Source of the DNA: Longimicrobiales bacterium
GTDB taxonomy: Bacteria; Gemmatimonadota; Gemmatimonadetes; Longimicrobiales; Gaopeijiaceae
Length of the DNA stretch: 64,000 nucleotides
Assembly (NCBI GenBank): GCA_965204735.1
Contig: OZ242008.1
Location: forward strand, 1,216,001-1,280,000
Direction: 5' to 3'
Both the position numbers and the translations under genes were made by a program. Every line of letters begins with the position of its first letter. Position 1 is the first letter of the stretch. The notes beneath the pieces were generated by a model. It made no database searches and had not been told where the DNA came from. It worked only from the letters and a program-made list of their open reading frames with translations. Positions 1-64,000 of the stretch are shown here, piece after piece.

Positions 1-2
1 GC

Positions 3-2495
3 TGGACGCGCATCCTTCACGTGGACGAGAACACGGGCGCGGTGGACGTAGCGCTGGACCCCGAAGACCCGCAGATCGTGTACGCCGCGACGTACCAGCG
101 GAGGCGCCGGCCCTGGGGGTTCCACGGCGGCGGTCCCGGCAGCGCGCTGTACCGGAGCGCCGACGGAGGCGACAGCTGGGAGCGGCTCTCCGGCCCGTCG
201 ATCGACCGGGGGCTGCCCGAAGGGGAGCTTGGACGCATCGGCATCTCGCTCTACCGCAGCGACCCGCGAATCGTGTACGCGAGCGTCGAGCAGGGATGGC
301 GCTACAACGCCTCCACCGCATACGGGGAGCGGCGCGCGGGCGTCTACCGCTCCGAGGACGGGGGCGATACGTGGACGCACATGAGCGACTGGAACCCGCG
401 TCCCATGTACGCGAGCCAGATCCTCGTCGACCCCAACGACGACCAGCGCGTCTACATGGTCAACAGCTACTCGTTCTCCGACGACGGAGGCAAGACCTTC
501 ACCGTTCCCCCGCAAAGCCTGCACGGAGACGACCGGCTGGTGTGGGTCGATCCCTCCGACTCGCGCCACGTGATGAAGGCCGACGACGGCGGGTTGGGCA
601 TCTCCTACGACCGGGGATTGACGTGGCTGTACATCTCGGACTTGCCCGTCAGCCAGTACTACCGGGTCGCGGTGGACATGGCGCGGCCGTACAACGTCTA
701 CGGCGGACTTCAGGACAACGGATCGTGGATGGGTCCCAGCGAGACGCTGCGCAGCGCGGGGATACTCGCCGGCGACTGGCGGAAGCTGGGCGGCGGCGAC
801 GGCTTCGTGAACATCCCGGACACGACCACCAACACGATCGTGTACACCGAGTCCCAATACCTGGGGCTCTCTCGCCTCGACCTGCGCACCGGCGAACGCA
901 CAGCCATCCGTCCCGGCGACCCCCGGGGGCACATCGCCGCCCGGCGCAACTGGGAGACGTGGAAGGAGATCGGTCCCCCCGAGGAGCAGCGCCTGGGCAA
1001 CGCGATGGCGCCGGCGAACTGGGACGGGCCGTTCATCCTTTCCCCCCACGACGCCTCCACCCTCTACGCGGGCACCGACGTGCTGTGGAAGTCCACCGAC
1101 CGGGGCGACTCGTGGCTGTCGCTGGGCGCCTTGACCACCGGCGTGGACCGGCGCTCCCTGCCGATCATGGGGCAGATGCCCCACGAGACGCTGCCGTCCC
1201 TCGACGACGGGATTCCGTACTACCCGACGATCTCCGCAATAGCCGAAAGCCCGCTGTTGGAAGGGCTCCTGTACGTGGGTACCGACGACGGGCGTCTGCA
1301 CGTTTCGCGAGACCGCGGCGGAGAGTGGCGGGAGCTGACGGGCGGATTCCCGGGGTTGCCCGAGGGCGCGTGGGTCTCGGGGATCGAGCCGTCGCGCCAC
1401 CACGAGGCAAGGGTGTACGCGGTCTGGAACAACTACCGCAACGACGACTACGGCAACTACCTGTACAAGTCCGACGACTACGGCGAAACGTGGGCTTCGC
1501 TGGCGGACGGGCTGCCGCCGGAGCGAGTCCTGCGCACACTTCGCGAAGACTTGCGCAACCCGTCCGTGCTGTACCTGGGCGCCGAGATCGGTCTCTTCTA
1601 CACGATGGACGGCGGGGGCACGTGGATCGAGCTTCGCGGCGGGATGCCGACGCTGGCCTTCAACGACATCGCCCTCCATCCTCGCGAGAACGATCTTGTG
1701 CTGGGCACCCACGGCCGGGGCGTGTGGATACTCGACCAGATCAACGCCCTGCAGGAGCTGTCCCCGGAGGTCATGGAGAAGCCCGCCCACCTCTTCACGA
1801 CGGAGCCGGCCGTGCAGTGGCGGCGAGAGGGCCGGGGCGCCCACGCCGGCGACGTCCACTTCGCCGGCGAGAACCCGCCCGTCGGCGCGATCCTCGACTA
1901 CTGGCTGGCCCAGGAGGCCGACAGCGGCTCGGTGGCGCTGGCGGTGGAGGACGCCTCCGGCGCCGAGGTCGCGCTTCTGGAAGGCGGCGTCGCGCGGGGC
2001 ATGAACAGGGTCGTGTGGGACCTGCGGCACCGCGCGGCGGAGGCGGCGACGCGCAGCGCCCCCTCCGGCCGGCCGCGACGGGGACCGCTGGCGGCGCCGG
2101 GCCTCTACGCGGTCCGGCTGCGGGCCGCCGGCGCCGAGTCGGTGCAGTCGGTGGAAGTGCGGGAGGACCCGCGGATCAGGGCGTCGCCCGGCGTGCGCGC
2201 CGCGTGGACTCGGGGCTTGCTGGAGCTGTCGGAGGCCGGGGCGCGGGCCATGGCGGGAGCGGAGAGCGCCCGTGCGGCGCTGGCCGAGCTGGGCGAGGAT
2301 ACGACGGGACCGGAGGCGGCCCAGCTTCGCGAGCTGGAGCGCGAGTTCGACGAGCTGGCGAGCCGGATCGCTCGCCTGGCAGGCGACGTCGAAGGCGTCG
2401 TGGCGCCGCTCACGCAAGACCAGAGGAGCCGCCGCGCATTCTACATGGAGATGCTCGACACGCTGGAGGCCGAGCTGGCCGACGCTGTTTCCTGA
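3..2495 (+). CDS. VPS10/sortilin-like BNR-repeat (glycosyl hydrolase-like) secreted protein, 5'-truncated by the window edge
   Basis: Frame is open from position 3; repeated SxDGGxxW Asp-box motifs, YGGLQDNG and GGGDGF motifs, C-terminal coiled coil. Confidence 0.85.
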   Translation, partial: WTRILHVDENTGAVDVALDPEDPQIVYAATYQRRRRPWGFHGGGPGSALYRSADGGDSWERLSGPSIDRGLPEGELGRIGISLYRSDPRIVYASVEQGWRYNASTAYGERRAGVYRSEDGGDTWTHMSDWNPRPMYASQILVDPNDDQRVYMVNSYSFSDDGGKTFTVPPQSLHGDDRLVWVDPSDSRHVMKADDGGLGISYDRGLTWLYISDLPVSQYYRVAVDMARPYNVYGGLQDNGSWMGPSETLRSAGILAGDWRKLGGGDGFVNIPDTTTNTIVYTESQYLGLSRLDLRTGERTAIRPGDPRGHIAARRNWETWKEIGPPEEQRLGNAMAPANWDGPFILSPHDASTLYAGTDVLWKSTDRGDSWLSLGALTTGVDRRSLPIMGQMPHETLPSLDDGIPYYPTISAIAESPLLEGLLYVGTDDGRLHVSRDRGGEWRELTGGFPGLPEGAWVSGIEPSRHHEARVYAVWNNYRNDDYGNYLYKSDDYGETWASLADGLPPERVLRTLREDLRNPSVLYLGAEIGLFYTMDGGGTWIELRGGMPTLAFNDIALHPRENDLVLGTHGRGVWILDQINALQELSPEVMEKPAHLFTTEPAVQWRREGRGAHAGDVHFAGENPPVGAILDYWLAQEADSGSVALAVEDASGAEVALLEGGVARGMNRVVWDLRHRAAEAATRSAPSGRPRRGPLAAPGLYAVRLRAAGAESVQSVEVREDPRIRASPGVRAAWTRGLLELSEAGARAMAGAESARAALAELGEDTTGPEAAQLRELEREFDELASRIARLAGDVEGVVAPLTQDQRSRRAFYMEMLDTLEAELADAVS

Positions 2496-2561
2496 TCGGC
2501 CCCGCGGACTACATTCAACCATCTTGCACGCGCTTCACGTTACCCGTACCAGGCAATCGCC

Positions 2562-5402
2562 ATGAAGACTCGCCTCTCGCGGCTCGCGCCGACCGCTCTC
2601 GCCCTTGCTCTCGTCGCCGGAGGTTGGAGCGCCGCCGCTTTCCGGACCGCCGCCCAGCTCCCGGCCCTCGACGAGCCGCTCCCCCCGGACCCCGACGTCG
2701 TCACCGGCGCCCTCGACAACGGTCTCCGCTACTTCATCCACGAGAACGGCCGCCCCGAGAACCGGGCGCTGCTGCGGCTCGTCGTGAACGTCGGCTCCAT
2801 CGTCGAGGACGAGGACCAGCTGGGCCTTGCCCACTTCGTGGAGCACATGGCCTTCAACGGCACCCGCAACTTCGAGAAGTCGGCGCTGGTGGACTACCTG
2901 GAGTCGATCGGCATGGCGTTCGGTCCGCACATCAACGCCTACACCAGCTTTGACGAGACGGTGTACATGCTGCAGCTGCCCATGGACGACCCCGAAGCGC
3001 TCGTCACCGGCTTCCAGATACTGCAGGACTGGGCGGCAGGTCAGCTCTTCGACCCCGAGGAGGTCGACAAGGAGCGGGGCGTGGTCGTCGAGGAGTGGCG
3101 CGGCCGCCGAGGCGCCATGGCGCGCATCCAAGACCAGCAGGTGCCGGTCCTGTTCGAAGGGTCGCTGTACGCCGAGCGTCTTCCCATCGGCAACCCCGAG
3201 GTGCTGGAGACGGCGCCGCCCGAGACCTTGCGCCGCTTCTTCGACGACTGGTACCGCCCCGGCCTGATGGCGGTGGTCGCCGTCGGCGACTTCGACGCGT
3301 CCCGAATCGAAGGCATGGTGGAGGAGTACTTCGGCGAGCTGCGCAACCCGGAATCCCCGCGTCCCCGGACGACGGCCGAAGTGCCCATCGACCATCCGGC
3401 CCGCGTTGCGGTCGCCACCGACCCGGAGATGCCCCAGAGTCAGGTCGCCCTCCTCTACAAGCAGCCGCCCCAAAGCTTGAAGACGGTGGCCGACTTTCGG
3501 CGGGGCCTGTTGCAGGACCTCTATTCGGGAATGCTCAACGCGCGACTGGACGAGCTTCGCCTGCAGCCCGACCCGCCCTTCGTCTTTGCAGGGACTGGTC
3601 GGGGCGGCTTCGTGCGCGGAGTGGACGCCTACCAGATGATGGCCTTCGTCACCGAAGGCGGCGTGGAGCGGGGGATGGACGCCCTGCTGACCGAGGCCGA
3701 GCGCGTGGCGCGTCACGGCTTCACCGCCACCGAGCTGGAGCGCCAGAAGGTCGAGGCGACCCGTTCCTACGAGCGCCAGCTCGCCGCAAGGGAGACCCAG
3801 GAGTCGGCCGCCCTGGCTGCGCGCTACATCCGCGTGTTCTTGGAAGACAGAGCCTACCCCAGCATTGAAACGGAGGCGGCCCTCGCCGAGGCCTTCCTGC
3901 CCGGCGTCACGCTGGAGGAGACCAACGCCTTGGTCTCGGAGGGGATCACCGAGGAGGGGCGCGTGGTGCTGGTGGGGGCGCCGGAGAAGGAAGGAGTGGA
4001 GACGCCTTCGGAAGAGGCGCTGAACAACGTCTTCGCGTCCGTGGCGGCCAAGGACGTGGCGCCCTACGAAGACGCCGCCGTGGACGCTCCCCTTCTCCCG
4101 GAGCCGCCGACGGGCTCGGCCGTGACGTCGGAGGAAGTCGTGGAAGCGGTGGGCGTCACGGTTTGGACGCTCGAGAACGGCGTCAGGGTCGTGCTCAAGC
4201 CGACCGACTTCAAGGACGACGAGATACGCTTTGCCGCGACGAGTCCGGGCGGCACTTCGCTGGCCGCGGACGACGTCTTCGAAAGCGCCGACGTGGCGTC
4301 CCAGATCGTGGGCGACGGAGGCGTGGGGGAGTTCGACCAGACGGCGTTGCAGAAGAAGCTCGCGGGCACCGTGCTGGAGGTGAGACCGACGATAGCGGAG
4401 CTCTCGGAGGGGTTCCGGGGTTCGGCGTCGCCGAAGGACGTCGAGACGGCGCTTCAGCTGGTGCACCTGTACTTTACGGCCCCCCGCAAGGACGAAGGAG
4501 CTCTGGGATCCTTCAAGGCTTTGATGGCCGGGTTCTTTGCCAACGCGTCCTCCAACCCCGACATGGCGTTTGCCGACACGGTGGCCACGACCATGTCCCA
4601 GGACCACCCCCGGGCCAACGTCTTTCCCGATCCGGAAGACGTCGAGAGGATCGAGTTGGACGCCGCCTTCGACTTTTATCGGGAGCGCTTCGCCGACGCC
4701 GGCGACTTCACCTTCTACTTTGCCGGCGCCTTCGAGCTGGACGCCATGCGGCCCTTGGTGGAGCAATACCTGGGCGGGCTGCCGAGCGAAGGCCGCGCCG
4801 AGACGTGGCTCGACGTGGGGATCGATCCTCCCTCCGGCGTGATCGAGAAGGTCGTGCGCATGGGCGTGGAGCCCCAGAGCACCACCCAGATCATCTTCGC
4901 GGGCGACGGCGAGTACTCGGTGCGGGAGCGAAGCGCCGTCGCCGCGCTGGCCGACGTCCTGGAAATCCGCCTCCGGGAGCTTCTTCGCGAGGACTTGGGA
5001 GGCACCTACGGAGTCGGCGTGTCCGGCGTTCTTTCATACCGGCCCGACGAGGAGTATCGGGTAAGCATCGACTTCGGCTCTGCCCCCGATCGCGCCGACG
5101 AGCTGGCCGCGGTCGTCTTCGAGGAGATCGAGCGGCTGAAGACGGACGGCCCCGACGCCGAGACCGTGGCGAAGGTGCGCGAGACGCAGCGCCGCGCCAA
5201 GGAGACCAGCCTTCGCCAGAACTCGTACTGGATCAACCAGATGCGGAGCTTCGATCAGCAGGGGCGCGACTACGCCGACATTCCCAGCTACGATCAGATC
5301 GAGGCGTGGTCCGCCGCCGACGTGCGCGCCGCGGCCCAGCGCTACCTGCGCCTGGACCAATACGCCAAGTTCGTGCTGTTGCCGGAAGAGCCAGTGCCGT
5401 GA
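2562..5402 (+). CDS. M16 family zinc protease (PqqL-like insulinase)
   Basis: Signal peptide; HFVEHMAFNGT (HxxEH) and NAYTSFDETVY motifs; two-lobed 946 aa architecture. Confidence 0.93.
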   Translation: MKTRLSRLAPTALALALVAGGWSAAAFRTAAQLPALDEPLPPDPDVVTGALDNGLRYFIHENGRPENRALLRLVVNVGSIVEDEDQLGLAHFVEHMAFNGTRNFEKSALVDYLESIGMAFGPHINAYTSFDETVYMLQLPMDDPEALVTGFQILQDWAAGQLFDPEEVDKERGVVVEEWRGRRGAMARIQDQQVPVLFEGSLYAERLPIGNPEVLETAPPETLRRFFDDWYRPGLMAVVAVGDFDASRIEGMVEEYFGELRNPESPRPRTTAEVPIDHPARVAVATDPEMPQSQVALLYKQPPQSLKTVADFRRGLLQDLYSGMLNARLDELRLQPDPPFVFAGTGRGGFVRGVDAYQMMAFVTEGGVERGMDALLTEAERVARHGFTATELERQKVEATRSYERQLAARETQESAALAARYIRVFLEDRAYPSIETEAALAEAFLPGVTLEETNALVSEGITEEGRVVLVGAPEKEGVETPSEEALNNVFASVAAKDVAPYEDAAVDAPLLPEPPTGSAVTSEEVVEAVGVTVWTLENGVRVVLKPTDFKDDEIRFAATSPGGTSLAADDVFESADVASQIVGDGGVGEFDQTALQKKLAGTVLEVRPTIAELSEGFRGSASPKDVETALQLVHLYFTAPRKDEGALGSFKALMAGFFANASSNPDMAFADTVATTMSQDHPRANVFPDPEDVERIELDAAFDFYRERFADAGDFTFYFAGAFELDAMRPLVEQYLGGLPSEGRAETWLDVGIDPPSGVIEKVVRMGVEPQSTTQIIFAGDGEYSVRERSAVAALADVLEIRLRELLREDLGGTYGVGVSGVLSYRPDEEYRVSIDFGSAPDRADELAAVVFEEIERLKTDGPDAETVAKVRETQRRAKETSLRQNSYWINQMRSFDQQGRDYADIPSYDQIEAWSAADVRAAAQRYLRLDQYAKFVLLPEEPVP

Positions 5403-6883
5403 GGACGGCTTCGGTCGTCGGGAGCGTCGCCGGACGCGTTCCGGAGCTGGCGTCCCGAAGCGCTCCGCAACGGGCGCATCGCGCGAGCGGGAGCACGTGC
5501 AGGCGCACCTCGCCCCTCCCTTCGCCGCTCCGCTCCGCCCTGGCGGGCCGCTTCGGCGACCGCTTCTCCACGGCGGCGGCCGTGTGCGAGCACCACGGCA
5601 AGGACGACTCCCATCACGCCATTGCACCGCCCGACGCCGTCGTGGCCGCGCGTTCCACCGACGAGGTGGCCTTCGCCGTCGGCGAGTGCGCCCGGCATGG
5701 GGTTCCAGTGATCCCCTTCGGCGCGGGCACGTCGATCGAGGGCCACGTGCAGGCCGTGCGCGGCGGCGTCTCCCTGGACCTGGCCGGGATGAACCGGGTG
5801 CAGGCCGTGCGCCCCGACGACATGGACGCCACCGTTCAGGCCGGCGTCACGCGGCGCCAGCTCGACCGCGCGCTCAAGGGTACCGGCCTCTTCTTCTCGG
5901 TGGACCCGGGGGCCGACGCCACCCTTGGGGGCATGGCCGCCACCGCGGCTTCGGGCACGACCACCGTGCGCTACGGCGCAATGCGCGACAATGTGGTCTC
6001 GCTCGTCGCCGTCCTGGCGGACGGGTCGGTGGCGCGCACTGGCGGGCGCGCCCGCAAGTCGGCGGCCGGCTACGACCTGACCAGCCTCCTCGTCGGCTCA
6101 GAAGGCACGCTGGGCGTGATCACCGAGCTGGTGGTGCGCCTGCACCCGGTCCCCGAGGCCGTCGCCGCGGCCGTCTGCGCCTTCCCGGAGTTGGCCGGGG
6201 CCGTGGCGTCGGTCGTGCAGGTGGTCCAGGCCGGCGTGCCTGTCGCCCGCTGCGAGCTGCTGGACGCGACGGCCATGTGCGCCGTCAACCTCTACTCCGG
6301 GCTCGACTGCGCCGAGTCGCCCACTGTCTTCTTCGAGTTCCACGGGACCGAAGCGGAAGTGGCCGCCCAGGGGGAGCTGGCGCAGGAAGCGTGCCGGGAG
6401 CTGGGCGGGGCCGACTTTCGGTACGCCCGCCGGCAGGAAGAGCGGCGCCGGCTGTGGAAGGCGCGCCACGACGCCTATCCCGCCCTGCTGGCGATGCGCC
6501 CCGGCTGTCGGGGGCTGACCACCGACGTGTGCGTGCCCGTGTCGCGTCTCGCGCAGTGCATCGCCGAAAGCATCGAGGACATGAAGACGGCCACGGTTCC
6601 GTGGGGGATCGTCGGTCATGCGGGCGACGGCAACTTTCACGTCGCGTTCGTCTTGGACATGGACTCGCCCGCAGAAGTGGCGGAGGCGGAAGGGTTCAAC
6701 GAGCGCATGATCGCCCGGGCGCTGGCGATGAACGGCACGTGCACCGGCGAACACGGAATCGGGATGGGGAAGCGCCGCTTTCTGGAAGCCGAGCACGGCG
6801 AGGCGACGGTCGCGGCGATGCGCGCCGTAAAGCAGGCGCTGGACCCGCGAGGGATCATGAACCCGGAGAAGGTGCTGCCGTAG
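5399..6883 (+). CDS. FAD-linked oxidase (D-lactate dehydrogenase/GlcD-like)
   Basis: GTG at 5399 overlaps the upstream TGA (GTGA); PFGAGTSIEG, GSEGTLG, HAGDGNFH and GEHGIG motifs. Confidence 0.9.
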   Translation: MRTASVVGSVAGRVPELASRSAPQRAHRASGSTCRRTSPLPSPLRSALAGRFGDRFSTAAAVCEHHGKDDSHHAIAPPDAVVAARSTDEVAFAVGECARHGVPVIPFGAGTSIEGHVQAVRGGVSLDLAGMNRVQAVRPDDMDATVQAGVTRRQLDRALKGTGLFFSVDPGADATLGGMAATAASGTTTVRYGAMRDNVVSLVAVLADGSVARTGGRARKSAAGYDLTSLLVGSEGTLGVITELVVRLHPVPEAVAAAVCAFPELAGAVASVVQVVQAGVPVARCELLDATAMCAVNLYSGLDCAESPTVFFEFHGTEAEVAAQGELAQEACRELGGADFRYARRQEERRRLWKARHDAYPALLAMRPGCRGLTTDVCVPVSRLAQCIAESIEDMKTATVPWGIVGHAGDGNFHVAFVLDMDSPAEVAEAEGFNERMIARALAMNGTCTGEHGIGMGKRRFLEAEHGEATVAAMRAVKQALDPRGIMNPEKVLP

Positions 6884-6952
6884 CGGGAGCCGGCGTCCTT
6901 TGCAGGCGACGCGCAGCATCTTGCCATGGCAACGCGCGTGCCGAGGGGGTCC

Positions 6953-8410
6953 TCACAAGACGGGCGACGAGTCGGAAGTCGCCGGTCCCGTCCTCGCCGC
7001 CTTCCTCGCCTGCGCGGTTGCCAGCCCAACCGAGAGCGCGATCCAGAAGCCGGCCAACGGGACCGCCGTCATGGCCAAGGCGGCGACGCCCAGCCCGAAC
7101 AAGGCCAGAAATCCGTCGATCCCGACTCCAGCCACGTCGCCGCCCCGGTACAGGAAGACGTCCACGACCGGCTTCGCCTTGTACTTCGCCCTCGAAGACA
7201 CGACGCTGAAGAGCGTCTCTCGTGCCGGCCGGGAAACGGCGTACCGGACTGCGCGGTGGACGGCGTCAAGAACGAGCATCACGCCCAGCACTGGCCAGGT
7301 CGCCAAGCTCGCAAAGCCCACGAGGGTCACCAGCGCAAGGATCGACAGGGTCGGGCCGATGCCGAACCACCTGATCAAGCGAGCGGTCACGAACACCTGC
7401 AGCAGCAGGGTCGCCGACTGCGCCACGAAGTTGAAGTAGGCAAAGCTGCCCACCCGCTGGCTGAAGGTGTCGGTGGCGTTGAGGATCAAGTTCGCTTCGG
7501 CGAAGTAGATCATGGTGTTGGAGACGGCCATGAAGACCACCCAGAGCCCGATCCCCAGCATGTACGGTGAAGTGGCCACGATCTTGGCGCCCTCCCAGAA
7601 CGAGCCGCCGACGGCCGCCCTGGAGTGGCGGGCGCCGCCCGAGCGTTCCAGCAACTCCGCAGCCGGCGTGGTCTTCGGCTGCGTCGTCTTGCGGTCGATC
7701 GCCAGCATCACGAGAACGGCGCACACGTAGAAGGCGCACGACGCCAGCATGAGGCCCGACGGCAGGTACGCCGACTCGCCGGCGACTTGGCTCGCCAACC
7801 CCGTCAGCCAGCTTCCGACGATGGAGCCCAGCGTGCCGCCGGCCCCGATGAAGGCGAAGAGCCGCTTGCCCTGGTCGAAGCTGAAGACGTCCACCATGAA
7901 CGCCCAGAAGACGCTGGTCATGAAGAGATTCACGACGCTGAGCCAGACGTAGAAGACGTAGCCGACGCCCTGGGCCACTGTCGTCTCGGCGTCCGTGCCC
8001 ACGAGGCCGCCCCCCGTCGCGGCGTCCCACGCCAGAAGTCCGGCAAACCCCAGCAGGCACGTGGTCACGAACAAGTACCAAATCGGGACGAATCGGCGCC
8101 GATTCGTGCGCGCCACTACGCCGCCGAAGGCCAAGACGACCACCAGCGACGCCGCCGACGTCGCGACGAACAGCCAACGCAGGTCGTCCATCCCCCTCGA
8201 CACGCCCATGGCGTCCCGCACGGGGCGCAGGAAGAAGTACCCGCACAGGAGGAGGAAGAAGAAGAGAGCGGAAAGCAGCGCCAAGGGGCGCTCCTTCGGC
8301 GCCATGCCGCGCAGGGTGACGACGCTGAACCCCAGCACCGTCGCCGCGGCGACGAGCCAAGCGACCCAGGCGACGGGCGAAGCGACCCACTGGCCTAACC
8401 AAGACGACAC
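6953..8410 (-). CDS. MFS transporter, NTP/NDP exchange (AAA/TLC-like) family
   Basis: Multi-TM protein; LRPVRD, FWAFMVDVF, RPARETLF and KYKAKPVVDVFLYRGGD motifs. Confidence 0.8.
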   Translation of the reverse strand: MSSWLGQWVASPVAWVAWLVAAATVLGFSVVTLRGMAPKERPLALLSALFFFLLLCGYFFLRPVRDAMGVSRGMDDLRWLFVATSAASLVVVLAFGGVVARTNRRRFVPIWYLFVTTCLLGFAGLLAWDAATGGGLVGTDAETTVAQGVGYVFYVWLSVVNLFMTSVFWAFMVDVFSFDQGKRLFAFIGAGGTLGSIVGSWLTGLASQVAGESAYLPSGLMLASCAFYVCAVLVMLAIDRKTTQPKTTPAAELLERSGGARHSRAAVGGSFWEGAKIVATSPYMLGIGLWVVFMAVSNTMIYFAEANLILNATDTFSQRVGSFAYFNFVAQSATLLLQVFVTARLIRWFGIGPTLSILALVTLVGFASLATWPVLGVMLVLDAVHRAVRYAVSRPARETLFSVVSSRAKYKAKPVVDVFLYRGGDVAGVGIDGFLALFGLGVAALAMTAVPLAGFWIALSVGLATAQARKAARTGPATSDSSPVL

Positions 8411-8714
8411 TTGCAGCGTTCCTGTCCCAAGCGTTCCCGTCCCAAGAGGGGGTTGCGACTCCTCCGCGCTGCCGGGCGTGCGCCGGAGGCTCGACTGCTA
8501 CCGATCAGCTTGACCGCTACCGATTAGAACGTCATCTTTCGCCAAGGGCAAGTCGCCTCGCCTGTGGGGCAAGGCGTCCGTGGGCAAGCCGCCCGTGGGG
8601 CAAAGGCGTCGGTGGACAAGCCGCTTCGCTCCTGTGAGGCGGACCGCCCACAGCCGCTGCAACGAGCGTCCTCGCCCGTCGTCGTCCCGCTTGCCTGTCG
8701 CCTTCGCGTCGCCT

Positions 8715-10019
8715 GTGAGCCTACACGCCTTTCCGACCCGCCTGCTCACGTCCGCGATCGGCGTCCGGCCTGCCGAGGCACGCGCAGTAGTGCTTTCGGG
8801 CGCCTACTTCTTCTTCGTCCTCTCGGCGTACTACGTCATTCGCCCGATTCGAGAGGAGATGGCCGTTGCCAGCGGCGTGGAAAACATCCCGTGGCTCTTC
8901 ACCGGCACCCTTGCGGGAACGCTGTTGGTCCATCCCCTCTTCACGACGGCCGTGTCCCGCTGGCCCCGCAGGCGCTTCGTATCCACCGCGTACCGCTTCG
9001 CCATGGCAAACTTGGCCCTGTTCTTCGTGCTGATGAAGACGTTGCCGGACGAAGCGACGGTGTGGGTAGGGCGGGTGTTCTTCATATGGCTCGCGGTGTT
9101 CAACCTCTTCGTGATCTCGATCTTCTGGTCCTTCATGACCGACATCTTCCGGGATGGACAGAGCCGTCGGCTCTTCGGGCTCGTGAGCGCCGGAGGCGGT
9201 CTTGGAGCGATCGCTGGATCGGCAGTCACCGCGTTTCTGGCCACGAAAGTGGGACCGATCAACTTGCTCTGGTTCTCAGTCGTCCTGATCGAGTGCGCCG
9301 TGTGGTGCGTCGGCCGGCTGGACGGCATCTCCATGGCCCGGCCGGACGACTCCCGCGCCGACTCCGCCGCGGAAACCGCCGACCAGATCATCGGAGGCTC
9401 CGCGTGGGACGGCATCAAGCGCTTGTCCGGCTCGCCCTACTTGCTGGGCATTTCCGCGTTCATGCTGCTCTTCACGGTGGGATCGACCTTTCTATATCAG
9501 ATCCAGGCCGAGATCGTCTCCACCACCTTTGTCGGCTCGGCGGAGCGCACAGCCGTCTTCGCGCGGCTCGACCTGGCCGTCAACATATTGTCCCTGTTTG
9601 CTCAGATACTTGTCACTGGGCGGCTTCTCAAGTGGCTCGGCGTCGGGATCACGCTTGCGCTGTTGCCCCTGATCAGCGCAATCGGGTTCGCCGCCCTGGG
9701 GACCGCGCCCGTGCTCGCCGTCTTCGTCGTCTTCCAAGTCGTCAGGCGAGCCGGGGACTACGCCGTCGCGCGTCCAACGAGAGAGGTCCTCTACACTGTC
9801 CTCTCCCGAAGCGAGAAGTACAAGGCAAAGAACTTCAACGACACCTTCGTCTACCGTACCGGCGACCAGGTCGGCGCATGGTCCTTCGCAGGTCTCTCCA
9901 TGCTGGGCCTGGGCACTTCGGCAGTGGCGCTGGTGATGGTGCCGGTGTCGGTGGCGTGGTTGCTGGTGGCGTTGTGGCTGGGCAGGCAGAGACGCGCCCT
10001 GGCCGGAGGGTCGCCTTGA
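8715..10019 (+). CDS. MFS transporter, NTP/NDP exchange (AAA/TLC-like) family, paralog of 6953-8410
   Basis: IRPIRE, FWSFMTDIF and KYKAKNFNDTFVYRTGD motifs; start estimated at GTG 8715. Confidence 0.8.
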   Translation: MSLHAFPTRLLTSAIGVRPAEARAVVLSGAYFFFVLSAYYVIRPIREEMAVASGVENIPWLFTGTLAGTLLVHPLFTTAVSRWPRRRFVSTAYRFAMANLALFFVLMKTLPDEATVWVGRVFFIWLAVFNLFVISIFWSFMTDIFRDGQSRRLFGLVSAGGGLGAIAGSAVTAFLATKVGPINLLWFSVVLIECAVWCVGRLDGISMARPDDSRADSAAETADQIIGGSAWDGIKRLSGSPYLLGISAFMLLFTVGSTFLYQIQAEIVSTTFVGSAERTAVFARLDLAVNILSLFAQILVTGRLLKWLGVGITLALLPLISAIGFAALGTAPVLAVFVVFQVVRRAGDYAVARPTREVLYTVLSRSEKYKAKNFNDTFVYRTGDQVGAWSFAGLSMLGLGTSAVALVMVPVSVAWLLVALWLGRQRRALAGGSP

Positions 10020-11914
10020 ACGCCAGCGGAGGCCCGAGGGACGGAACGGCCGGAGGGGGTTGGTCCAATTGGTATTGGCGACGAGGCGTTCCGCTGATCG
10101 CCGGCTCGAGCGCGCTTGCAGCCGTCGCCGTCGTCGTGGACTGGCTGGGGGGTTTCGGCGCAGTGGCCTCCCAGGCCACCGACGGCGACTCCCAGGAGCT
10201 GGACGTGGTTGTCGCCGCAAGCGTGCTTTCGTTGTGCCTGCTGGCGTGCCGGCGCCTGGTGCGGCACGAGGCCGGCGCCTGCGCCCGCTCCACTCAAGTC
10301 GAGCCCCTGGCCGGTGGTCGGCACGGCGCGCGCGCCGAAGTCGTGCTGGTGATCGTCGTGATCGCGGCTGGCGTCGCGCTGCACTCGTACTTCCTGGACC
10401 TGCCGCTGCGGTTCGACGAAAGCCTGACAGTCTTCGAGTTGGCGTCCCAGTCGTTCGGCACGGCCGCAAGTTCGTACCATACCCCCAACAACCATGTGCT
10501 GCACACCTTGGTCGTGTGGGTTGCGCACCAGCTCGGCGACTGGAATCGGATCGTTTGGCGACTGCCGGCGTTCCTCTCGTTCTGCCTTCTGCTTCCGGCG
10601 ATTTGGTGGTTCGCGCGTCGGGAGTACGGCCCGACGGCCGCCGCGTTCACGACCGCCCTCGTGGCCTGCACGCCCTACTTCGTCGAGTTCGGCACCCAAG
10701 CGCGGGGCTACACGCTGCTTCTGCTCCTGTTCGCGGGGGCGCTGCTCTGCGGCCAATCCATTGTGCGGAAGCCGGCAAGCACTGGTCTGTGGGCGACGTG
10801 GGCCGCGACGATCGGCCTCGGCTTCTTCACCATACCGCTGATGGCGTCTCCGGCGGCAGCGACCGCGCTCTGGATGGTGCTGGCGCGTTGGCGCCGATGC
10901 GGCCGCGAGGGACTGGGGTCGTTCGCGCTCAAGACCGCGGGATGGTCGGCGGCGGCGCTCGTCTTTGCTGGAGCTTTGTACGCGCCGATCCTGGCTGCGC
11001 AGGGGATCGACGGCGTGCAGGCGGCTCTTTCGGGCTTCGGCCTTCTCGGCGTAACTCCACGCCGACTCCTGTGGTATCCTGTCGTGGTATGGTACCGCTG
11101 GCACTGGACGAGTCCCGCCTGGGTTCAGGGCGCGCTGCTGGCGCTGGTTGTTGTCGGCAGCGCCGTGCCGGCCCGCGCGTGTGGGCGCGCGGGGGCGCTC
11201 CTTGCGGCAACGATCGTCGTCGCGACGGTCATGTTCTTGATCAAGCCGGTCATGTTTTCGCCACGTATGCTGATCTGGATGCTGTTGGTGCTCATGATCC
11301 TGGCGGGCGCAGGAGCGGCGCTCGTGTTCCAGGGGATGGCGGGCCGGGCGAAAGCGCGTTGGCCGAGCCTCGCCGCGCCGTCCAGACAGGTCGCTGCCGC
11401 ATGCGGCGCGGTGCTGTTGCTTCTTTGCGGATACGGATGGGTGACGCAGCCCGACACGACCCGAGTGTACGGACAAAACAGCATTCTGGCGCGATCGCTG
11501 CCGGCCATGGCGTTCTTGGTTGCGGAAAGCGTTCGGGACGGCGACTACTTCACCATCCACAACAGGATTGCGATTTCCACGGTCTTGTACATGAGAAGCT
11601 TTCGCCGTGTCGACATGGACGCAGGCTGGTACTATCCCATGGGCAGGCCGCGGAGCCGCTGGTCGGTTCACCGAGTGTCGGCCCCTGCGGGCGGGCGAGC
11701 GTCGGATTCGTCCGCCGGCGAACTTCTCGGGGACATGGCGCAGGGGCGGCTCTTCGTCTTTCAGGCCAAGGGGTTTCTCGGCGAAAGAGCGTTCGGCGCC
11801 GAAGGCATGACGGCCCCGGAGTTCCTGGAGGCGCGGGGCTCCAGCCACGAGCTGATCGCCGCCTTCGACGACGGAAGCGTCCACGTGCTGGACGACTGGA
11901 CCAGGCATCCGTGA
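10016..11914 (+). CDS. GT-C (GT39/ArnT/PMT-like) membrane glycosyltransferase
   Basis: TTG overlapping the upstream stop; LRFDES, NNHVLH, RLPA and ARGY motifs; many TM segments. Confidence 0.75.
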   Translation: MNASGGPRDGTAGGGWSNWYWRRGVPLIAGSSALAAVAVVVDWLGGFGAVASQATDGDSQELDVVVAASVLSLCLLACRRLVRHEAGACARSTQVEPLAGGRHGARAEVVLVIVVIAAGVALHSYFLDLPLRFDESLTVFELASQSFGTAASSYHTPNNHVLHTLVVWVAHQLGDWNRIVWRLPAFLSFCLLLPAIWWFARREYGPTAAAFTTALVACTPYFVEFGTQARGYTLLLLLFAGALLCGQSIVRKPASTGLWATWAATIGLGFFTIPLMASPAAATALWMVLARWRRCGREGLGSFALKTAGWSAAALVFAGALYAPILAAQGIDGVQAALSGFGLLGVTPRRLLWYPVVVWYRWHWTSPAWVQGALLALVVVGSAVPARACGRAGALLAATIVVATVMFLIKPVMFSPRMLIWMLLVLMILAGAGAALVFQGMAGRAKARWPSLAAPSRQVAAACGAVLLLLCGYGWVTQPDTTRVYGQNSILARSLPAMAFLVAESVRDGDYFTIHNRIAISTVLYMRSFRRVDMDAGWYYPMGRPRSRWSVHRVSAPAGGRASDSSAGELLGDMAQGRLFVFQAKGFLGERAFGAEGMTAPEFLEARGSSHELIAAFDDGSVHVLDDWTRHP

Positions 11915-13833
11915 AGAACGACTCCCGCGGCGAGGGCACGTCGCTCGCTCCCGCAGGCCGTCCCCGCGCAGCCGTCTGCCCACCGACGGACGGGCGGCGT
12001 TCCGGCTGGCTGTGGCGGCGGGGCGTTCCGCTGACCGCCGGCTTGAGTGCGCTGGCGGCGGTCGCGGCCGGTGCGGACTGGCTGTGGGAGTTCGGCGTAG
12101 TGGCCGCCCAATCCGGCGACGGCGATCCCGAAGAGCTGGCAGTCGTCGTCGCTGCAAGCGTCCTCTCGTTGTGCCTGCTGGCGTGCTGGCGCATTGCGTC
12201 ACCCGGGGCCTACGCCCTCTCGGCCAAGGTCGCGCCGGCGACCGGCGGGCGGAGCGCGCGCTCCGAAGTCGTCCTTGCGGCGGTCGTGACCGCGGTGGGC
12301 GTTGCGGCGCCCCTGTACTCCTTGGACCTGCCCTTGCGCTTCGACGAGAGCATCACCGTGGACTTCGCGTCCCAGACGTTCGGCACGGTCGTGAGCAGGT
12401 ACGACACCACCAACAACCATGTGCTGCACAGCTTGCTGGTTTGGGTCGTCCACCAGTTCGGCGCCTGGAGTCGGATCGCTTGGCGACTGCCGGCGTTCTT
12501 CTCGTTCTGCCTTCTGCTTCCGGCGCTGTGGTGGTTCGCGCGTCGGGAGTACGGCCCGACGGCCGCCGCATTCGCAACCGCCTTCCTGGCGAGCACGCCC
12601 TTCTTCTTCAAGTTCGCCACCAACGCGCGGGGCTACACATTGCTGCTGCTCCTGTTCGTGGGAGCGTTGCTCTGCGGCCAATCCCTTGTGCAAAGGCCGG
12701 AGAGAAGAGGGTTGTGGGCGGCATGGGCCGCGACGATCGGCTTGGGCTTCTTCACCATACCATTGATGGTGTTTCCAGCTGCAACGACCGCGATCTGGAT
12801 GGTGCTGGCGCGCTGGCGCCGGTGCGGTCGCGAGGGAATGGGGTCCTTCGCCTCCAAGACCGCAGGCTGGTCGGCGGCGGCGCTCGTCTTCGCCGGGGCG
12901 TTGTACGCGCCCATAGTGGCAACGACAGGGATCGATCACCTGCAGATCGCTCTTTCCGGGATTGGTCTCGAGGAGGCGGTCCTTCCCGAGATGCTGTGGT
13001 ATCCGGTCGTCGTCTGGCGCCAATGGCATTGGACGAGTCCCGCCTGGGTTCAGGGCCTGCTGCTGGCGCTGGTCTTTGTCGGCGTCGCCTTGCCCGCTCG
13101 GACGTGTGGGCGCGCCGGCACGCTCTGCTTGGCGATGATCGTCGCCACGGCGGCCGTGGCGTTGGCAAAGCCTGTCGTGTATTCCCCGCGCATGGGGATA
13201 TGGGCATTGCTGGTGTTCATGACCTTGGCGGGCGTCGGAGCGGGGACCGTGTTCCAGGGGCTGGCGGCCCGGGCGGAGTCGCGGTGGCCCGGACTCGCCA
13301 CGCCGTCGCGGGAAGGGAGGGGGCGCGTTGCGACGTGGGGCGCCGTGCTGCTGGTACTTGCGCTTGCGGTCAAGTCGGTGGTGCAGCTTGGCGCGGCCCG
13401 AAGGCACGGACTCGACCTCCAGGAGCCTGGGATGCCGACGACCGTGTTCTCAGTTGCGGAAGAGATCCGGGTCGGCGACTACTTCACAATCCACCGCAAC
13501 CGCGCGCTTTCCACGGCCGTTTACATGAGGAGCCTTCACCGTGTCGACATGAACGCGGGCTGGTACAATCCCTCGGGCAGGTTGCGACGCCCCTGGCCGG
13601 TTCACCGAGTGTCGGCCTCCCCAGGCGGGCCGCCGTCAGGGGCGTCCTCCAGCGGACCCGTCGAGAACGTGGCGCAGGGGCGGCTCTTCGTCGTGACCGA
13701 AGGCGAAGCAACGGTGGTCCGGGAGTTCATGGCAGCGGGCGGACCCAGTCACGAGCTGGCCGCGGCCTTCGACGACGGAAGCGTCTATGTGCTGGACGAA
13801 TGGACTTCCCTCAGAACGCCCCGATCCCCGTGA
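11911..13833 (+). CDS. GT-C membrane glycosyltransferase, tandem paralog
   Basis: GTGA overlap; same motifs and long near-identical DNA stretches shared with 10016-11914. Confidence 0.75.
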   Translation: MKNDSRGEGTSLAPAGRPRAAVCPPTDGRRSGWLWRRGVPLTAGLSALAAVAAGADWLWEFGVVAAQSGDGDPEELAVVVAASVLSLCLLACWRIASPGAYALSAKVAPATGGRSARSEVVLAAVVTAVGVAAPLYSLDLPLRFDESITVDFASQTFGTVVSRYDTTNNHVLHSLLVWVVHQFGAWSRIAWRLPAFFSFCLLLPALWWFARREYGPTAAAFATAFLASTPFFFKFATNARGYTLLLLLFVGALLCGQSLVQRPERRGLWAAWAATIGLGFFTIPLMVFPAATTAIWMVLARWRRCGREGMGSFASKTAGWSAAALVFAGALYAPIVATTGIDHLQIALSGIGLEEAVLPEMLWYPVVVWRQWHWTSPAWVQGLLLALVFVGVALPARTCGRAGTLCLAMIVATAAVALAKPVVYSPRMGIWALLVFMTLAGVGAGTVFQGLAARAESRWPGLATPSREGRGRVATWGAVLLVLALAVKSVVQLGAARRHGLDLQEPGMPTTVFSVAEEIRVGDYFTIHRNRALSTAVYMRSLHRVDMNAGWYNPSGRLRRPWPVHRVSASPGGPPSGASSSGPVENVAQGRLFVVTEGEATVVREFMAAGGPSHELAAAFDDGSVYVLDEWTSLRTPRSP

Positions 13834-14998
13834 CCGCTTGGCCCAGGATCAGCGAGTGCACGTCGTGGGTGCCTTCGTAGGTGTAGACCGACTCCAAGTT
13901 GGCCATGTGGCGCATCGACGCGTACTCCGCCAGGATGCCGTTGGCGCCCAGGAGCCGCCGGGCCTCGCGCGCGACGTTGCACGCCATGTCCACGTTGGCG
14001 CGCTTCGCCAGGCTGACCTGCTGCGGAGTCATCTTGCCTTCGTCCTTCAGGCGTCCCAGCCGCAGGCACAGGAGCTGGCCCTGGGTGATCGAAGTGAGCA
14101 TGTCGGCGATCCGCACCTGCTGGATCTGCTTGCCGGCGATGGGGCCGTCGAACATGACCCGCTCGCCCGCGTAGTCCACCGCTTCGTGGAAGCAGGCCAT
14201 TGCCGCGCCCACGGCGCCCCATGAAATGCCGTAGCGAGCCTGGGTGAGGCACATCAGCGGGCTGCGCAGGCCGCCCGTGCCGGGCATCAGAGCGTCTTCG
14301 GGAAGGCGCACGTCCTGCAGCGCCAGTTCGCTCGTGTCGGAGGCCAGCAGCGACAGCTTGCCCCTCTGGTCCCGCGCGCTGAAGCCCGGCGCGTCGGTCG
14401 GGACCACGAACCCGCGGATCCCCTTGGCGTCGCCCGGCTCGCCGGTCTGGGCCCAAACCACCGCCACGTCGGCCATGGATCCGTTGGTGATCCACATCTT
14501 GGCGCCGTTGAGCACCCAGCCGCCGTCGGAGGTCTTCCGGGCGGTCGTGATCATGCCGGCCGGATTGGACCCGTAGTCGGGCTCGGTAAGTCCGAAGCAC
14601 CCGATCTTCTCTCCGGTCGCAAGCTTGGGCAGCCACTCGCGCCGCTGCTCTTCGCTGCCGAAGGCGTGAATGGGGTACATGACCAGCGCCCCCTGCACCG
14701 AAGCGAAGGAGCGCAACCCCGAGTCGCCCCGTTCCAGCTCCTGCATGATGAGGCCGTACGAGACATTGCCAAGCCCCGCGCAGCCGTACTCCTCCGGCAG
14801 GTTGGCGCCCAGCATTCCCAGCTCGCCGATCTCGGGCACGAGCTCCTTGGGGAAGCGTCGCTCCACGTACGCGTCGCCGATCACGGGCATCACCCGGTCC
14901 TCCACCCACTCCCGGATCGTGTCCCGAACCATCCGCTCCTCTTCGGCGAGGAGCGAGTCGACGTCGTAGAAGTCCGTCCCTGCGAATCTGCCGGCCAT
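13811..14998 (-). CDS. gcdH: Acyl-CoA dehydrogenase, glutaryl-CoA dehydrogenase type
   Basis: ERGDSGLRS, FGLTEPDYGSNP, KMWITN and YTYEGTHDVH motifs. Confidence 0.85.
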   Translation of the reverse strand: MAGRFAGTDFYDVDSLLAEEERMVRDTIREWVEDRVMPVIGDAYVERRFPKELVPEIGELGMLGANLPEEYGCAGLGNVSYGLIMQELERGDSGLRSFASVQGALVMYPIHAFGSEEQRREWLPKLATGEKIGCFGLTEPDYGSNPAGMITTARKTSDGGWVLNGAKMWITNGSMADVAVVWAQTGEPGDAKGIRGFVVPTDAPGFSARDQRGKLSLLASDTSELALQDVRLPEDALMPGTGGLRSPLMCLTQARYGISWGAVGAAMACFHEAVDYAGERVMFDGPIAGKQIQQVRIADMLTSITQGQLLCLRLGRLKDEGKMTPQQVSLAKRANVDMACNVAREARRLLGANGILAEYASMRHMANLESVYTYEGTHDVHSLILGQAVTGIGAF

Positions 14999-15052
14999 TT
15001 GCGTTGCGGCGCTCCGGTGAGGGGAAAGTCGGTCGGGGACTCCGGGCTGGGT

Positions 15053-15394
15053 CTACTCGGGCGGGCGGCGGGCGCGGAAGCGCAGGATGCCGAACCAGAT
15101 CGCGCGTCCGGCCCTGGCGCCCAGCCACAACGTCGCGACCACGGCGCCGATCCAGCCGCCGATCACGATCTCGGACGGCCGCTGCACCAAGAATATCCAT
15201 GCGGCAAGGCCGGCGGCCAGGGCGCCTCCGAGCCGCCAGCCGAAGCGCTTCGCCTGGCTCCGGGCATTCGCGATGCACTCTTCGCACCACAGGAGTCGGT
15301 CCAGGTCCGCGGCCTTCCTGGGCTCGCCGCAGCACGTGCACGTCAGGTCCAGGCTCGCCCCCGCCCGGTTCGCGGGGCGCCGTCCGGCGCTCAC
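15053..15394 (-). CDS. Small membrane protein with N-terminal CxxC...CxxC (possible zinc ribbon)
   Basis: CTCC...WCEEC followed by two TM helices; fits between gcdH and the dehydrogenase on the same strand. Confidence 0.6.
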   Translation of the reverse strand: MSAGRRPANRAGASLDLTCTCCGEPRKAADLDRLLWCEECIANARSQAKRFGWRLGGALAAGLAAWIFLVQRPSEIVIGGWIGAVVATLWLGARAGRAIWFGILRFRARRPPE

Positions 15395-15492
15395 GGGAGC
15401 GGAGGCGGGCTCACGCCGGTGCCCGGGTTCGCGCCGGCCCGGTCTCGCGGCAGCCCAGTCTCACGCCAGTGCGGTGTCACGCCAGTCCGGGC

Positions 15493-16557
15493 TCACGCCA
15501 AGGCCCGGATCACCGCATCGGCGAAGGCGTCGGTGCCGTCCGTTCCGCCCATGTCCCGGGTCCGAGCGACCCCGTCGCCGACGACCGTGTCCAGTGCCTT
15601 TCGGATCCGTGCCGCCGGGGCGTCCCGTCCCATGTGGTCCAGCAGCAGGCACGCCGAGAGGAGGAGTCCGGTCGGGTTGGCCACGCCCTGTCCCGCGATG
15701 TCGGGCGCCGACCCGTGCACCGCTTCGAAGACGGCGTGCTCGCGTCCCATGTTGCCGGCGGGCGCGAACCCCAGGCCCCCGACCAAGCCCGCCATCAGGT
15801 CGCTCAGGATGTCGCCGAACATGTTCTCCATGACCAGCACGTCGAAGCGGCAGGGGTCGAGCACCAAGTACATGGCGGTGGCGTCGATGATCCGGTCCTC
15901 GAAGCCGATCCGGCCTGCGTACTCGTCCGCCAAGCGCTTTCCCACGTCGAGGAAGAGGCCCTGCGTGTGCTTGAGGATGTTGGCCTTGTGCGCCAGCGTG
16001 ACCTTGCTCCGTCCGTGCGCGCGTGCGTACTCGAAGGCGAAGCGCACGACCCGTTCGCACCCGTAGCGCGTGGTGATCATGACCGACTCCGCGGCCGCCT
16101 TCGGGTCGCCCTCCATTCCGATGAAGTGCTCGACGCCGACGTAGAGCCCCTCGGTGTTCTCGCGGATCAGCACCAAGTCGATGTCCTCGTAGCGCCCGCC
16201 GGGAACGATCGTGCGCACCGGCCTGACGTTGGCGAAGAGGTCGAAGTGCTTGCGGATCGCCACGTTGACGGACCGAAAGCCGGAGCCGGCGGGCGTCGCC
16301 AGCGGCCCCTTGAGCGCCACCCGGTTCGCGTCGATCGAGGCCAGCGTCTCCTCGGGCAGCGGGCTCCCGTGGGGCCGAATCGCCGCGATCCCGGCCATCT
16401 GCATGTCGTACTCCAGCCCGGCCCCGGCCAAGTCCAGGATGCGGAGGACCGCCGACGTGACCTCGGGTCCGATCCCGTCGCCGGGGATGACGGTGACGGC
16501 GCTGGACGGGGGCGGCGCGGGCGGCACGGCTTCGGCGGCGTCACGCATGGGGCTCAT
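15493..16557 (-). CDS. Isocitrate/isopropylmalate dehydrogenase family (NAD-IDH-like)
   Basis: [32 protein letters not shown] and [12 protein letters not shown] motifs. Confidence 0.92.
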
Positions 16558-17005
16558 GGGATTTGATCTGATGGAGCTCCGGATCGTGGGGCTGGACCTC
16601 GCGGAACTCCGCCTGGCGGGGCTCGAACGTCAGCGAGGCCGAGTTGATGCAGTAGCGAAGTCCCGTCGGCGGCGGACCGTCGGGGAAGACGTGGCCCAAG
16701 TGGGCGTCGCAGGCGGCGCAGACGACCTCCGTTCGCCGCATGAAGAGCTTGCGGTCGTCCTTCTCGTCCACGGCGTCGGGCGCGGCCGTGTGGAAGCTGG
16801 GCCAGCCGGTGCCGGAGTCGTACTTGTGGGCGGACTCGAAGAGGCGCCGGCCGCAGCAGACGCACAGGTAGGCGCCGGCGTCCTTGCGGTCCCAGTGCTC
16901 GCCGGTGAATGCGCGCTCGGTGCCGCCCCTGCGGGCGACCCTGTACTGCTCCGGCGCGAGCTGGGCGCGCCACTCGGCGTCGGTCTTGCGCGTGGGTTGG
17001 GACAT
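16541..17005 (-). CDS. msrB: Peptide-methionine (R)-S-oxide reductase
   Basis: [26 protein letters not shown] and RYCINS motifs; ATG at 17005. Confidence 0.95.
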
Positions 17006-17105
17006 TGGTGGGCAGGGGGTGGGGCGGGGAAGGAGGGGAGGGACGGAAGGGCGGCAGAAAAGCAGTGTTGCTGGCCCATAGCAGGAAATATGGCTAATAT
17101 GGGGC

Positions 17106-17366
17106 ATGAAGACCACCATCGACATACAGGACCACCTGTTGGTCAGGACCAAGGCTCACGCCAAGAAGACCGGGCGCTCGTTGCGGTCGGTCGTCGAGGA
17201 GGGGTTGCGCATGGCGTTGGACGCCTCCCGGGCGACGGCGCGACCGTACCGCCTTCCCGACCTCAGCGTGGGCGACCCGCAGGCCAACGATCCGCTTGAA
17301 GCGTATTCGTGGCAAGACTTGAGCGAGGCGGTCTACGGAGAGTCGATGCGCGGTGAGTCTCCGTGA
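17106..17366 (+). CDS. vapB: VapB-type RHH antitoxin
   Basis: MKTTIDIQD...VVEEGLR ribbon-helix-helix pattern; overlaps the PIN gene by GTGA. Confidence 0.8.
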
Positions 17367-17833
17367 CGGCTGTCGACACGAACATTCTCGTCTATGCGCA
17401 TCGTCGCGAGTCGGCGGCGCATCAAGTCGCCGACCGGACGCTGCGGGAGCTGGCGGAGGGGTCCTGCCTCTGGGCGATTCCTTGGCCGTGCTGCTACGAG
17501 TTCCTTTCCATCGTGACCAACCGCCGCATCTGGAAGGACGCGGCCACTCCCCCCGAGCACGCTTGGCGCCAGCTTCGCGCCTGGACCGATTCGCCCTCGA
17601 ACCGCCTGCTCCAAGAGACGGACGGCTTTCTGGACGTCTTCGGAGAGCTCGTCCAGCGGCCCAAGGTGAGGGGGCCCGTCGTGCACGACGCTCGGGTGGC
17701 GGCCCTCTGTCTGGTTCACGGGGTCGAGGCCCTCCTGACCCGGGACCGCGACTTCCGGGCGTTTCCCGAGCTTCCGACGCGGGACCCGCTGGTGCCAAGA
17801 CGCTCGTCCCGGGCTCGCCGAATCTTCCCCTGA
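17363..17833 (+). CDS. vapC: VapC PIN-domain toxin
   Basis: VDTNILVYA, EFL, HDA and TRDRDF acidic PIN motifs. Confidence 0.9.
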   Translation: MTAVDTNILVYAHRRESAAHQVADRTLRELAEGSCLWAIPWPCCYEFLSIVTNRRIWKDAATPPEHAWRQLRAWTDSPSNRLLQETDGFLDVFGELVQRPKVRGPVVHDARVAALCLVHGVEALLTRDRDFRAFPELPTRDPLVPRRSSRARRIFP

Positions 17834-17904
17834 TTGTTCGCCGAATCTTCCTCTGATCGTTCGCCGAATCTTCCTCTGATCGTTCGCCGAATCTTCCCCT
17901 GATT
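17815..17904. repeat. Four head-to-tail copies of a 23 bp unit (TCGCCGAATCTTCC[C/T]CTGAT[T/C]GT, last copy partial)
   Basis: Read directly; copies start at 17815, 17838, 17861 and 17884; the first contains the vapC stop. Confidence 0.95.
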
Positions 17905-17943
17905 CGGCTGGGCCAGCCGGCGATGCGATCCGCCGCAGGGGTG

Positions 17944-19050
17944 CTACCGCGAACGCTGCTCGGCAGCCCCGTTTCCTGCGGTCTCCAGCAGCTCGTCGCC
18001 GGTGTCGCTGTCCACCACCGCGTCCCCGACCCGAGTCAACTCCTTCGCGCCCATCCCCTCCACCAGCCCCTTCAGCTGCTTCGCCGTCTCCGCGCCGAAC
18101 CGCCGGGACGCCAGCCGCAGCACCATCGACCGGCCCTGCTCGGTCCGGCCCTCTGTCCGGCCCTCAGCCCGGCCCTCAACCCGGCCCTCAGCCCGGCCTT
18201 CCGCCCGGCCCCGCTCCCGGCCCCTCTCCTCGTGGCCTCTCGCCCAGTCGTCGTAGGTCTCGCTCATGTCGTCTTGCTCCTTCGGTTGGATGATCCACTG
18301 CACGGCTTGCCGCCGACGCTCCTCCGGCCCCCTCGCAACCCGCAGCCGCTCGTCGACCCAGACCGACAGCGCCCTGCGCACGTCCGAATGCGCCGGTCCG
18401 CCCCAGCGCTTCGCCAAGCTTCGGCGAACGCTCGGCAGGCTCGTCCACGGCGCCTTCTCCATCGCCGCAAGCCAGGCGAGGAGGCTGTCCTCGGGAAGCA
18501 AGTCTTGCGCGAAGGCCGCCTGCAAGTCAAGCACCCGGTGGCCGTGGGAGTGCTGCCACTCGCCCCCCAGGCCACGCGCCACCTCCGGCAACGAGGGCGT
18601 CCGCCTGCGGGCGAGTTGGGCCAACGTCGGAACCGCGCTCCACGGTTGCCCGCCGGAGTAGACGACGACGGACACGATGTGGGGCATGGCGCCGCCGGGG
18701 TCGAGCATGCCTGGATTGCGGTGAAACACCAAGTGCGCCCCGTGGCTGTAGTCCATGGTGCGGAAGACCATTTCGTGGTCCACCGAGGACTGGAACTCGA
18801 CGAGGAAGACGACCGAAGCCCGGCGGTCCTTGAACCAGACGCGCCAGGCGCAGTCGCCGAGCCGGCGCTTCAAGTCGGCGCTGACGCTCTCGGTGGGGAA
18901 CGCCTCGACGGCGCGGAGGTCGAGCCCGTGGACCCAGCCCTTGGCGGCGAAGTCGCGGACCAGGTCGGTGGCGGCGGGGGGGTGCGAGAACAGGAGCTTG
19001 CTGGTCTGGTCGTGCCTGCGCGAATCGGGTTCTTGGGCGGGGCGGTCCAT
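17944..19050 (-). CDS. Rpn/YhgA-like recombination-promoting nuclease (PD-(D/E)XK) with EGRA repeats and DUF4351-like tail
   Basis: HDQTSKLLFSHP, GDCAW, VEFQSSVD and VVYSGGQPW motifs; 12 bp GRAE repeats near the C-terminus; ATG at 19050. Confidence 0.85.
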   Translation of the reverse strand: MDRPAQEPDSRRHDQTSKLLFSHPPAATDLVRDFAAKGWVHGLDLRAVEAFPTESVSADLKRRLGDCAWRVWFKDRRASVVFLVEFQSSVDHEMVFRTMDYSHGAHLVFHRNPGMLDPGGAMPHIVSVVVYSGGQPWSAVPTLAQLARRRTPSLPEVARGLGGEWQHSHGHRVLDLQAAFAQDLLPEDSLLAWLAAMEKAPWTSLPSVRRSLAKRWGGPAHSDVRRALSVWVDERLRVARGPEERRRQAVQWIIQPKEQDDMSETYDDWARGHEERGRERGRAEGRAEGRVEGRAEGRTEGRTEQGRSMVLRLASRRFGAETAKQLKGLVEGMGAKELTRVGDAVVDSDTGDELLETAGNGAAEQRSR

Positions 19051-19253
19051 GCGATGGCGGCCTTCCATGCGGGCGTGCGAGGGGTGGTGCTTCGCGGCGG
19101 ACGCCGACCGCGTCCGCCGGAGCAGGCCACCAAGATGCGACTGCCGCATCAAGGTTCCTTCATCGCGCGGGGCGCTCGCATGTCCGAATGGGACGGACCC
19201 CCTGGACTGGACATCGATTGTCGCTCCGACTTCGCCGACGCGATTGCTTGGAG

Positions 19254-19710
19254 GGCTTGACCGGCGCGTTACGCATGTAGCCACGCCGACTCCCAGGCCC
19301 GGGATCGGCCAGGCACTCGCAGATACGACTGACCGGCCGGCCTGGAGATAGGCGAGCAACCCGATGGACTTCCTCGCCAGCGACGCATTCATAACCGTCG
19401 TTTCCGTCGTCGGCTCCGTCGCGGGGCTTCTGCTGGCGTTGCGGGCCGACATTGGAAGGCGCATCGACCGGCTCGAGGAGCGCGCCAAGGAGAGGGACCA
19501 AGCCCTCGGAAAGCGCATCGACCGGCTCGAGGATCGGACTCGCGTCGATCACCAGGAGCTCGTCGCCGAGATCGGCCAGCTGAAGACGGCCGTGAGCGTC
19601 ATCGACGCCAAGCTTGACGAGAGATCGTCGCCGCAGCACCTCGTGGTAAAGGAACCTCCGGGGGACTACGCGGCGGGCAACGAACCGGAGGGCGACCCGG
19701 AGCCGTGACG
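19254..19710 (+). repeat. Left diverged direct repeat (leader plus small gene) bounding the island
   Basis: Aligns by eye with 46379-46935 from GGCTTGACCGGCGCGTTAC to CCGGAGCCGTGACG. Confidence 0.9.
19364..19708 (+). CDS. Small TM plus coiled-coil hypothetical protein (copy 1)
   Basis: N-terminal TM, RIDRLEE repeats; close paralog at 46490-46933. Confidence 0.75.
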   Translation: MDFLASDAFITVVSVVGSVAGLLLALRADIGRRIDRLEERAKERDQALGKRIDRLEDRTRVDHQELVAEIGQLKTAVSVIDAKLDERSSPQHLVVKEPPGDYAAGNEPEGDPEP

Positions 19711-19719
19711 TGGCGTTGG

Positions 19720-19810
19720 CGGGCCTTGGCCGGCCGCAACAGCGCGGGCATGGAGGTCAGCCCGGACTACCTCGACATGGCCCGACGCCGCTTCCTGGCC
19801 CGAGACCCGG
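19720..19810 (+). pseudogene. C-terminal remnant of an N4/N6 DNA methyltransferase
   Basis: ALAGRNSAGMEVSPDYLDMARRRF resembles the GRxxIGxExxxxYxxxAxxR tail of beta-class MTases; no upstream domain present. Confidence 0.5.
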
Positions 19811-20966
19811 CGAAGGCTTCCAGCAGTCCGCGCCCCGGAGCCAAGCTCAGCAGGAACTCCTCCACGGGCACGCACCAGATGCCGTTGATTCGGAGGCGTT
19901 CGCGGCCGCGATGGAGGAGCGCGGCGTTCGCCTCGGGGTAGTCGTCCGTGAACGCCCGCAGGGGCCGCAGGTGCCGGGGGTCGACCTTGGCCCGGTTCTT
20001 GACCTCGATGGCATGGACGCCGTCGTCGTTGTAGACCACGAAGTCGACTTCGGCGCCCGCCTGGGTTCGCCAGTAGTGCAGGCTCGCGCCACGGTCCGAG
20101 TACGCGGCCCAAGCCCGCAGGTGCTGGGCCACCAATCCCTCGAGCGCTTGGCCGTCGATCTCCCCGGGGCGGTCCAATGGTCCCCTGGGACGCAACGACC
20201 GAAAGACTCCGGCGTCGAACAAGTAGAGCTTTCGGCGGGCAACCGTGGCGCGCTTGGCGCGCTTTCGGAAGACCGGCAACCGAAACGCCAGCAGCAGGTC
20301 CTCCAGTATCTCGATCCAGCGGGCGGCCGCCTTGCGCTCGACTTCGCACTCTCGGGCCATCGCCGACACGTTCAGCACGGCCCCGTGCGAGAAGCTCGCC
20401 GCTTCCAGGAATCGCGCGAAAGCGCCCACGTTGCGGGTCATGCCCTCGGCGCGGACTTCCTGTTCCAGGTACAAGCTTGCGTAGGCGTCCAACGTTGCCG
20501 CCGGGTCGGGGGCCGCCACCGCCAGCGGCAACAGCCCGATCCGCAACGCGGCCTCCAGCGAGAAGCTGGGAAGCTCGGCGGCCATGAACGGGTGCAGTGT
20601 GCGCAGGAGGGCCCGCCCACCCAGCAAGTCCGGCCCTCCCCGCCGCAACTTGCGCGCACTGGAGCCCGTGAGCACGAACCGGGGCGGGGAAGGTTCCTCC
20701 AGCAAGGCGTGGACCACGGTCAGGAGTTCCGGTATCCTCTGGACCTCGTCGACCACGACGGTGGCCGCGGCCGGAGACCCGGCCACCAGATCGCGAAGGC
20801 CCTCGGGACGAGCGGCCAACCTGCGGTGCAGGGCCGGATCCAAGAGGTCGAGATGGAGGGCGCGCGGGAGTTCGTGCCTCAACCAAGTGGACTTGCCGGT
20901 GCCGCGCGGTCCGAAGAGGAAGCAACTCTGCGTCGGAATACGGAAGAATCGTCTCGTGATGTCCAT
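19767..20966 (-). CDS. AAA_14 ATPase with DUF4143 and C-terminal PD-(D/E)XK-like domain
   Basis: GPRGTGKS Walker A, VDEVQ Walker B, LTGSS, KLYLFDAG and EVDFV...IEVK motifs. Confidence 0.9.
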   Translation of the reverse strand: MDITRRFFRIPTQSCFLFGPRGTGKSTWLRHELPRALHLDLLDPALHRRLAARPEGLRDLVAGSPAAATVVVDEVQRIPELLTVVHALLEEPSPPRFVLTGSSARKLRRGGPDLLGGRALLRTLHPFMAAELPSFSLEAALRIGLLPLAVAAPDPAATLDAYASLYLEQEVRAEGMTRNVGAFARFLEAASFSHGAVLNVSAMARECEVERKAAARWIEILEDLLLAFRLPVFRKRAKRATVARRKLYLFDAGVFRSLRPRGPLDRPGEIDGQALEGLVAQHLRAWAAYSDRGASLHYWRTQAGAEVDFVVYNDDGVHAIEVKNRAKVDPRHLRPLRAFTDDYPEANAALLHRGRERLRINGIWCVPVEEFLLSLAPGRGLLEAFAGSRARKRRRAMSR

Positions 20967-20987
20967 TTTCGGTCGAAAAATGGACAT
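20959..20987. promoter_or_regulatory. Near-perfect inverted repeat overlapping the ATPase start codon (candidate operator or hairpin)
   Basis: ATGTCCATTTTCG-GT-CGAAAAATGGACAT. Confidence 0.55.
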
Positions 20988-21071
20988 TCCGAGGGCAGGC
21001 GTCAACGGTGCGGCGAGGATGTGACGCTCCTTGGTTGTCGCTACCGTCTCAACATGGTTGTCGCTCGGCGC

Positions 21072-21899
<828 letters not shown>

Positions 21900-21971
21900 G
21901 GTGGAAGAGGATGGGCCGGCGACTGCCCAGTGGTCAAGCCGTCACAGGGCCGGGCGCGCTGGAGTTGCAGG

Positions 21972-22976
21972 TTACAGCAGCGACAGCAGCAAGTTGACGG
22001 TCAGCGAGCCGCCCACGTCGCGCACGAACTGGCCCCGTCCCGCGTTGGCGACCTGTTGCAGGAAGGACTCGGCCACGACGTCGGAAACCCCGGTCGTGTT
22101 GATGTAGACGGTAGACACACGGTGCCCGCTCCCCCGAGCGATCTGGGCAGCAGTGAGGATCGAAGAGCTTACCTCCTCGGGGTAGGCCGTGTTGTCGGTG
22201 ACGAGGACGATCACCCGCTGCTGTGCATGAGGGCGCCATTGCATGCGGGCGGCTTCGGCGAGGGCCATCAGAACGGCTTCCGGTCCATCGGAGTTCCTGC
22301 CCCGTCCCACTCCCATGCCAACCGCCAAGTTGTTCACGAAGCCGCGGAACGCGGAACGATTCAGCGTGGGGCCCGAGACCTCCCGCAAAGGGAAGACCGT
22401 CAGAGGCCGTTCCCAGTATCGGTCGCCGAACGCCACGAGCCCGAGGCCCAAGCTGGGCGAGAGGCGGTTCAGGAGGTCGCTCAGCTGGCCCACCTCCGTC
22501 TTCAGGGACGCCACCTGCCGGCCCATGCTGCTGGTCACGTCCAGGGCGATCACCAGGTCCAAGTGCGGGAACTGCGTGACCCTCTCGGCGGGGCGCGTTG
22601 CAGTCGGCCGCATTGGGACCACCGGGGGCGGCGCCGCGGTTGCGATTGACGGGCACTCGGGCTCGGGCGCAACCGACGGGCAGACCGGACACACGGGCGG
22701 ATCGTCCGCGTCTTCGGGCGCAGGGACGGCCGGGCATACGGGTGCCGGCACCGGCAGGCACACGGGGCAGGCGGCTGGTTCCGGCGGAGGCTCCATGGGC
22801 TCCGCGGGCGGGACGACGGCAACGACGGGCGGGGCAGGCGCGACCGGGGCGGGTTCGGCGTTGCGAACGTAGGGGAAGATCACGATCGCGATGAGGATGA
22901 ACGCGCCCATCGCCGATGCGAAGAGGTCGAGGGACGCCATCCCGAAGATGTCGATCTGCCGGTTGTGTCGTCTCAT
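21972..22976 (-). CDS. Membrane-anchored vWA domain protein with an ExbD/MotB-like TM Asp and a Pro/Cys-rich linker
   Basis: SLDLFASAMGAFILIAIV TM; CPVC/CP repeats; DVTSSM MIDAS-like and LVTDN motifs. Confidence 0.8.
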   Translation of the reverse strand: MRRHNRQIDIFGMASLDLFASAMGAFILIAIVIFPYVRNAEPAPVAPAPPVVAVVPPAEPMEPPPEPAACPVCLPVPAPVCPAVPAPEDADDPPVCPVCPSVAPEPECPSIATAAPPPVVPMRPTATRPAERVTQFPHLDLVIALDVTSSMGRQVASLKTEVGQLSDLLNRLSPSLGLGLVAFGDRYWERPLTVFPLREVSGPTLNRSAFRGFVNNLAVGMGVGRGRNSDGPEAVLMALAEAARMQWRPHAQQRVIVLVTDNTAYPEEVSSSILTAAQIARGSGHRVSTVYINTTGVSDVVAESFLQQVANAGRGQFVRDVGGSLTVNLLLSLL

Positions 22977-22994
22977 GGCCGAAAACGGTTGTCT

Positions 22995-24395
22995 CTACCG
23001 CCGACGGGTGTAGATCAGCAGCACACCGTTCTCGCCCCGGGTCCCGTACCGGATCCTGGCTTCGAGCCCCGGGATGAACTCCACGCTGGCCACGTCCCGG
23101 GCCGACATCGACTCCAGAAGCCCTTCTGGATCGCCGATCGACATGTCGTCCAGGAACACGGACACGGGCTCGCAAGGCGGTCCGAAAGCACCGGGGAACC
23201 GCCTTATCCTTCGGCGGGACTCGACGCACAACCCTACCCGGAAGCCCGACCTGTCACGCAACTCCCTAATCGTCAAGCTGGGAATGTTGGCCTGCCGGAG
23301 CACTGTGGCCATGGTCGTCACTCGATCCCGGATGGCGTCCATCTCGGTCTCCGTGAGGCCCAGGAAACGAGTGGTCATGTTTCGTCGCGGGTCGCGAGTT
23401 CGCGACGGCGTCGAAACCACAACTGGATCCAGGGGTATCGCTTCCACCGCGAGAGGGAGCCTTAGGCCAAAGGCGTTGCTCAGCAGGGACAGGGAGTCGG
23501 CCCGGAAGACGTATCCCATTTGCTTGGTTTCAATGACGTGGTCGCCTGGCGCCACCCCGACGAAGGCGAACTTGCCCTCCTCGTTGGTATGGGTCGCCTG
23601 CCCCGTGCCCGCAAGAGAGACGGCGGCGCCGACAATCGGTTGCTGCGTCGAATGGTCCAGCACCGTGCCCATGATCGCCACGGGGTCCGAAACCTCGACC
23701 GAGAGGTTCTGCATTCGGGGGCCCGGCCCGTCGATCCTTGCCGGTTCGCCGTCGTTCGACCCGAAGGTGGCCCGCACCAAGACGTCGCGCCCCGTCTCCA
23801 CGTTGCACAGACGGAACTCGCCGCCGATCCCGGACACCGTGGAGACCCTTCCCTGTCCGCCGGCGCTCTCGACGGGACCGACAAGAGCCTCTACCCGGGC
23901 GCCAGGCAACGGCCTCCCGGTGCGGGCGTTGGAGACCACACCGGCCACGTGAGCATCTCCGGCGCCCGGCTGCTCCCTGCACCACGCATCGAGCATCGAC
24001 TCCAGAGAAGGCACGGCCAGGGCCACTTCGGAAGTCGAGCCTGGACGGACGACCACCGGCTTGCCCGCCACCGAAATGCCGTAGTCGTCGAGGCGGGGGT
24101 GGTAGAACGAGACTTCGTACTCGCCGGGGGGCACGTCTTCGATGCGGAAGCGCCCGAATTCGTCGGTCTCTCCGGTGGCGTAGACGCCGATGATGCTCAC
24201 CTGCGCCTCCGCCAGCGGCGCGGCGACGGCGCTGTCGTACACCGTTCCGACTACAGCACCGGCCTGCCCCCCGGCCCGACCGGCCCAGGCGCCGACAAGG
24301 GCAACTCCAGATACGACGGCAACTCGCAACGCGAGCTCGCCCCTCTGCAACCGCCGGCCGTTGCCCGGCAACGCCCCCGCTGGCGTCGACCTCAC
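22995..24395 (-). CDS. Carboxypeptidase-regulatory-like repeats plus TonB plug-like domain protein
   Basis: Three GxVxDxxxxxPLxGAxV repeats; C-terminal VASVEFIPG...YGTRGENGVLLIYTR; GTGA overlap with the upstream gene. Confidence 0.75.
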   Translation of the reverse strand: MRSTPAGALPGNGRRLQRGELALRVAVVSGVALVGAWAGRAGGQAGAVVGTVYDSAVAAPLAEAQVSIIGVYATGETDEFGRFRIEDVPPGEYEVSFYHPRLDDYGISVAGKPVVVRPGSTSEVALAVPSLESMLDAWCREQPGAGDAHVAGVVSNARTGRPLPGARVEALVGPVESAGGQGRVSTVSGIGGEFRLCNVETGRDVLVRATFGSNDGEPARIDGPGPRMQNLSVEVSDPVAIMGTVLDHSTQQPIVGAAVSLAGTGQATHTNEEGKFAFVGVAPGDHVIETKQMGYVFRADSLSLLSNAFGLRLPLAVEAIPLDPVVVSTPSRTRDPRRNMTTRFLGLTETEMDAIRDRVTTMATVLRQANIPSLTIRELRDRSGFRVGLCVESRRRIRRFPGAFGPPCEPVSVFLDDMSIGDPEGLLESMSARDVASVEFIPGLEARIRYGTRGENGVLLIYTRRR

Positions 24396-25330
24396 TGGCT
24401 GCCGGCCCGGGGCGACGGGGGCCGGCCCTCGGGCGCCTTGCCGCCGGGTTCCGGGTGCTCGGACAACCGGCCCACGAAGTGTCGAAGACAGTACTGGCCG
24501 ATTTGGTTGAGAGCGCCTTCCTCCTTCTCCTGGGTCAGGTGCAGGGCCAACATCAGCACCGCGGCTTGCAGCAGCGCCAGCAACGTCGTGTAGAACGCGA
24601 CACCGAGATCGCCGGTCAGGGTCTGCATCATGTCGGGACCCATCGCCGTCGAAGCCAAGCTGGCACTGGCAAACAGCGTGCCTGCCGTCCGCAAGGCGAA
24701 TGCGATTCCCATGACCGTTCCTACGAAGCCGAGCGTGGGGATCAGCCAGACCAAGTAGCGCACGACGTTGTACCGCAACTCGATTTCGTGCTGGTACAGG
24801 TCCATGGACAGGTTGATCGTCGAGTTCACCTGGTCGATCGATCCGTTGGCCCGAAACTGCAGCAGTGCGCCGGACAACAAGCCCTGCAACATGTACCGTC
24901 GTCCTGGGTCGGAGTCGCCGACGCGTCGTTGCATGGCTTCCAGGTCCTCCGGCCGGAGGGCTGCATCGTCGTCTTCGGAAAGCAGCTTCAAGTCCATCTG
25001 AGCGCGTTCGCGACGGCCCGCCAAGTTGCGGACGAGCAGTTCGCCGCCGGCCGTGCAGAACACAAGCCACATGACGTTCTGGATCGTGAACGGATAGGGG
25101 AATATCCGGGTGTTCCGGTCCAGCAGCAGGTCGGCGGCGACGCTGTCGTGCCCTGCCGGAATGAGATACGAGAGGATGCCGACCAAGACGATGCCGGCGA
25201 GCGCCGAGCCGAACAGGACGACGACGCGGAAGGGGATGTGGTCCTCGCCGCCGGAGCCGGCGAGGGGGAGTGCCACGGGCCACCGGGACGCCGGCGGCTT
25301 CGGCGACCGGCTGGTCAAGGAGCCTGGCAC
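24392..25330 (-). CDS. MotA/TolQ/ExbB proton channel family protein
   Basis: WLIPTLGFVGTVMGI and LGVAFYTTLLAL motifs. Confidence 0.88.
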   Translation of the reverse strand: MPGSLTSRSPKPPASRWPVALPLAGSGGEDHIPFRVVVLFGSALAGIVLVGILSYLIPAGHDSVAADLLLDRNTRIFPYPFTIQNVMWLVFCTAGGELLVRNLAGRRERAQMDLKLLSEDDDAALRPEDLEAMQRRVGDSDPGRRYMLQGLLSGALLQFRANGSIDQVNSTINLSMDLYQHEIELRYNVVRYLVWLIPTLGFVGTVMGIAFALRTAGTLFASASLASTAMGPDMMQTLTGDLGVAFYTTLLALLQAAVLMLALHLTQEKEEGALNQIGQYCLRHFVGRLSEHPEPGGKAPEGRPPSPRAGSQ

Positions 25331-26784
25331 CTGGGCAGCCGCACTCCGTTTCTCTGGGGGTTGATCTCCGACTCGAAGCGTCGCAGGCCGCGGGGGATGC
25401 AGCCTGTGAGGAGGTTGTTGTGCAGTGTGAGTCGTCGCAGGCTCCCGAGGTTCTCGAACGTCTCCGGGATTTCGCCGGACAGCTGGTTTCCGTTCAAGGT
25501 CAGCAGCTCGAGATCGGACAGGTTCCCCAGGTCGGGCGGCAGCTCGCCAGTCAGCTGGTTGTTGTGAAGGCGCAGGCGCCTGAGCTTGGTCAGCCGCCCC
25601 AGCTCCGACGGAATCGCTCCCGACAATCGGTTGTTGTCGGCGTACAGGTCCTCCAGCTCGCGCAACGAACCGAACTCCTCCGGGATCGGGCCGGAGAGCT
25701 GATTGCCTTCGAGGTACAAGACAGTCAGCTTGCTCAGGGATCCGATCTCCGGCGGTATGGGACCCGACAGACGGTTGCCGAAGAAGCTCAGGTACGTCAG
25801 GTCGTCAAGGTTGGCCAGTCGTCGCGGCAGCGAACCGCCCAAGTTCTGCCGGCCCAGGTCCAGGCCGTCAACCTGCCCCTGGCGGCCGATCGCGACTCCG
25901 GTCCACGTCACCAAGTTGGCGTTGCGACGCCAGTTGAGCTGCCCCGTAGCGCCCACCAGAGCGCTGGCGGTCGCAAGCAGCACGTCGGGGTCGCTCTCCG
26001 CCGCTTCCGCCGCCGCTTGCGCTTCGGCTAGGCGTTGCGCTTCGGCCAGCCGCTGGGCCTCCGCCAGCATCTCGGCTTCCCGGCGCTCGGCTTCGGCGCG
26101 ACGCTCTTCTTCTGCCCGACGCCGGGCCTCGGTCAGTCGCGCGGCTTCTTCTCGTTCCGCCTGGGCGCGACGCTCCTCTTCGAGTCGCCGGGCTTCCTCT
26201 CGGGCCAGCCGCTCCTCTTCGAGCCGCTCGGCTTCCGCACGCTGCTCCGCCTCGAGCCGTTCCTGCTCGGCCAGCCGCTGGGCCTCCGCCAACCGTTGCG
26301 CTTCGGCCAGCCGCCGGGCCGCCAGCCGTTCCGCCTGCGCTGCGCGACGCTCCGCTTCTTCCAGGCGCTGGAATTCGGCTTGACGTTCGGCCTCGGCCAG
26401 CCGTTCCGCCTCGCTTTGCTCCGCTTGGGCGCGACGCTCCGCCTCGCGACCGGCCGCGAGGAGCGCCGACAAGCTTGCGCCGTCCAGGTACCCGGTCTCC
26501 TCGGCGCCCCGTTCGGCCTGCCACGCTCGCAACGCCGCACGCGCACCCGGCTCCATTTCGCCGTCCGGCTCGCGGCCGTAGTACCCTTCTTCGGCCAGCG
26601 CCCTTTCGACCAGCGCGATGGACTCGGCGTCCAGTTCCAGTTCCGCTTCCGCCGCAACGGCGCGCTCTTCGGGCGTGAGCGACCGGCTCCGCGAGACCCA
26701 CACCACGACCACGGCGCTGGTTGCGAGAACCAGAATCGCAAGACTGTAGAAGAGGTGCCGCCTGCTGATCCGGCGCAGGTCCAC
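25315..26784 (-). CDS. TM anchor, peptidoglycan-binding domain, long charged helix and C-terminal LRR protein
   Basis: LAEEGYY..PDG..G..AL.AWQ..G..TG.LD (PG_binding_1-like); ~170 aa A/E/R helix; 24 aa NxLSGxIPxExG LRRs. Confidence 0.82.
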   Translation of the reverse strand: MDLRRISRRHLFYSLAILVLATSAVVVVWVSRSRSLTPEERAVAAEAELELDAESIALVERALAEEGYYGREPDGEMEPGARAALRAWQAERGAEETGYLDGASLSALLAAGREAERRAQAEQSEAERLAEAERQAEFQRLEEAERRAAQAERLAARRLAEAQRLAEAQRLAEQERLEAEQRAEAERLEEERLAREEARRLEEERRAQAEREEAARLTEARRRAEEERRAEAERREAEMLAEAQRLAEAQRLAEAQAAAEAAESDPDVLLATASALVGATGQLNWRRNANLVTWTGVAIGRQGQVDGLDLGRQNLGGSLPRRLANLDDLTYLSFFGNRLSGPIPPEIGSLSKLTVLYLEGNQLSGPIPEEFGSLRELEDLYADNNRLSGAIPSELGRLTKLRRLRLHNNQLTGELPPDLGNLSDLELLTLNGNQLSGEIPETFENLGSLRRLTLHNNLLTGCIPRGLRRFESEINPQRNGVRLPRCQAP

Positions 26785-26786
26785 TC

Positions 26787-27875
26787 CTACCACGTCCACC
26801 TCAGTCCCGCGACGGTTCGACGACCTTCGCGCCCCATGAAGAGTTCGCTGGTCACGGCCCCGTCGGGGCCGTCGCCCAAAGGACCGACGGGGACGGCAAG
26901 CGCAGTGGTAGTAGCCCGGACCGCGGCTTCGATCTCGGACAGCTCCCTCGCGGCCAGGACCCACTGGGTGCCTCCCCACGCCCCGAGTCCGCCGCCGACG
27001 CCCATGATCCACCTTCTGGCCTTTTCTGAGCTAGCCCGTCGGTCCAGGGCGTCCTCGTACTCTTCGGGCGTCTCGAAGTCTTCTGCCGTCGGCTCTCCGA
27101 AGTAGGGGATCCACTCGATCGTCGCGTAGCTTGCTCCCATGAGGAAGAGGCCCCACCACACCTTGGCTCTGCCCGACGAACGCTTTTCCTGGGCTTGGAC
27201 GTACCGTTCGTCGATGGAAGGCGCGGAGGCTTGTCGAAGGTTCAACCCCAGCTTGCGCGTGTTCCGCCAACCGTAGCCCCACTGGAATGCGCCCCAGGCG
27301 CCGAGACCGGCACTCAGGCCAGTGACGACGGATCGGCCCGTTTCGGCAGCTTGGCGCTGGTCCACGGCGGACAGATAGTCTTCGTCGCTGTCGTAGTCCG
27401 CCGTGTCGGGAACCTGCAGGGGCGGAATGTACTCCAGCGCCGCGTAGGCGGCAGCCGCCAGCACGACGCCCCAAATGACCTTCTTCCGTCCCGACCGTCG
27501 GCGCCCCATCTCCCTCTCGTACTGACGCTCCAGGTCGGGTATGGACATCTCGGCGGCGGCCGCCCCTCCGGTCGTCTGGGCGATTCCTCCCGTGGGAACT
27601 CGCATTCCCACTATCTCCACTTCGCTGGCCAGGACGTACCCCACCAAGTTCTCCTGGCCCGTCTCTCCCGGAAGCGAGATCGCGTAGTAAGGGCCGGATT
27701 CGCCGACCCAGTCCACCAGCGTGCCGGCGGAGAGCGTAGTGATGACCGGGCTGGAGGCGTCGGGGTCGAGCCGCACGGAGACCTCGTCCGACACGGTGCG
27801 GACTTGCTGGGCGTGCAGCGTCGCCCCTCCCGACGCAAGCACCAGGAGGGAGACGGCGAAGGCTGATCGGATCAA
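26787..27875 (-). CDS. Secreted SH3b-like protein with two internal hydrophobic-hairpin repeats and a C-terminal aromatic beta signal
   Basis: Signal peptide; VRLDPDASSPVITTL...GYV SH3b pattern; duplicated SGRxKVxWG...GLGAWG; ends AGLRWTW. Confidence 0.65.
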   Translation of the reverse strand: MIRSAFAVSLLVLASGGATLHAQQVRTVSDEVSVRLDPDASSPVITTLSAGTLVDWVGESGPYYAISLPGETGQENLVGYVLASEVEIVGMRVPTGGIAQTTGGAAAAEMSIPDLERQYEREMGRRRSGRKKVIWGVVLAAAAYAALEYIPPLQVPDTADYDSDEDYLSAVDQRQAAETGRSVVTGLSAGLGAWGAFQWGYGWRNTRKLGLNLRQASAPSIDERYVQAQEKRSSGRAKVWWGLFLMGASYATIEWIPYFGEPTAEDFETPEEYEDALDRRASSEKARRWIMGVGGGLGAWGGTQWVLAARELSEIEAAVRATTTALAVPVGPLGDGPDGAVTSELFMGREGRRTVAGLRWTW

Positions 27876-27925
27876 TGGAGTTTCCTTTGGTTGATTGGGC
27901 CGCAAGCGCTGACGGTGGGCCACGT

Positions 27926-27977
27926 ATCGTAGCCCTGCGCCCGAGCAACAACTACGTCAGAATCGGGTCAGTTTATG
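27926..27977 (-). promoter_or_regulatory. Conserved promoter-like motif, copy A
   Basis: Minus strand reads CTGACC-N5-CTGACG-TAGTTG-N17-TACGAT upstream of the SH3 operon. Confidence 0.55.
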
Positions 27978-28237
27978 TCGATATCCGATCCGCACTTCTG
28001 ATGCCGGCCTTTCTGGCACTTCGACTGACCTGCACCTCCAGATTCGGCTCCAGAAGCGCTCGTGCCCTGTCCGGCTGTGCCGCGGCCCCCATCGATCTCT
28101 GCCGAGAAGGCGCGATGTCGCCAACACCAACGAAGCTGAGCACCGCCGAGTCCGGCGTGACGTTTCTGCCTACTCCCTCAACTCAACTCAACTGTGCCGG
28201 ACTGGCCCACGTACCATCCAGTCCGCCCCTACTACTA

Positions 28238-31057
28238 CTACTGGCAGGAGCCGGGCCGGCAGGCGTATTTCGAAGCGTCTTCGATTGTGTACTGCAAGGC
28301 CTCTGTAGCGTCCACATGAAAGGTCTCGCCGTCCACCACGACCGGGCCGCCCAGCCGAATCGAATCGCCGGCCAACGCGTGTCCGTGGTTCGGGCAAAAT
28401 CCGTAACCGGTCTCGTAGTCGTATCTCGTGGCGTCGCCGCTGCACACTTCCGACTTCGGCAAGACCCGGCCGGGACCGCCGATGAACGGAACCCGGCTCG
28501 CACCGATCGACATGATCGTGCCGTAGGTCACTGTTCTGCCGCCGGTGAGGGCAATCTCGCCTTTGTATCCCCAGCCGCTCGGATGAAAGATGTATTCAAC
28601 GCTCTTCCCGATGTAGTACCCAGGATGGTGATATAACCCCAGGTTGTGACCGATCTCGTGCGCGACAACTCCTATGAAGTTATTGCGCCGGATGGGGTGA
28701 TTCACGTTGGGCATCTTGCGGCCGCTGAAACAATACGGGTCGGTAAGGGCGATACTGGGCCATTGGCGTGCATCCTCTAGAGAGTCGCCTTTGTTGCGAA
28801 CGCCTGCCATGCCACAGATACCGCCGCCAGTCCCCGATTGTATTATATGTATCAGATCAACCTTCAACACCGCCCTCGCGCTTTCAGCCAGGCCCGAGGC
28901 TGTTGCATATAGTGCGACATTGTTACGAACCATATTGTCATACTGACAACGGACGAAGTGCTTGTAGTCTTGATAGGCCACAATGACGGGCCGGAATTCG
29001 ATGTTCACTCCAGACCTCTGGAAGATGCCCGTCACCTCAGGAACTCCGACTTCCGTCATCCACTCGGCCCAACCGCCCCGCCAATACTCCTTGTCCAATA
29101 TGAAGGCGACGTCGATCACATACGTCGTGTTCGGATCGGCCTTCCTGCCCAGCCATTTCGCAGTCGCTGAGCGACGAGTCGCACCTGTGCCTCTTGCAAA
29201 CACCATGTCGCCGCCGACGACCTGGAAGAGCTTATCGAATCCGGCTTGCTTGGCACAGTTCAAGGAGCCACGGCCCCCAGTGGAATCGGCATCGATGGAG
29301 AACTCCAGCGACGGCGAGCCCCCGAACGACAACGCATAGCGGCCGGCCTGATAGACCCGCGTTGTGTCGCCCCAGACCCACCGCCATGCGTCTTGAGGGC
29401 CGGGCGGCTGGACCTCGACTACCGTCTGCGAGCCCGTCGCGACCACCGACACCTGGTCGTCGCAGATCGGGCCGCAGCTGTCCGTGCCGCCCCAGCGCCG
29501 CGCCGCCAGGTCCCAGCCGCTGTCGTGCGCGTTGCCCACCGTCTTCACCTCCAGCATCCGCAGCACGTTCGCCACCGCGCCCGGATCGCCCGCGTCCAGC
29601 GGCAGCCAGCCCGCCGCGCCCGCCGGGCCGGGCTCGTACCCGTCGATCGCGATCTTCACCACCGTCCGGGGATCGCCCGTGCTCGCGCTCGTCTCCGCGC
29701 CGTCGCTCGACACGAACGACCAGCCCACGCGAGGAACCGTCGTCACCTTCATCGCACGCGAGCAGTTGTTCCCCGTCTCCCGCTCCCCCTCCACCGCCTC
29801 CACGCACGCGCCGACCCACGACACGCTCCACAACGCCGACGCCGAATCCGCACCGTACTCCGCCGCCAGCCTCGCCGACCCGCCGCGCGCCAAAGCCTCC
29901 ACTTCCCGCGGCTCGCCCACGCGCTCGTCCGTCGCCTCGATCACCGAGTCCGGCGACACGTACGCCGCCACCGTCGTCGCCGCTGCCGACCCGGCGTCCT
30001 CGCCCACGTTGCGCACCTCGACCTCGAACTCGACGCTGCCGCCCGGCGCCAACGCCACACTGTCCCTCGACACTGCCGCCGCCAAGTCCGGCCTGCCCGT
30101 CACCGTCACTCTGATCGACTCCGAGCAGTTGTCGCCCGTGTCCGCCTCCCACTCCACCGGGTCCACGCACTCGCCCACATAGAGGATCGCCCCCAGTTCC
30201 GCCGCCGGGCTCACCGTGAACGAGCCCGTCCTGCTCGCCGACTCGCCCGGACCCAGCGCTGGCACTGGGGACGGCGCACCCACCACATCGTCCGAGGTCG
30301 TGATCATGTTGTCGGTCGACACGAACGTTCTCGCTCGGGTCGCTGCCGCCGCCGTGTCGCCCCGGTTGCGAACGGTGGCCACGTACTCGAAGCTGCCCCC
30401 CGCCCAAGTCGCCGCGCCGGCGGGCGACAGGCTCGCCGTCAAGTCCGGCAGGACCGCTAACGCCGTCGCCCGGACCTCGGCCGACACGCCGTCGCGCACC
30501 GTTGCCGCCAGCACTTGCTCGCCGCCCGAGTCCCCAAGCGTCCATCTTGTGGACGCGAGCCCGGTCGAATCGCTTCGCGCCGCCCAGGGATCGGCTGTGC
30601 CGTGGCCCTCCGCCGGCACGAACGTCACGCTCGCACCCGGCACTGGCGAACCGCCCGCGTCCAAGAGCCGCACGACGACAGGCTCCCGAAGCGACTCGCC
30701 GACACGGGCCCACTGGTCGGCGCCCGCAAACGGCTCCACCACTGCGACCGCTCCTTCGTGCGGCTCCGTGCCCGACTCGCCGCACGCGGCAAGCCCCGAT
30801 GCGCTGAAGATGAGTGCAAGAGACGGCCACTTGCAACGACTTGGACCACTTCGCCTCGGCAACACTGCCACAGAAAACGTACATCCCAGCTTGCGACGTT
30901 CCTTGCCACGCCGAGCTTCAGCACCCGTGCACGGCTCCGGTTGCGGCGTCGCCTCAGCGTCGGCCCATCGCACCGCCGTGCCGACACCATGCAAACACTT
31001 CAGCCAACCGATTCGTTCCAACTGGCGTCTCGTCTCATCATATTCATTCATTGTCAA
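28238..31057 (-). CDS. Lipoprotein with Ig-like and CARDB domains and a C-terminal metzincin (M12B/reprolysin-like) peptidase
   Basis: LAAC lipobox; PDL...VRNxG...ExxTGxNCS repeats; HEIGHNLGLYH and TIMS Met-turn; start uncertain. Confidence 0.8.
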   Translation of the reverse strand: MTMNEYDETRRQLERIGWLKCLHGVGTAVRWADAEATPQPEPCTGAEARRGKERRKLGCTFSVAVLPRRSGPSRCKWPSLALIFSASGLAACGESGTEPHEGAVAVVEPFAGADQWARVGESLREPVVVRLLDAGGSPVPGASVTFVPAEGHGTADPWAARSDSTGLASTRWTLGDSGGEQVLAATVRDGVSAEVRATALAVLPDLTASLSPAGAATWAGGSFEYVATVRNRGDTAAAATRARTFVSTDNMITTSDDVVGAPSPVPALGPGESASRTGSFTVSPAAELGAILYVGECVDPVEWEADTGDNCSESIRVTVTGRPDLAAAVSRDSVALAPGGSVEFEVEVRNVGEDAGSAAATTVAAYVSPDSVIEATDERVGEPREVEALARGGSARLAAEYGADSASALWSVSWVGACVEAVEGERETGNNCSRAMKVTTVPRVGWSFVSSDGAETSASTGDPRTVVKIAIDGYEPGPAGAAGWLPLDAGDPGAVANVLRMLEVKTVGNAHDSGWDLAARRWGGTDSCGPICDDQVSVVATGSQTVVEVQPPGPQDAWRWVWGDTTRVYQAGRYALSFGGSPSLEFSIDADSTGGRGSLNCAKQAGFDKLFQVVGGDMVFARGTGATRRSATAKWLGRKADPNTTYVIDVAFILDKEYWRGGWAEWMTEVGVPEVTGIFQRSGVNIEFRPVIVAYQDYKHFVRCQYDNMVRNNVALYATASGLAESARAVLKVDLIHIIQSGTGGGICGMAGVRNKGDSLEDARQWPSIALTDPYCFSGRKMPNVNHPIRRNNFIGVVAHEIGHNLGLYHHPGYYIGKSVEYIFHPSGWGYKGEIALTGGRTVTYGTIMSIGASRVPFIGGPGRVLPKSEVCSGDATRYDYETGYGFCPNHGHALAGDSIRLGGPVVVDGETFHVDATEALQYTIEDASKYACRPGSCQ

Positions 31058-33524
31058 TTTTTGTGATTAGGGTCAACGTACCTTGCGGCTCAGGCGCCTC
31101 TTGGAGCAACCGCGAGTGCAACCGCGAGTAGTCCGACTCAGCTTCCTCCACGACCAGCGAGTACTCCCCTCTGGTGTCGGCGGAGTAGCTCCCCGCGAGC
31201 ACCGTCACCTTTCCCGAGTCGGGCATGACGAACTCGATCTGGCTGTCCGAGCCCAGAGACCGATAGTCGTCCGAGTACTGCACCTCGCCGTCGCGCAGCA
31301 CGTACAGCACCGCGTCCACATCGCTCGACCGAGCCCGCACCACGACCCGCTTGCCCGAATCCGCCTCGACAGTCCACCTGCTCAGACGATGTCCCCGGAT
31401 CGGATCGACGAAGCTGGACCTGTCGGCCGAAGACAGAGAGTCAGACACCAAGTCCGGAACGGACAGGGGGGTGTCTCTGGACTCAGGCTGCGCCTCTTGG
31501 AGCAACCGCGAGTAGTCCGACTCAGCTTCCTCCACGACCAGCGAGTACTCCCCTCCGGTGTCGGCGGAGTAGCTCCCCGCGAGCACCGTCACCTTTCCCG
31601 AGTCGGGCATGACGAACTCGATCTGGCTGTCCGAGCCCAGAGACCGATAGTCGTCCGAGTACTGCACCTCGCCGTCGCGCAGCACGTACAGCACCGCGTC
31701 CACATCGCTCGACCGAGCCCGCACCACGACCCGCTTGCCCGAATCCGCCTCGACAGTCCACCTGCTCAGACGATGTCCCCGGATCGGATCGACGAAGCTG
31801 GACCTGTCGGCCGAAGACAGAGAGTCAGACACCAAGTCCGGAACGGACAGGGGGGTGTCTCTGGACTCAGGCTGCGCCTCTTGGAGCAACCGCGAGTAGT
31901 CCGACTCAGCTTCCTCCACGACCAGCGAGTACTCCCCTCCGGTGTCGGCGGAGTAGCTCCCCGCGAGCACCGTCACCTTTCCCGAGTCGGGCATGACGAA
32001 CTCGATCTGGCTGTCCGAGCCCAGAGACCGATAGTCGTCCGAGTACTGCACCTCGCCGTCGCGCAGCACGTACAGCACCGCGTCCACATCGCTCGACCGA
32101 GCCCGCACCACGACCCGCTTGCCCGAATCCGCCTCGACAGTCCACCTGCTCAGACGATGTCCCCGGATCGGATCGACGAAGCTGGACCTGTCGGCCGAAG
32201 ACAGAGAGTCAGACACCAAGTCCGGAACGGACAGGGGGGTGTCTCTGGACTCAGGCGGCGCCTCTTGGAGCAACCGCGAGTAGTCCGACTCAGCTTCCTC
32301 CACGACCAGCGAGTACTCCCCTCCGGTGTCGGCGGAGTAGCTCCCCGCGAGCACCGTCACCTTTCCCGAGTCGGGCATGACGAACTCGATCTGGCTGTCC
32401 GAGCCCAGAGACCGATAGTCGTCCGAGTACTGCACCTCGCCGTCGCGCAGCACGTACAGCACCGCGTCCACATCGCTCGACCGAACCCGCACCACGACCC
32501 ACTTGCCCGAATCCGCCTCGACAGTCCACCTGCTCAGACGATGTCCCCGGATCGGATCGACGAAGCTGCTGTCGTTTGACAATACTGCCGTAGTATCAAC
32601 ACTGCCTTCAACCCGTTCCGGTGAGTTAAGTAGTGCATTCATGTATGAATTCTCTCGTTGTAATCGGTACGTGCCGTATCCGTTGCTGGCGACGCTGGTA
32701 TCCATCCCCACAATGAGTGGAAGATAACCAGATGGAGGCATAACGCCGCGAACGATAGCAGATTGCCGACCTAGGTCGCTAACCGTTAGGTCAAATTGCG
32801 GCAAGCTATAGACTATCGGACGAAAAACTTCTGACCACGTAACGAGTGACAGTCGTTCTCCTCCATCACCTTTTACTGCCCACAGATCAAAATGATATCC
32901 CCTAAGTGAGTCTAAAGGGTCACTGCGGCTAATCTCACCGTCCCATATCGTGTCTGGGTCCCATATCGTGTCTGAGCCAGGGCTATGGTCCTTGGAGTCA
33001 GAGGGGCTAAGGTTGATAAAGTTATCGTCGCATTTGGAGCATGGAGCCGGACAGCTGGGCACGGCGGCTACTAAGTCCAAGCTACACAGTCTGGAGGGCA
33101 GCACGAGAAGGCTTCCCAATTTATCCAACATGTTGTTGACCGGAATATCCAGTTCACGCTTGAACGAGTCCGGATCCCCAAGATCAAACACGATGTCGCC
33201 GCCGTTCTCTCGCCTGTGCTCGTAAATCTTGTCGAGCGTCACCATATCGAGTTCTGGACTCTCGTGATCAATGGTTATTTTTACCCTATCCTGATTTGTA
33301 TCAATACTTTCGCAAGGACGTTTGGTCAACTTCTTCTTTAGTTTGCAGATGTCTTTCTGGTGAGCGCGATTTTTTAACCAAGACTCGATACTATGATCGA
33401 ACGTAACGGCCGCCAGAGCGCCCACCAGAGTGCTCACCAGCACAAGCATTAGCGGCGACCTGAGGAACCGGAACACGGTCGGTTTTGGGCGCACCGATTC
33501 TTCGGGTGTGGATGAGTCGCTCAT
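31044..33524 (-). CDS. TM-anchored protein with tandem PPC-like (pre-peptidase C-terminal) domains
   Basis: SSDVDAVLYVL...SDD...GSDSQI...GEYSL motif four times; N-terminal TM; lower-GC 5' half. Confidence 0.75.
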   Translation of the reverse strand: MSDSSTPEESVRPKPTVFRFLRSPLMLVLVSTLVGALAAVTFDHSIESWLKNRAHQKDICKLKKKLTKRPCESIDTNQDRVKITIDHESPELDMVTLDKIYEHRRENGGDIVFDLGDPDSFKRELDIPVNNMLDKLGSLLVLPSRLCSLDLVAAVPSCPAPCSKCDDNFINLSPSDSKDHSPGSDTIWDPDTIWDGEISRSDPLDSLRGYHFDLWAVKGDGGERLSLVTWSEVFRPIVYSLPQFDLTVSDLGRQSAIVRGVMPPSGYLPLIVGMDTSVASNGYGTYRLQRENSYMNALLNSPERVEGSVDTTAVLSNDSSFVDPIRGHRLSRWTVEADSGKWVVVRVRSSDVDAVLYVLRDGEVQYSDDYRSLGSDSQIEFVMPDSGKVTVLAGSYSADTGGEYSLVVEEAESDYSRLLQEAPPESRDTPLSVPDLVSDSLSSADRSSFVDPIRGHRLSRWTVEADSGKRVVVRARSSDVDAVLYVLRDGEVQYSDDYRSLGSDSQIEFVMPDSGKVTVLAGSYSADTGGEYSLVVEEAESDYSRLLQEAQPESRDTPLSVPDLVSDSLSSADRSSFVDPIRGHRLSRWTVEADSGKRVVVRARSSDVDAVLYVLRDGEVQYSDDYRSLGSDSQIEFVMPDSGKVTVLAGSYSADTGGEYSLVVEEAESDYSRLLQEAQPESRDTPLSVPDLVSDSLSSADRSSFVDPIRGHRLSRWTVEADSGKRVVVRARSSDVDAVLYVLRDGEVQYSDDYRSLGSDSQIEFVMPDSGKVTVLAGSYSADTRGEYSLVVEEAESDYSRLHSRLLQEAPEPQGTLTLITKIDNE
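31120..32567. repeat. About 3.8 near-identical 384 bp tandem repeats (128 aa)
   Basis: Shadow ORFs recur at 31138, 31522, 31906 and 32290 (period 384); only a few SNPs between copies. Confidence 0.97.
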
Positions 33525-33779
33525 CCGAAACGGCCGTGGCAAAGCGTGCCAATGTAACCGTGGAGTTGCCTCGGTTCGTGGAACATGTCCATTCCAGTCT
33601 TCCAGACAAGGATGAGGTGCCCGTGGCGAGGCGGTCGGGCGATCCTATTCGCCCTTTCGGTGCTTGCTCGGCGGCTCAACATTTGACGAGGCCAGCCATG
33701 GCGGCACCGTGGCTCCCAGAGCGGGACCGGCGTCATCCGGTCCTCCGGGTTCCGCGGGTGGCGGACGGGACGGCTACGA

Positions 33780-33860
33780 GGGGACCGAACGGACGAGACA
33801 CGGCAAGGGAGAGCGGCTGTTCGAGCAGGTGCTGGGGATCAAGCGGCCATGGTCGAGCTT
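33780..33860 (+). pseudogene. Possible N-terminal remnant of an ISL3-family transposase
   Basis: ERLFEQVLGIKRPW resembles the LFQQxLGLxxPW start of ISL3 transposases; similarity stops immediately afterwards. Confidence 0.35.
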
Positions 33861-33994
33861 CCCTCGTCCCTTCTCGCGCCACGTCGGGCTCCAGGCGAAC
33901 AGCGAGCGGCCGTCTTCGGCCTCGCCCGCTATCCCCAGCCTTTCGGTTTGGGTGTCAGCAATCATGATGAATGAAAGGTGGCTACAGAGGGGCG

Positions 33995-34027
33995 ACACAA
34001 CAACGTCAATATTCGGTCAATATGCGA
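33995..34027 (-). promoter_or_regulatory. Conserved promoter-like motif, copy B (no good -10 at the equivalent position)
   Basis: Minus strand reads CGCATATTGACC-N5-TTGACG-TTGTTGTG. Confidence 0.45.
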
Positions 34028-34345
34028 CGTTCTGCCCAAATTCGACTCCCCCTTGCGTCGCATCCACACACGCGCCCACCCACAACACACTTCCCACCGA
34101 GTCTGATGCTCTCGCTGTGAACGTCGCAACGCCGTTCGCCGACTCACCCGCGCTCAGCGCCTGCACGTCCGACGCCTCTCCAATCTCCTCGTCCGATGTC
34201 GCGATCACCGAGTTCAACGACTTGAATGTCCTCGCCTTCGTCGCAACAGACGCCGCGTCACTCCGGTTCCGAACCACCACCGCGTACTCGAAGCTGCCAC
34301 CCGGCGTGACCACCACGCTGTCAGCAACTGTTGCCTGCGTCCGGC
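34017..34345 (-). pseudogene. Orphan CARDB domain fragment
   Basis: DSVVVTPGGSFEYAVVVRNR...WVGACVD matches the CARDB repeats of 28238-31057 and 43676-45475; no proper start. Confidence 0.7.
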
Positions 34346-34366
34346 GGCTTGCTCCTCGTATGACAA

Positions 34367-34898
34367 CTACCGCCGCGGCAGGCCCCTGCGGACCACCACG
34401 CCGCCGTCCCCCAGTCGGACTGCGCTGGCGCCTCTCTCTGGCCAGTCTCTCACGATGCTTCGGACGCGGCCCGTGGACTCGTCGACCAGTATTGCCGCGC
34501 GGCCTCCGGCGTCCCGGTCCACCGAGGTCGTTCCCTCCGGTCCGGAAAGTTCGATCCGGCCCAACGCTTCGGTCCACTCGTCTTCGAAAGGCAAGGCGAA
34601 CAGGAAACTCGCGCCGCCGTGGTCGATCGGGTCCGAGGAGAAGTCAAGTCGGAAGAGCGTTTTGCCGCTTCTGCCACGCCTGTCAGGCGATAGGGACCAG
34701 GGCGAGCTGGCAGCTTTACAGGCGCCTCCATTGCGAACGCAGGTTCCATTCGCAACGAGCCGTCTCGAACGCTACCCCAGAGCAACAGCATCTTGCGAGG
34801 CTCCCCCAGGGCGGACGTGACGACGCCGGGAGCCGCCCGGGCAAGTTCCAGCCGGTGGCTCATGGCCTTCTTGAAGTGATAGTCGCTGATCCACTTAG
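34367..34898 (-). pseudogene. Frameshifted 3' fragment of an LRR/M66-like peptidase gene, cut by IS1380
   Basis: WISDYHFKKA...LLLWG...EPAF in one frame, then EDEWTEALGRIELSGPEG...TGRVRSIVRDW in another; homologous to the C-terminus of 39726-43643. Confidence 0.8.
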
Positions 34899-36653
34899 CC
34901 CGCATTTCTCACAACTCGTTGGAGCGCCGGCTTGGGTGGCCATGAGAAGGGCAAGGGAAGGCTGAGATGGGAGGATTTGCAGGTCGCGGGGCGAGAAGAG
35001 GGGCGCAGGGACGCCCGTGGGGTGCGCGTGGGCGGAGTCCGAAGGCCCATTTTCGGGCAGCGCAGGCACTCCGTGCACGAAGCGGCCCGGGGCCGGGTAT
35101 CGGCGGGAGACCGTGCCGCGGCGGCTAGGTCTGGAGCCGGGTGTAGGCCAGGGCGAACTCGTGGTGGCGAGGGTGGTTCGAGTCCATTGCGACCTTCACG
35201 CGCCGGACCGAGACCAGCACGCGCGCTCCGATCTTGAGCAGCTGCGCCCGCAGCGTGGCGGCCGTGGCGCGGGCCAGGCGCGTGTTGTGCAGCGCTTCGC
35301 GCAGCTGCTCGATCAGCGCGCCGGCCAGCGCGGAGAAGATGAGCCGCAGCTGGTTGGCCGCCATGGCGGAGGCGGAGAGCCGCTCGCCGAAGAGGTCCAG
35401 CTGCTGCTCCTTGATCACGTTCTCCATGCGCCCCCGCCCACAGTAGAGGTGCTCGTAGAGAGTCCGTGCGCGGACCATCGAGCGGGGCAGCGAAGTGGCG
35501 ACGAACCGGGGGTTCGCCTTGCCCGGCAGCCACTCGGCCTTGCCCACGACCCGGCGCTTCTTCGACCAGGTCTTCCGCGTCGCGTACTCGAAGTCCACGT
35601 ATCGGCGCGCCGCCCGGCCCTTCGCATCGCACTCGGCCTCGGCGTCGGCCAGCTCCCAGCCGACGGCCTCCGCGAGCCGCTCGTTCTTGGCCAGTCCGAG
35701 GATGTAGTGCACGCCTCGGGCCTCGCACCAACTCATGAGTTCGTCCTTGCCGTATCCGGCGTCCGCCCGCACCACGAACTCGGTGGCCGGCCACCGTGCG
35801 CGGATCCGCGAGACGATGCGCTCGAGCTCGTCCACGGCGCCCTCCAGGGGACCCGCGTTGCCCGCGCGCAGCGCCACGCCCAGCGTGTGCCGCCCGCAGA
35901 CCACGTACAGCGGCAGGCAGCAGTGGTGGCCGTAGTAGCCGTGCCAGCGCCGACCCTCCTGGGTGCCGTGCATCTCGACGTCGGTGGGATCGATGTCCAG
36001 CACGATCCGACTCGGCGGCTTGCGCCGCGACGGTCGCCGACGGCGCGGACGCGCGGCTCGGCGGCGCCTGGCACGCCGTGTGGTCGCCCGCTCCATGAAG
36101 CGGTCCACCAGCAGGTTCGACAGCGCCTCCAGATCGGCGGTGATCTTGTGGTACCGCCCCGGCGCGCCGGCCGACTGTCCGTTCTCGAGCCGGTTCAGCG
36201 TGGCCTTGCCCGCCAGGACGGCGCATCCCTTGCGCCGCGGTCCGCGCTTCTCGGCGAGCAGCGCCAGCACGGGGTCGTGGCGCAGCTGGTCGTGGTCGGC
36301 CACGTCCTCGTGTCCCAGGGCGATGCCCGTGATGCGCTGGCTCACCAGCGTCCGCACCGAGTGCTCGACGCGCCTCGGGTCCCGGTGGTCCTGGAAGCAG
36401 GCGGCGACCTGGTCGAAGAACTTTCCCGCCTCGGCCGCCTGGCGCAGCAGCAGTGCGCCGGCGTTGGACGAGACGGCCCCGCCGTCGAAGGCGGCCACCA
36501 CCTTGCGTCCGCCCAAGGCTTGCTTCGAGAACGGGAACTGGGTATGCTGTGTCGGCATCGGTCTCTCGGGGTCGAGGTCGGGAATCCCTTTCACGACCTA
36601 ACATAACGACCTTCGAGAGGCCGATGCCTGCCCCCACTTGTGAGAAATCCGGG
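34899..36653 (-). mobile_element. IS1380-family insertion sequence
   Basis: 16 bp terminal IRs CCCGCATTTCTCACAA / TTGTGAGAAATCCGGG (one mismatch) around a DDE transposase. Confidence 0.92.
35125..36558 (-). CDS. IS1380 transposase
   Basis: FDGGAVSSNAG, LDIDPTD, GYYGHHC, VRADAG and RGRMENVIKE motifs. Confidence 0.93.
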   Translation of the reverse strand: MPTQHTQFPFSKQALGGRKVVAAFDGGAVSSNAGALLLRQAAEAGKFFDQVAACFQDHRDPRRVEHSVRTLVSQRITGIALGHEDVADHDQLRHDPVLALLAEKRGPRRKGCAVLAGKATLNRLENGQSAGAPGRYHKITADLEALSNLLVDRFMERATTRRARRRRAARPRRRRPSRRKPPSRIVLDIDPTDVEMHGTQEGRRWHGYYGHHCCLPLYVVCGRHTLGVALRAGNAGPLEGAVDELERIVSRIRARWPATEFVVRADAGYGKDELMSWCEARGVHYILGLAKNERLAEAVGWELADAEAECDAKGRAARRYVDFEYATRKTWSKKRRVVGKAEWLPGKANPRFVATSLPRSMVRARTLYEHLYCGRGRMENVIKEQQLDLFGERLSASAMAANQLRLIFSALAGALIEQLREALHNTRLARATAATLRAQLLKIGARVLVSVRRVKVAMDSNHPRHHEFALAYTRLQT

Positions 36654-36660
36654 CTAACAA

Positions 36661-37968
36661 TTACCGTGGCCATGGCCACTTCCGCTTTTTGCCAGGCCGT
36701 TCCAAGTCGAAGGGCAAATTCCAGCCCTCGGCAGCAGGATGCCATCGACCCCACGTGTTCTTGTGAATGTCATCTTTGTCGCCAAAAAACCGCACAAGAA
36801 GGCGAATCACCAAATTCATTCTCGGCATGAATTCGTGAAATCCTGTGAGCATCACGAGTCCCCGATCTCTCACCTCGTGAACACCGAAATCCTCAGGCGA
36901 GACACACACCACTGGTGGTTTGATCTGATCGACAAATGGTGGAATAGAACTCTTTGATGGCACAGTGCCGTCGCCGTCGCCTGTTCTTTCGTCTTTTCCA
37001 AGAAATGAGAATCGCTTGTTGTTGGCTCGGCCTTCCCTATTGACGCGAACGGATGTACGTGTTTGTTCTTCAATTCCCGCTATCACAAGAACCTTCTTTT
37101 CGTCGATTTGCCAATTGTCAATTCTCTTTCTGTATTCCTTGGCGTCTTCAAGATATTGACGAAGCCTTTCCTTGCCTCTCATGAGATTGACTTCGTCTTC
37201 ATTTCCTTCCATTCCTTTCACGTGAGCTATCGCTTCTCCTATCGTTCGTGGTACGCTTTCTTGCCAGCCATCGTCGTTGAAGATGTCAGACATTTCTCCG
37301 AGCACGGCATTCTCATAAGTCGGTAGCAAATAGTACAGGGATGGCGTCAATCGCGCCGTCCTTCGTTCACGGCTTGCCTGCGAACGGCTGCCAAGCGTAC
37401 CGCTACCCGCCACAAGTTTAGTTATCGCGTCGCAACTTCCGCGCCAGGGCGTGCCAATGGTCGCAATTTTGTCGACGCATTTCGCGATGTCGTCGCCTTT
37501 GCGTGACGGCAGAGTCAACGCACCGGCAATAACAAGGCCGCCCATGCTGTGTCCCACCAAGTTCACCTGCGGTTTGCTCTCCCGATATGCGGGCATGAGC
37601 TCTGTTCGCTGGATCACTTCCGATATGAATTCTTGCAACGTGCGTGCCGTCACCTCCAGCGGCTGTCGCCAGTCATAGCTGAACGGATAGACAGGTGTGC
37701 CCAACTCTTCTCGTAACTCTTCTACCATTTCTTCGTAGACCAAAGGAAATGGTCCCCCCGGCCGAATCAGGGCAGGCTCCCGCAACTCGTAGAGGCGATC
37801 GGACTCGGAAGACGGAAGCGAAGGGGCGAGCGCCAAGCGATTGTGTTCACGCCGCATTTTTGTTGTCCACACTTTCTCCGGCGGCAATGAGTAGTCGTCC
37901 TGCATGTCGGTCGCAGTGATTCCCGGTACCACAATCACGGGATTTGGCATGGAGCTGGCTGTGCTCAT
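36661..37968 (-). CDS. Lipase/acyltransferase (LCAT/PGAP1-like alpha/beta hydrolase), low GC
   Basis: VPGI oxyanion, YDWRQ, GHSMGG nucleophile, GTPWRGS and GDGTVP motifs. Confidence 0.85.
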   Translation of the reverse strand: MSTASSMPNPVIVVPGITATDMQDDYSLPPEKVWTTKMRREHNRLALAPSLPSSESDRLYELREPALIRPGGPFPLVYEEMVEELREELGTPVYPFSYDWRQPLEVTARTLQEFISEVIQRTELMPAYRESKPQVNLVGHSMGGLVIAGALTLPSRKGDDIAKCVDKIATIGTPWRGSCDAITKLVAGSGTLGSRSQASRERRTARLTPSLYYLLPTYENAVLGEMSDIFNDDGWQESVPRTIGEAIAHVKGMEGNEDEVNLMRGKERLRQYLEDAKEYRKRIDNWQIDEKKVLVIAGIEEQTRTSVRVNREGRANNKRFSFLGKDERTGDGDGTVPSKSSIPPFVDQIKPPVVCVSPEDFGVHEVRDRGLVMLTGFHEFMPRMNLVIRLLVRFFGDKDDIHKNTWGRWHPAAEGWNLPFDLERPGKKRKWPWPR

Positions 37969-38007
37969 TTCTCTCCTCGGTCGAAAGACGTAGTGGTCAT
38001 TGTGCTC

Positions 38008-39720
38008 CTACCACGCCGCGAGCTTCAGCTTCGCGTCCAGGCGGACCTGGCCCCCCCGGCCGTCGTCCTCGTCCACGGGATTGCCGCGCTTGTCGTACAC
38101 GCGGACGCGGAGTTCGGCCGCTTCGCGGTCCACCGTCACGTGCGAGAAGTTGTCGTCCTGGGAGAAGTTCCAGGCTCTGTAGTCCATTGCGACCTCCTGG
38201 TCCCGCGAGTCCAGGAAGCGAAACGTGTCTTTTTGGCCCTTGGCACGGGAGTCGTGGACGAAGTCGGAGGGTTCTCCGTCGGCGAACGGGAACGGCCAGT
38301 AGAACGCCGACGAGGTGACCGAGAACGCCTTGATCCGCTCGGCGTCCGGCGTGCCCGTCAGAACGATCTCCGCCACGTTGCAGCAGTGGATGTCGCCCGA
38401 CAGGAAGACGACGTTCTGCACGCCGGCGTCCACGATGCGGCGCAGCACCGCGGCGCGGGTGGCGGGGAACGCGGGCCAGCCGTCGCTCCGCTCCAGCGCC
38501 TCCGGCTCGGTCTCGGCCAGGGCCGTGCGGGCCGAGACGGGGTTGGGCACGAACACGCCCGACGTCACCACGAACTTGGGCGCGTTGCCGCGTGCGGCCT
38601 GCTGCTCGGCCAGCCAGTCGAGCAGCCGCCGCAGCTGGCCGGGAGGCGCGTCGGGCGGGGCCGGACGGCCGAGCAGGTTGTTGCGCGACAAGTCGCCCTT
38701 GGGTCCTTCGATGAACCGCTGCGTGCGCGTGTCGAGCACGAAGAACGGCAGGCCGCCGCAATCGAAGCGGTAGTAGAGATGACGGCCCCATGTCCGCGGT
38801 CCGTGGCTCCACTGGTAGCTCAGGTAGGCGTCCACGGCGATCGTGAACAGCTGGTGCTTGGCCCGGTGGAGGCGGTCCTGGGACCAGTTGTCCTCGATCT
38901 CGTGGTCGTCCAGGATCATGTACGTCGGCAACCGCTGCATGAGCCGCCGAATCCGGGGCGACCCGAACGCGGTCAGGTAGCGGTCCCGGAACTCGCGGTA
39001 CGTGTCGGCCCGCCCGAACGGCACGAACGTGCCGAGCATGTCGGCGTAGATCTGGTCGCCCACCATCAGCACGAAGCGGGGGCGGTCGGCGCGCCCGGGC
39101 GCGGCCTCGTCGGGGTCCGGGTTGGCCGCCTTTCCCTCGGCCAAGCGGGCCATCGGCGCGAAGATACGGTCCGAGTGGCGCACCTTCCACAGCAGACCCG
39201 GATAGCGGCAGGAGCCCAGCAGAAAGCTGACCCGGCCTCCGTCCCGGCCTTCCGCCGGGAACGTGCGGACGACCGCGCCGGCCTTGACGGGGTCCAGGCG
39301 GCGCAGGTCGTCGCGCCAAGCGCTCGAGTGCGTGAGCCGGCGCAGCAGCGCGTCGTCCTCGAACTCGTCGTCGTCGTCCAGCGCGTCGTCGAGTACGAGG
39401 CATCCGACCCGGACCTCGTACTCCGAGTCGGGCTCCAGGGCGAACAGCGTCTTGTCCTCCGGCAACCGGATGTCGTGCTCGCCCAGGTTGATGCTGCCGC
39501 TGCGGTCGAACTCGCGGCGGAGCCGGAAGTACGCCGTCGGCATCGGGTCGAGCGCCGCGCCGTCCTTCGACAGGACGCCGATGACCGCCATCGTCCGGCG
39601 GGCAGAGTCCGGGTGGTCCCCGCCGTCGGTCGCCGGGTCGGCGCGCACCCAGATGCGGCTGGTCGTCGCCGTCGTGTGCCCGACGATGGGGCCGAGTCCG
39701 GGAAGGCGAAGCGCGGACAC
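38008..39720 (-). CDS. PhoD-like (alkaline phosphatase D family) metallophosphoesterase
   Basis: GSC, GDQIYAD, DDHEIEDNW, LDTR and SGDIH motifs; no evident Tat signal. Confidence 0.88.
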   Translation of the reverse strand: MSALRLPGLGPIVGHTTATTSRIWVRADPATDGGDHPDSARRTMAVIGVLSKDGAALDPMPTAYFRLRREFDRSGSINLGEHDIRLPEDKTLFALEPDSEYEVRVGCLVLDDALDDDDEFEDDALLRRLTHSSAWRDDLRRLDPVKAGAVVRTFPAEGRDGGRVSFLLGSCRYPGLLWKVRHSDRIFAPMARLAEGKAANPDPDEAAPGRADRPRFVLMVGDQIYADMLGTFVPFGRADTYREFRDRYLTAFGSPRIRRLMQRLPTYMILDDHEIEDNWSQDRLHRAKHQLFTIAVDAYLSYQWSHGPRTWGRHLYYRFDCGGLPFFVLDTRTQRFIEGPKGDLSRNNLLGRPAPPDAPPGQLRRLLDWLAEQQAARGNAPKFVVTSGVFVPNPVSARTALAETEPEALERSDGWPAFPATRAAVLRRIVDAGVQNVVFLSGDIHCCNVAEIVLTGTPDAERIKAFSVTSSAFYWPFPFADGEPSDFVHDSRAKGQKDTFRFLDSRDQEVAMDYRAWNFSQDDNFSHVTVDREAAELRVRVYDKRGNPVDEDDGRGGQVRLDAKLKLAAW

Positions 39721-39725
39721 GGGCT

Positions 39726-42700
39726 CTACCGCCGCCAAGCGGCCGGCGCGGGCACGCCGCGGCTCACCTGGACCTCCAGTCCCGGCTCTGGAAGCCCCCG
39801 CGCCCCGTCCGTCCCGGCTGGGCCGCGGACTCCCGAACCGGACCAGTCGCGCAGGATGCCGCGTACCCTGCCAGTGGCCGGGTCCCGCAGCAGTGCCGCC
39901 GCTGGGCCGGACTGCGCGTCCATGGCCACCGAGCCGTCTGGACCCGTCAGCACGATTCGCGACAGCGCGTCCGCCCAGCTCGACTCCGTCGGAAGCGCGA
40001 GCGCGAACGACTGTCGGCCGTCTCCGTCCGCCGTCTCGGCCATCTCGAAGCGCCGGGTGAAGAGCACGCGGCCGTCTTCGGCCTCGCCGGCGAGCTGCCA
40101 AGCACCGGTACCGTCCAGCGGGGTCGGCGGCGCTTCGACCACGAACGCCGGGTTCAGGAACGGGCGCCCGTCGGCGCCGGCACCGCCCCAGAGCAGAAGG
40201 GCGCGCACCGGCAGTGCGGCCCCGATTCCGGTTTCGTCCTGCAGGCGCCACCGCAACGCGTTTGCAAAGTGGTAGTCGCTGATTCCGCCCCAGTTGCAGT
40301 AACCCATCACGTCGCGAGCATTCGGAGGCACCAAGCTGCGGGAACGATGATCCCAGCCCCACGCACCACTGCGCCCTTTGGCGTGCGGATACCCAGGATC
40401 AGGGCCTCCTGCGCCTCCGCAGGGTGCATGCCATAGGTGCATGTTGTGTCCGAATTCGTGTGCAACGACCCCTCCGTCCGGTGTAGAAAACATGACTCGG
40501 CCGGGAACATACGCAACTCCACCCCCAACACCCCCCATGGTGCCCATGTAGTAGCCTGCTCCACCCTCCATGACCCGAATCGCTTCGGTCTCACCCAGCT
40601 GCCATCCCTTGGTAGAAGTCCAAACGGGCTCGTGAACGGTTACTCTCATGCGCCCCACGGGAAGCCAGCTGCGAGTCTCCTTGAAGAGTGGGGCCTCGGG
40701 CGAAAGACCCCGGGTCACGTTCAGAATCGACGAGTCCGGCACCGTCTCCCAAAGAAAAGGCACCACCGTCACGTCGAACGTCGGCATCTCGTACACGTCC
40801 AGCGTCGTCCGCCCTACCTCCGGGACACGTCGCGGGACGCCCAGCTGCGGGTCGAGCGCACCTTCCGGGTCCAACACCACCACGATCTCGACGCCCGGAC
40901 GCAACACTTCTCCCGGAACCGCGGCGTTCGTAGACAGGTCAAGGCTGCGTTCAGCCGCTTCGGTCTGCGCTGGTATCGCTCCAGTTCCCGGCGATAATGG
41001 AACGCTGTGCTTGGAACCGTCCTGCTGATAGAACGTCGCCACGCCAGATGGAACGCGCACACCTTCAGCATCTGGAGCCGCCACCAACACGCGCAGCAAC
41101 CCTGGCCTGCCCGCGACCAGCGGCACGGGAAAGTCCGGCGACTGGACCGTCTGCACGACGTACGCCGTGGCAGTCGCCAAGGCTGTTTCCGTCCGCGTCT
41201 CGCATATGCGAACGTACCGATTCCAGAACGACCTCATCTGCAACCGCGTGGCGAAATCGCCGCCAACACACAGCCTCGTGCCAGTCGCGCTGAGGGAGCT
41301 CAGTCGACGCCAGTTGGCTATTGGCAATAGTCCAACCAGGTCCGCATTGCCCGACAGGTACAGGTGCGTCAAGTTGGCCAAGCCGCCCAGCTCGCGAGGT
41401 ATCTCGCCCGTCAAGTCGTTGCCCGACAGGTACAGGTGCGTCAAGTTGGCCAAGCCGCCCAGCTCGCGAGGTATCTCGCCCGTCAAGTCGTTGCCCCCCA
41501 GGTGCAGCCAGTCCAAGTTGGCCAAGCCGCCCAGCTCGCGAGGTATCTCGCCCGTCAAGTCGTTGCCCGACAGGTACAGGTGCGTCAAGTTGGCCAAGCC
41601 GCCCAGCTCGCGAGGTATCTCGCCCGTCAAGTCGTTGCCCCCCAGGTGCAGCCAGTCCAAGTTGGCCAAGCCGCCCAGCTCGCGAGGTATCTCGCCCGTC
41701 AAGTCGTTGCTCCACAGGTGCAGCACCCTCAAGTTGGCCAAGCCGCCCAGCTCGCGAGGTATCTCGCCCGTCAAGTCGTTGCCCCACAGGAACAGCACCC
41801 TCAAGTTGGCCAAGCCGCCCAGCTCGCGAGGTATCTCGCCCGTCAAGTCGTTGCCCCCCAGGAACAGATCCCTCAAGTTGGCCAAGCCGCCCAGCTCGCG
41901 AGGTATCTCGCCCGTCAAGTCGTTGCCCCCCAGGTGCAGCCAGTCCAAGTTGGCCAAGCCGCCCAGCTCGCGAGGTATCTCGCCCGTCAAGTCGTTGCTC
42001 AACAGGTGCAGCTCCCTCAAGTTGGCCAAGCCGCCCAGCTCGCGAGGTATCTCGCCCGTCAAGTCGTTGCCCCACAGGTCCAGGCTTCTGACGCGACCAC
42101 TTGCGTCCGTTTCGACTCCGTGCCAAACGTCCAGCGGCACGTCGGTCAGCCAGTTGTCGCTCCTGCTCCAGTCTTGGCCGCCTGTCGCATAGAAGAATGT
42201 CTCGAGGATGTCGCGGTCCGTCAGCGGCGGGCACTCGGTGCCCGTGCCGGAATGCGAGCGGACTGATCGCAACCAGGCTCGGAATGCTGGATCGGCCGGT
42301 ATGCACACTTTCGTGCCCTCGTACGACAAAACCCGCAACGGCAACGCAGTCATTCCCGACGCAAGGCGACCGTTCAATCGGCCGTTGCCGCCGAGCCGCA
42401 ACTCCCGGAGTGCCCGAAGAGACGCCCAGTTTCCTGCGAGCACACCGGACAAGTCGTTAGCAGTCAAGTCAATGCCTACGACGCGGCCGGACAAGGAGTC
42501 CGTCTCTATACCGTACCAGTCAGCCAAGGGCCCCGGCTGAAGCCACCCACTGGATGATGCCCACTCGGAACCGCCAGTCGCGTGGTAGAATGAGCGAAGC
42601 GCCGCAGCCTCGGCCTCGTGGCAGAACGGCCCACGGCTTCGTTCAAGTCCTTGCACAAAGTCGATGAAGCTTCGCGTGCCAGGCGCACACAAGCCAGCAT

Positions 42701-43643
42701 TATCTGACCAGAACAAACCTCTCAGGACGCTTGAACGGGCTAGTTCGTGCGGTACCTCACCGCTCAAGTTGCTGTTGGTCACGGCTAGCCACTCCAAGTT
42801 GGCCAACTCACCCAGATCCGACGGGAGGCCGCCGGTGAAATCGTTGCCCTGCAAGTACATTTCTCTCAGACTGGTCAAACTGCCCAATTCTGATGGGACC
42901 TTACCAGTCAAATCGTTCAGGTACAGGTTTTCCAAGTTGGACAAGTTGCCCAGCTCTAGCGGGATCTCGCCGCCAGAGGTCGCGATGGCCAGGGAAATGA
43001 GCCTTGACAAGTTGCCCAATTCTGGTGGTATGTCGCCGCGAAAGTCGTTAAATTGCAGGGACAGCGTCGTCAAGTTGGACAAGTTGCCCAGTTCCCGAGG
43101 TATCGCTCCCGTCAGGTTGTTGTTGTTCAGATCCAGCGTCGTCAAGCTGGACAAGCCGCCCAGTTCCCGAGGTATCTCGCCGGTCAGGTTGTTGTCGCGC
43201 AGAGACAGCGTCGTCAAGCTGGACAAGCCGCCCAGTTCCCGAGGTATCTCGCCGGTCAGGTTGTTGTCGCGCAGAGACAGCGTCGTTAAGTTGGACAAGC
43301 CGCCCAGCTCCCGAGGTATCTCGCCCGTCAGGTTGTTGCCGGAAATCGTTAACTCTAGAACGTGACCACTTTCGGACGCCCTGACTCCGTGCCAAGTGTT
43401 CAGCGATGCGCCGGTCAGCCAGTTGTCGCTGTTGTCCCAGTCCGGGCCGTTAGTCGCCTCGTACAGAGCCACCAGCACGGCGCGGTCGCCAGCCGCCGTC
43501 GCGAAAGCGCTTGCGCCGCCGCCAGCCGGCGCGACCAGGGGCTCGGTCAGCTCGTCGTTGCAGGCCGTCGCCGCGAGCACGAAGGCGAATGCGGCAACCA
43601 CATGCTGGCGTGCAGTCTTGTTGTTGAGGATGTCGCGACGCAT
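39726..43643 (-). CDS. Large LRR lipoprotein with a C-terminal M66-like metallopeptidase
   Basis: AAGGAG plus ATG at 43643; ATAC lipobox; three LRR blocks with DRxxLxxxYxATxGxxW caps; HEFGHNMHLWHAPC. Confidence 0.88.
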   Translation of the reverse strand: MRRDILNNKTARQHVVAAFAFVLAATACNDELTEPLVAPAGGGASAFATAAGDRAVLVALYEATNGPDWDNSDNWLTGASLNTWHGVRASESGHVLELTISGNNLTGEIPRELGGLSNLTTLSLRDNNLTGEIPRELGGLSSLTTLSLRDNNLTGEIPRELGGLSSLTTLDLNNNNLTGAIPRELGNLSNLTTLSLQFNDFRGDIPPELGNLSRLISLAIATSGGEIPLELGNLSNLENLYLNDLTGKVPSELGSLTSLREMYLQGNDFTGGLPSDLGELANLEWLAVTNSNLSGEVPHELARSSVLRGLFWSDNAGLCAPGTRSFIDFVQGLERSRGPFCHEAEAAALRSFYHATGGSEWASSSGWLQPGPLADWYGIETDSLSGRVVGIDLTANDLSGVLAGNWASLRALRELRLGGNGRLNGRLASGMTALPLRVLSYEGTKVCIPADPAFRAWLRSVRSHSGTGTECPPLTDRDILETFFYATGGQDWSRSDNWLTDVPLDVWHGVETDASGRVRSLDLWGNDLTGEIPRELGGLANLRELHLLSNDLTGEIPRELGGLANLDWLHLGGNDLTGEIPRELGGLANLRDLFLGGNDLTGEIPRELGGLANLRVLFLWGNDLTGEIPRELGGLANLRVLHLWSNDLTGEIPRELGGLANLDWLHLGGNDLTGEIPRELGGLANLTHLYLSGNDLTGEIPRELGGLANLDWLHLGGNDLTGEIPRELGGLANLTHLYLSGNDLTGEIPRELGGLANLTHLYLSGNADLVGLLPIANWRRLSSLSATGTRLCVGGDFATRLQMRSFWNRYVRICETRTETALATATAYVVQTVQSPDFPVPLVAGRPGLLRVLVAAPDAEGVRVPSGVATFYQQDGSKHSVPLSPGTGAIPAQTEAAERSLDLSTNAAVPGEVLRPGVEIVVVLDPEGALDPQLGVPRRVPEVGRTTLDVYEMPTFDVTVVPFLWETVPDSSILNVTRGLSPEAPLFKETRSWLPVGRMRVTVHEPVWTSTKGWQLGETEAIRVMEGGAGYYMGTMGGVGGGVAYVPGRVMFSTPDGGVVAHEFGHNMHLWHAPCGGAGGPDPGYPHAKGRSGAWGWDHRSRSLVPPNARDVMGYCNWGGISDYHFANALRWRLQDETGIGAALPVRALLLWGGAGADGRPFLNPAFVVEAPPTPLDGTGAWQLAGEAEDGRVLFTRRFEMAETADGDGRQSFALALPTESSWADALSRIVLTGPDGSVAMDAQSGPAAALLRDPATGRVRGILRDWSGSGVRGPAGTDGARGLPEPGLEVQVSRGVPAPAAWRR
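41349..42089. repeat. 72 bp LRR array: ten copies of an invariant 51 bp scaffold alternating with 21 bp variable segments
   Basis: Scaffold copies start at 41370 + 72n (n = 0 to 9). Confidence 0.97.
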
Positions 43644-43675
43644 GGCCGTTCTCCTTGGTTTCCTTGCCGGCCGTC

Positions 43676-45475
43676 TCATTGCGGCCGTCGGCTCCCGATC
43701 AGCATGAACTCTCCCGACGACCGGCACAGCGTCGGCCGCGACGATGTGCCCGGGCTCGGCCACGAACGTCCCGGGCACGCGCTCGCTGCACTCGGCTGGG
43801 AGTTTCCAGCGACCGGCCGGAACTCGATTCGGCCGGCCGGCCTGACAACGGCGACAAGGACTGGTGCCGGCGCTTCGGAGCCCGATCCGCCGGGCCGTTG
43901 CGCGACCACCGGTCCCGCTGCCCGGAGGCCGCCCGCTGCAAGAACCCTCACCTTGATCGCCGACGAACAATTGTTGCCCGTGTTCGCCTCCCCCTCCACC
44001 GCGGCCACGCACTCGCCCACCCACAACACGGTCCCCGGCGACGCCGACCGCCTCACGGTCATCGAGGCAATCCCCTGCACCGCCTCGCCCGGGCCGAGGA
44101 CCGGCACGCGAGTGACCTGGCCCACCGGGTCGTCCGACGTCGTGACCACGGAATCGGTCGACAGGAACGCGCCCACCGTCGTCGCAACCGACGCCGCGGC
44201 GCCACGGTTCCGTATTTCCACGACGTACTTGAAGCTGCCCCCCGGAGCGACCACCACGCTGTCCGGCGACACACCCGCCACTAGGTCCGGCCGGCCGGTC
44301 ACCTTCACCTTGATCGCCACCGAACAGTTGTTTCCCGTGTCCGATTCCCCCTCCACCGCGTCCATGCACTCGCCCACCCACAACACCGTCCCCGGCGACA
44401 ACGACGCGCCCACCGTGAACGTCGCGACCCTGCTCGCCGACTCGCCCGCGCCCAGCTCCGGCACGTCCGACGCCTCCCCCACCTCCTCGTCCGACATCGT
44501 GACCACCGAGTCCGGCGACGCGAGCATCCTCGCTTTCGTCGCAGCCGCCGGGCCAGCACCTCGGTTCTGGATTGCCACCACGTACTCGAAGCCGCCCCCA
44601 GGCGCGACCGACACGCTGTCCGGCCACGAACTCACATAGGACAAGTCCGGCCGGCCCGTCACCGTCACCTTGATCGACTCCGAGCAGTTGTTGCCCGTGT
44701 CCGTCTCCCACTGCACCGGGTCGACGCACTCGCCTACATAGAGGACCGTGCCCAGCTCCGCCGCCGAACTCACCGTGAACGAGCCCGTCCTGCTTGCCGA
44801 CTCGCCCGGACCCAGGCTGGGCACGGGGGCCGGGACACCCACCACTTCGTCCGAGGTCGTGATCACGTTGTCGGCCGACACGAACGTTCTCGCTCGGGTC
44901 GCTGCCGCCGTCGTGTCACCCCGGTTGCGTACAATGGCCACGTATTCGAAGCTGCCCCCCGCCCAAGTCGCCGCGTTGCCGGGCGACAGGCTCGCAATCA
45001 AGTCCGGCAGGACCGCGACCGCCGTCGCCCGGACCTCGGTCGACACGCCTTCCCGTACCGTTGCCGCCAGCACTTGCTCGCCGACCGAGTCGCCCAGCGT
45101 CCATGTCGTGGCCGCGAGCCCGGCCGAATTGCTTCTTGTCGCCCACGGATCGGCTGCGCCGTGGCCCTCCGTCGGCACGAACGTGACCGTCGCACCCGCC
45201 ACTGGCGAACCGCCCGCGTCCAAGAGCCGCACGACGACGGGCTCCCGAAGCGGCTCGCCGACTCGGGCCCACTGGTCGGCGCCCGCAAACGGCTCCACTA
45301 CCGCGGTCGCTCCTCCGTCCGGACCCGTGCCCGAGTCGCCCCCGCAAGCGGCAAGCCCCGATGCGACGACGGTAACCGCCAGAGATGGCCACTTGCCACG
45401 ACTTGGGCCATGTCGGCTTGGCTCCAAGGCGGCAAGCCCGCGCTCCGGCTTCCGCAGGACACCGACCGCCTGCAT
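43676..45475 (-). CDS. Lipoprotein with an Ig-like domain and three CARDB domains, paralog of 28238-31057 without the peptidase (possibly truncated)
   Basis: GLAAC lipobox; near-identical N-terminal DNA to the other copy; low-complexity tail. Confidence 0.75.
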   Translation of the reverse strand: MQAVGVLRKPERGLAALEPSRHGPSRGKWPSLAVTVVASGLAACGGDSGTGPDGGATAVVEPFAGADQWARVGEPLREPVVVRLLDAGGSPVAGATVTFVPTEGHGAADPWATRSNSAGLAATTWTLGDSVGEQVLAATVREGVSTEVRATAVAVLPDLIASLSPGNAATWAGGSFEYVAIVRNRGDTTAAATRARTFVSADNVITTSDEVVGVPAPVPSLGPGESASRTGSFTVSSAAELGTVLYVGECVDPVQWETDTGNNCSESIKVTVTGRPDLSYVSSWPDSVSVAPGGGFEYVVAIQNRGAGPAAATKARMLASPDSVVTMSDEEVGEASDVPELGAGESASRVATFTVGASLSPGTVLWVGECMDAVEGESDTGNNCSVAIKVKVTGRPDLVAGVSPDSVVVAPGGSFKYVVEIRNRGAAASVATTVGAFLSTDSVVTTSDDPVGQVTRVPVLGPGEAVQGIASMTVRRSASPGTVLWVGECVAAVEGEANTGNNCSSAIKVRVLAAGGLRAAGPVVAQRPGGSGSEAPAPVLVAVVRPAGRIEFRPVAGNSQPSAASACPGRSWPSPGTSSRPTLCRSSGEFMLIGSRRPQ

Positions 45476-45515
45476 CAGGCTCGCGAGAGGCCACCGAAGC
45501 CGTGACGCTTCTCTG

Positions 45516-46118
45516 CTACGACATCCACAGCGAAGCGATCAGCACGAAGGCACCGAAGGCAAGCATCAGAAGTATCCGAAAGTCTCGTCTGCTCCGCTTC
45601 AATGCCTTGCCTTGCGCATCGGCTAAGTCACGAACTTCCTCACGGGTATCGTCGTGCACTTTTAGGAGTCGCCGGACCTCGTTCTGGAGTTGGTCGACCT
45701 TCTCCCGAGCGTCTTCGTGCTTCGCTAGGAATCGACCAATCTCCTGTCGAGTTTGATCGTGTTCCTCTTGGATTCGGCTGACGGCCTGTTGGTTGTTCTT
45801 GTTCCCTTTCGATATCAGGTTAGGAAACCGCGCCAATAACGCGGACGCGAGGCCCAATAACGCGGACACGAGGCCAATGTTCCACTTCCACCTCTCCGTC
45901 TCCCCCTCCCTTTGAGCCTCGTCGGGGACGCCTCCCTGGTCCGCCGCTCCTTGGTAGCGAGACCACCCCACTGTCTCTCCCGGAAGCGAGATCGTGTTGA
46001 TAAATGGGATTTCGACGATGGCGGTGGCCTCGACGGGTGCCGCCACGCCGCAACCAGTGAAGAAGTATGCGGCGGTGGCGAGGAGGTAGTAGTAGTAGTA
46101 GTAGCGTCGTCCTGCCAT
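45516..46118 (-). CDS. Hypothetical membrane/coiled-coil protein with a Tyr6 N-terminus
   Basis: Three hydrophobic segments and a central coiled coil; lies downstream of promoter motif C. Confidence 0.5.
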   Translation of the reverse strand: MAGRRYYYYYYLLATAAYFFTGCGVAAPVEATAIVEIPFINTISLPGETVGWSRYQGAADQGGVPDEAQREGETERWKWNIGLVSALLGLASALLARFPNLISKGNKNNQQAVSRIQEEHDQTRQEIGRFLAKHEDAREKVDQLQNEVRRLLKVHDDTREEVRDLADAQGKALKRSRRDFRILLMLAFGAFVLIASLWMS

Positions 46119-46166
46119 TGGATTGGCTCCGTGAGTGGGTTGGACGGAGTCACCTTGATTGAATCA

Positions 46167-46218
46167 ATCATAGCCCCTGCGATCGGACACAACTACGTCA
46201 GAAGCAGGTCAATATGCG
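46167..46218 (-). promoter_or_regulatory. Conserved promoter-like motif, copy C
   Basis: Minus strand reads CGCATATTGACC-N5-CTGACG-TAGTTG-N17-TATGAT. Confidence 0.6.
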
Positions 46219-46378
46219 GCATATTGCGTGAACGGGAGCGATGTGCGGACAGCCAGATGCGATGTGGGCGTTCGCGTGCATGGCGTGCGTCCGCTCTCGC
46301 GACGGCCCGGCCCGCTCCAACATGCGCCGACGAGATACTGGTCCTCCTGATCTGGCGGGGAAAGCCAATCGCCCGAAA

Positions 46379-46935
46379 GGCTTGACCGGCGCGTTACCCT
46401 GTAGGCCATGCCGACTCCCAGGCCCGGGATCGGCGAGGCACTCGCAGATCCGACTGACCGGCCGACCCCGGGGAAAGGCGAGCAACCCGATGGACTTCCT
46501 CACCAGCGACGCATTCATAACCATCGTTTCCGTCGTCGGCTCCGTCGCGGGGCTTCTGCTGGCGCTGCGGGCCGACATCGGAAGCCGCATCGACCGGCTG
46601 GAGGAGCGCGCCAAGGAGAGGGACCAAGCCCTCGGACAGCGCATCGACCGGCTCGAGGATCGGACTCGGGCCGATCACTTGAAGCTCGTCGCGGAGATCA
46701 ACGAGCTGAAGACGGACATGGGCGCCCAAATCAACGAGCTGAAGACGGCCATGGCCACCCAAATCGCCGAGCTGAAGGCGGCCGTGAGCGCCCAGATCGC
46801 CAAGCTGACGACGGCCGTGAGCGTCGTCGACGCCAAGCTCGACGAGAGATCGGCGCCGCAGGGGCTCGTGGTCAAGGAACCCTCCGGGGACTACGCGGCG
46901 GACGACGAGCCGGAGGGCGGCCCGGAGCCGTGACG
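46379..46935 (+). repeat. Right diverged direct repeat bounding the island
   Basis: Homologous to 19254-19710 with a 99 bp in-frame expansion. Confidence 0.9.
46490..46933 (+). CDS. Small TM plus coiled-coil protein (copy 2, three extra 11 aa repeats)
   Basis: Starts MDFLTSDAFIT; 147 aa versus 114 aa for copy 1. Confidence 0.75.
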   Translation: MDFLTSDAFITIVSVVGSVAGLLLALRADIGSRIDRLEERAKERDQALGQRIDRLEDRTRADHLKLVAEINELKTDMGAQINELKTAMATQIAELKAAVSAQIAKLTTAVSVVDAKLDERSAPQGLVVKEPSGDYAADDEPEGGPEP

Positions 46936-46987
46936 CATCCGTCGGGCCTTCCCAAGTGCGGGCCGTGCGACGTTCGCGGCTCGCGGC

Positions 46988-47842
46988 TCACACCAGATAC
47001 CCGCCGTCCACCGGCACCACTGCGCCGGTGACGTGGCGCGCCGCCTCCGAGCAGAGGAAGAGGATCACCGACGCCACGTCCTGGGGGTCGCCCAGGCGGC
47101 CGAGGACGCTGCGCTCCCGGGCCCGGTCCATGATCTCGGCGGGCACCCGCTCGGTGAGCTCGGTGGTGCGGATGTAGCCGGGCGCGACGGCGTTCACGTT
47201 GACGTTGGACGGGCCCAGCTCGGCGGCGGCGCTCCGGGTGAGGCCGAAGAGTCCCGCCTTCGAGGAGCAGTAGTTGGCCAGGCCGAACTCGCTGGAAAGT
47301 CCGTGGACCGACGACACGTTGACGATCTTGCCGAACTCCTGGGCGCGGAAGTGGGGCGCCGCGGCCCGGGTGAAGTAGAAGGCGCCCGACAAGTTGGTGT
47401 CGATCACGGTCCGCCACTCGTCGTCGTCCATCCGCCAGAGGGCGCTGTCCCGACCCACGCCGGCGTTGTTCACCAGGAAGTGGAGGCCGCCCAGCACGGC
47501 CCGGGCCTCGCCGACGAACTCGGTCGCCTCCGCCGGGTCCCGCACGTCGCCGGGCCGCGAGAAGACCTCGACGCCGCACTCGCGCAGCTCGCTCTCCACC
47601 TCGTCGGCCACCCCCCGGCTCGCCGACCCCCGGTCCAGGTAGTTGAAGGCGACGTGGGCGCCGGCCCGGGCGAAGGCGGTCGCCGTGGCGCGGCCGATCC
47701 CGCTCGATGCGCCCGTCACCAGCGCCACCCGCCCCCGCAGCGACGGGTCCGACGCCGCCGGCTCGGGCGCCGGACGGGGAACCGGCCCGGTCAGCGCGTC
47801 GGCCGCCCCCACGGCCTCCACGGCGTCGCCGCTCGTCCTCAC
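46988..47842 (-). CDS. SDR oxidoreductase (FabG-like)
   Basis: TGASSGIG, NNAG, YCSSK and VDGG motifs. Confidence 0.92.
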   Translation of the reverse strand: MRTSGDAVEAVGAADALTGPVPRPAPEPAASDPSLRGRVALVTGASSGIGRATATAFARAGAHVAFNYLDRGSASRGVADEVESELRECGVEVFSRPGDVRDPAEATEFVGEARAVLGGLHFLVNNAGVGRDSALWRMDDDEWRTVIDTNLSGAFYFTRAAAPHFRAQEFGKIVNVSSVHGLSSEFGLANYCSSKAGLFGLTRSAAAELGPSNVNVNAVAPGYIRTTELTERVPAEIMDRARERSVLGRLGDPQDVASVILFLCSEAARHVTGAVVPVDGGYLV

Positions 47843-48522
47843 CGGCCGCCGCCCGGCTTGGCGTGCTTGATCGACTTGGCCTCGACGAGGAACACCACGT
47901 CCTCCGCGATGTTGGTCGCCAAGTCTCCGATCCGCTCCAGGTTCTGGACCACCAGGATCATCTCCAGGCCCGGGCTGATGTAGCGGGGCTGCTCCAGCAT
48001 GTACGACACGACGATCCGGAAGGCGGAACGCCGCAAGTCGTCCACTCGCTCGTCCGCCGCCACGACGCGACGGGCGACGGCGACGTCCCGGTTCACCAGC
48101 GCGCCCAGCGCGTCGTCCAGCATCGCCAGCGCCTGGTCGCCCATCTCCCGCACCTCCAGGATGTCCGGCAGCGGAGGGTGAGATGCGATCCGCTTCGTCG
48201 CCTTGGCGATGTTCACCGCGTGGTCGCCGATCCGCTCGATGTCGTTGGACGCCTTCAAGGTGACGAACGCCTGCCGCAAGTCGCCCGCGACGGGTCTCTG
48301 AAGCGCCAGGAACTCCAGCACCCGCTCGTCGATCTCCACTTCCAGGGCGTCGATCCCGTCGTCGGAGCGCCTGACCTGCTTCGAGCGGGTCGGGTCGCGT
48401 TCCGCCAAGCCGGTCATCGCCAGCCGCACGAGCTCCTCCGCCCGTCCCGCCATCTCCAGCAGCATCTCGCGGAGGCGGTCCAGCTCGGCTTCGGCCCGGC
48501 TCCTGGGGGGCGGCTCGTTCAT
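47839..48522 (-). CDS. phoU: Phosphate signalling complex protein PhoU
   Basis: QRPVAGDLR, DIERIGDHA and LERIGDLATNIAE motifs. Confidence 0.95.
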   Translation of the reverse strand: MNEPPPRSRAEAELDRLREMLLEMAGRAEELVRLAMTGLAERDPTRSKQVRRSDDGIDALEVEIDERVLEFLALQRPVAGDLRQAFVTLKASNDIERIGDHAVNIAKATKRIASHPPLPDILEVREMGDQALAMLDDALGALVNRDVAVARRVVAADERVDDLRRSAFRIVVSYMLEQPRYISPGLEMILVVQNLERIGDLATNIAEDVVFLVEAKSIKHAKPGGGR

Positions 48523-48538
48523 GGCGGGGGTGGGCGGG

Positions 48539-49354
48539 TCATGCGGGTCTCCCGGTCAGGTAGGACTCGGTGCGCTCGTCCCGAGGGTTGGTGAAGAGGG
48601 TCTCGGTGAGGCCGTACTCGACCAGCTCGCCCCCGTCCAGGTACGCGGTCAGGTCGGAGAGGCGGGCGGCCTGCTGCAGGTCGTGGGTGGCGATGACCAC
48701 GGTGTAGGCGCCCTTGAGGGCGTGGACCAGGGCCTCGATCCGGGCCGTGGCCGCCGGGTCCAGCGCCGACGTGGGCTCGTCCATGAGAAGCACGCTGGGC
48801 TTGACCGCAAGCGTCCGGGCAATGCAGAGCCGCTGCTGCTGACCCGCCGAGAGCCCCAGCGCCGGGGCGTCCAGGTCGCCGGCGACCTCCGGCCACAGGC
48901 CCGCCGCCGAGAGGACTTCCTCGACCAAGGCGTGCAGGTCTCCGTCGAAGCCGCCGGCCCGGGGTCCGAAGGCCACGTTGTCGAAGACGGAAGCGGGGAA
49001 GGGGGTCGGCTGCTGAAGCACCATGCCGATCCTCCGGCGCACCGCCACGGGGTCCACGTGGGCGGCGTAGAGGTCGAGTCCCTCGAAGCGGACTGCGCCC
49101 GTGGTGCGCGCGCCCTGCACCAGTTCGTTCATGCGGTTGAAGCAACGGAGAAGAGTGGTCTTGCCGCAACCGGACGGGCCAATGACGGACACGATCCGGC
49201 CCGGAGGGACCTCCAGGGTGACGTTCGACAGCGCGGTCCGCCCGTCGAAGCTCACCGAGAGGCCGTCGGCGGAGAGGACGGGACCGGAAGCGGCGCCGGG
49301 GTCGCCGGGCGGCCGGACGGGGGCCTTGTCGGGGCCGGAAGCCTGGAGGGTCAC
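48539..49354 (-). CDS. pstB: Phosphate ABC transporter ATPase
   Basis: GPSGCGKT, FNRMNE, LSAGQQQRLCIAR and DEPTSALDP motifs. Confidence 0.93.
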   Translation of the reverse strand: MTLQASGPDKAPVRPPGDPGAASGPVLSADGLSVSFDGRTALSNVTLEVPPGRIVSVIGPSGCGKTTLLRCFNRMNELVQGARTTGAVRFEGLDLYAAHVDPVAVRRRIGMVLQQPTPFPASVFDNVAFGPRAGGFDGDLHALVEEVLSAAGLWPEVAGDLDAPALGLSAGQQQRLCIARTLAVKPSVLLMDEPTSALDPAATARIEALVHALKGAYTVVIATHDLQQAARLSDLTAYLDGGELVEYGLTETLFTNPRDERTESYLTGRPA

Positions 49355-50193
49355 GGGCGCGCCGTCGGCATCCGCCGGCGCAGGGCCAGGACGGTCAGGT
49401 TGGCCGCCAGGAGGAGCAGCAGAAGGGCGATCGCGGCGCCGGCGGCCAGCGCGCCGAACTCGGGCTGGGAGCGGGCCGTCCAGTCGAAGATGCGGGTCGG
49501 CAGGGAGACGAGCGGATCGCCGGGCGCCGTGGGCGCGAAGGTGACGAAGGACGCGGCGCCGATCACCAGCAGCGGCGCCGCCTCGCCCACCGTGCGGGTG
49601 AAGGCGAGGCAGGCGCCGGCCGCCACCCCGGGCGCCGCCGCCGGGAGGACTTGGTGGCGCACGACCTGCCAGCGGGTCGCGCCCAGCCCGTACGCCGCGT
49701 GCCGAAGGCTCTCCGGAACGGATCGGATCGCGCCTTGCGAGGTGGCGACCACGGCCGGGAGGGCCAGCGTGGCCAGGGTGAGCCCGCCGGCCAAGATGCT
49801 CCGTCCCGCCCCCATCGCGTGAACGAAGACGGCGAGCCCCGCGACCCCGTACACCACCGACGGCACCGCCGCCATGCTTGCGGCCAGCGACCCGCCAAGG
49901 GCCGACCATCGGTTTCTGGGCGCGTACTCCTCCAGGTAGACGGCGGCGCCGACTCCCACGGGAAGCGCGAAGAGGACCGTGAGGAGGGCCAGCCAGAGCG
50001 TGCCCGCCAGCGCGGGGCCGATCCCGGCGCGGCTCGGGTCTCGAGAGGGCGGGGACGCGAAGAAGGCCGGGTCCAGCGCCTCCCAGCCGCGCGCCGCCAG
50101 GACGCCCGCCAGCAGCGCCAGGCCGGCGGCGGCGGTCCAGGCGCCCGCGCCGCACGCCGTCCCGGCCTTGCCGTGGCGACGGAAGAACTTCAC
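49351..50193 (-). CDS. pstA: Phosphate ABC transporter permease
   Basis: AVYLEEY, VPSVVYG, AYGLGATRWQ and GEAAPL motifs; GTGA coupling. Confidence 0.9.
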   Translation of the reverse strand: MKFFRRHGKAGTACGAGAWTAAAGLALLAGVLAARGWEALDPAFFASPPSRDPSRAGIGPALAGTLWLALLTVLFALPVGVGAAVYLEEYAPRNRWSALGGSLAASMAAVPSVVYGVAGLAVFVHAMGAGRSILAGGLTLATLALPAVVATSQGAIRSVPESLRHAAYGLGATRWQVVRHQVLPAAAPGVAAGACLAFTRTVGEAAPLLVIGAASFVTFAPTAPGDPLVSLPTRIFDWTARSQPEFGALAAGAAIALLLLLLAANLTVLALRRRMPTARP

Positions 50194-51242
50194 GGGTGCA
50201 GGGCCCCCAAGCGGGCGGCGGCTCCCGGGCCTGCGCCGAAGCCTCGACGGCGGCCGAAGCCTCGACGGCCGCGGGGGGACGGACCGGGCCGTCGGGAGAG
50301 GAGCGCCCTGCCCGCCGCATGGGTTCCGAAGGCGAGAAGGAAGAGGACCGCCGCGGCGGCGAAGACGGCCCGGTAGGCCAGCGTGCCCGGCGCGGCGTCG
50401 CCCATGTTCATCTGGGCGATGAAGGTGGTGAGGGTCCGGAGCCCTTCCAGGGGACTCCACGCCAGACGGGCCTGGTTGCCCGCGGCCATCGTCACGATCA
50501 TCGTCTCGCCGGCGCCCCGGGCCAGGGCGAGAACGACGGCCGCCGCGATCCCCCGGCCCGCGGCCGGCGCGACGACGCGGGCCAGGACCCGGCCCCGGCT
50601 CGCGCCCAGCGCCAGTCCCGCCTCGAGCAGCGAGCGGGGAACCGAGTCCAGCGCCTGCCGCGACACCACCGCCACCGTAGGCAGGATCATGAGCCCGACC
50701 ACCAGGCACGCGGCCAAGCCGTTGAAGGGCTCGACGGTGGGCCAGACGCGCCGGAGCGCGGGCGTGACGAACTCAAGGGCGAGGTAGCCCAGCACCACGG
50801 TGGGCACGCCGGACAGCAGAGTCACCGACGCGGACAGGAAGCGCTCCGTCCGAGCGCCGGCGTAGTAGGCAAGGTAGGCGGCGGTGGCCAGACCGGCGGG
50901 CGCGGCGAAGAGCGCGGCCCCGGCGGCGACCTGCGCCGTGGCGGCCAGCAGGGGGAGCACGCCGAAGCGAGGCTCCTCTGCGAACGGCGCCCACGAGCCT
51001 TCGGTCAGGAACCGCGCCAGAGGGACCTCGGCAAAGAACGACGCCGTCTGCCGGGCCAGCGCCCAGACGACCGTGGCGAAGGCCGCGGCCGCCACCAGGG
51101 CGCATGCGGCGAACGCCCACCGGGCCAGCCGCTCGCCGAGCGCGCGGGACGCCGTGGCCGCCCCCGAGAAGCCGTCGAGGTTGGCCCCGGGGCCGGACTT
51201 CGTCGGAGAGCCGGTCGGCGTCGAGGCGCCCGCGAGCCTCAC
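50190..51242 (-). CDS. pstC: Phosphate ABC transporter permease
   Basis: FLTEGSWAP...FGVLPL, GVPTVVLG and RGAGETMIV motifs; GTGA coupling. Confidence 0.9.
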   Translation of the reverse strand: MRLAGASTPTGSPTKSGPGANLDGFSGAATASRALGERLARWAFAACALVAAAAFATVVWALARQTASFFAEVPLARFLTEGSWAPFAEEPRFGVLPLLAATAQVAAGAALFAAPAGLATAAYLAYYAGARTERFLSASVTLLSGVPTVVLGYLALEFVTPALRRVWPTVEPFNGLAACLVVGLMILPTVAVVSRQALDSVPRSLLEAGLALGASRGRVLARVVAPAAGRGIAAAVVLALARGAGETMIVTMAAGNQARLAWSPLEGLRTLTTFIAQMNMGDAAPGTLAYRAVFAAAAVLFLLAFGTHAAGRALLSRRPGPSPRGRRGFGRRRGFGAGPGAAARLGALHP

Positions 51243-53923
51243 CAAGCCGTCCGCTCCAGCAGAGCTTCGCTCCGGGCGTGCTCGCCGGCGGGGAGGGGGA
51301 CGTACCCGGCCTCTGCGGCGAGCGCCTGGCCCGCCGCGACGAAGAACGAAGCGAACTCGCGGACCGCCGGCCGCGCCAGGGCGGCTTGGCGGACGTAGAT
51401 GTAGAGGTCGCGCACCAGCGGACTGTAGCGACCGTCGGCAAGGGACTCGCGGGACGGGAGCACGCAGCCGAAGCCCGCGTCCACCGCCACGGCCTTGAGC
51501 GCCCCTCGGTTGGCCTGGTAGTGGGCGTAGCCGAAGTATCCCAGCGCCCACCGGTGCCCGGCCACGCCCCGAGCCACCAAGTGGTCGCTTTCGGTCTGAT
51601 GGTAGTCGGCGCGGCTGGCGCCCGTCCGGCCCGCCACCACCCTGGTGAAGAAGTCGAAGGTGCCCGAGTCGGGACCCGGACCGTAGAGGCGCACTTTCTC
51701 GGCGGGCAGGCCGGGACGCAGGTCGCGCCAAGTGGCCACGCGGCTCGACGGCGCCCAGACGCGCTCCAGCTCGTCCAGCGTCAGGCACTCCACGCCGTGG
51801 TTGCCCGGGTTGACCACCACCGTCAAGCCGTCCCGGGCGACGGGAAGCGCCAGGTAGCGGGCGTCGGTCCTCCGGCAGCGAGCTTCCTCCTCCTCCGTCA
51901 TGAGGCGCGAGGCGCCCGCCACGTCCACTTCGCCCTCGCAGAGCCGCCTGAAGCCGCCTCCCGAGCCCGAGAGGCTCACCGCCACGCGATGCTCGGGGCT
52001 GCGGCGCGCAAACTCCTCCGCCACCGCTTCCGCCAGCGGACCGAGAGTGCTCGACCCTCCGACGGCCACCGCTCGCCCAGGGTCGCCGCTCCCGCCGGGC
52101 GCGCACGCCAGGAGCAGAGCGACGGCCAGACCGGCGCCCGCGGCGACCCCGCGAGCCGCCGGGCGACCGGCTTCCTCGCCGCCCGCCGTTCCCTCCAGCG
52201 GCAAGGTGAAGCCGATCGTCGTGCCCGCGCCCAGCGCGCTCTGCGCAGAGACTTCGCCCCCCATGCTGGAGACCAGGTGTCGGACGATGGCCAGTCCCAG
52301 TCCCGTGCCGCCGCCCGGTCGGGAGCGGGCCGCGTCGATCCGATAGAAGCGCTCGAAGATGCGCGGCAGCGCGGACGCGGGGATGCCGGCCCCGTTGTCG
52401 CGCACGGCGATCCGCAGCCGTTCGTCCTCCTCGTCGATCTCCACGCGGACCCGGCCGCCCTTGTCGGGGACGTGCTTCATGGCGTTCTCGAAGAGGTTGC
52501 GAAGCACCTGATACACCGCCTGTTCGTCCCCCGACGCCACCCCGTCTCCCGAGACGCTGAACTTCACCCCGCGGGCCGCGGCTTCGTCCTCCATCTCCTC
52601 CCAGACGGACCACGCGACTTCGCCGACGAGCACCGGCGCGTGCTGGGGGCGCCAAGCGCCCGACTCGTACCGGGAAAGGTCCAGCAAGTCGTCCACCATG
52701 CGCTGCAGCCGCACGGTGTTGCGCCCGATGGACCGAAGGAACTGGCTGCGAAGCTCCGGGGGCACGTCTTCCTCCAAGACCGTCTCGGCCGCGACGCGAA
52801 TGACGGTCAGCGGCGTCTTCAGCTCGTGGGAAGCGTTGGCCACGAAGTCGGAGCGCACCTCCTCCAGTCGGCGAAGCTCCGTCACGTCCACCAGGACGGC
52901 CACGGACTCCCCCTCCGACCCCCGAGTGGTGCGCACGTCCAGCTTCCGCCCGCCCAGATCGATCTCCAGGCGGCCCTCGCGCCGGTCCACCGACTTCTCG
53001 AGCAAGTCGCGGAGGACCGGGTCCCGCACGACCGAGCCCACGGGGGCCAGCCTGGGCACGTCCGCTACGCCGAGCAGCTTCTTCGCCGCCGGGTTGATGC
53101 GCAGGATGCGGGCGTCGGCGGTGAGCGCCACCAGCCCCTCCGCCACCCGGTCCACCAGCCCCGCCAGCTCGTCCCGCTCCCGAGCGGCCCGCGCGGACTG
53201 CACGTCCAGCTGGGTTCGCGCCCGGTTCGCCGCCGAAGCCGTGCGGGCAAGCTCGGCCACGGGCGAGAGCGGCGCCCTGGGACCGGCAGGCCGCCCGGCG
53301 CCGACGCCCGAGAGCAGGCCGCCCACGGCGTTCAGCGACCGGACGACGCCTCCGAGGAACCAGTGCAGCGCCGCGATCGAGACGACGGCGGCGGCCAGCA
53401 CGGCCAGGGCCGCGTTGCGCGCCGCCCGCGCCGCAGCCTCCTCGACGGGCTCGGCCGGGGCGCCGAAGCGGACCACGACGGTCTCGCCGCGCCAGTACGC
53501 CCGGGCCGCGGCGAAGACGTAGGGACGCCCGTCCACCTCCCCCGCGCGCCGGGAGAACGTCACCGCCCGGGCGTCTCGAAGCGCCTCTTCCACTTCGGGG
53601 CGCTGCGTCCCGCCCGCGGCCTCCAGCGCTTCCGCGCCGTCGGCGAGCTGCGGATCCGCCACCAGCTTCATGTCGCCGTCGAAGACGCTGGTCCGGTACC
53701 GGGTCGTGGCGGCCAAGGCGCTGGCCACGCTGTCCAGGGCGAGGTCCTGGGACGCCCGCAGCCGTTCGGCCCCCAGCCGCACCGCGCGGCCCAGGTGCTC
53801 CCGGACCTCCTCCGTCAGGGCCCGCTCGGTGGTGGCGCGGGTCGCCGCCCAGGCCGCCGCCGCCGCGAGCACGGCCGCCCCGGCCGCTCCCGCCAGGGCG
53901 GCAGGCCGCAGCGCAACCCTCAC
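51239..53923 (-). CDS. PhoR-like sensor histidine kinase fused in frame to a C-terminal PstS phosphate-binding domain
   Basis: DFVANASHELKTPLT, NLFENA, FERFYR and GTGLGL, then LLAC, GSSTL, GSGGGF, DSGTFDFF and GYFGYAHY with no stop between. Confidence 0.9.
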   Translation of the reverse strand: MRVALRPAALAGAAGAAVLAAAAAWAATRATTERALTEEVREHLGRAVRLGAERLRASQDLALDSVASALAATTRYRTSVFDGDMKLVADPQLADGAEALEAAGGTQRPEVEEALRDARAVTFSRRAGEVDGRPYVFAAARAYWRGETVVVRFGAPAEPVEEAAARAARNAALAVLAAAVVSIAALHWFLGGVVRSLNAVGGLLSGVGAGRPAGPRAPLSPVAELARTASAANRARTQLDVQSARAARERDELAGLVDRVAEGLVALTADARILRINPAAKKLLGVADVPRLAPVGSVVRDPVLRDLLEKSVDRREGRLEIDLGGRKLDVRTTRGSEGESVAVLVDVTELRRLEEVRSDFVANASHELKTPLTVIRVAAETVLEEDVPPELRSQFLRSIGRNTVRLQRMVDDLLDLSRYESGAWRPQHAPVLVGEVAWSVWEEMEDEAAARGVKFSVSGDGVASGDEQAVYQVLRNLFENAMKHVPDKGGRVRVEIDEEDERLRIAVRDNGAGIPASALPRIFERFYRIDAARSRPGGGTGLGLAIVRHLVSSMGGEVSAQSALGAGTTIGFTLPLEGTAGGEEAGRPAARGVAAGAGLAVALLLACAPGGSGDPGRAVAVGGSSTLGPLAEAVAEEFARRSPEHRVAVSLSGSGGGFRRLCEGEVDVAGASRLMTEEEEARCRRTDARYLALPVARDGLTVVVNPGNHGVECLTLDELERVWAPSSRVATWRDLRPGLPAEKVRLYGPGPDSGTFDFFTRVVAGRTGASRADYHQTESDHLVARGVAGHRWALGYFGYAHYQANRGALKAVAVDAGFGCVLPSRESLADGRYSPLVRDLYIYVRQAALARPAVREFASFFVAAGQALAAEAGYVPLPAGEHARSEALLERTAW

Positions 53924-53956
53924 GCGCGCCTTCCCCGCTCGGCGGCCACGGCCCGG

Positions 53957-54706
53957 CTACCGTCCTCGGAACCGATACCCGAACCCTCGGACCGTCTCGA
54001 TCCAGCCGCCCGCCTCGCCCAGCTTGGCGCGCAGGCGGCGAACGTGCATGTCCACGGTTCGGGTTCCGCGCCTGCCGCCCAGCCGGTGCTTCGCGTCCTG
54101 GTCCCAGGCTTCGCCCAGGAGCTCTCGGCGGCTCTGGGTCCGCCCCCGGCGCTCCATCAGCGTCTTCAGCAGCCGGAACTCGGTCGGCGTGAGCTGGACG
54201 CGCTTTCCATCCACCGTGACGGCGTTCGACCCCAGGTCGACCCTGAGAGGACCCCTGGAGAGGACGCGGGCGCCGGCCGCGGGCGCCACCCCCTCGCCCT
54301 GGGCCCGTCGCAGGATCGCCTCGATCCGGAGCATCAGCTCTCGGGAGCTGAAGGGCTTGGAAAGGTAGTCGTCCGCTCCCAGCTCCAGTCCCTCGATCCG
54401 GTCGTCGCGGTCGTCCTTGGCGGTGAGCATCAGCACGGGCAAGCCCTTGGTCGCGGGCTCTTCCCGGATCGCCCGGAGCACGTCGTCGCCCGACGCGCCG
54501 GGAAGCATCCGGTCGAGCACCACGAAGTCGGGGATCTCGCGGCGGAGCGAGAAGAGCCCCTCGACGCCGTCGGCCGCCGTCTCCACCCGATACCCGGCCT
54601 TGGCGAGCTGGTAGGCGACGAGACCGGCGATCTCCGCGTCGTCCTCGACCACCAGCACTCGGGACCGGGGCTTGGGCACGCGGGCGCGGGCGATGCCGCC
54701 GCTCAC
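53957..54706 (-). CDS. phoB: OmpR/PhoB family response regulator
   Basis: VVEDD, LDRMLP, GADDYLSKPF, RTVDMHVRRLR and TVRGFGY motifs; pho operon context. Confidence 0.88.
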   Translation of the reverse strand: MSGGIARARVPKPRSRVLVVEDDAEIAGLVAYQLAKAGYRVETAADGVEGLFSLRREIPDFVVLDRMLPGASGDDVLRAIREEPATKGLPVLMLTAKDDRDDRIEGLELGADDYLSKPFSSRELMLRIEAILRRAQGEGVAPAAGARVLSRGPLRVDLGSNAVTVDGKRVQLTPTEFRLLKTLMERRGRTQSRRELLGEAWDQDAKHRLGGRRGTRTVDMHVRRLRAKLGEAGGWIETVRGFGYRFRGR

Positions 54707-55989
54707 TTGGCCGGCTTCCCGCTCGCGGCCCCGCTCGCCTTCGCCACGGCCAGCACTTCCGCCTCCGACAGTGTGTGGTCCGCCGACTTGGCCTTCTGCA
54801 GGACGCGGGCGGCCAGATCCGGGTGGCTCGGGTCGTACCCCCGCTTCGCGAGCCAGTACTTGACGTTGGAAAGCCCCGACATCGGGCCGATCTCGATCTG
54901 CTGACGACGGCCCACCATCGAGGCGGGCACGCTGGAGTACACCCGGTCCGCGAGCCAGCGGGCCCCCTTCGCTTCGGCCTTGACGATGGCGGCCGCGTGG
55001 ACGCCGGTGGCGGTGCGGAAGGCGTCGGCGCCCAGGACGGGGTAGTTGGGCGGAAGAGGCACGCCGCACTCCTGCGCGACAAGCTCGCAGTACTCGGCCA
55101 GGCGGGTCAGGTCGGCGTCGTGAACGCCGGCCATGGCCAAGTTCACCAGCAGCAGGTCCATCTCGACGTTGCCCACCCGCTCGCCGATTCCCATCGCCGT
55201 GCCATGGATCCGGTCGGCGCCGGCGTCGATCGCGGCCAGGGCGCCGGCCAAGCCCAGTCCCCGGTCTCGGTGGCCGTGCCAGTCGAGCTTCACGTTGGCG
55301 CCCGAGGGATCGACGATCTCGCGGCGGACGAAGCGGATCAGCGCTCGAACGCCCGACGGCGTGGCGTGGCCCACGGTGTCCGAGAGGCAGATCCGCCGGG
55401 CGCCCCACTCGATGGCGTGTCCGTAGAGCGCCTTCAGCGTCTCGGGGTCGGCCCGGGTGGTGTCCTCGGTGACGAACATGACCGGCAGCCCCTCCTTCAC
55501 GCAGAACTCCACCGACTCCTCGGCCGTCCGCAGCATCGTGTCCAGCGACCAGTCCTCGGCGTAGAGGCGGATCGGGGAGCTGCCGATGAACACGCACACC
55601 TCCAGGCGAACGCCCGTCTTCTGGGAGATGCGGGCGGCGGGCTCCACGTCGGCCAAGACGGTGCGTGCGGCGCAGTTGGGCGCCACCGCCAGTCGCGAGT
55701 CGCGGATCTCCTCGCAGAGGCGCGTCACGTCGTTCACGGCCCGGGGGCCCGCGCCGGGAAGCCCCACGTCGGCCGCGTGTATGCCGAGCTCGGCCATGAT
55801 GTGGAGCAGGCGGACCTTGGCCTCGATGGGAGGGTCGGTCACCGAGGGCGACTGGAGGCCGTCGCGCAGCGTCTCGTCGTCCAGCTCCACGTGGCGGCCC
55901 CACGACAGCGTGTCGAACTCGGCGACGTTCCAGTCGTGGATCAGCCCTTGGTGCTCGAGCCCCTCGGGCTCCGCTTCGCCGTGCTTCAT
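54703..55989 (-). CDS. LeuA-family (DRE-TIM) 2-isopropylmalate/homocitrate synthase-like enzyme, short form
   Basis: DETLRDGLQ, HGHRDRG and GIGERVGN motifs; no C-terminal regulatory domain. Confidence 0.85.
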   Translation of the reverse strand: MKHGEAEPEGLEHQGLIHDWNVAEFDTLSWGRHVELDDETLRDGLQSPSVTDPPIEAKVRLLHIMAELGIHAADVGLPGAGPRAVNDVTRLCEEIRDSRLAVAPNCAARTVLADVEPAARISQKTGVRLEVCVFIGSSPIRLYAEDWSLDTMLRTAEESVEFCVKEGLPVMFVTEDTTRADPETLKALYGHAIEWGARRICLSDTVGHATPSGVRALIRFVRREIVDPSGANVKLDWHGHRDRGLGLAGALAAIDAGADRIHGTAMGIGERVGNVEMDLLLVNLAMAGVHDADLTRLAEYCELVAQECGVPLPPNYPVLGADAFRTATGVHAAAIVKAEAKGARWLADRVYSSVPASMVGRRQQIEIGPMSGLSNVKYWLAKRGYDPSHPDLAARVLQKAKSADHTLSEAEVLAVAKASGAASGKPAK

Positions 55990-56034
55990 CTCGCCTCCGT
56001 CGGTGGCTGGTCCCGTCCCTACAGATTGGTCCTT

Positions 56035-57039
56035 CTACCGGGTCGTGGAAAGCACCTCCGAGTGGGGGGCCGCGTGAAGGGTCCCGCGAAAGCCCCGCAC
56101 CCGTGCCCCTTCGCCCACCACCGAGTCGCGCAGGCGGCTCCCTTCCACGACCGCCTCGGCGCCGACGATCGAGTCGTCCAGGTCGGAGCCCGCGACCCGG
56201 GCGCCCGCCTCCACCGTGACGTTGGCCCCGATCCGCGAACCGGTCACCACCGCGCCCGCCTCGATCCTCGCCACGGGCGACACCTCCGAGTCCGCCACCG
56301 ACGCGCCCTCCTGCGCGCCCCCTCGGCAACGGCGCAGCAGGTGGCCGTTGGTGGCCAGCAGCGTCTCGGGCTTGCCCGCGTCGTGCCATCCGTCCACGGG
56401 GGCCGTGGCCAGCTTCGCGCCCTGGTCCACCATGTACTGGAACGCGTCGGTCAGGTAGCGCTCGCCGGAGGGACCGGAAGGCGAGGCCGCGACGTGGTCG
56501 ATTCCCTCGAAGAGCAGGGCGTGGTCGCGGACGTAGTACAGCCCGACGTTGGCCAGCCGGGAGACGGGCTCCCGGGGCTTCTCCACGATCCGCGCCAGGT
56601 CCCCCGCCTCGTCGGCGACGACGACGCCGTAGCGCCGCCAGTCCTCCACCTCCGCGACCCAGATCGCCCCCGCCTTCTCCGCCGGCAGCGTCCGGATCGC
56701 TCCCCACTCCACTTCGAAGACGGCGTCCGCCAGGACGATCAGCAGCTCCTCGTCGGCCCAGGAGCGGGCAAGGGCCACGGCGCCGGCGGTCCCGTCCTGC
56801 ACTTCCTGGACCAGGTAGCGGGGACGCAGGTCCGGGTGGCGGCGGGCCACGTGGGACCGGATCGCGTTCTGAAGGTGGCCCACGATCAGCGCCACTTCGG
56901 CGACGCCGATCTTCCGCAGGTCGTCCAGCAGGTAGTCGAGCACGGGCTTGCCCGCGACCCGGAGAAGGGGCTTGGGCACGACGTGGGTGTGGGGCCGGAG
57001 GCGGGTGCCCTTCCCGGCCAAGGGGATGACGGCTTTCAT
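56035..57039 (-). CDS. Sugar-phosphate nucleotidyltransferase (glucose-1-phosphate thymidylyltransferase long-form-like)
   Basis: AGKGTRLRP, PKPL and VEKP motifs; C-terminal hexapeptide repeats. Confidence 0.9.
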   Translation of the reverse strand: MKAVIPLAGKGTRLRPHTHVVPKPLLRVAGKPVLDYLLDDLRKIGVAEVALIVGHLQNAIRSHVARRHPDLRPRYLVQEVQDGTAGAVALARSWADEELLIVLADAVFEVEWGAIRTLPAEKAGAIWVAEVEDWRRYGVVVADEAGDLARIVEKPREPVSRLANVGLYYVRDHALLFEGIDHVAASPSGPSGERYLTDAFQYMVDQGAKLATAPVDGWHDAGKPETLLATNGHLLRRCRGGAQEGASVADSEVSPVARIEAGAVVTGSRIGANVTVEAGARVAGSDLDDSIVGAEAVVEGSRLRDSVVGEGARVRGFRGTLHAAPHSEVLSTTR

Positions 57040-57285
57040 CGGCGGGCGAACCTTCGAGCGTGGCGGGAGAGGGCGACGACGGCCAGCGGCGCGGCGACGC
57101 CTGCGACGGGACGGAGCGTGAGCGCTCGACCCAAAGGCCAGCGGTCGACCCGAAGGCCGCGGGCGGTTGACCCAAGGCCACGGGCGTGGACAGCTTAAGT
57201 TGGGGAAGCAGTCCGGGCGGCCCCGTTGAAGATCGGCCGCTTGCCGAAAAGGTCCAGGACCTGGAAGGAGGAGCCGGCACGTCGG

Positions 57286-58710
57286 ATGGGAGTGGCGAAG
57301 GTGCTTTTCATTCGGCGCGCTCGGACCTGCCCCGGTGCGCGGGACCCCGAGATGAGGGGGCGCACCTATGCGATTCCGTTCGTTGCAGTGTGGAATGCGG
57401 CGCTGTCCCTGGCGGACGGGGGGCTGAAGGGATGGGAGATCGTGGGTTCGGACGACTTGGCCGGGGTGATCGAAGTCGACGCGACGAGCAGGGCGCTTTC
57501 CTTGCCGGCCAGGATCGTCGTCTCCGTCGGCCTGGACGCCGACGCCCAGACCCGAGTGGACCTGGAGGCGGAGGGGCGCCACATGGGAGGCGACCTGGGC
57601 GTCAACGTTCGACGGATCAAGCGCTTCGTGCGCGCGCTGGACGAGCTGCTGAGCGCTCGACCTGGACAGACTCCGCGCGCGGTCCTCGCCGCCCCTGCGG
57701 AACCGACCCGCAGGGAGTCGGCCGTCCTTGCGCCAACCCTGGCGGCGGCTCTTCTCCTGTTGCCTGCGGGCTGCTACCCCGGCGAGGACGCCGGCGGCCC
57801 GGCCGACCGGCGCGAGGGAGACGGCGACGCCGCTGTCGCACCCGTCATCGAGTCCGGCGAGACCTACCTGCGCACCGTCCTCTTCATGGACACGTCCCGC
57901 GACACCTCCATGTTCGTGCAGTGGGAGTGGGAAGCGCGCCTCGACTCGGGGGGCGTCCGGCGAACGATCCGGGGATGGCTCGGTCGAGTTTGGAGCACGC
58001 CGGCGCTCGGCGACGACGTTCGCGACGGCGGAAGCTGGGACCACTTCGCCACGGACGCCTGGACTTCCCGCCACGTCGGGCGGGAGTGGTGGCGCATCCG
58101 GCCCAGGGGCTGGGCGCGCCTCGTCATGGGCCCCGGCAACGTCCTTCAGGAAGTCTACTACCGCCAGCCGGACGAGGACCGGTTCCTTTCCGTCGCCTTG
58201 GGCGAGGCCGTCGCCGAGTGGCGCGGCCGGCGGGGAGAGCGCTATCAGGTTCTCCGGGGCAAGGCCGTGCTCGCGGACATGGAGATGGACGGGCTGGCGC
58301 TGGACGTGTCCGTTTCCCGATCCGCCAGTGCCGAAGGGCCGGCGGAGTGGGCACTTCTGGCCGGCGCGGACAGCCTCGTCGTGCTGCTCGTCGATCCCGA
58401 GGGTCCCGGTCCCCACCGCGCCTGGGCCCTTCGCGGGCTTCAGGAGATGTCCTGGTCGGAGGTGAGCGCCGAGTGGACGGAGGCGACGGCGTTGGACGGG
58501 AACCGGCGGATGGTTCCCGTGAAGTGGCAGCTCGCTTCGGACGACGGCGAGCTTCGGGGACACCTGGAGTCCACCAAGTCGTCGATCTTGTCGTTGGCGG
58601 GCGCCGGCCTCCTCTCGACCCTCGTGAGCGTCCAGGAAGTAGCCGGCGAAGTGACGGTCGAAGGGGCGCAGATCCCGGTCCGGGGCTTCCTGCGGCACGC
58701 CCAGCGATGA
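57286..58710 (+). CDS. DUF1499-like N-terminal domain joined to an internal lipobox and an unknown beta-rich domain
   Basis: GGAGG RBS; TRVD...GDLGVNVRRIKRF, then AAALLLLPAGC. Confidence 0.6.
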   Translation: MGVAKVLFIRRARTCPGARDPEMRGRTYAIPFVAVWNAALSLADGGLKGWEIVGSDDLAGVIEVDATSRALSLPARIVVSVGLDADAQTRVDLEAEGRHMGGDLGVNVRRIKRFVRALDELLSARPGQTPRAVLAAPAEPTRRESAVLAPTLAAALLLLPAGCYPGEDAGGPADRREGDGDAAVAPVIESGETYLRTVLFMDTSRDTSMFVQWEWEARLDSGGVRRTIRGWLGRVWSTPALGDDVRDGGSWDHFATDAWTSRHVGREWWRIRPRGWARLVMGPGNVLQEVYYRQPDEDRFLSVALGEAVAEWRGRRGERYQVLRGKAVLADMEMDGLALDVSVSRSASAEGPAEWALLAGADSLVVLLVDPEGPGPHRAWALRGLQEMSWSEVSAEWTEATALDGNRRMVPVKWQLASDDGELRGHLESTKSSILSLAGAGLLSTLVSVQEVAGEVTVEGAQIPVRGFLRHAQR

Positions 58711-58765
58711 CCCCTCTTCCGGCGGCACGCCCGGCGGCGGCGGCCTCCCGTCGGACGGCGGTCCG

Positions 58766-60322
58766 GTGAGCGAGGAGCTGCTGCGGGGGATCGTCACCGT
58801 GGTCGGCGGCGCGGTTGCTGGCGGGCTCACCAACACGGTGGCGATCTGGATGCTCTTCCACCCGACGCGCCCTCCAGCCGTGCTGGGCCGGTCGATCCGG
58901 GCGCTCCAGGGGGCGATCCCGAAGAACCAGCCGCGACTGGCCAAGGCGATCGGCAATACCGTGGGGCGCCGTCTCCTGACCCAAGACGACCTTGCCCGCG
59001 TCTTCGGCGAACCCGCCTTCCGATCGGCCTTCGACCAGAAGCTGGACGACTTTCTCCGCCAGTTGCTGGAGGTGGAACGGGGCTCGTTGCGCGAGATCCT
59101 GGGTCCCGAGGGCGCGGCCAAGGCCGACCGGATCGCCGGCAAGGCGCTCGACCATGCGCTGCCCCGGCTGCGCGAGTACGTGGCGTCGGCCGCCTTCGAG
59201 TCCGCCGTCCAGGCCAAGGCGGGGGCTCTGGCCGCGTTCGTGGCCGACGCCTCGGCGGGCGACGTGCTGACCAGCGACCGACTGACCCGGATCGAGGACG
59301 CCGCGGCCGCGTGGATGGAACGGGCGGTCTCCGGCGACGGCTTTCGGGACGTCGTGGACGACTACGTCCGCCAAGGCGCCGGGAAGCTGCTGGCGTCGGA
59401 GGCGACCTTGGGGGAAGTGCTGCCGCCCAGCGTGCGGGACGCGCTGGCCAGGGCGGTGGCGGGGTACCTGCCGGCGGTCGTCCAGCAGCTGGGAAAGATG
59501 CTGGAGAGCCCGGCTTCCAGAACGCGCTTCGAGACGACCGTGCGCGAGATGCTGGGGCGGTTCAAGGACGACTTGAAGCTGCACCAGAAGGTGATGGCCA
59601 AGCTGGTCTTGAAGGACGACATGGTGGGGCGCGCGCTCGACGCCCTGGAGGCCGACGGCGTGAACCGGATCGCCGAGCTCCTTCGGGAGCGCGCCGTTCA
59701 GAGGGACACGGCGAAGTGGATTCGCGAAGCCTTGGACCGGCCCCTGAACCAGATCCTGGGCGACCCGGAGGACCCGTCGCTGGCCGGCTCCCTGGACACG
59801 GCGGTGGAGTGGATCGTGGACTTGGCCCGGGCGCCCGCGACCCGGGCGTTCGTCGCCGAGAGGCTCGCGGCTTTCCTGGAACGCGCTTCGGAGCGCACTT
59901 GGGGCGAACTCGCCGGCGGCATCTCGCCGCAACGCGCGTCGGCGCTGGTGGTGGAGGCGGCCCGCAGCGAGATGGCGGACTCGCTCTGCCGGGAAGGTGC
60001 CCAGCGACTGGCGGCCTTCGCGCTCGATCGACCCATCGGCCGACCCGCCCGCCTTCTCCCCGGCAACACGGTCGAGCGCGTCCGGCAGGCTGCCGGCGAC
60101 CCCATGTGGAGCTGGATGCAGGGCCAGGTCCCGAAGGTCGTGGCCAAGGTGGACGTGGCCAAGCAGGTCGAGGACAAGGTCAGGGAGTTCCCCGTCAAGG
60201 ACCTGGAGACCCTGGTGCGCCGAGTGACGGAGCGGGAGCTGAAGATGATCGTGTGGCTGGGCTACGGCCTAGGCGCGTTCGTCGGCGCATTCCTGGTCGG
60301 CGTCAACTGGCTTTGGGGCTGA
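58766..60322 (+). CDS. DUF445 family membrane protein
   Basis: GGLTNTVAIWMLFHP N-terminus and ELKMIVWLGYGLG C-terminus. Confidence 0.88.
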   Translation: MSEELLRGIVTVVGGAVAGGLTNTVAIWMLFHPTRPPAVLGRSIRALQGAIPKNQPRLAKAIGNTVGRRLLTQDDLARVFGEPAFRSAFDQKLDDFLRQLLEVERGSLREILGPEGAAKADRIAGKALDHALPRLREYVASAAFESAVQAKAGALAAFVADASAGDVLTSDRLTRIEDAAAAWMERAVSGDGFRDVVDDYVRQGAGKLLASEATLGEVLPPSVRDALARAVAGYLPAVVQQLGKMLESPASRTRFETTVREMLGRFKDDLKLHQKVMAKLVLKDDMVGRALDALEADGVNRIAELLRERAVQRDTAKWIREALDRPLNQILGDPEDPSLAGSLDTAVEWIVDLARAPATRAFVAERLAAFLERASERTWGELAGGISPQRASALVVEAARSEMADSLCREGAQRLAAFALDRPIGRPARLLPGNTVERVRQAAGDPMWSWMQGQVPKVVAKVDVAKQVEDKVREFPVKDLETLVRRVTERELKMIVWLGYGLGAFVGAFLVGVNWLWG

Positions 60323-60637
60323 CGAAGGAGCCCGGTCCCGCTCCCTCCGCGCGGCCTCGACGGCGCCGAAGGCGGTCTGGAAAGGAGCTCGTCCCCCGCG
60401 ACGACGCACCGAAGCGCGCTGCGCCGCCGAGAGGAGCCCGTCGACGAGGGTGAAGTGCCGCTTCACGGACTTGCTTTCCGCGCTTCTCGCCAGCGCTCCC
60501 TCCAGCTCCGCCAAGTGGCGCGGGTCGTGGGCGCCGGTGCGGGTCCGGCGACGGCCCGTCCCGTGCTTCCCGGGCAGGCCCAGCCACACCCCGAGCAGGA
60601 AGGCGACCACGGCGCCGAGAACGAAGTAGACGGTCAT
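60269..60637 (-). CDS. Hypothetical single-TM protein
   Basis: ATGA overlap with the TerB-family gene; N-terminal TM. Confidence 0.5.
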   Translation of the reverse strand: MTVYFVLGAVVAFLLGVWLGLPGKHGTGRRRTRTGAHDPRHLAELEGALARSAESKSVKRHFTLVDGLLSAAQRASVRRRGGRAPFQTAFGAVEAARRERDRAPSSAPKPVDADQECADERA

Positions 60638-61311
60638 GCGGGCCGCCGCTCCGCGCCGCCGCGCGCCGGGTCGCTGCCGCGCGCGGGACCGGAGCCGGCG
60701 TCGGCGTTCGCGTCGGGGCCGGCGGCAGAGGCGCCGTTCGGGCCGGCGGGCGAGGCGTTCGCGTCCGGTCCGGCGGCAGATGCATTCGCGTCGGGTCCGG
60801 CGGCAGATGTGTTCGCGTCCGGTCCGGCCAAGGGCGCCGCCTCTTTCCCCCGCGCCGACTCGTGACGCTTGCGCGCTTCGGAGAGGTAGCCGGGCTTGAG
60901 CGCCAGCAGACCCGACAGCTTCCGCATGATGTAGTCCTCCCGACCGACCAGGTCGCCGTCGGCCAGCACCAGTCCCCACATCGCCTCCGCCAACACCATC
61001 TTCTGGCCCACCGAGTAGTGGTCCCGGATCAGGGCAGTGAAGCCCCAAAGGTCCACCCTCCTCCGGCGCTCGTCGTCGGCCAGGGCGATCAGCTCCTCCG
61101 CCTCCTCCGGCTTGAGCCCGAAGTGGCGTCTCACCAAGCTGCGCAGATGTCGCCGCTCGTCGGCGCTGAAGTAGTCGTCGGCGTACGCCACCTCCAGAAG
61201 CAGGGCGCACGCTGCGATCCGCAGCTCCTCCGGGCCGACGCCCTCGGAGAACTCCGCCTCGGGCGCCGAAGCCACTCCCCCGTGGAGAAAGGCCCTGAGC
61301 CGCTCGATCAT
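60634..61311 (-). CDS. TerB family protein with a C-terminal AGPDANASA repeat tail
   Basis: ACALLLEVAYAD and MWGLVLADG motifs. Confidence 0.85.
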   Translation of the reverse strand: MIERLRAFLHGGVASAPEAEFSEGVGPEELRIAACALLLEVAYADDYFSADERRHLRSLVRRHFGLKPEEAEELIALADDERRRRVDLWGFTALIRDHYSVGQKMVLAEAMWGLVLADGDLVGREDYIMRKLSGLLALKPGYLSEARKRHESARGKEAAPLAGPDANTSAAGPDANASAAGPDANASPAGPNGASAAGPDANADAGSGPARGSDPARGGAERRPA

Positions 61312-61685
61312 CGGGACCGCTCCCCGTCCGGGGCGCGCCGGCACTCGTCGCGCACCCACGCCAAGTAAGCCGCGGAGCCCCCCGCCACGTCGTGGACCAG
61401 TAGCTCGGGCACCTCGTACGGATGCAGCTCCTCCGCCCGTTCCAAGAGCCGTGCCGCCGACTCCCGCGCGCTCTTCATCACCACGACGACCTCTTCGTCG
61501 CGCTGCACCTTCCCCTCCCACCGGTAGAGGCTGGTGGCCCCCGGCAGGACGTTCCCGCACGCCACCAGCCCCTCGTCCAGCAGCCGGCGCACGATCCTTT
61601 CGGCCGTGGGCGCGTCGGGCGCCGTCATGAGAACCGTGACGACGCCGACAGACTCGGCGGCGGTCCCGTCGCGACGTCCGGTCAA
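61308..61685 (-). CDS. cutA: Divalent-cation tolerance protein CutA
   Basis: LVACGN, SLYRWEG, HPYEVPE and YLAWV motifs; start approximate. Confidence 0.9.
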   Translation of the reverse strand: MTGRRDGTAAESVGVVTVLMTAPDAPTAERIVRRLLDEGLVACGNVLPGATSLYRWEGKVQRDEEVVVVMKSARESAARLLERAEELHPYEVPELLVHDVAGGSAAYLAWVRDECRRAPDGERSR

Positions 61686-61723
61686 GGCGTGCCCGGCGGC
61701 GCAGCCCGGCTCCGCGCTTCTCG

Positions 61724-63571
<1,848 letters not shown>

Positions 63572-63576
63572 GGCGC

Positions 63577-63999
63577 CTACACTCCCTCCAGGACGATCTC
63601 CACCGGAACGTCCCGCCTCAGGGAAAACAGAACGGAGCAGTACTTCTGCCGGGACAGCTCGATCGCGCGCTCCACCTTGGAGCGGTCGTCGGGAGCGACC
63701 CCGGCCACCCGAACCACCAGGCGCAGGGCGGTGTAGCATCGCGGCGGCTCGTCCGCGCGCTCTCCTTGGGCCTCCACGTCGAGGGCGTCGAGGGGCACCC
63801 TGCCCTTCTCCAGGATCGCCCTCACGTCGATGGCCATGCAGCCCGCCACCGCCATCAGCACCAAGTCCATGGGAGACGGTCCGACGGCGGCGTCGCCGTC
63901 CACGACGAGCTGGGGTCCGCCGACCGGGCCGCCGTCGAACGTCGTCCCCGACCCCGTCCACGACAGTCGGACCTCCTTGTCGAACTTCGCGTCCGGGCG
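63577..63999 (-). CDS. OsmC family protein, 5'-truncated by the window edge
   Basis: PSPMDLVLMAVAGC and KYCSV motifs; frame open to the end of the window. Confidence 0.88.
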   Translation of the reverse strand, partial: RPDAKFDKEVRLSWTGSGTTFDGGPVGGPQLVVDGDAAVGPSPMDLVLMAVAGCMAIDVRAILEKGRVPLDALDVEAQGERADEPPRCYTALRLVVRVAGVAPDDRSKVERAIELSRQKYCSVLFSLRRDVPVEIVLEGV

Positions 64000-64000
64000 C

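Follow-up and report, generated by a model that had tools for sequence, protein, structure and literature searches.

A gene cluster of a Longimicrobiales bacterium combines the predicted subunits of an envelope motor, a channel protein of the TolQ/ExbB fold and a single-helix partner with a vWA head, with an SH3b protein and an LRR protein whose sequence points to descent from a receptor Ser/Thr kinase. The reading we favor, to which we give roughly even chances, is that of an ion motor with an adhesion head in which the kinase-less receptor serves as a brace on the wall, so that force could be exerted across the envelope, the contacts between the proteins being predicted. The motor class itself is not new as a concept: motors pairing a TolQ-like protein with a trans-pore-helix (TPH) vWA subunit have already been predicted in the main text of Williams-Jones et al. 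2025 (PMC12204202), beyond which our literature search found no relevant paper.

The gene cluster and its conserved core

The cluster lies in a window of 64,000 nucleotides, the whole stretch of DNA analyzed here, and consists of five minus-strand genes. In order of transcription, these encode the SH3b protein (26787..27875; 362 aa), the kinase-less receptor with its TM helix, PG-binding domain, charged helix, and LRR domain (25315..26793; 492 aa), the MotA/TolQ/ExbB channel subunit (24392..25318; 308 aa), a carboxypeptidase-repeat protein (22995..24395; 466 aa), and the TPH subunit with the vWA domain (21972..22976; 334 aa). Successive genes overlap by 7, 4, and 4 bases, with an 18-base gap before the last, so that the tight coupling described in the first-pass annotation is real. 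Its five open frames also stand, except that the channel gene, which it began at 25330, likelier starts at a TTG overlapping the upstream stop; start codons are inferred from overlap and homologue alignment. Contigs from another study's run (X8, ~92-93% alike) span the SH3b-LRR-MotA, MotA-carboxypeptidase, and carboxypeptidase-vWA junctions, and the gene order is therefore not an assembly artefact. These contigs show this order in an independent strain, ~7% divergent, and a close strain is present in a sponge metagenome run. Pfam supports the domains first proposed (SH3_3, PG_binding_1, LRR, MotA_ExbB, CarboxypepD_reg, and VWA), the "plug" being a partial SusC/RagA match; none of the five genes has an NCBIfam match above cut-off. 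A scan of the cluster gave 0 promoters and 1 terminator-like site, fewer than in shuffles. The surrounding island contains transposase-like genes, and additional LRR genes lie at 39726-44915 of the window.

Conservation was surveyed in the best 80 of 467 related loci, comprising 38 LRR-type loci, all from Longimicrobiales, and 42 non-LRR loci. A metagenome scan gave 29 further loci, none closer than 69%. Among the 38 LRR-type loci of this best-80 set, the LRR protein gene lies immediately upstream of the channel gene in all 38, and the vWA gene is likewise retained in all 38, though variable in place and strand (26 convergent, 10 upstream, 2 downstream). The SH3b gene is present in 36, the other two loci being truncated by contig ends, and the carboxypeptidase-repeat gene is linked to the motor in 3, as well as in L193. 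Thus, the five genes first taken for one unit are indeed adjacent in the window, but those conserved together are four: the core consists of the SH3b, LRR receptor, channel, and vWA genes, and the carboxypeptidase-repeat gene is accessory. Its product is a secreted protein with a CarboxypepD_reg domain and a SusC-plug-like end without a barrel (partial SusC/RagA match to TIGR04056, residues 241-465). It belongs to a large family, with 16 more tblastn matches in the same genome. In quick trees, as were all those built here, the copies of the window, L005, L028, and L042 form one group (SH-aLRT 98) that also takes in a single long-branch row; this grouping and the presence of a copy in L193 led us to drop the idea of a chance insertion. 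The neighboring gene at 21072-21899, with 0 matches in the best 80 of 467 loci, was left out of the cluster.

The predicted motor pair and its parent operon

The channel subunit has four hydrophobic helices and matches Pfam MotA_ExbB above cut-off (E 1.1e-8). Its motifs P194-T195-x-G-F-x-G-T201 and T244-T245, which we take to be equivalent to the pore-lining threonines of ExbB/TolQ, recur in the channel alignment as P-T-x-G-F-x-G-T in 81 of 81 rows and A-F-Y-T-T in 78 of 81. A structural model (pLDDT 83) yields top Foldseek rows that are all TolQ/ExbB, and structural matches to TolQ (Z 13.6, rmsd 3.3 over 208 aligned), ExbB (Z 12.8), ZorA (Z 11.1), and MotA (Z 9.5). By sequence and model, this is a TolQ/ExbB-fold protein with the Thr motifs kept; three canonical PF01618 genes occur elsewhere in the genome.

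The vWA subunit runs from a basic N-terminus through a TM helix with Asp17 and a 96-residue Pro/Cys-rich linker to the vWA head (Pfam VWA, E 8e-9), which aligns with the integrin beta-8 I domain (E 1e-4). The linker measures 90-110 residues in the reduced clade versus 54 in L041, a locus with an intact kinase. The head has the MIDAS residues D146-x-T-x-S150, N228-x-D230-x-P-E233, and D261, in columns kept across the alignment (D146 and S150 in 120 of 121 rows, E233 and D261 in 121 of 121); given this D-x-S/T-x-S motif with distal acidic ligands, metal binding is predicted. The first-pass annotation had staked its motor proposal on the Asp of the SLDLF segment and on co-occurrence of the genes elsewhere. 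This Asp is invariant: 117 of 121 aligned rows carry it, the remaining 4 having gaps, and it is found in 75 of 75 helix matches in the best 80 of 467 loci. In 74 of those 80, the helix and channel genes are no more than 10 kb apart. The proposed uncharacterized motor pair, with a MIDAS vWA domain on an Asp-bearing single-helix subunit, is thus supported by the Asp, the co-occurrence, the Thr motifs, and the TolQ/ExbB fold.

Sequence and predicted fold together establish the identities of the two subunits. By analogy with ExbBD, TolQR, and MotAB, the TolQ-fold protein would form a pentameric inner-membrane ring around the Asp-bearing helices of two vWA proteins, and ion flux would drive rotation of an axle whose proline-rich linker crosses the periplasm and carries a metal-dependent head of the adhesion type. 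Against a motor stand the long branch of the window's channel subunit (0.32, departing at 26 of 175 conserved columns, beyond any other dead- or absent-kinase row), a PDB sequence search with the channel profile that gave one match at E 0.48 and none better, and the helix, which has no profile match to four ExbD/TolR N-termini, a small set that control helices from the LRR protein did not match either. The tolR, exbD, and motB Pfam families were not found among the five genes and their neighbors, nor was SHLS in column counts over residues 1-39 of the vWA helix.

With TolQR-TolA and ExbBD-TonB, the window motor shares the channel fold, the Thr motifs, and the Asp-bearing partner helix, but it has a vWA head for the ExbD/TolR domain, an extra N-terminal helix, and no SHLS transducer; the cluster lacks TolB, Pal, and a TonB-dependent barrel, and an LRR stands in place of the TolA/TonB C-terminal domain. 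Myxococcus Agl-Glt gliding uses a TolQ/ExbB-type motor with FHA-bearing membrane proteins and vWA adhesins, along with ExbD-like partners and TonB-like transducers; parent-operon proteins of the window family give weak, local GltG/GltJ matches, and the Glt outer-membrane set is missing here. The features described for TPH-vWA motors in the main text of PMC12204202 place the window cluster in that class: a TolQ-fold gene, an Asp-bearing single-helix vWA partner, a helix without SHLS, and Thr motifs kept. A heterologous TPH-vWA gene pair is predominant there, though not universal, whereas the window cluster has one TPH gene; the helix has one match in the whole genome and two in 1 of 74 loci (L062) of the best 80 of 467. 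A sister family in marine gammaproteobacteria has paired TPH genes in 4 of 4 loci, its channel matching that of the window family at E 1e-21 to 1e-27 and its helix with an hhalign probability of 97%. Unlike the motors of that report, in whose main text "kinase" and "trypsin" have 0 occurrences, the window family belongs to a branch associated with genes for kinase, PP2C, FHA, and trypsin-FHA proteins, and it has in addition the LRR receptor remnant and the SH3b protein.

The motor pair derives, as judged from its homologues, from a larger operon with FHA, PP2C, trypsin-FHA, and receptor Ser/Thr kinase genes. Within the best 80 of 467 loci, the 42 non-LRR loci have the two FHA genes in 40 and 39, PP2C in 36, trypsin in 30 and 33, and the kinase in 38; the counts in the 38 LRR-type loci are FHA 1, PP2C 1, trypsin 0, and kinase-like 14. 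The ectodomains of the parent operon interchange (Sel1, ankyrin, FGE, PEGA, LRR). So do its helix heads: of 38 from the best 80 of 467 loci, 6 are vWA like that of the window, 13 are other vWA-like, and 19 are non-vWA, the last without a Pfam match and presumably resembling YfaP/DUF2135. The kinase, PP2C, and FHA readers would presumably have switched the motor. In the window genome, custom profiles found neither FHA nor a cognate kinase; they were used because a whole-genome PF00498 search misses the known FHA gene of L041.

This wealth of signalling parts and of interchangeable ectodomains and heads would also suit an envelope sensor or defence device, in which a gated ion channel or Zorya-like sensor answers wall damage or an invader detected by the LRR and SH3b proteins with depolarisation or signalling, not mechanical work. 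The channel shares the fold family of ZorAB and MotAB, weak ZorA and ZorB profile matches are seen (those to ZorB1 over the helix of homologues), and the motor is patchily spread (present in 41 of 314 genomes of the bacterial family and in 0 of 3 from the genus of the window genome), here on an island with transposase-like genes. Yet in PADLOC the channel subunit reaches no better than E 6e-4, and the remaining four genes have no match; the ZorA tail, an OmpA-type wall anchor on the B subunit, ZorC/D/E or another cytoplasmic effector, and flagellar genes are all missing, and the window genome lacks every cytoplasmic signalling part of the operon. Retention in 35 of 53 genomes of one genus is more like a lineage trait, and we consider a sensor or defence role unlikely.

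Stepwise decay of the phospho-switch

The LRR protein consists of one TM helix (residues 15-33), PG_binding_1, a charged helical stalk of ~150 residues, and a plant-type LRR domain. Its homologues identify it, at the sequence level, as a descendant of a Hanks receptor Ser/Thr kinase from which the kinase has been lost. The orthologues in L041 and L193 carry an intact kinase (VAIK Lys, HRD, DFG), and no VAIK/HRD/DFG domain or remnant of one was found in the window at 21001-29000. The 38 LRR-type loci of the best 80 of 467 comprise 1 with an intact kinase, 10 with a dead one, 3 with half of it deleted, 22 with none, and 2 that are cut; an active and a kinase-less copy coexist in one genome. The loci L041 and L193 form the sister group (SH-aLRT 92) of a clade of dead and absent kinases (SH-aLRT 99), half-deletion and full loss happened separately (AU p 4.6e-9), and a loss in the window independent of the 24-row clade is unsupported (AU p 0.126). 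The phospho-switch has thus decayed step by step within the lineage.

The rest of the receptor, from the membrane anchor and the wall-binding domain to the stalk of fixed length and the tip formed by the LRR, has been retained under selection. Over 231 pairs from 22 kinase-less loci, dN/dS is 0.27 for the receptor, 0.19 for the vWA subunit, 0.20 for the channel, and 0.34 for the SH3b protein. Of 39 rows, 33 could be anchored, and in 32 of these the stalk measures 245-275 residues (258 in the window, against 309 and 323 in the intact-kinase rows). Neither the pair counts nor the stalk lengths are independent, because most kinase-less rows fall in one shallow clade of 24. This purifying selection and nearly fixed length suggest a structural role for the membrane-wall-stalk-LRR part, and a receptor still intact after stepwise loss of its kinase suggests a structural brace of the motor. 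L052, a separate reduction, likewise retains a TM-stalk protein. Selection on the remnant would, however, also be expected from a sensor or adhesin role apart from the motor. YukC/EssB of type VIIb secretion, as described in PMC9600267, is a comparable protein with a kinase fold, stalk, and extracellular domain; it acts as a structural hub for a membrane machine, has FHA partners, and sets a precedent for dead-kinase forms; the machine is unrelated, and here the series continues to full loss of the kinase fold.

The first-pass annotation had instead seen in the LRR protein a TolA with its domain III replaced. In this form it would be a transducer that the motor pulls, its TM helix docked laterally on the pentamer. 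The outline is that of TolA (TM, long charged helix, end domain), the charged helix matches TIGR02794 (E 3e-8, 33 bits against a cut-off of 59), and the constant position directly upstream of the channel gene and the conserved stalk length are as expected of a transducer. Nevertheless, S-x-x-x-H occurs in 0 of 33 anchored helices, in keeping with that annotation's own remark that a clear SHLS motif is lacking, and 3 have a His solely at the cytoplasmic edge. In addition, the ancestry is that of a receptor kinase, a wall-binding domain straight after the membrane would pin the stalk, and the main text of PMC12204202 assigns the force-bearing element of such motors to the trans-pore vWA subunit. 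We regard a TolA/TonB-type transducer as quite unlikely.

Predicted work of the motor

The SH3b protein has a signal-peptide-like start, an SH3b domain (Pfam SH3_3, E 2.5e-5, below the curated cut-off), a long helical hairpin, hydrophobic and rich in glycine, that occurs twice, and a C-terminal beta-hairpin ending in Trp; its model (pLDDT 80) has SH3 strands at 24-89, helices at 115-325, and strands at 342-361. A fold search of the whole protein against the PDB found SH3-type matches, none reaching E 0.001, and Atlas matches, all below 0.9, give Borrelia P13 and DUF5683 (0.83) as leads. The shape of the sequence and these Atlas matches make it a probable outer-membrane, wall-binding partner. 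With the receptor remnant as brace, the motor would be tied to peptidoglycan, as the vWA subunit alone could not achieve, and the LRR would be set at the far periplasmic side, within reach of both the vWA head and the SH3b membrane protein. The motor would then most likely exert force on the inner membrane, the wall, and the outer membrane relative to one another, in envelope tethering or remodelling or in working the SH3b protein, with phospho-control gone.

The earlier interpretation, whose motor pair stands and whose TolA-type transducer does not, also had the motor export, display, or activate the surface proteins of the island or drive host adhesion. An integrin-beta-like head and a close strain in a sponge metagenome run fit such a role, as do the LRR genes at 39726-44915, further LRR genes within 10 kb in 8 of the 38 LRR-type loci (best 80 of 467), and the Big1/LRR and carboxypeptidase-repeat genes co-oriented with the vWA gene in L193. 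Export and display find no direct support: the vWA and LRR proteins both have inner-membrane anchors, the best 80 of 467 loci show no conserved barrel, secretin, or ATPase, and 30 of the 38 lack a further nearby LRR gene, leaving this role improbable. Decay of the whole cluster into a relic after loss of the switch, suggested by the stepwise gene loss, single in-frame stops in each of two L005 genes, and the long branch of the window's channel subunit, is very improbable in view of the dN/dS of 0.19-0.34 for the four core genes, five open frames, invariant catalytic-type motifs, and the gene order shared with the divergent strain.

Carrying the braced motor further, we tentatively propose, as a doubtful extension, that a receptor kinase, by way of dead and truncated stages that survive today, joined a TPH-vWA rotary motor as a third subunit anchored in the wall. 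It would brace the pentamer on peptidoglycan, and the axle would press the integrin-beta-like head onto either the tip of the LRR protein or the SH3b protein in the outer membrane. Four genes would then make up a force machine spanning the envelope without TolA/TonB or an OmpA-type anchor, specific to sponge-associated Longimicrobiales. For TPH-vWA motors, a predicted class, the questions at stake are how they are held in place and what load they act on. Among the self-contained sets in the present survey with candidate wall and outer-membrane partners, the four-gene version is the smallest, which makes these questions of anchoring and load testable. The natural series, in which the kinase is first active, then a pseudokinase, then halved, and finally gone, presents a signalling receptor apparently retained for its scaffold, and it sets the mechanical core apart from the phospho-control found in the larger operon.

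Gene cluster and genomic setting

As the first-pass annotation had claimed, five genes lie together on the minus strand: an SH3b protein (27875-26787), an LRR protein with a transmembrane (TM) helix, peptidoglycan (PG)-binding domain and stalk (26793-25315), a MotA/TolQ/ExbB-type channel subunit (25318-24392), a carboxypeptidase-repeat protein (24395-22995), and a vWA protein (22976-21972). Their coordinates and frames were confirmed, with inferred start codons; neighboring genes overlap by 7, 4, and 4 bases, and the last two are 18 bases apart. Pfam matches comprise PG_binding_1 and LRR, MotA_ExbB, CarboxypepD_reg, and VWA, with SH3_3 below the cut-off. Every junction is bridged by ~92-93% similar contigs from a different study's sponge metagenome run; thus, the gene order and the absence of a kinase ahead of the LRR-protein helix are real.

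The genome is a single 4.14-Mb contig (completeness 98%) in which the SH3b, channel, and vWA genes are single-copy; outside the cluster it has three canonical PF01618 genes. The cluster is patchy: it occurs in 41 of 314 family genomes, with 35 of 53 positive in one genus, 4 of 19 in a second, and none of the 3 others in its own genus. It is surrounded by transposase-like and secreted-protein genes, in an island-like stretch (17944-45475) with a YhgA-like transposase, AAA_14/DUF4143, a CARDB-reprolysin, a DDE transposase, an LCAT-like hydrolase, PhoD, an LRR-M66 protein, a four-fold repeated PPC protein (31044-33542), and GC dips at ~32-34 and ~36-38 kb. A 275-aa gene with a polyproline run and no Pfam match (21072-21899) has an interrupted, 66% alike paralogue at 3620236-3621037 of the same genome (G000:C1), adjoining transposase-like frames.

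The predicted motor pair

The channel subunit and the vWA protein very probably form a motor pair. By sequence, the channel subunit found nothing in the PDB better than E 0.48. Its model (pLDDT 83, pTM 0.75) ranks TolQ and ExbB first in Foldseek, and both again top VIA-align (TolQ, Z 13.6, rmsd 3.3 over 208 residues; ExbB, 12.8), with lower scores for ZorA (11.1) and MotA (9.5), on a scale where Z alone is not decisive, a designed helical protein scoring 11.2 against the same model. P194, T195, G197, G200, T201, T244, and T245 are invariant among 41 aligned subunits, and the two Thr motifs are present in 81/81 and 78/81 rows. The vWA partner carries Asp17 in its single TM helix in 117 of 121 rows, the others being gaps, a conservation that the first-pass motor reading calls for. 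Its MIDAS is intact in the alignment columns. The head matches the integrin beta-8 I domain at E 1e-4, over a region that takes in the N-x-D-x-P-E stretch.

Among the best 80 of 467 GTDB loci around relatives of the channel gene, the closest of which are labeled Longimicrobiales or Gemmatimonadota, a gene for such an Asp-bearing trans-pore helix (TPH) lies within 10 kb of the channel gene in 74, and 75/75 helices have the Asp. Outside the LRR-type loci, the 38 helix proteins comprise 6 with this vWA, 13 with another vWA-like head, and 19 with non-vWA domains, the last being small beta-type heads without a Pfam match (L046:15136-15942, L052:10790-11587, L078:12435-13211, and 16 more). The head is thus exchangeable. 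By analogy with TolQR/ExbBD, the pair would work as a motor of that type, with 5:2 assembly, ion flux, and rotation extrapolated from known motors; that it instead acts as a sensor or defence channel is unlikely.

A receptor kinase and its reduction

Of the same 80 loci, 42 represent a larger, kinase-wired parent operon, from Gammaproteobacteria, Acidobacteriota, Latescibacterota, Binatota, and one alphaproteobacterium. There the channel gene neighbors two small FHA genes (39 and 40 loci), a PP2C gene (36), a pair of trypsin-TM-FHA genes (30 and 33), and Hanks kinases whose ectodomains vary (38). The remaining 38 are all of the Longimicrobiales type, with a fixed SH3b-LRR-channel order. Each has the vWA gene (26 convergent, 10 upstream, 2 directly downstream), and 36 the SH3b gene, the other two ending at contig ends; FHA (1), PP2C (1), trypsin (0), and the carboxypeptidase gene (3) are rare or absent. 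Hence the core comprises four genes, and the five-gene association first proposed holds for all but the carboxypeptidase gene. This belongs to a large paralogue family whose motor-linked copies cluster together, and L193, beyond the 38 loci, also has one; it is probably an old, mostly lost accessory. Sixteen further matches in its own genome form a secreted carboxypeptidase-repeat family with a SusC-plug-like end and no barrel.

The gene upstream of the channel at L041 and L193 encodes a kinase-TM-PG binding-stalk-LRR protein with intact VAIK, HRD, and DFG. Among the 38 LRR-type loci, 10 have a full-fold pseudokinase lacking the catalytic Lys, with DFG changed to GFG or GFA, 3 only the N-lobe, and 22 no kinase; 2 are cut. 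The window's locus has no kinase, and a search of 21001-29000 found no remnant of one; its genome lacks FHA genes and has only a NERD-fused kinase, which is unrelated, and a PP2C located away from the cluster. Quick channel-subunit trees recover the two intact-kinase loci as the sister group (SH-aLRT 92) of the dead/half/absent clade (SH-aLRT 99). A single origin of half-deletion and full loss is rejected (AU p 4.6e-9); the window's loss fits being shared with a 24-row clade or separate (AU p 0.126). The LRR protein derives from a receptor kinase by decay. It had been read as a TolA with domain III replaced, albeit lacking a clear SHLS motif; the motif is indeed missing (S-x-x-x-H in 0/33 LRR-protein helices), and this, together with the kinase series, leads us to reject TolA ancestry. 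That it nonetheless acts as a TolA-type transducer, docking on the motor's side, is quite unlikely.

L193 (G346:C1:3438000-3457000), with intact kinase, FHA, and PP2C, shares its genome with L010, a copy that lacks the kinase. At L193, genes for a carboxypeptidase-repeat and a Big1/LRR protein are oriented like the vWA gene. On another contig of a pseudokinase-motor genome, L194 (G344:C34:54052-56655) has parent-type trypsin-FHA and small FHA genes, with no channel gene found in the surrounding 18 kb. A sponge-associated gammaproteobacterium (L052:9947-12740) shows an independent reduction of the parent operon: the channel is accompanied by a TM-stalk protein and a TPH with a non-vWA head, and its 20-kb locus has no match for kinase, FHA, or PP2C.

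Maintenance and possible role of the remnant

The receptor remnant is maintained. Median dN/dS over 231 non-independent pairs of 22 kinase-less loci is 0.20 (channel), 0.19 (vWA), 0.27 (LRR), and 0.34 (SH3b). Although of low complexity, the stalk is near-constant in length: 245-275 residues separate the membrane from the LRR cap in 32 of 33 anchored rows, the window having 258; the two intact kinases have 309 and 323. The vWA linker spans 90-110 residues in the reduced clade versus 54 in L041.

With an even chance of being right as a whole, we read the four-gene set as an envelope machine that generates force and is braced by what is left of the receptor. Its vWA axle lacks a wall-binding domain, and the motor would need a counter-support; the kinase-less receptor could serve as one through its membrane anchor, wall-binding domain, and fixed-length arm. 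The SH3b protein, modeled as an SH3b domain followed by two long helical hairpins and a beta-hairpin at its end, would add a second wall-binding domain on a body whose model shape, alongside sub-threshold Atlas leads, suggests the outer membrane. YukC/EssB (PMC9600267), a membrane pseudokinase acting as a scaffold, provides a precedent. That the motor serves export or adhesion is quite unlikely too. A relic is very improbable: 26 of the 175 conserved columns are changed in the window's channel subunit, and L005:6370-9962 has single in-frame stops in its SH3b and pseudokinase-LRR genes (decay or sequence error), but the dN/dS values and stalk length speak against it.

Tol-Pal, Ton, and Zorya are ruled out as the identity of this system. 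PMC12204202, whose term TPH-vWA we adopt, predicts TolQ-like motors with such partners, mostly heterologous pairs of unknown function. A sister TolQ-like family in marine gammaproteobacteria (L176-L179; G339, G342, G338), ordered as helical-repeat-like, PEGA/FGE, TolQ-like, and a heterologous TPH pair with MIDAS-type motifs, matches the description of these motors in its paired TPH genes. The window system belongs to the predicted class as a variant with a single helix gene, in contrast to the mostly heterologous pairs described there. Literature searches found no published description of the kinase-wired branch or its reduction.

Follow-up and report, generated by a model that had tools for sequence, protein, structure and literature searches.

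In the 64,000-nucleotide stretch of Longimicrobiales DNA analysed here (the window), PhoR and PstS are one continuous reading frame: a stop-free ORF of 894 aa with a GTG start (51239..53923, minus strand, as are all features given below) runs from a histidine kinase into PstS, which has neither a separate gene here nor its own N-terminal signal. We propose, with a probability of roughly 0.6, that the 894-aa product is a precursor that Lgt would lipidate and LspA would then split, yielding PhoR and a lipoprotein PstS in a 1:1 ratio. We favour this reading because the lipobox at the joint is invariant despite a five-fold range in linker length, lgt and lspA are present in the genome, and a second fused gene has the same joint. 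A literature search, covering mostly the main texts of open papers, turned up neither a PhoR-PstS fusion nor a natural internal lipobox.

Pfam and TIGR02136 matches bear out the order of kinase and PstS within one ORF that an earlier note on this DNA had described. The coherent topology proposed there is also recovered by hydropathy, which gives three hydrophobic stretches at about residues 7-27, 171-191 and 592-607. The first two are the predicted TM1 (53843..53905) and TM2 (53351..53413) of PhoR, and between them lies a predicted extracytoplasmic domain (about residues 28-168, 53420..53842; weak Pfam match, E = 0.038). The HisKA domain, with His366 and Thr370 (residues 357-422, 52658..52855), and the HATPase_c domain, with its N, G1, F and G2 boxes intact (residues 465-577, 52193..52531), were both found by Pfam and together supply the phospho-accepting His and the full set of boxes of a sensor kinase. 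The remaining kinase parts claimed by the note fared less well: the PAS-like region gives only a weak PAS_8 match (residues 255-296, 53036..53161; E = 0.004, below cut-off), and Pfam detects no HAMP domain. The kinase part scores below the curated PhoR equivalog cut-offs (253 against 334 for TIGR02966, 281 against 400 for NF046044), so the name PhoR is taken from gene context. The predicted mature PstS (residues 607-894, 51242..52105) contains PBP_like_2 at residues 615-863, passes TIGR02136 (224.3, cut-off 206.6) and resembles a solved phosphate-binding protein (PDB code 4jwo, E = 3e-72). Across 24 fused proteins His366 and Thr370 are invariant (24/24), and the Ser/Arg/Ser-Gly-Thr motifs and four Cys of PstS are invariant or nearly so.

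The context is that of a PhoR, with phoB, pstSCAB and phoU all encoded alongside the fused kinase. Upstream lies phoB (53957..54706), whose GTG overlaps the stop of an HMGL-like gene; downstream follow pstC (50190..51242), pstA (49351..50193), pstB (48539..49354) and phoU (47839..48522; TIGR02135 over cut-off). As the note had observed, the fusion is GTGA-coupled to pstC, its stop overlapping the pstC GTG.

The fusion is confirmed as real. When the junction was checked against contigs of four sequencing runs, a variant of the read mapping that the note had proposed, those from three runs, representing three studies (X1 being possibly the source), covered the ORF from end to end with 0 gaps; the fourth run yielded gap-free pieces of it. 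The 894 aa length is shared by 12/13 members of its 90% cluster, and the fused state by 4/4 genomes (including G001-G003) of this genus of marine, sponge-associated bacteria. In the proposed comparison with relatives, no member of the genus showed a junction broken by a stop or indel and followed by a start for pstS alone; separate phoR and pstS genes are the usual state in other genera, and sister species carry them as separate, overlapping genes. Database frameshifts that join the two genes do exist: P0037 and P0282 were rejected as fusions because they are such artefacts, each with its own pstS start. For this genus, however, the contigs, genomes and cluster members refute an artefact, leaving sequencing or assembly error with virtually no chance of having made the fusion.

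The fusion is common to 22 protein clusters (23 listed, from which P0037 was removed as a frameshift). A single origin was rejected: we count about five to seven independent origins, mostly in lineages in which the phoR stop already overlapped the pstS start and the Pho box was gone. P0032/P0165, whose cluster also has unfused members and which may reflect a homopolymer error, enters this tally as uncertain. In a set of 52 genomes from three related genera, phoR and pstS are fused in 8/51 (4-5 lineages), and the other five operon junctions in 1/250. A scan of GTDB added G003 as the sole fused locus, and one of JGI metagenomes found no further one. In a library of 50% representatives, both domains occurred in 4 of the best 150 matches (P0008, P0038 and two artefacts), below which fusions with distant PstS subfamilies could rank; in a 401-genome sample of the phylum, G000 and G193 alone were fully stop-free among the 150 matches listed, with 222 weaker ones beyond. 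That sample included the unpublished G564, which supports none of the claims made here. Matches in the ESM Atlas were plain kinase clusters only, and are uninformative on novelty.

At the junction, a cytoplasmic linker that is acidic and rich in Gly (residues 578-586, 52166..52192), and whose length differs among relatives, leads into a candidate internal lipoprotein-type signal (52106..52165; Arg587, Arg591, h-region and lipobox positions -3 to -1), identified by hydropathy and junction comparison, and then into Cys607 (52103..52105), the predicted site of lipidation and cleavage. The distance from the HATPase end to the Cys is 31 aa here and ranges about five-fold in relatives, from 25 to 126 aa. 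A [G/A]-Cys pair is nonetheless retained in 51/51 distinct fused junctions, where the -1 residue is partly so by construction since the junction script accepted a Cys only with G, A or S before it. Among 16 proteins of the genus clade, which fall into two subclades, we counted 0 changes at -2, -1 and +1, and 1-5 at each of positions -16 to -3. Lipoprotein signals are N-terminal by definition and in prediction software, whereas this one is internal, at residues 587-607. The lipobox claimed by the note stands in its Cys607, and Arg587/Arg591, Leu at -3 and Ala at -1 also match; Leu at -2 does not, falling outside [ASTVI] in the textbook pattern [LV][ASTVI][GAS]C as given in PMC8048626. Variation in the lipobox of unfused relatives is as great as this. 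The genome contains lgt and lspA and a partial match to lolA; lnt was not found with two models. The uncharged stretch is 15 residues long here and shows no lengthening upon fusion, with a median of 15 in fused and 14 in unfused proteins (p = 0.23). In rows that are not independent, the fused h-region is slightly more hydrophobic (KD 1.84 vs 1.61 unfused) and the n-region less positive (+1 vs +2 unfused), which could mean a drift towards a permanent anchor. The retained Cys also fits lipidation without cleavage.

PhoR itself can arise only as the 894-aa product, so that its tail must be either cut or kept. The loss of the phoR stop could instead be incidental, with most PstS made separately from an internal start and the PhoR tail of no consequence; such a reading would keep the lipobox under selection, and candidate starts occur in most fused genomes, some with Shine-Dalgarno (SD)-like matches. 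An in-frame ATG inside HATPase (Met554) is present in 8/8 fused genomes, and a GTG near it has an SD-like match (-8.9) in 5/8, this genome not among them. Linker codons with a strong SD-like match are an ACG in G001 and a GTG in G002, and a GTG at -19 is kept in G193 and G400. These positions are not conserved, however, and the linker of G390 has no candidate at all. Nor do the P0021 cluster and P0024 have any Met, Val or Leu between the post-HATPase residue and the basic n-region. In this genome the note's observation of a linker free of stops and of in-frame ATG or GTG is correct: from the end of the HATPase domain to Cys607 there is neither an ATG nor a GTG. The codons TTG574, CTG576 and ACG579 in this interval have no SD match (-1.7 to -2.4 kcal/mol); ACG579 reaches -5.2 if the window scored is one base wider, and P0002, a member of the same cluster, has Pro in its place. 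At random positions, an SD-like score of -7 or better is seen in 7.7% of cases. Internal initiation as the main source of PstS thus appears distinctly unlikely.

The note had offered two options, a polyprotein split at the Cys and a kinase tethered to PstS; we favour the former and consider a permanent tether less likely. An uncut kinase with three helices would hold PstS, lipidated or not, in the periplasm to feed PstCAB, and PstS might perhaps touch the periplasmic domain of PhoR so that phosphate is read more directly. Its topology is coherent, the somewhat more hydrophobic and less basic fused signals fit it, the fusion is recurrent across lineages, and other kinases are activated by solute-binding proteins through their periplasmic domains, as described in PMC8050422. 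A plain anchor, though, does not need the lipobox that is invariant here, a disordered linker of 25-126 residues could not plausibly relay a conformational signal to the kinase, and separate overlapping genes suffice in sister species. We therefore think a tether rather unlikely, and direct signalling through the third helix unlikely too. That the operon is decaying and dispensable, phosphate uptake being covered by a second pst operon, is very unlikely: conservation between genera is lower for PstS1 (median 59.6%) than for PstS2 (about 69-79%) and a few g66 genomes have no PstS1 match, but all seven genes are intact in 4/4 genus genomes and the kinase and PstS motifs have been maintained.

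In the favoured route of precursor cleavage, TM1 and TM2 would place the kinase in the cytoplasm and the third hydrophobic stretch would serve as an internal signal exporting PstS. Lgt would then lipidate Cys607 and LspA would cut, giving PhoR with a short membrane tail and a lipid-anchored PstS, their ratio set at one to one by the fusion. Phosphate would be sensed by the usual route, and signalling through PhoU and PstSCAB, by analogy with the E. coli-type Pho system, is the likely one.

The note had stated that there is no other pstS. This is true for the window but not for the genome, which has a second operon, pstS-C-A-B-B, elsewhere; searches for pstS2 in two relatives, G001 (92% complete) and G374 (93% complete), gave no match. 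With a motif derived from these same loci and not from PhoB binding, Pho-box-like repeats were detected at phoR-pstS in 1/51 clade genomes against 14/19 from other genera, and upstream of pstS2 in 29/30 (coding control 0/30). By this measure the fused-gene operon has lost its putative Pho box. As one PstS per PhoR is fixed and the Pho box lost, it is likely that the fused Pst system acts as a low-level and probably constitutive sensor, and that bulk, inducible uptake falls to the second pstSCAB operon with its Pho-box-like repeats.

The second fused gene joins an FtsX/MacB permease to a lipocalin-like lipoprotein (CrtC/Lipocalin_9) through the same lipobox joint, and came from an internal-lipobox genome scan whose criteria were relaxed after a first version missed its positive control. 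The lipobox is present in 23/23 close clusters of this fusion, and distant permease fusions include the named species Prosthecobacter fusiformis.

Bradyrhizobium japonicum FbcH is a cytochrome b-c1 polyprotein cut by signal peptidase I. Like it, PhoR-PstS is one ORF in which an internal signal connects a membrane protein to an exported one, with cleavage here being predicted; unlike FbcH, PhoR-PstS has a lipobox at the joint, the type handled by Lgt and LspA, which lies behind a large cytoplasmic kinase and has several origins. Internalised prolipoprotein signals, reportedly engineered by Hayashi et al. (PMID 2985611) and by Coleman et al. (PMID 3907854) in 1985, likewise place a lipoprotein signal within a longer chain, but the PhoR-PstS signal is natural, conserved and follows about 590 residues. 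In BvgS/EvgS-type sensors the binding domain is fused N-terminally, before the membrane helix and kinase. These sensors and the solute-binding-protein-activated kinases of LuxP-LuxQ, TorT-TorS and HptA-HptS described in PMC8050422 share with PhoR-PstS the link between a periplasmic binding protein and a sensor kinase. In those systems the N-terminal sensor domain is either contacted or itself formed by the binding protein, whereas here PBP_like_2 is C-terminal of the ATPase, behind a flexible linker and a signal that looks cleavable. In the E. coli-type Pho system, PhoR signals through PhoU and PstSCAB according to PMC4423584. As in that system, all seven components lie in one operon and PhoR has PAS-like, HisKA and HATPase regions; in contrast, PhoR and PstS share one frame here, no Pho box precedes pstS, and a second pst operon bears the Pho-box-like repeats.

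Two natural fusions in one genome thus keep an internal lipobox, and one of them arose several times. If LspA cuts, natural lipoprotein polyproteins exist and have been overlooked by annotation pipelines. It is a tentative idea, to which we give not quite an even chance, that internal lipoprotein signals are a general, repeatedly evolved device for polyprotein cleavage, as in PhoR-PstS and permease-lipocalin, and that a 1:1 sensing complex is here kept apart from inducible uptake. Sister alleles with and without the fusion can serve as controls, and P. fusiformis is a testable named species. The clade appears to use one Pst copy, locked to PhoR, for sensing and another for inducible uptake, and so offers a natural setting in which to ask how much Pst PhoR must read, and in what state.

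The kinase and PstS are encoded by one uninterrupted ORF of 894 aa (window 51239-53923 (-)), as an earlier note had read it: translation gives a single frame, Pfam places HisKA at residues 357-422, HATPase_c at 465-577 and PBP_like_2 at 615-863, and the ORF scores over the cut-off of the PstS model TIGR02136. The HAMP domain which that note also described has no Pfam match in the ORF. Hydropathy predicts a pair of helices near the N-terminus, then a third hydrophobic stretch which ends at Cys607, and the PstS part (PstS1) has four invariant cysteines in the fused protein alignment, which would be compatible with an exported domain. The window comes from genome G000 (4.14 Mb in a single contig, 98% complete), a congener of G003, and sponge and marine metagenomes are among the runs with this DNA.

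The operon is ordered phoB, phoR-pstS, pstC, pstA, pstB, phoU. GTGA couplings at both of its ends, to the unrelated genes of an HMGL-like enzyme upstream (window 54703-55989 (-)) and an SDR downstream (46988-47842 (-)), suggest a long transcript common to the operon and both flanking genes. A long ORF elsewhere in the window (39726-44729 (-)) displays, by eye, numerous leucine-rich-repeat-like units in tandem and, at its C-terminus, a metallopeptidase-like motif.

The fusion is not an artefact, because contigs from three studies cover the whole ORF without gaps (0, 10 and 17 substitutions; one of them, X1, may itself be the assembly source), 4/4 genus genomes are fused and 12 of the 13 members of the protein's cluster are full length. 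An error of sequencing or assembly therefore has a negligible probability. Protein database searches listed 23 clusters with kinase and PstS, from which P0037 was then dropped as a frameshift, and none of the matches listed was a fusion outside Gemmatimonadota-like sequences.

Elsewhere in the family phoR and pstS are separate genes in most genera, and 14/19 such loci have a Pho-box-like direct repeat with 11-bp spacing between the two. This repeat has been lost in the clade of three related genera, g1, g66 and g61 (1/51), where the phoR stop and pstS start share a four-base overlap in 36 of 43 unfused genomes; the 8/51 fused genomes of the clade lie within this repeat-less, overlapping background. 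In a PhoR tree with 146 rows, parsimony, which treats gains and losses alike, requires 7 changes of the fused label, and at least 6 are forced by strong branches. A single clade for all fusions was rejected (p-AU 2.6e-104, 31-row subset). With unfused outgroups, the simple reading of the tree would be some five to seven independent origins. One of these, P0038 (9 members), has its nearest kin in another order, where the loci listed are all unfused. The unfused P0040 falls inside the genus clade, so within the genus the fusion would have been gained either twice or once with a reversion. At the five remaining operon junctions, fusion is seen in 1/250 cases, pstC-pstA of G164; at this locus (L048) both genes share a single frame of 666 codons, with a short repeat where they join, which, in one genome, may be an error.

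In 51 distinct fused junctions, 25-126 residues, in many cases acidic and repetitive, separate the ATPase end from the Cys. A small residue precedes the Cys in 51/51; the script behind this count searched for that pair, and listed no junction lacking it. Within either subclade of the genus clade, positions -2, -1, +1 and +3 are unchanged, and positions -16 to -3 have 1-5 changes each. The uncharged stretch is no longer in fused than in unfused signals, and is slightly more hydrophobic and less basic. G000 encodes Lgt, which would lipidate the lipobox Cys, and LspA, which would cut before it. Despite this, lnt was not found there (TIGR00546, PF20154), and lipoproteins of G000 may be N-acylated by other means or not at all.

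We favour, with a probability of about 0.62, a polyprotein cut by Lgt/LspA, with ordinary PhoU-mediated signalling. The reading frame, domains, conservation, recurrence, enzyme genes and second operon are observed, and topology, lipidation, cleavage and regulation are inferred. PstS could instead be made separately from an internal start: an ATG lies inside the ATPase region in 8/8 fused genomes, 5/8 have a GTG with a Shine-Dalgarno-like match, and G001 and G002, also of the genus, have linker codons with such matches. However, no start codon is common to the fused linkers, the linker of G390 has none, and that of G000 contains TTG, CTG and ACG only, none with a Shine-Dalgarno match, in agreement with the earlier note's reading that ATG and GTG are missing there; we consider this route quite unlikely. 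A cleaved precursor predicts a joint with a kept peptidase motif, which is seen in two unrelated fusions, phoR-pstS and the permease described below; an uncut tether, with kinase and PstS as one chain, appears improbable, and operon decay highly improbable.

A scan of G000 for internal lipoboxes with no start close by returned two matches, the phoR-pstS ORF and G000:C1:3280-7344 (-) (locus L312; 1354 aa), in which an internal lipobox connects an FtsX/MacB permease with a CrtC/Lipocalin_9 domain. The fused gene recurs in G002 and G003, and searches of G001, G193 and G180 did not find it; 45/46 database matches have this architecture. The lipobox is kept in 23/23 close clusters and, by the same script, in 8/23 distant matches, some of them doubtful; most other distant fusions, including that of Prosthecobacter fusiformis, have by eye an Ala-x-Ala type internal signal.

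G000 also has a second operon, pstS2-C-A-B-B (G000:C1:2900086-2904391 (-), locus L268). Its pstS2 encodes a stand-alone lipoprotein PstS with a strong Shine-Dalgarno match, and has an orthologue in 53/55 other clade genomes. Pho-box-like repeats lie upstream of pstS2 at 29/30 loci examined vs 0/30 coding controls; the 42 clade phoB genes have none. We infer that pstS2 would belong to the inducible uptake system and the phoR-linked Pst would be a low-level sensing copy. PstS1, freed from induction far above PhoR, could then have become coupled and later fused to it at little cost, and after export the two parts would be separated again by the lipoprotein pathway. A perfect Pho-box-like repeat also lies at G000:C1:3816770-3822582 (+), upstream of genes named by eye: a long outer-membrane-receptor-like ORF, a putative lipoprotein and a second regulator of the phoB type, with 58% identity to the window PhoB.

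Known comparison systems are the FbcH polyprotein and BvgS/EvgS-type sensors, and Hayashi and Coleman, both in 1985, reportedly engineered internalised prolipoprotein signals. The database matches include numerous proteins with two or three PstS domains in tandem, as well as P0412 (780 aa), unrelated to the fusion, which combines a lipobox-like N-terminus and ankyrin repeats with a PstS domain at its C-terminus. Published work describes pstSCAB and PhoR-PhoB in the phylum (PMC10581226), the lipobox (PMC9360617, PMC8048626), Pho signalling via PhoU and PstSCAB (PMC4423584) and kinases activated by solute-binding proteins (PMC8050422); PMC11651109 is a further source. The openly accessible literature searched contained no report of a PhoR-PstS fusion or a natural internal lipobox. 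The phoR-pstS gene is a variant of the Pho system, whose mode of processing is probably novel.
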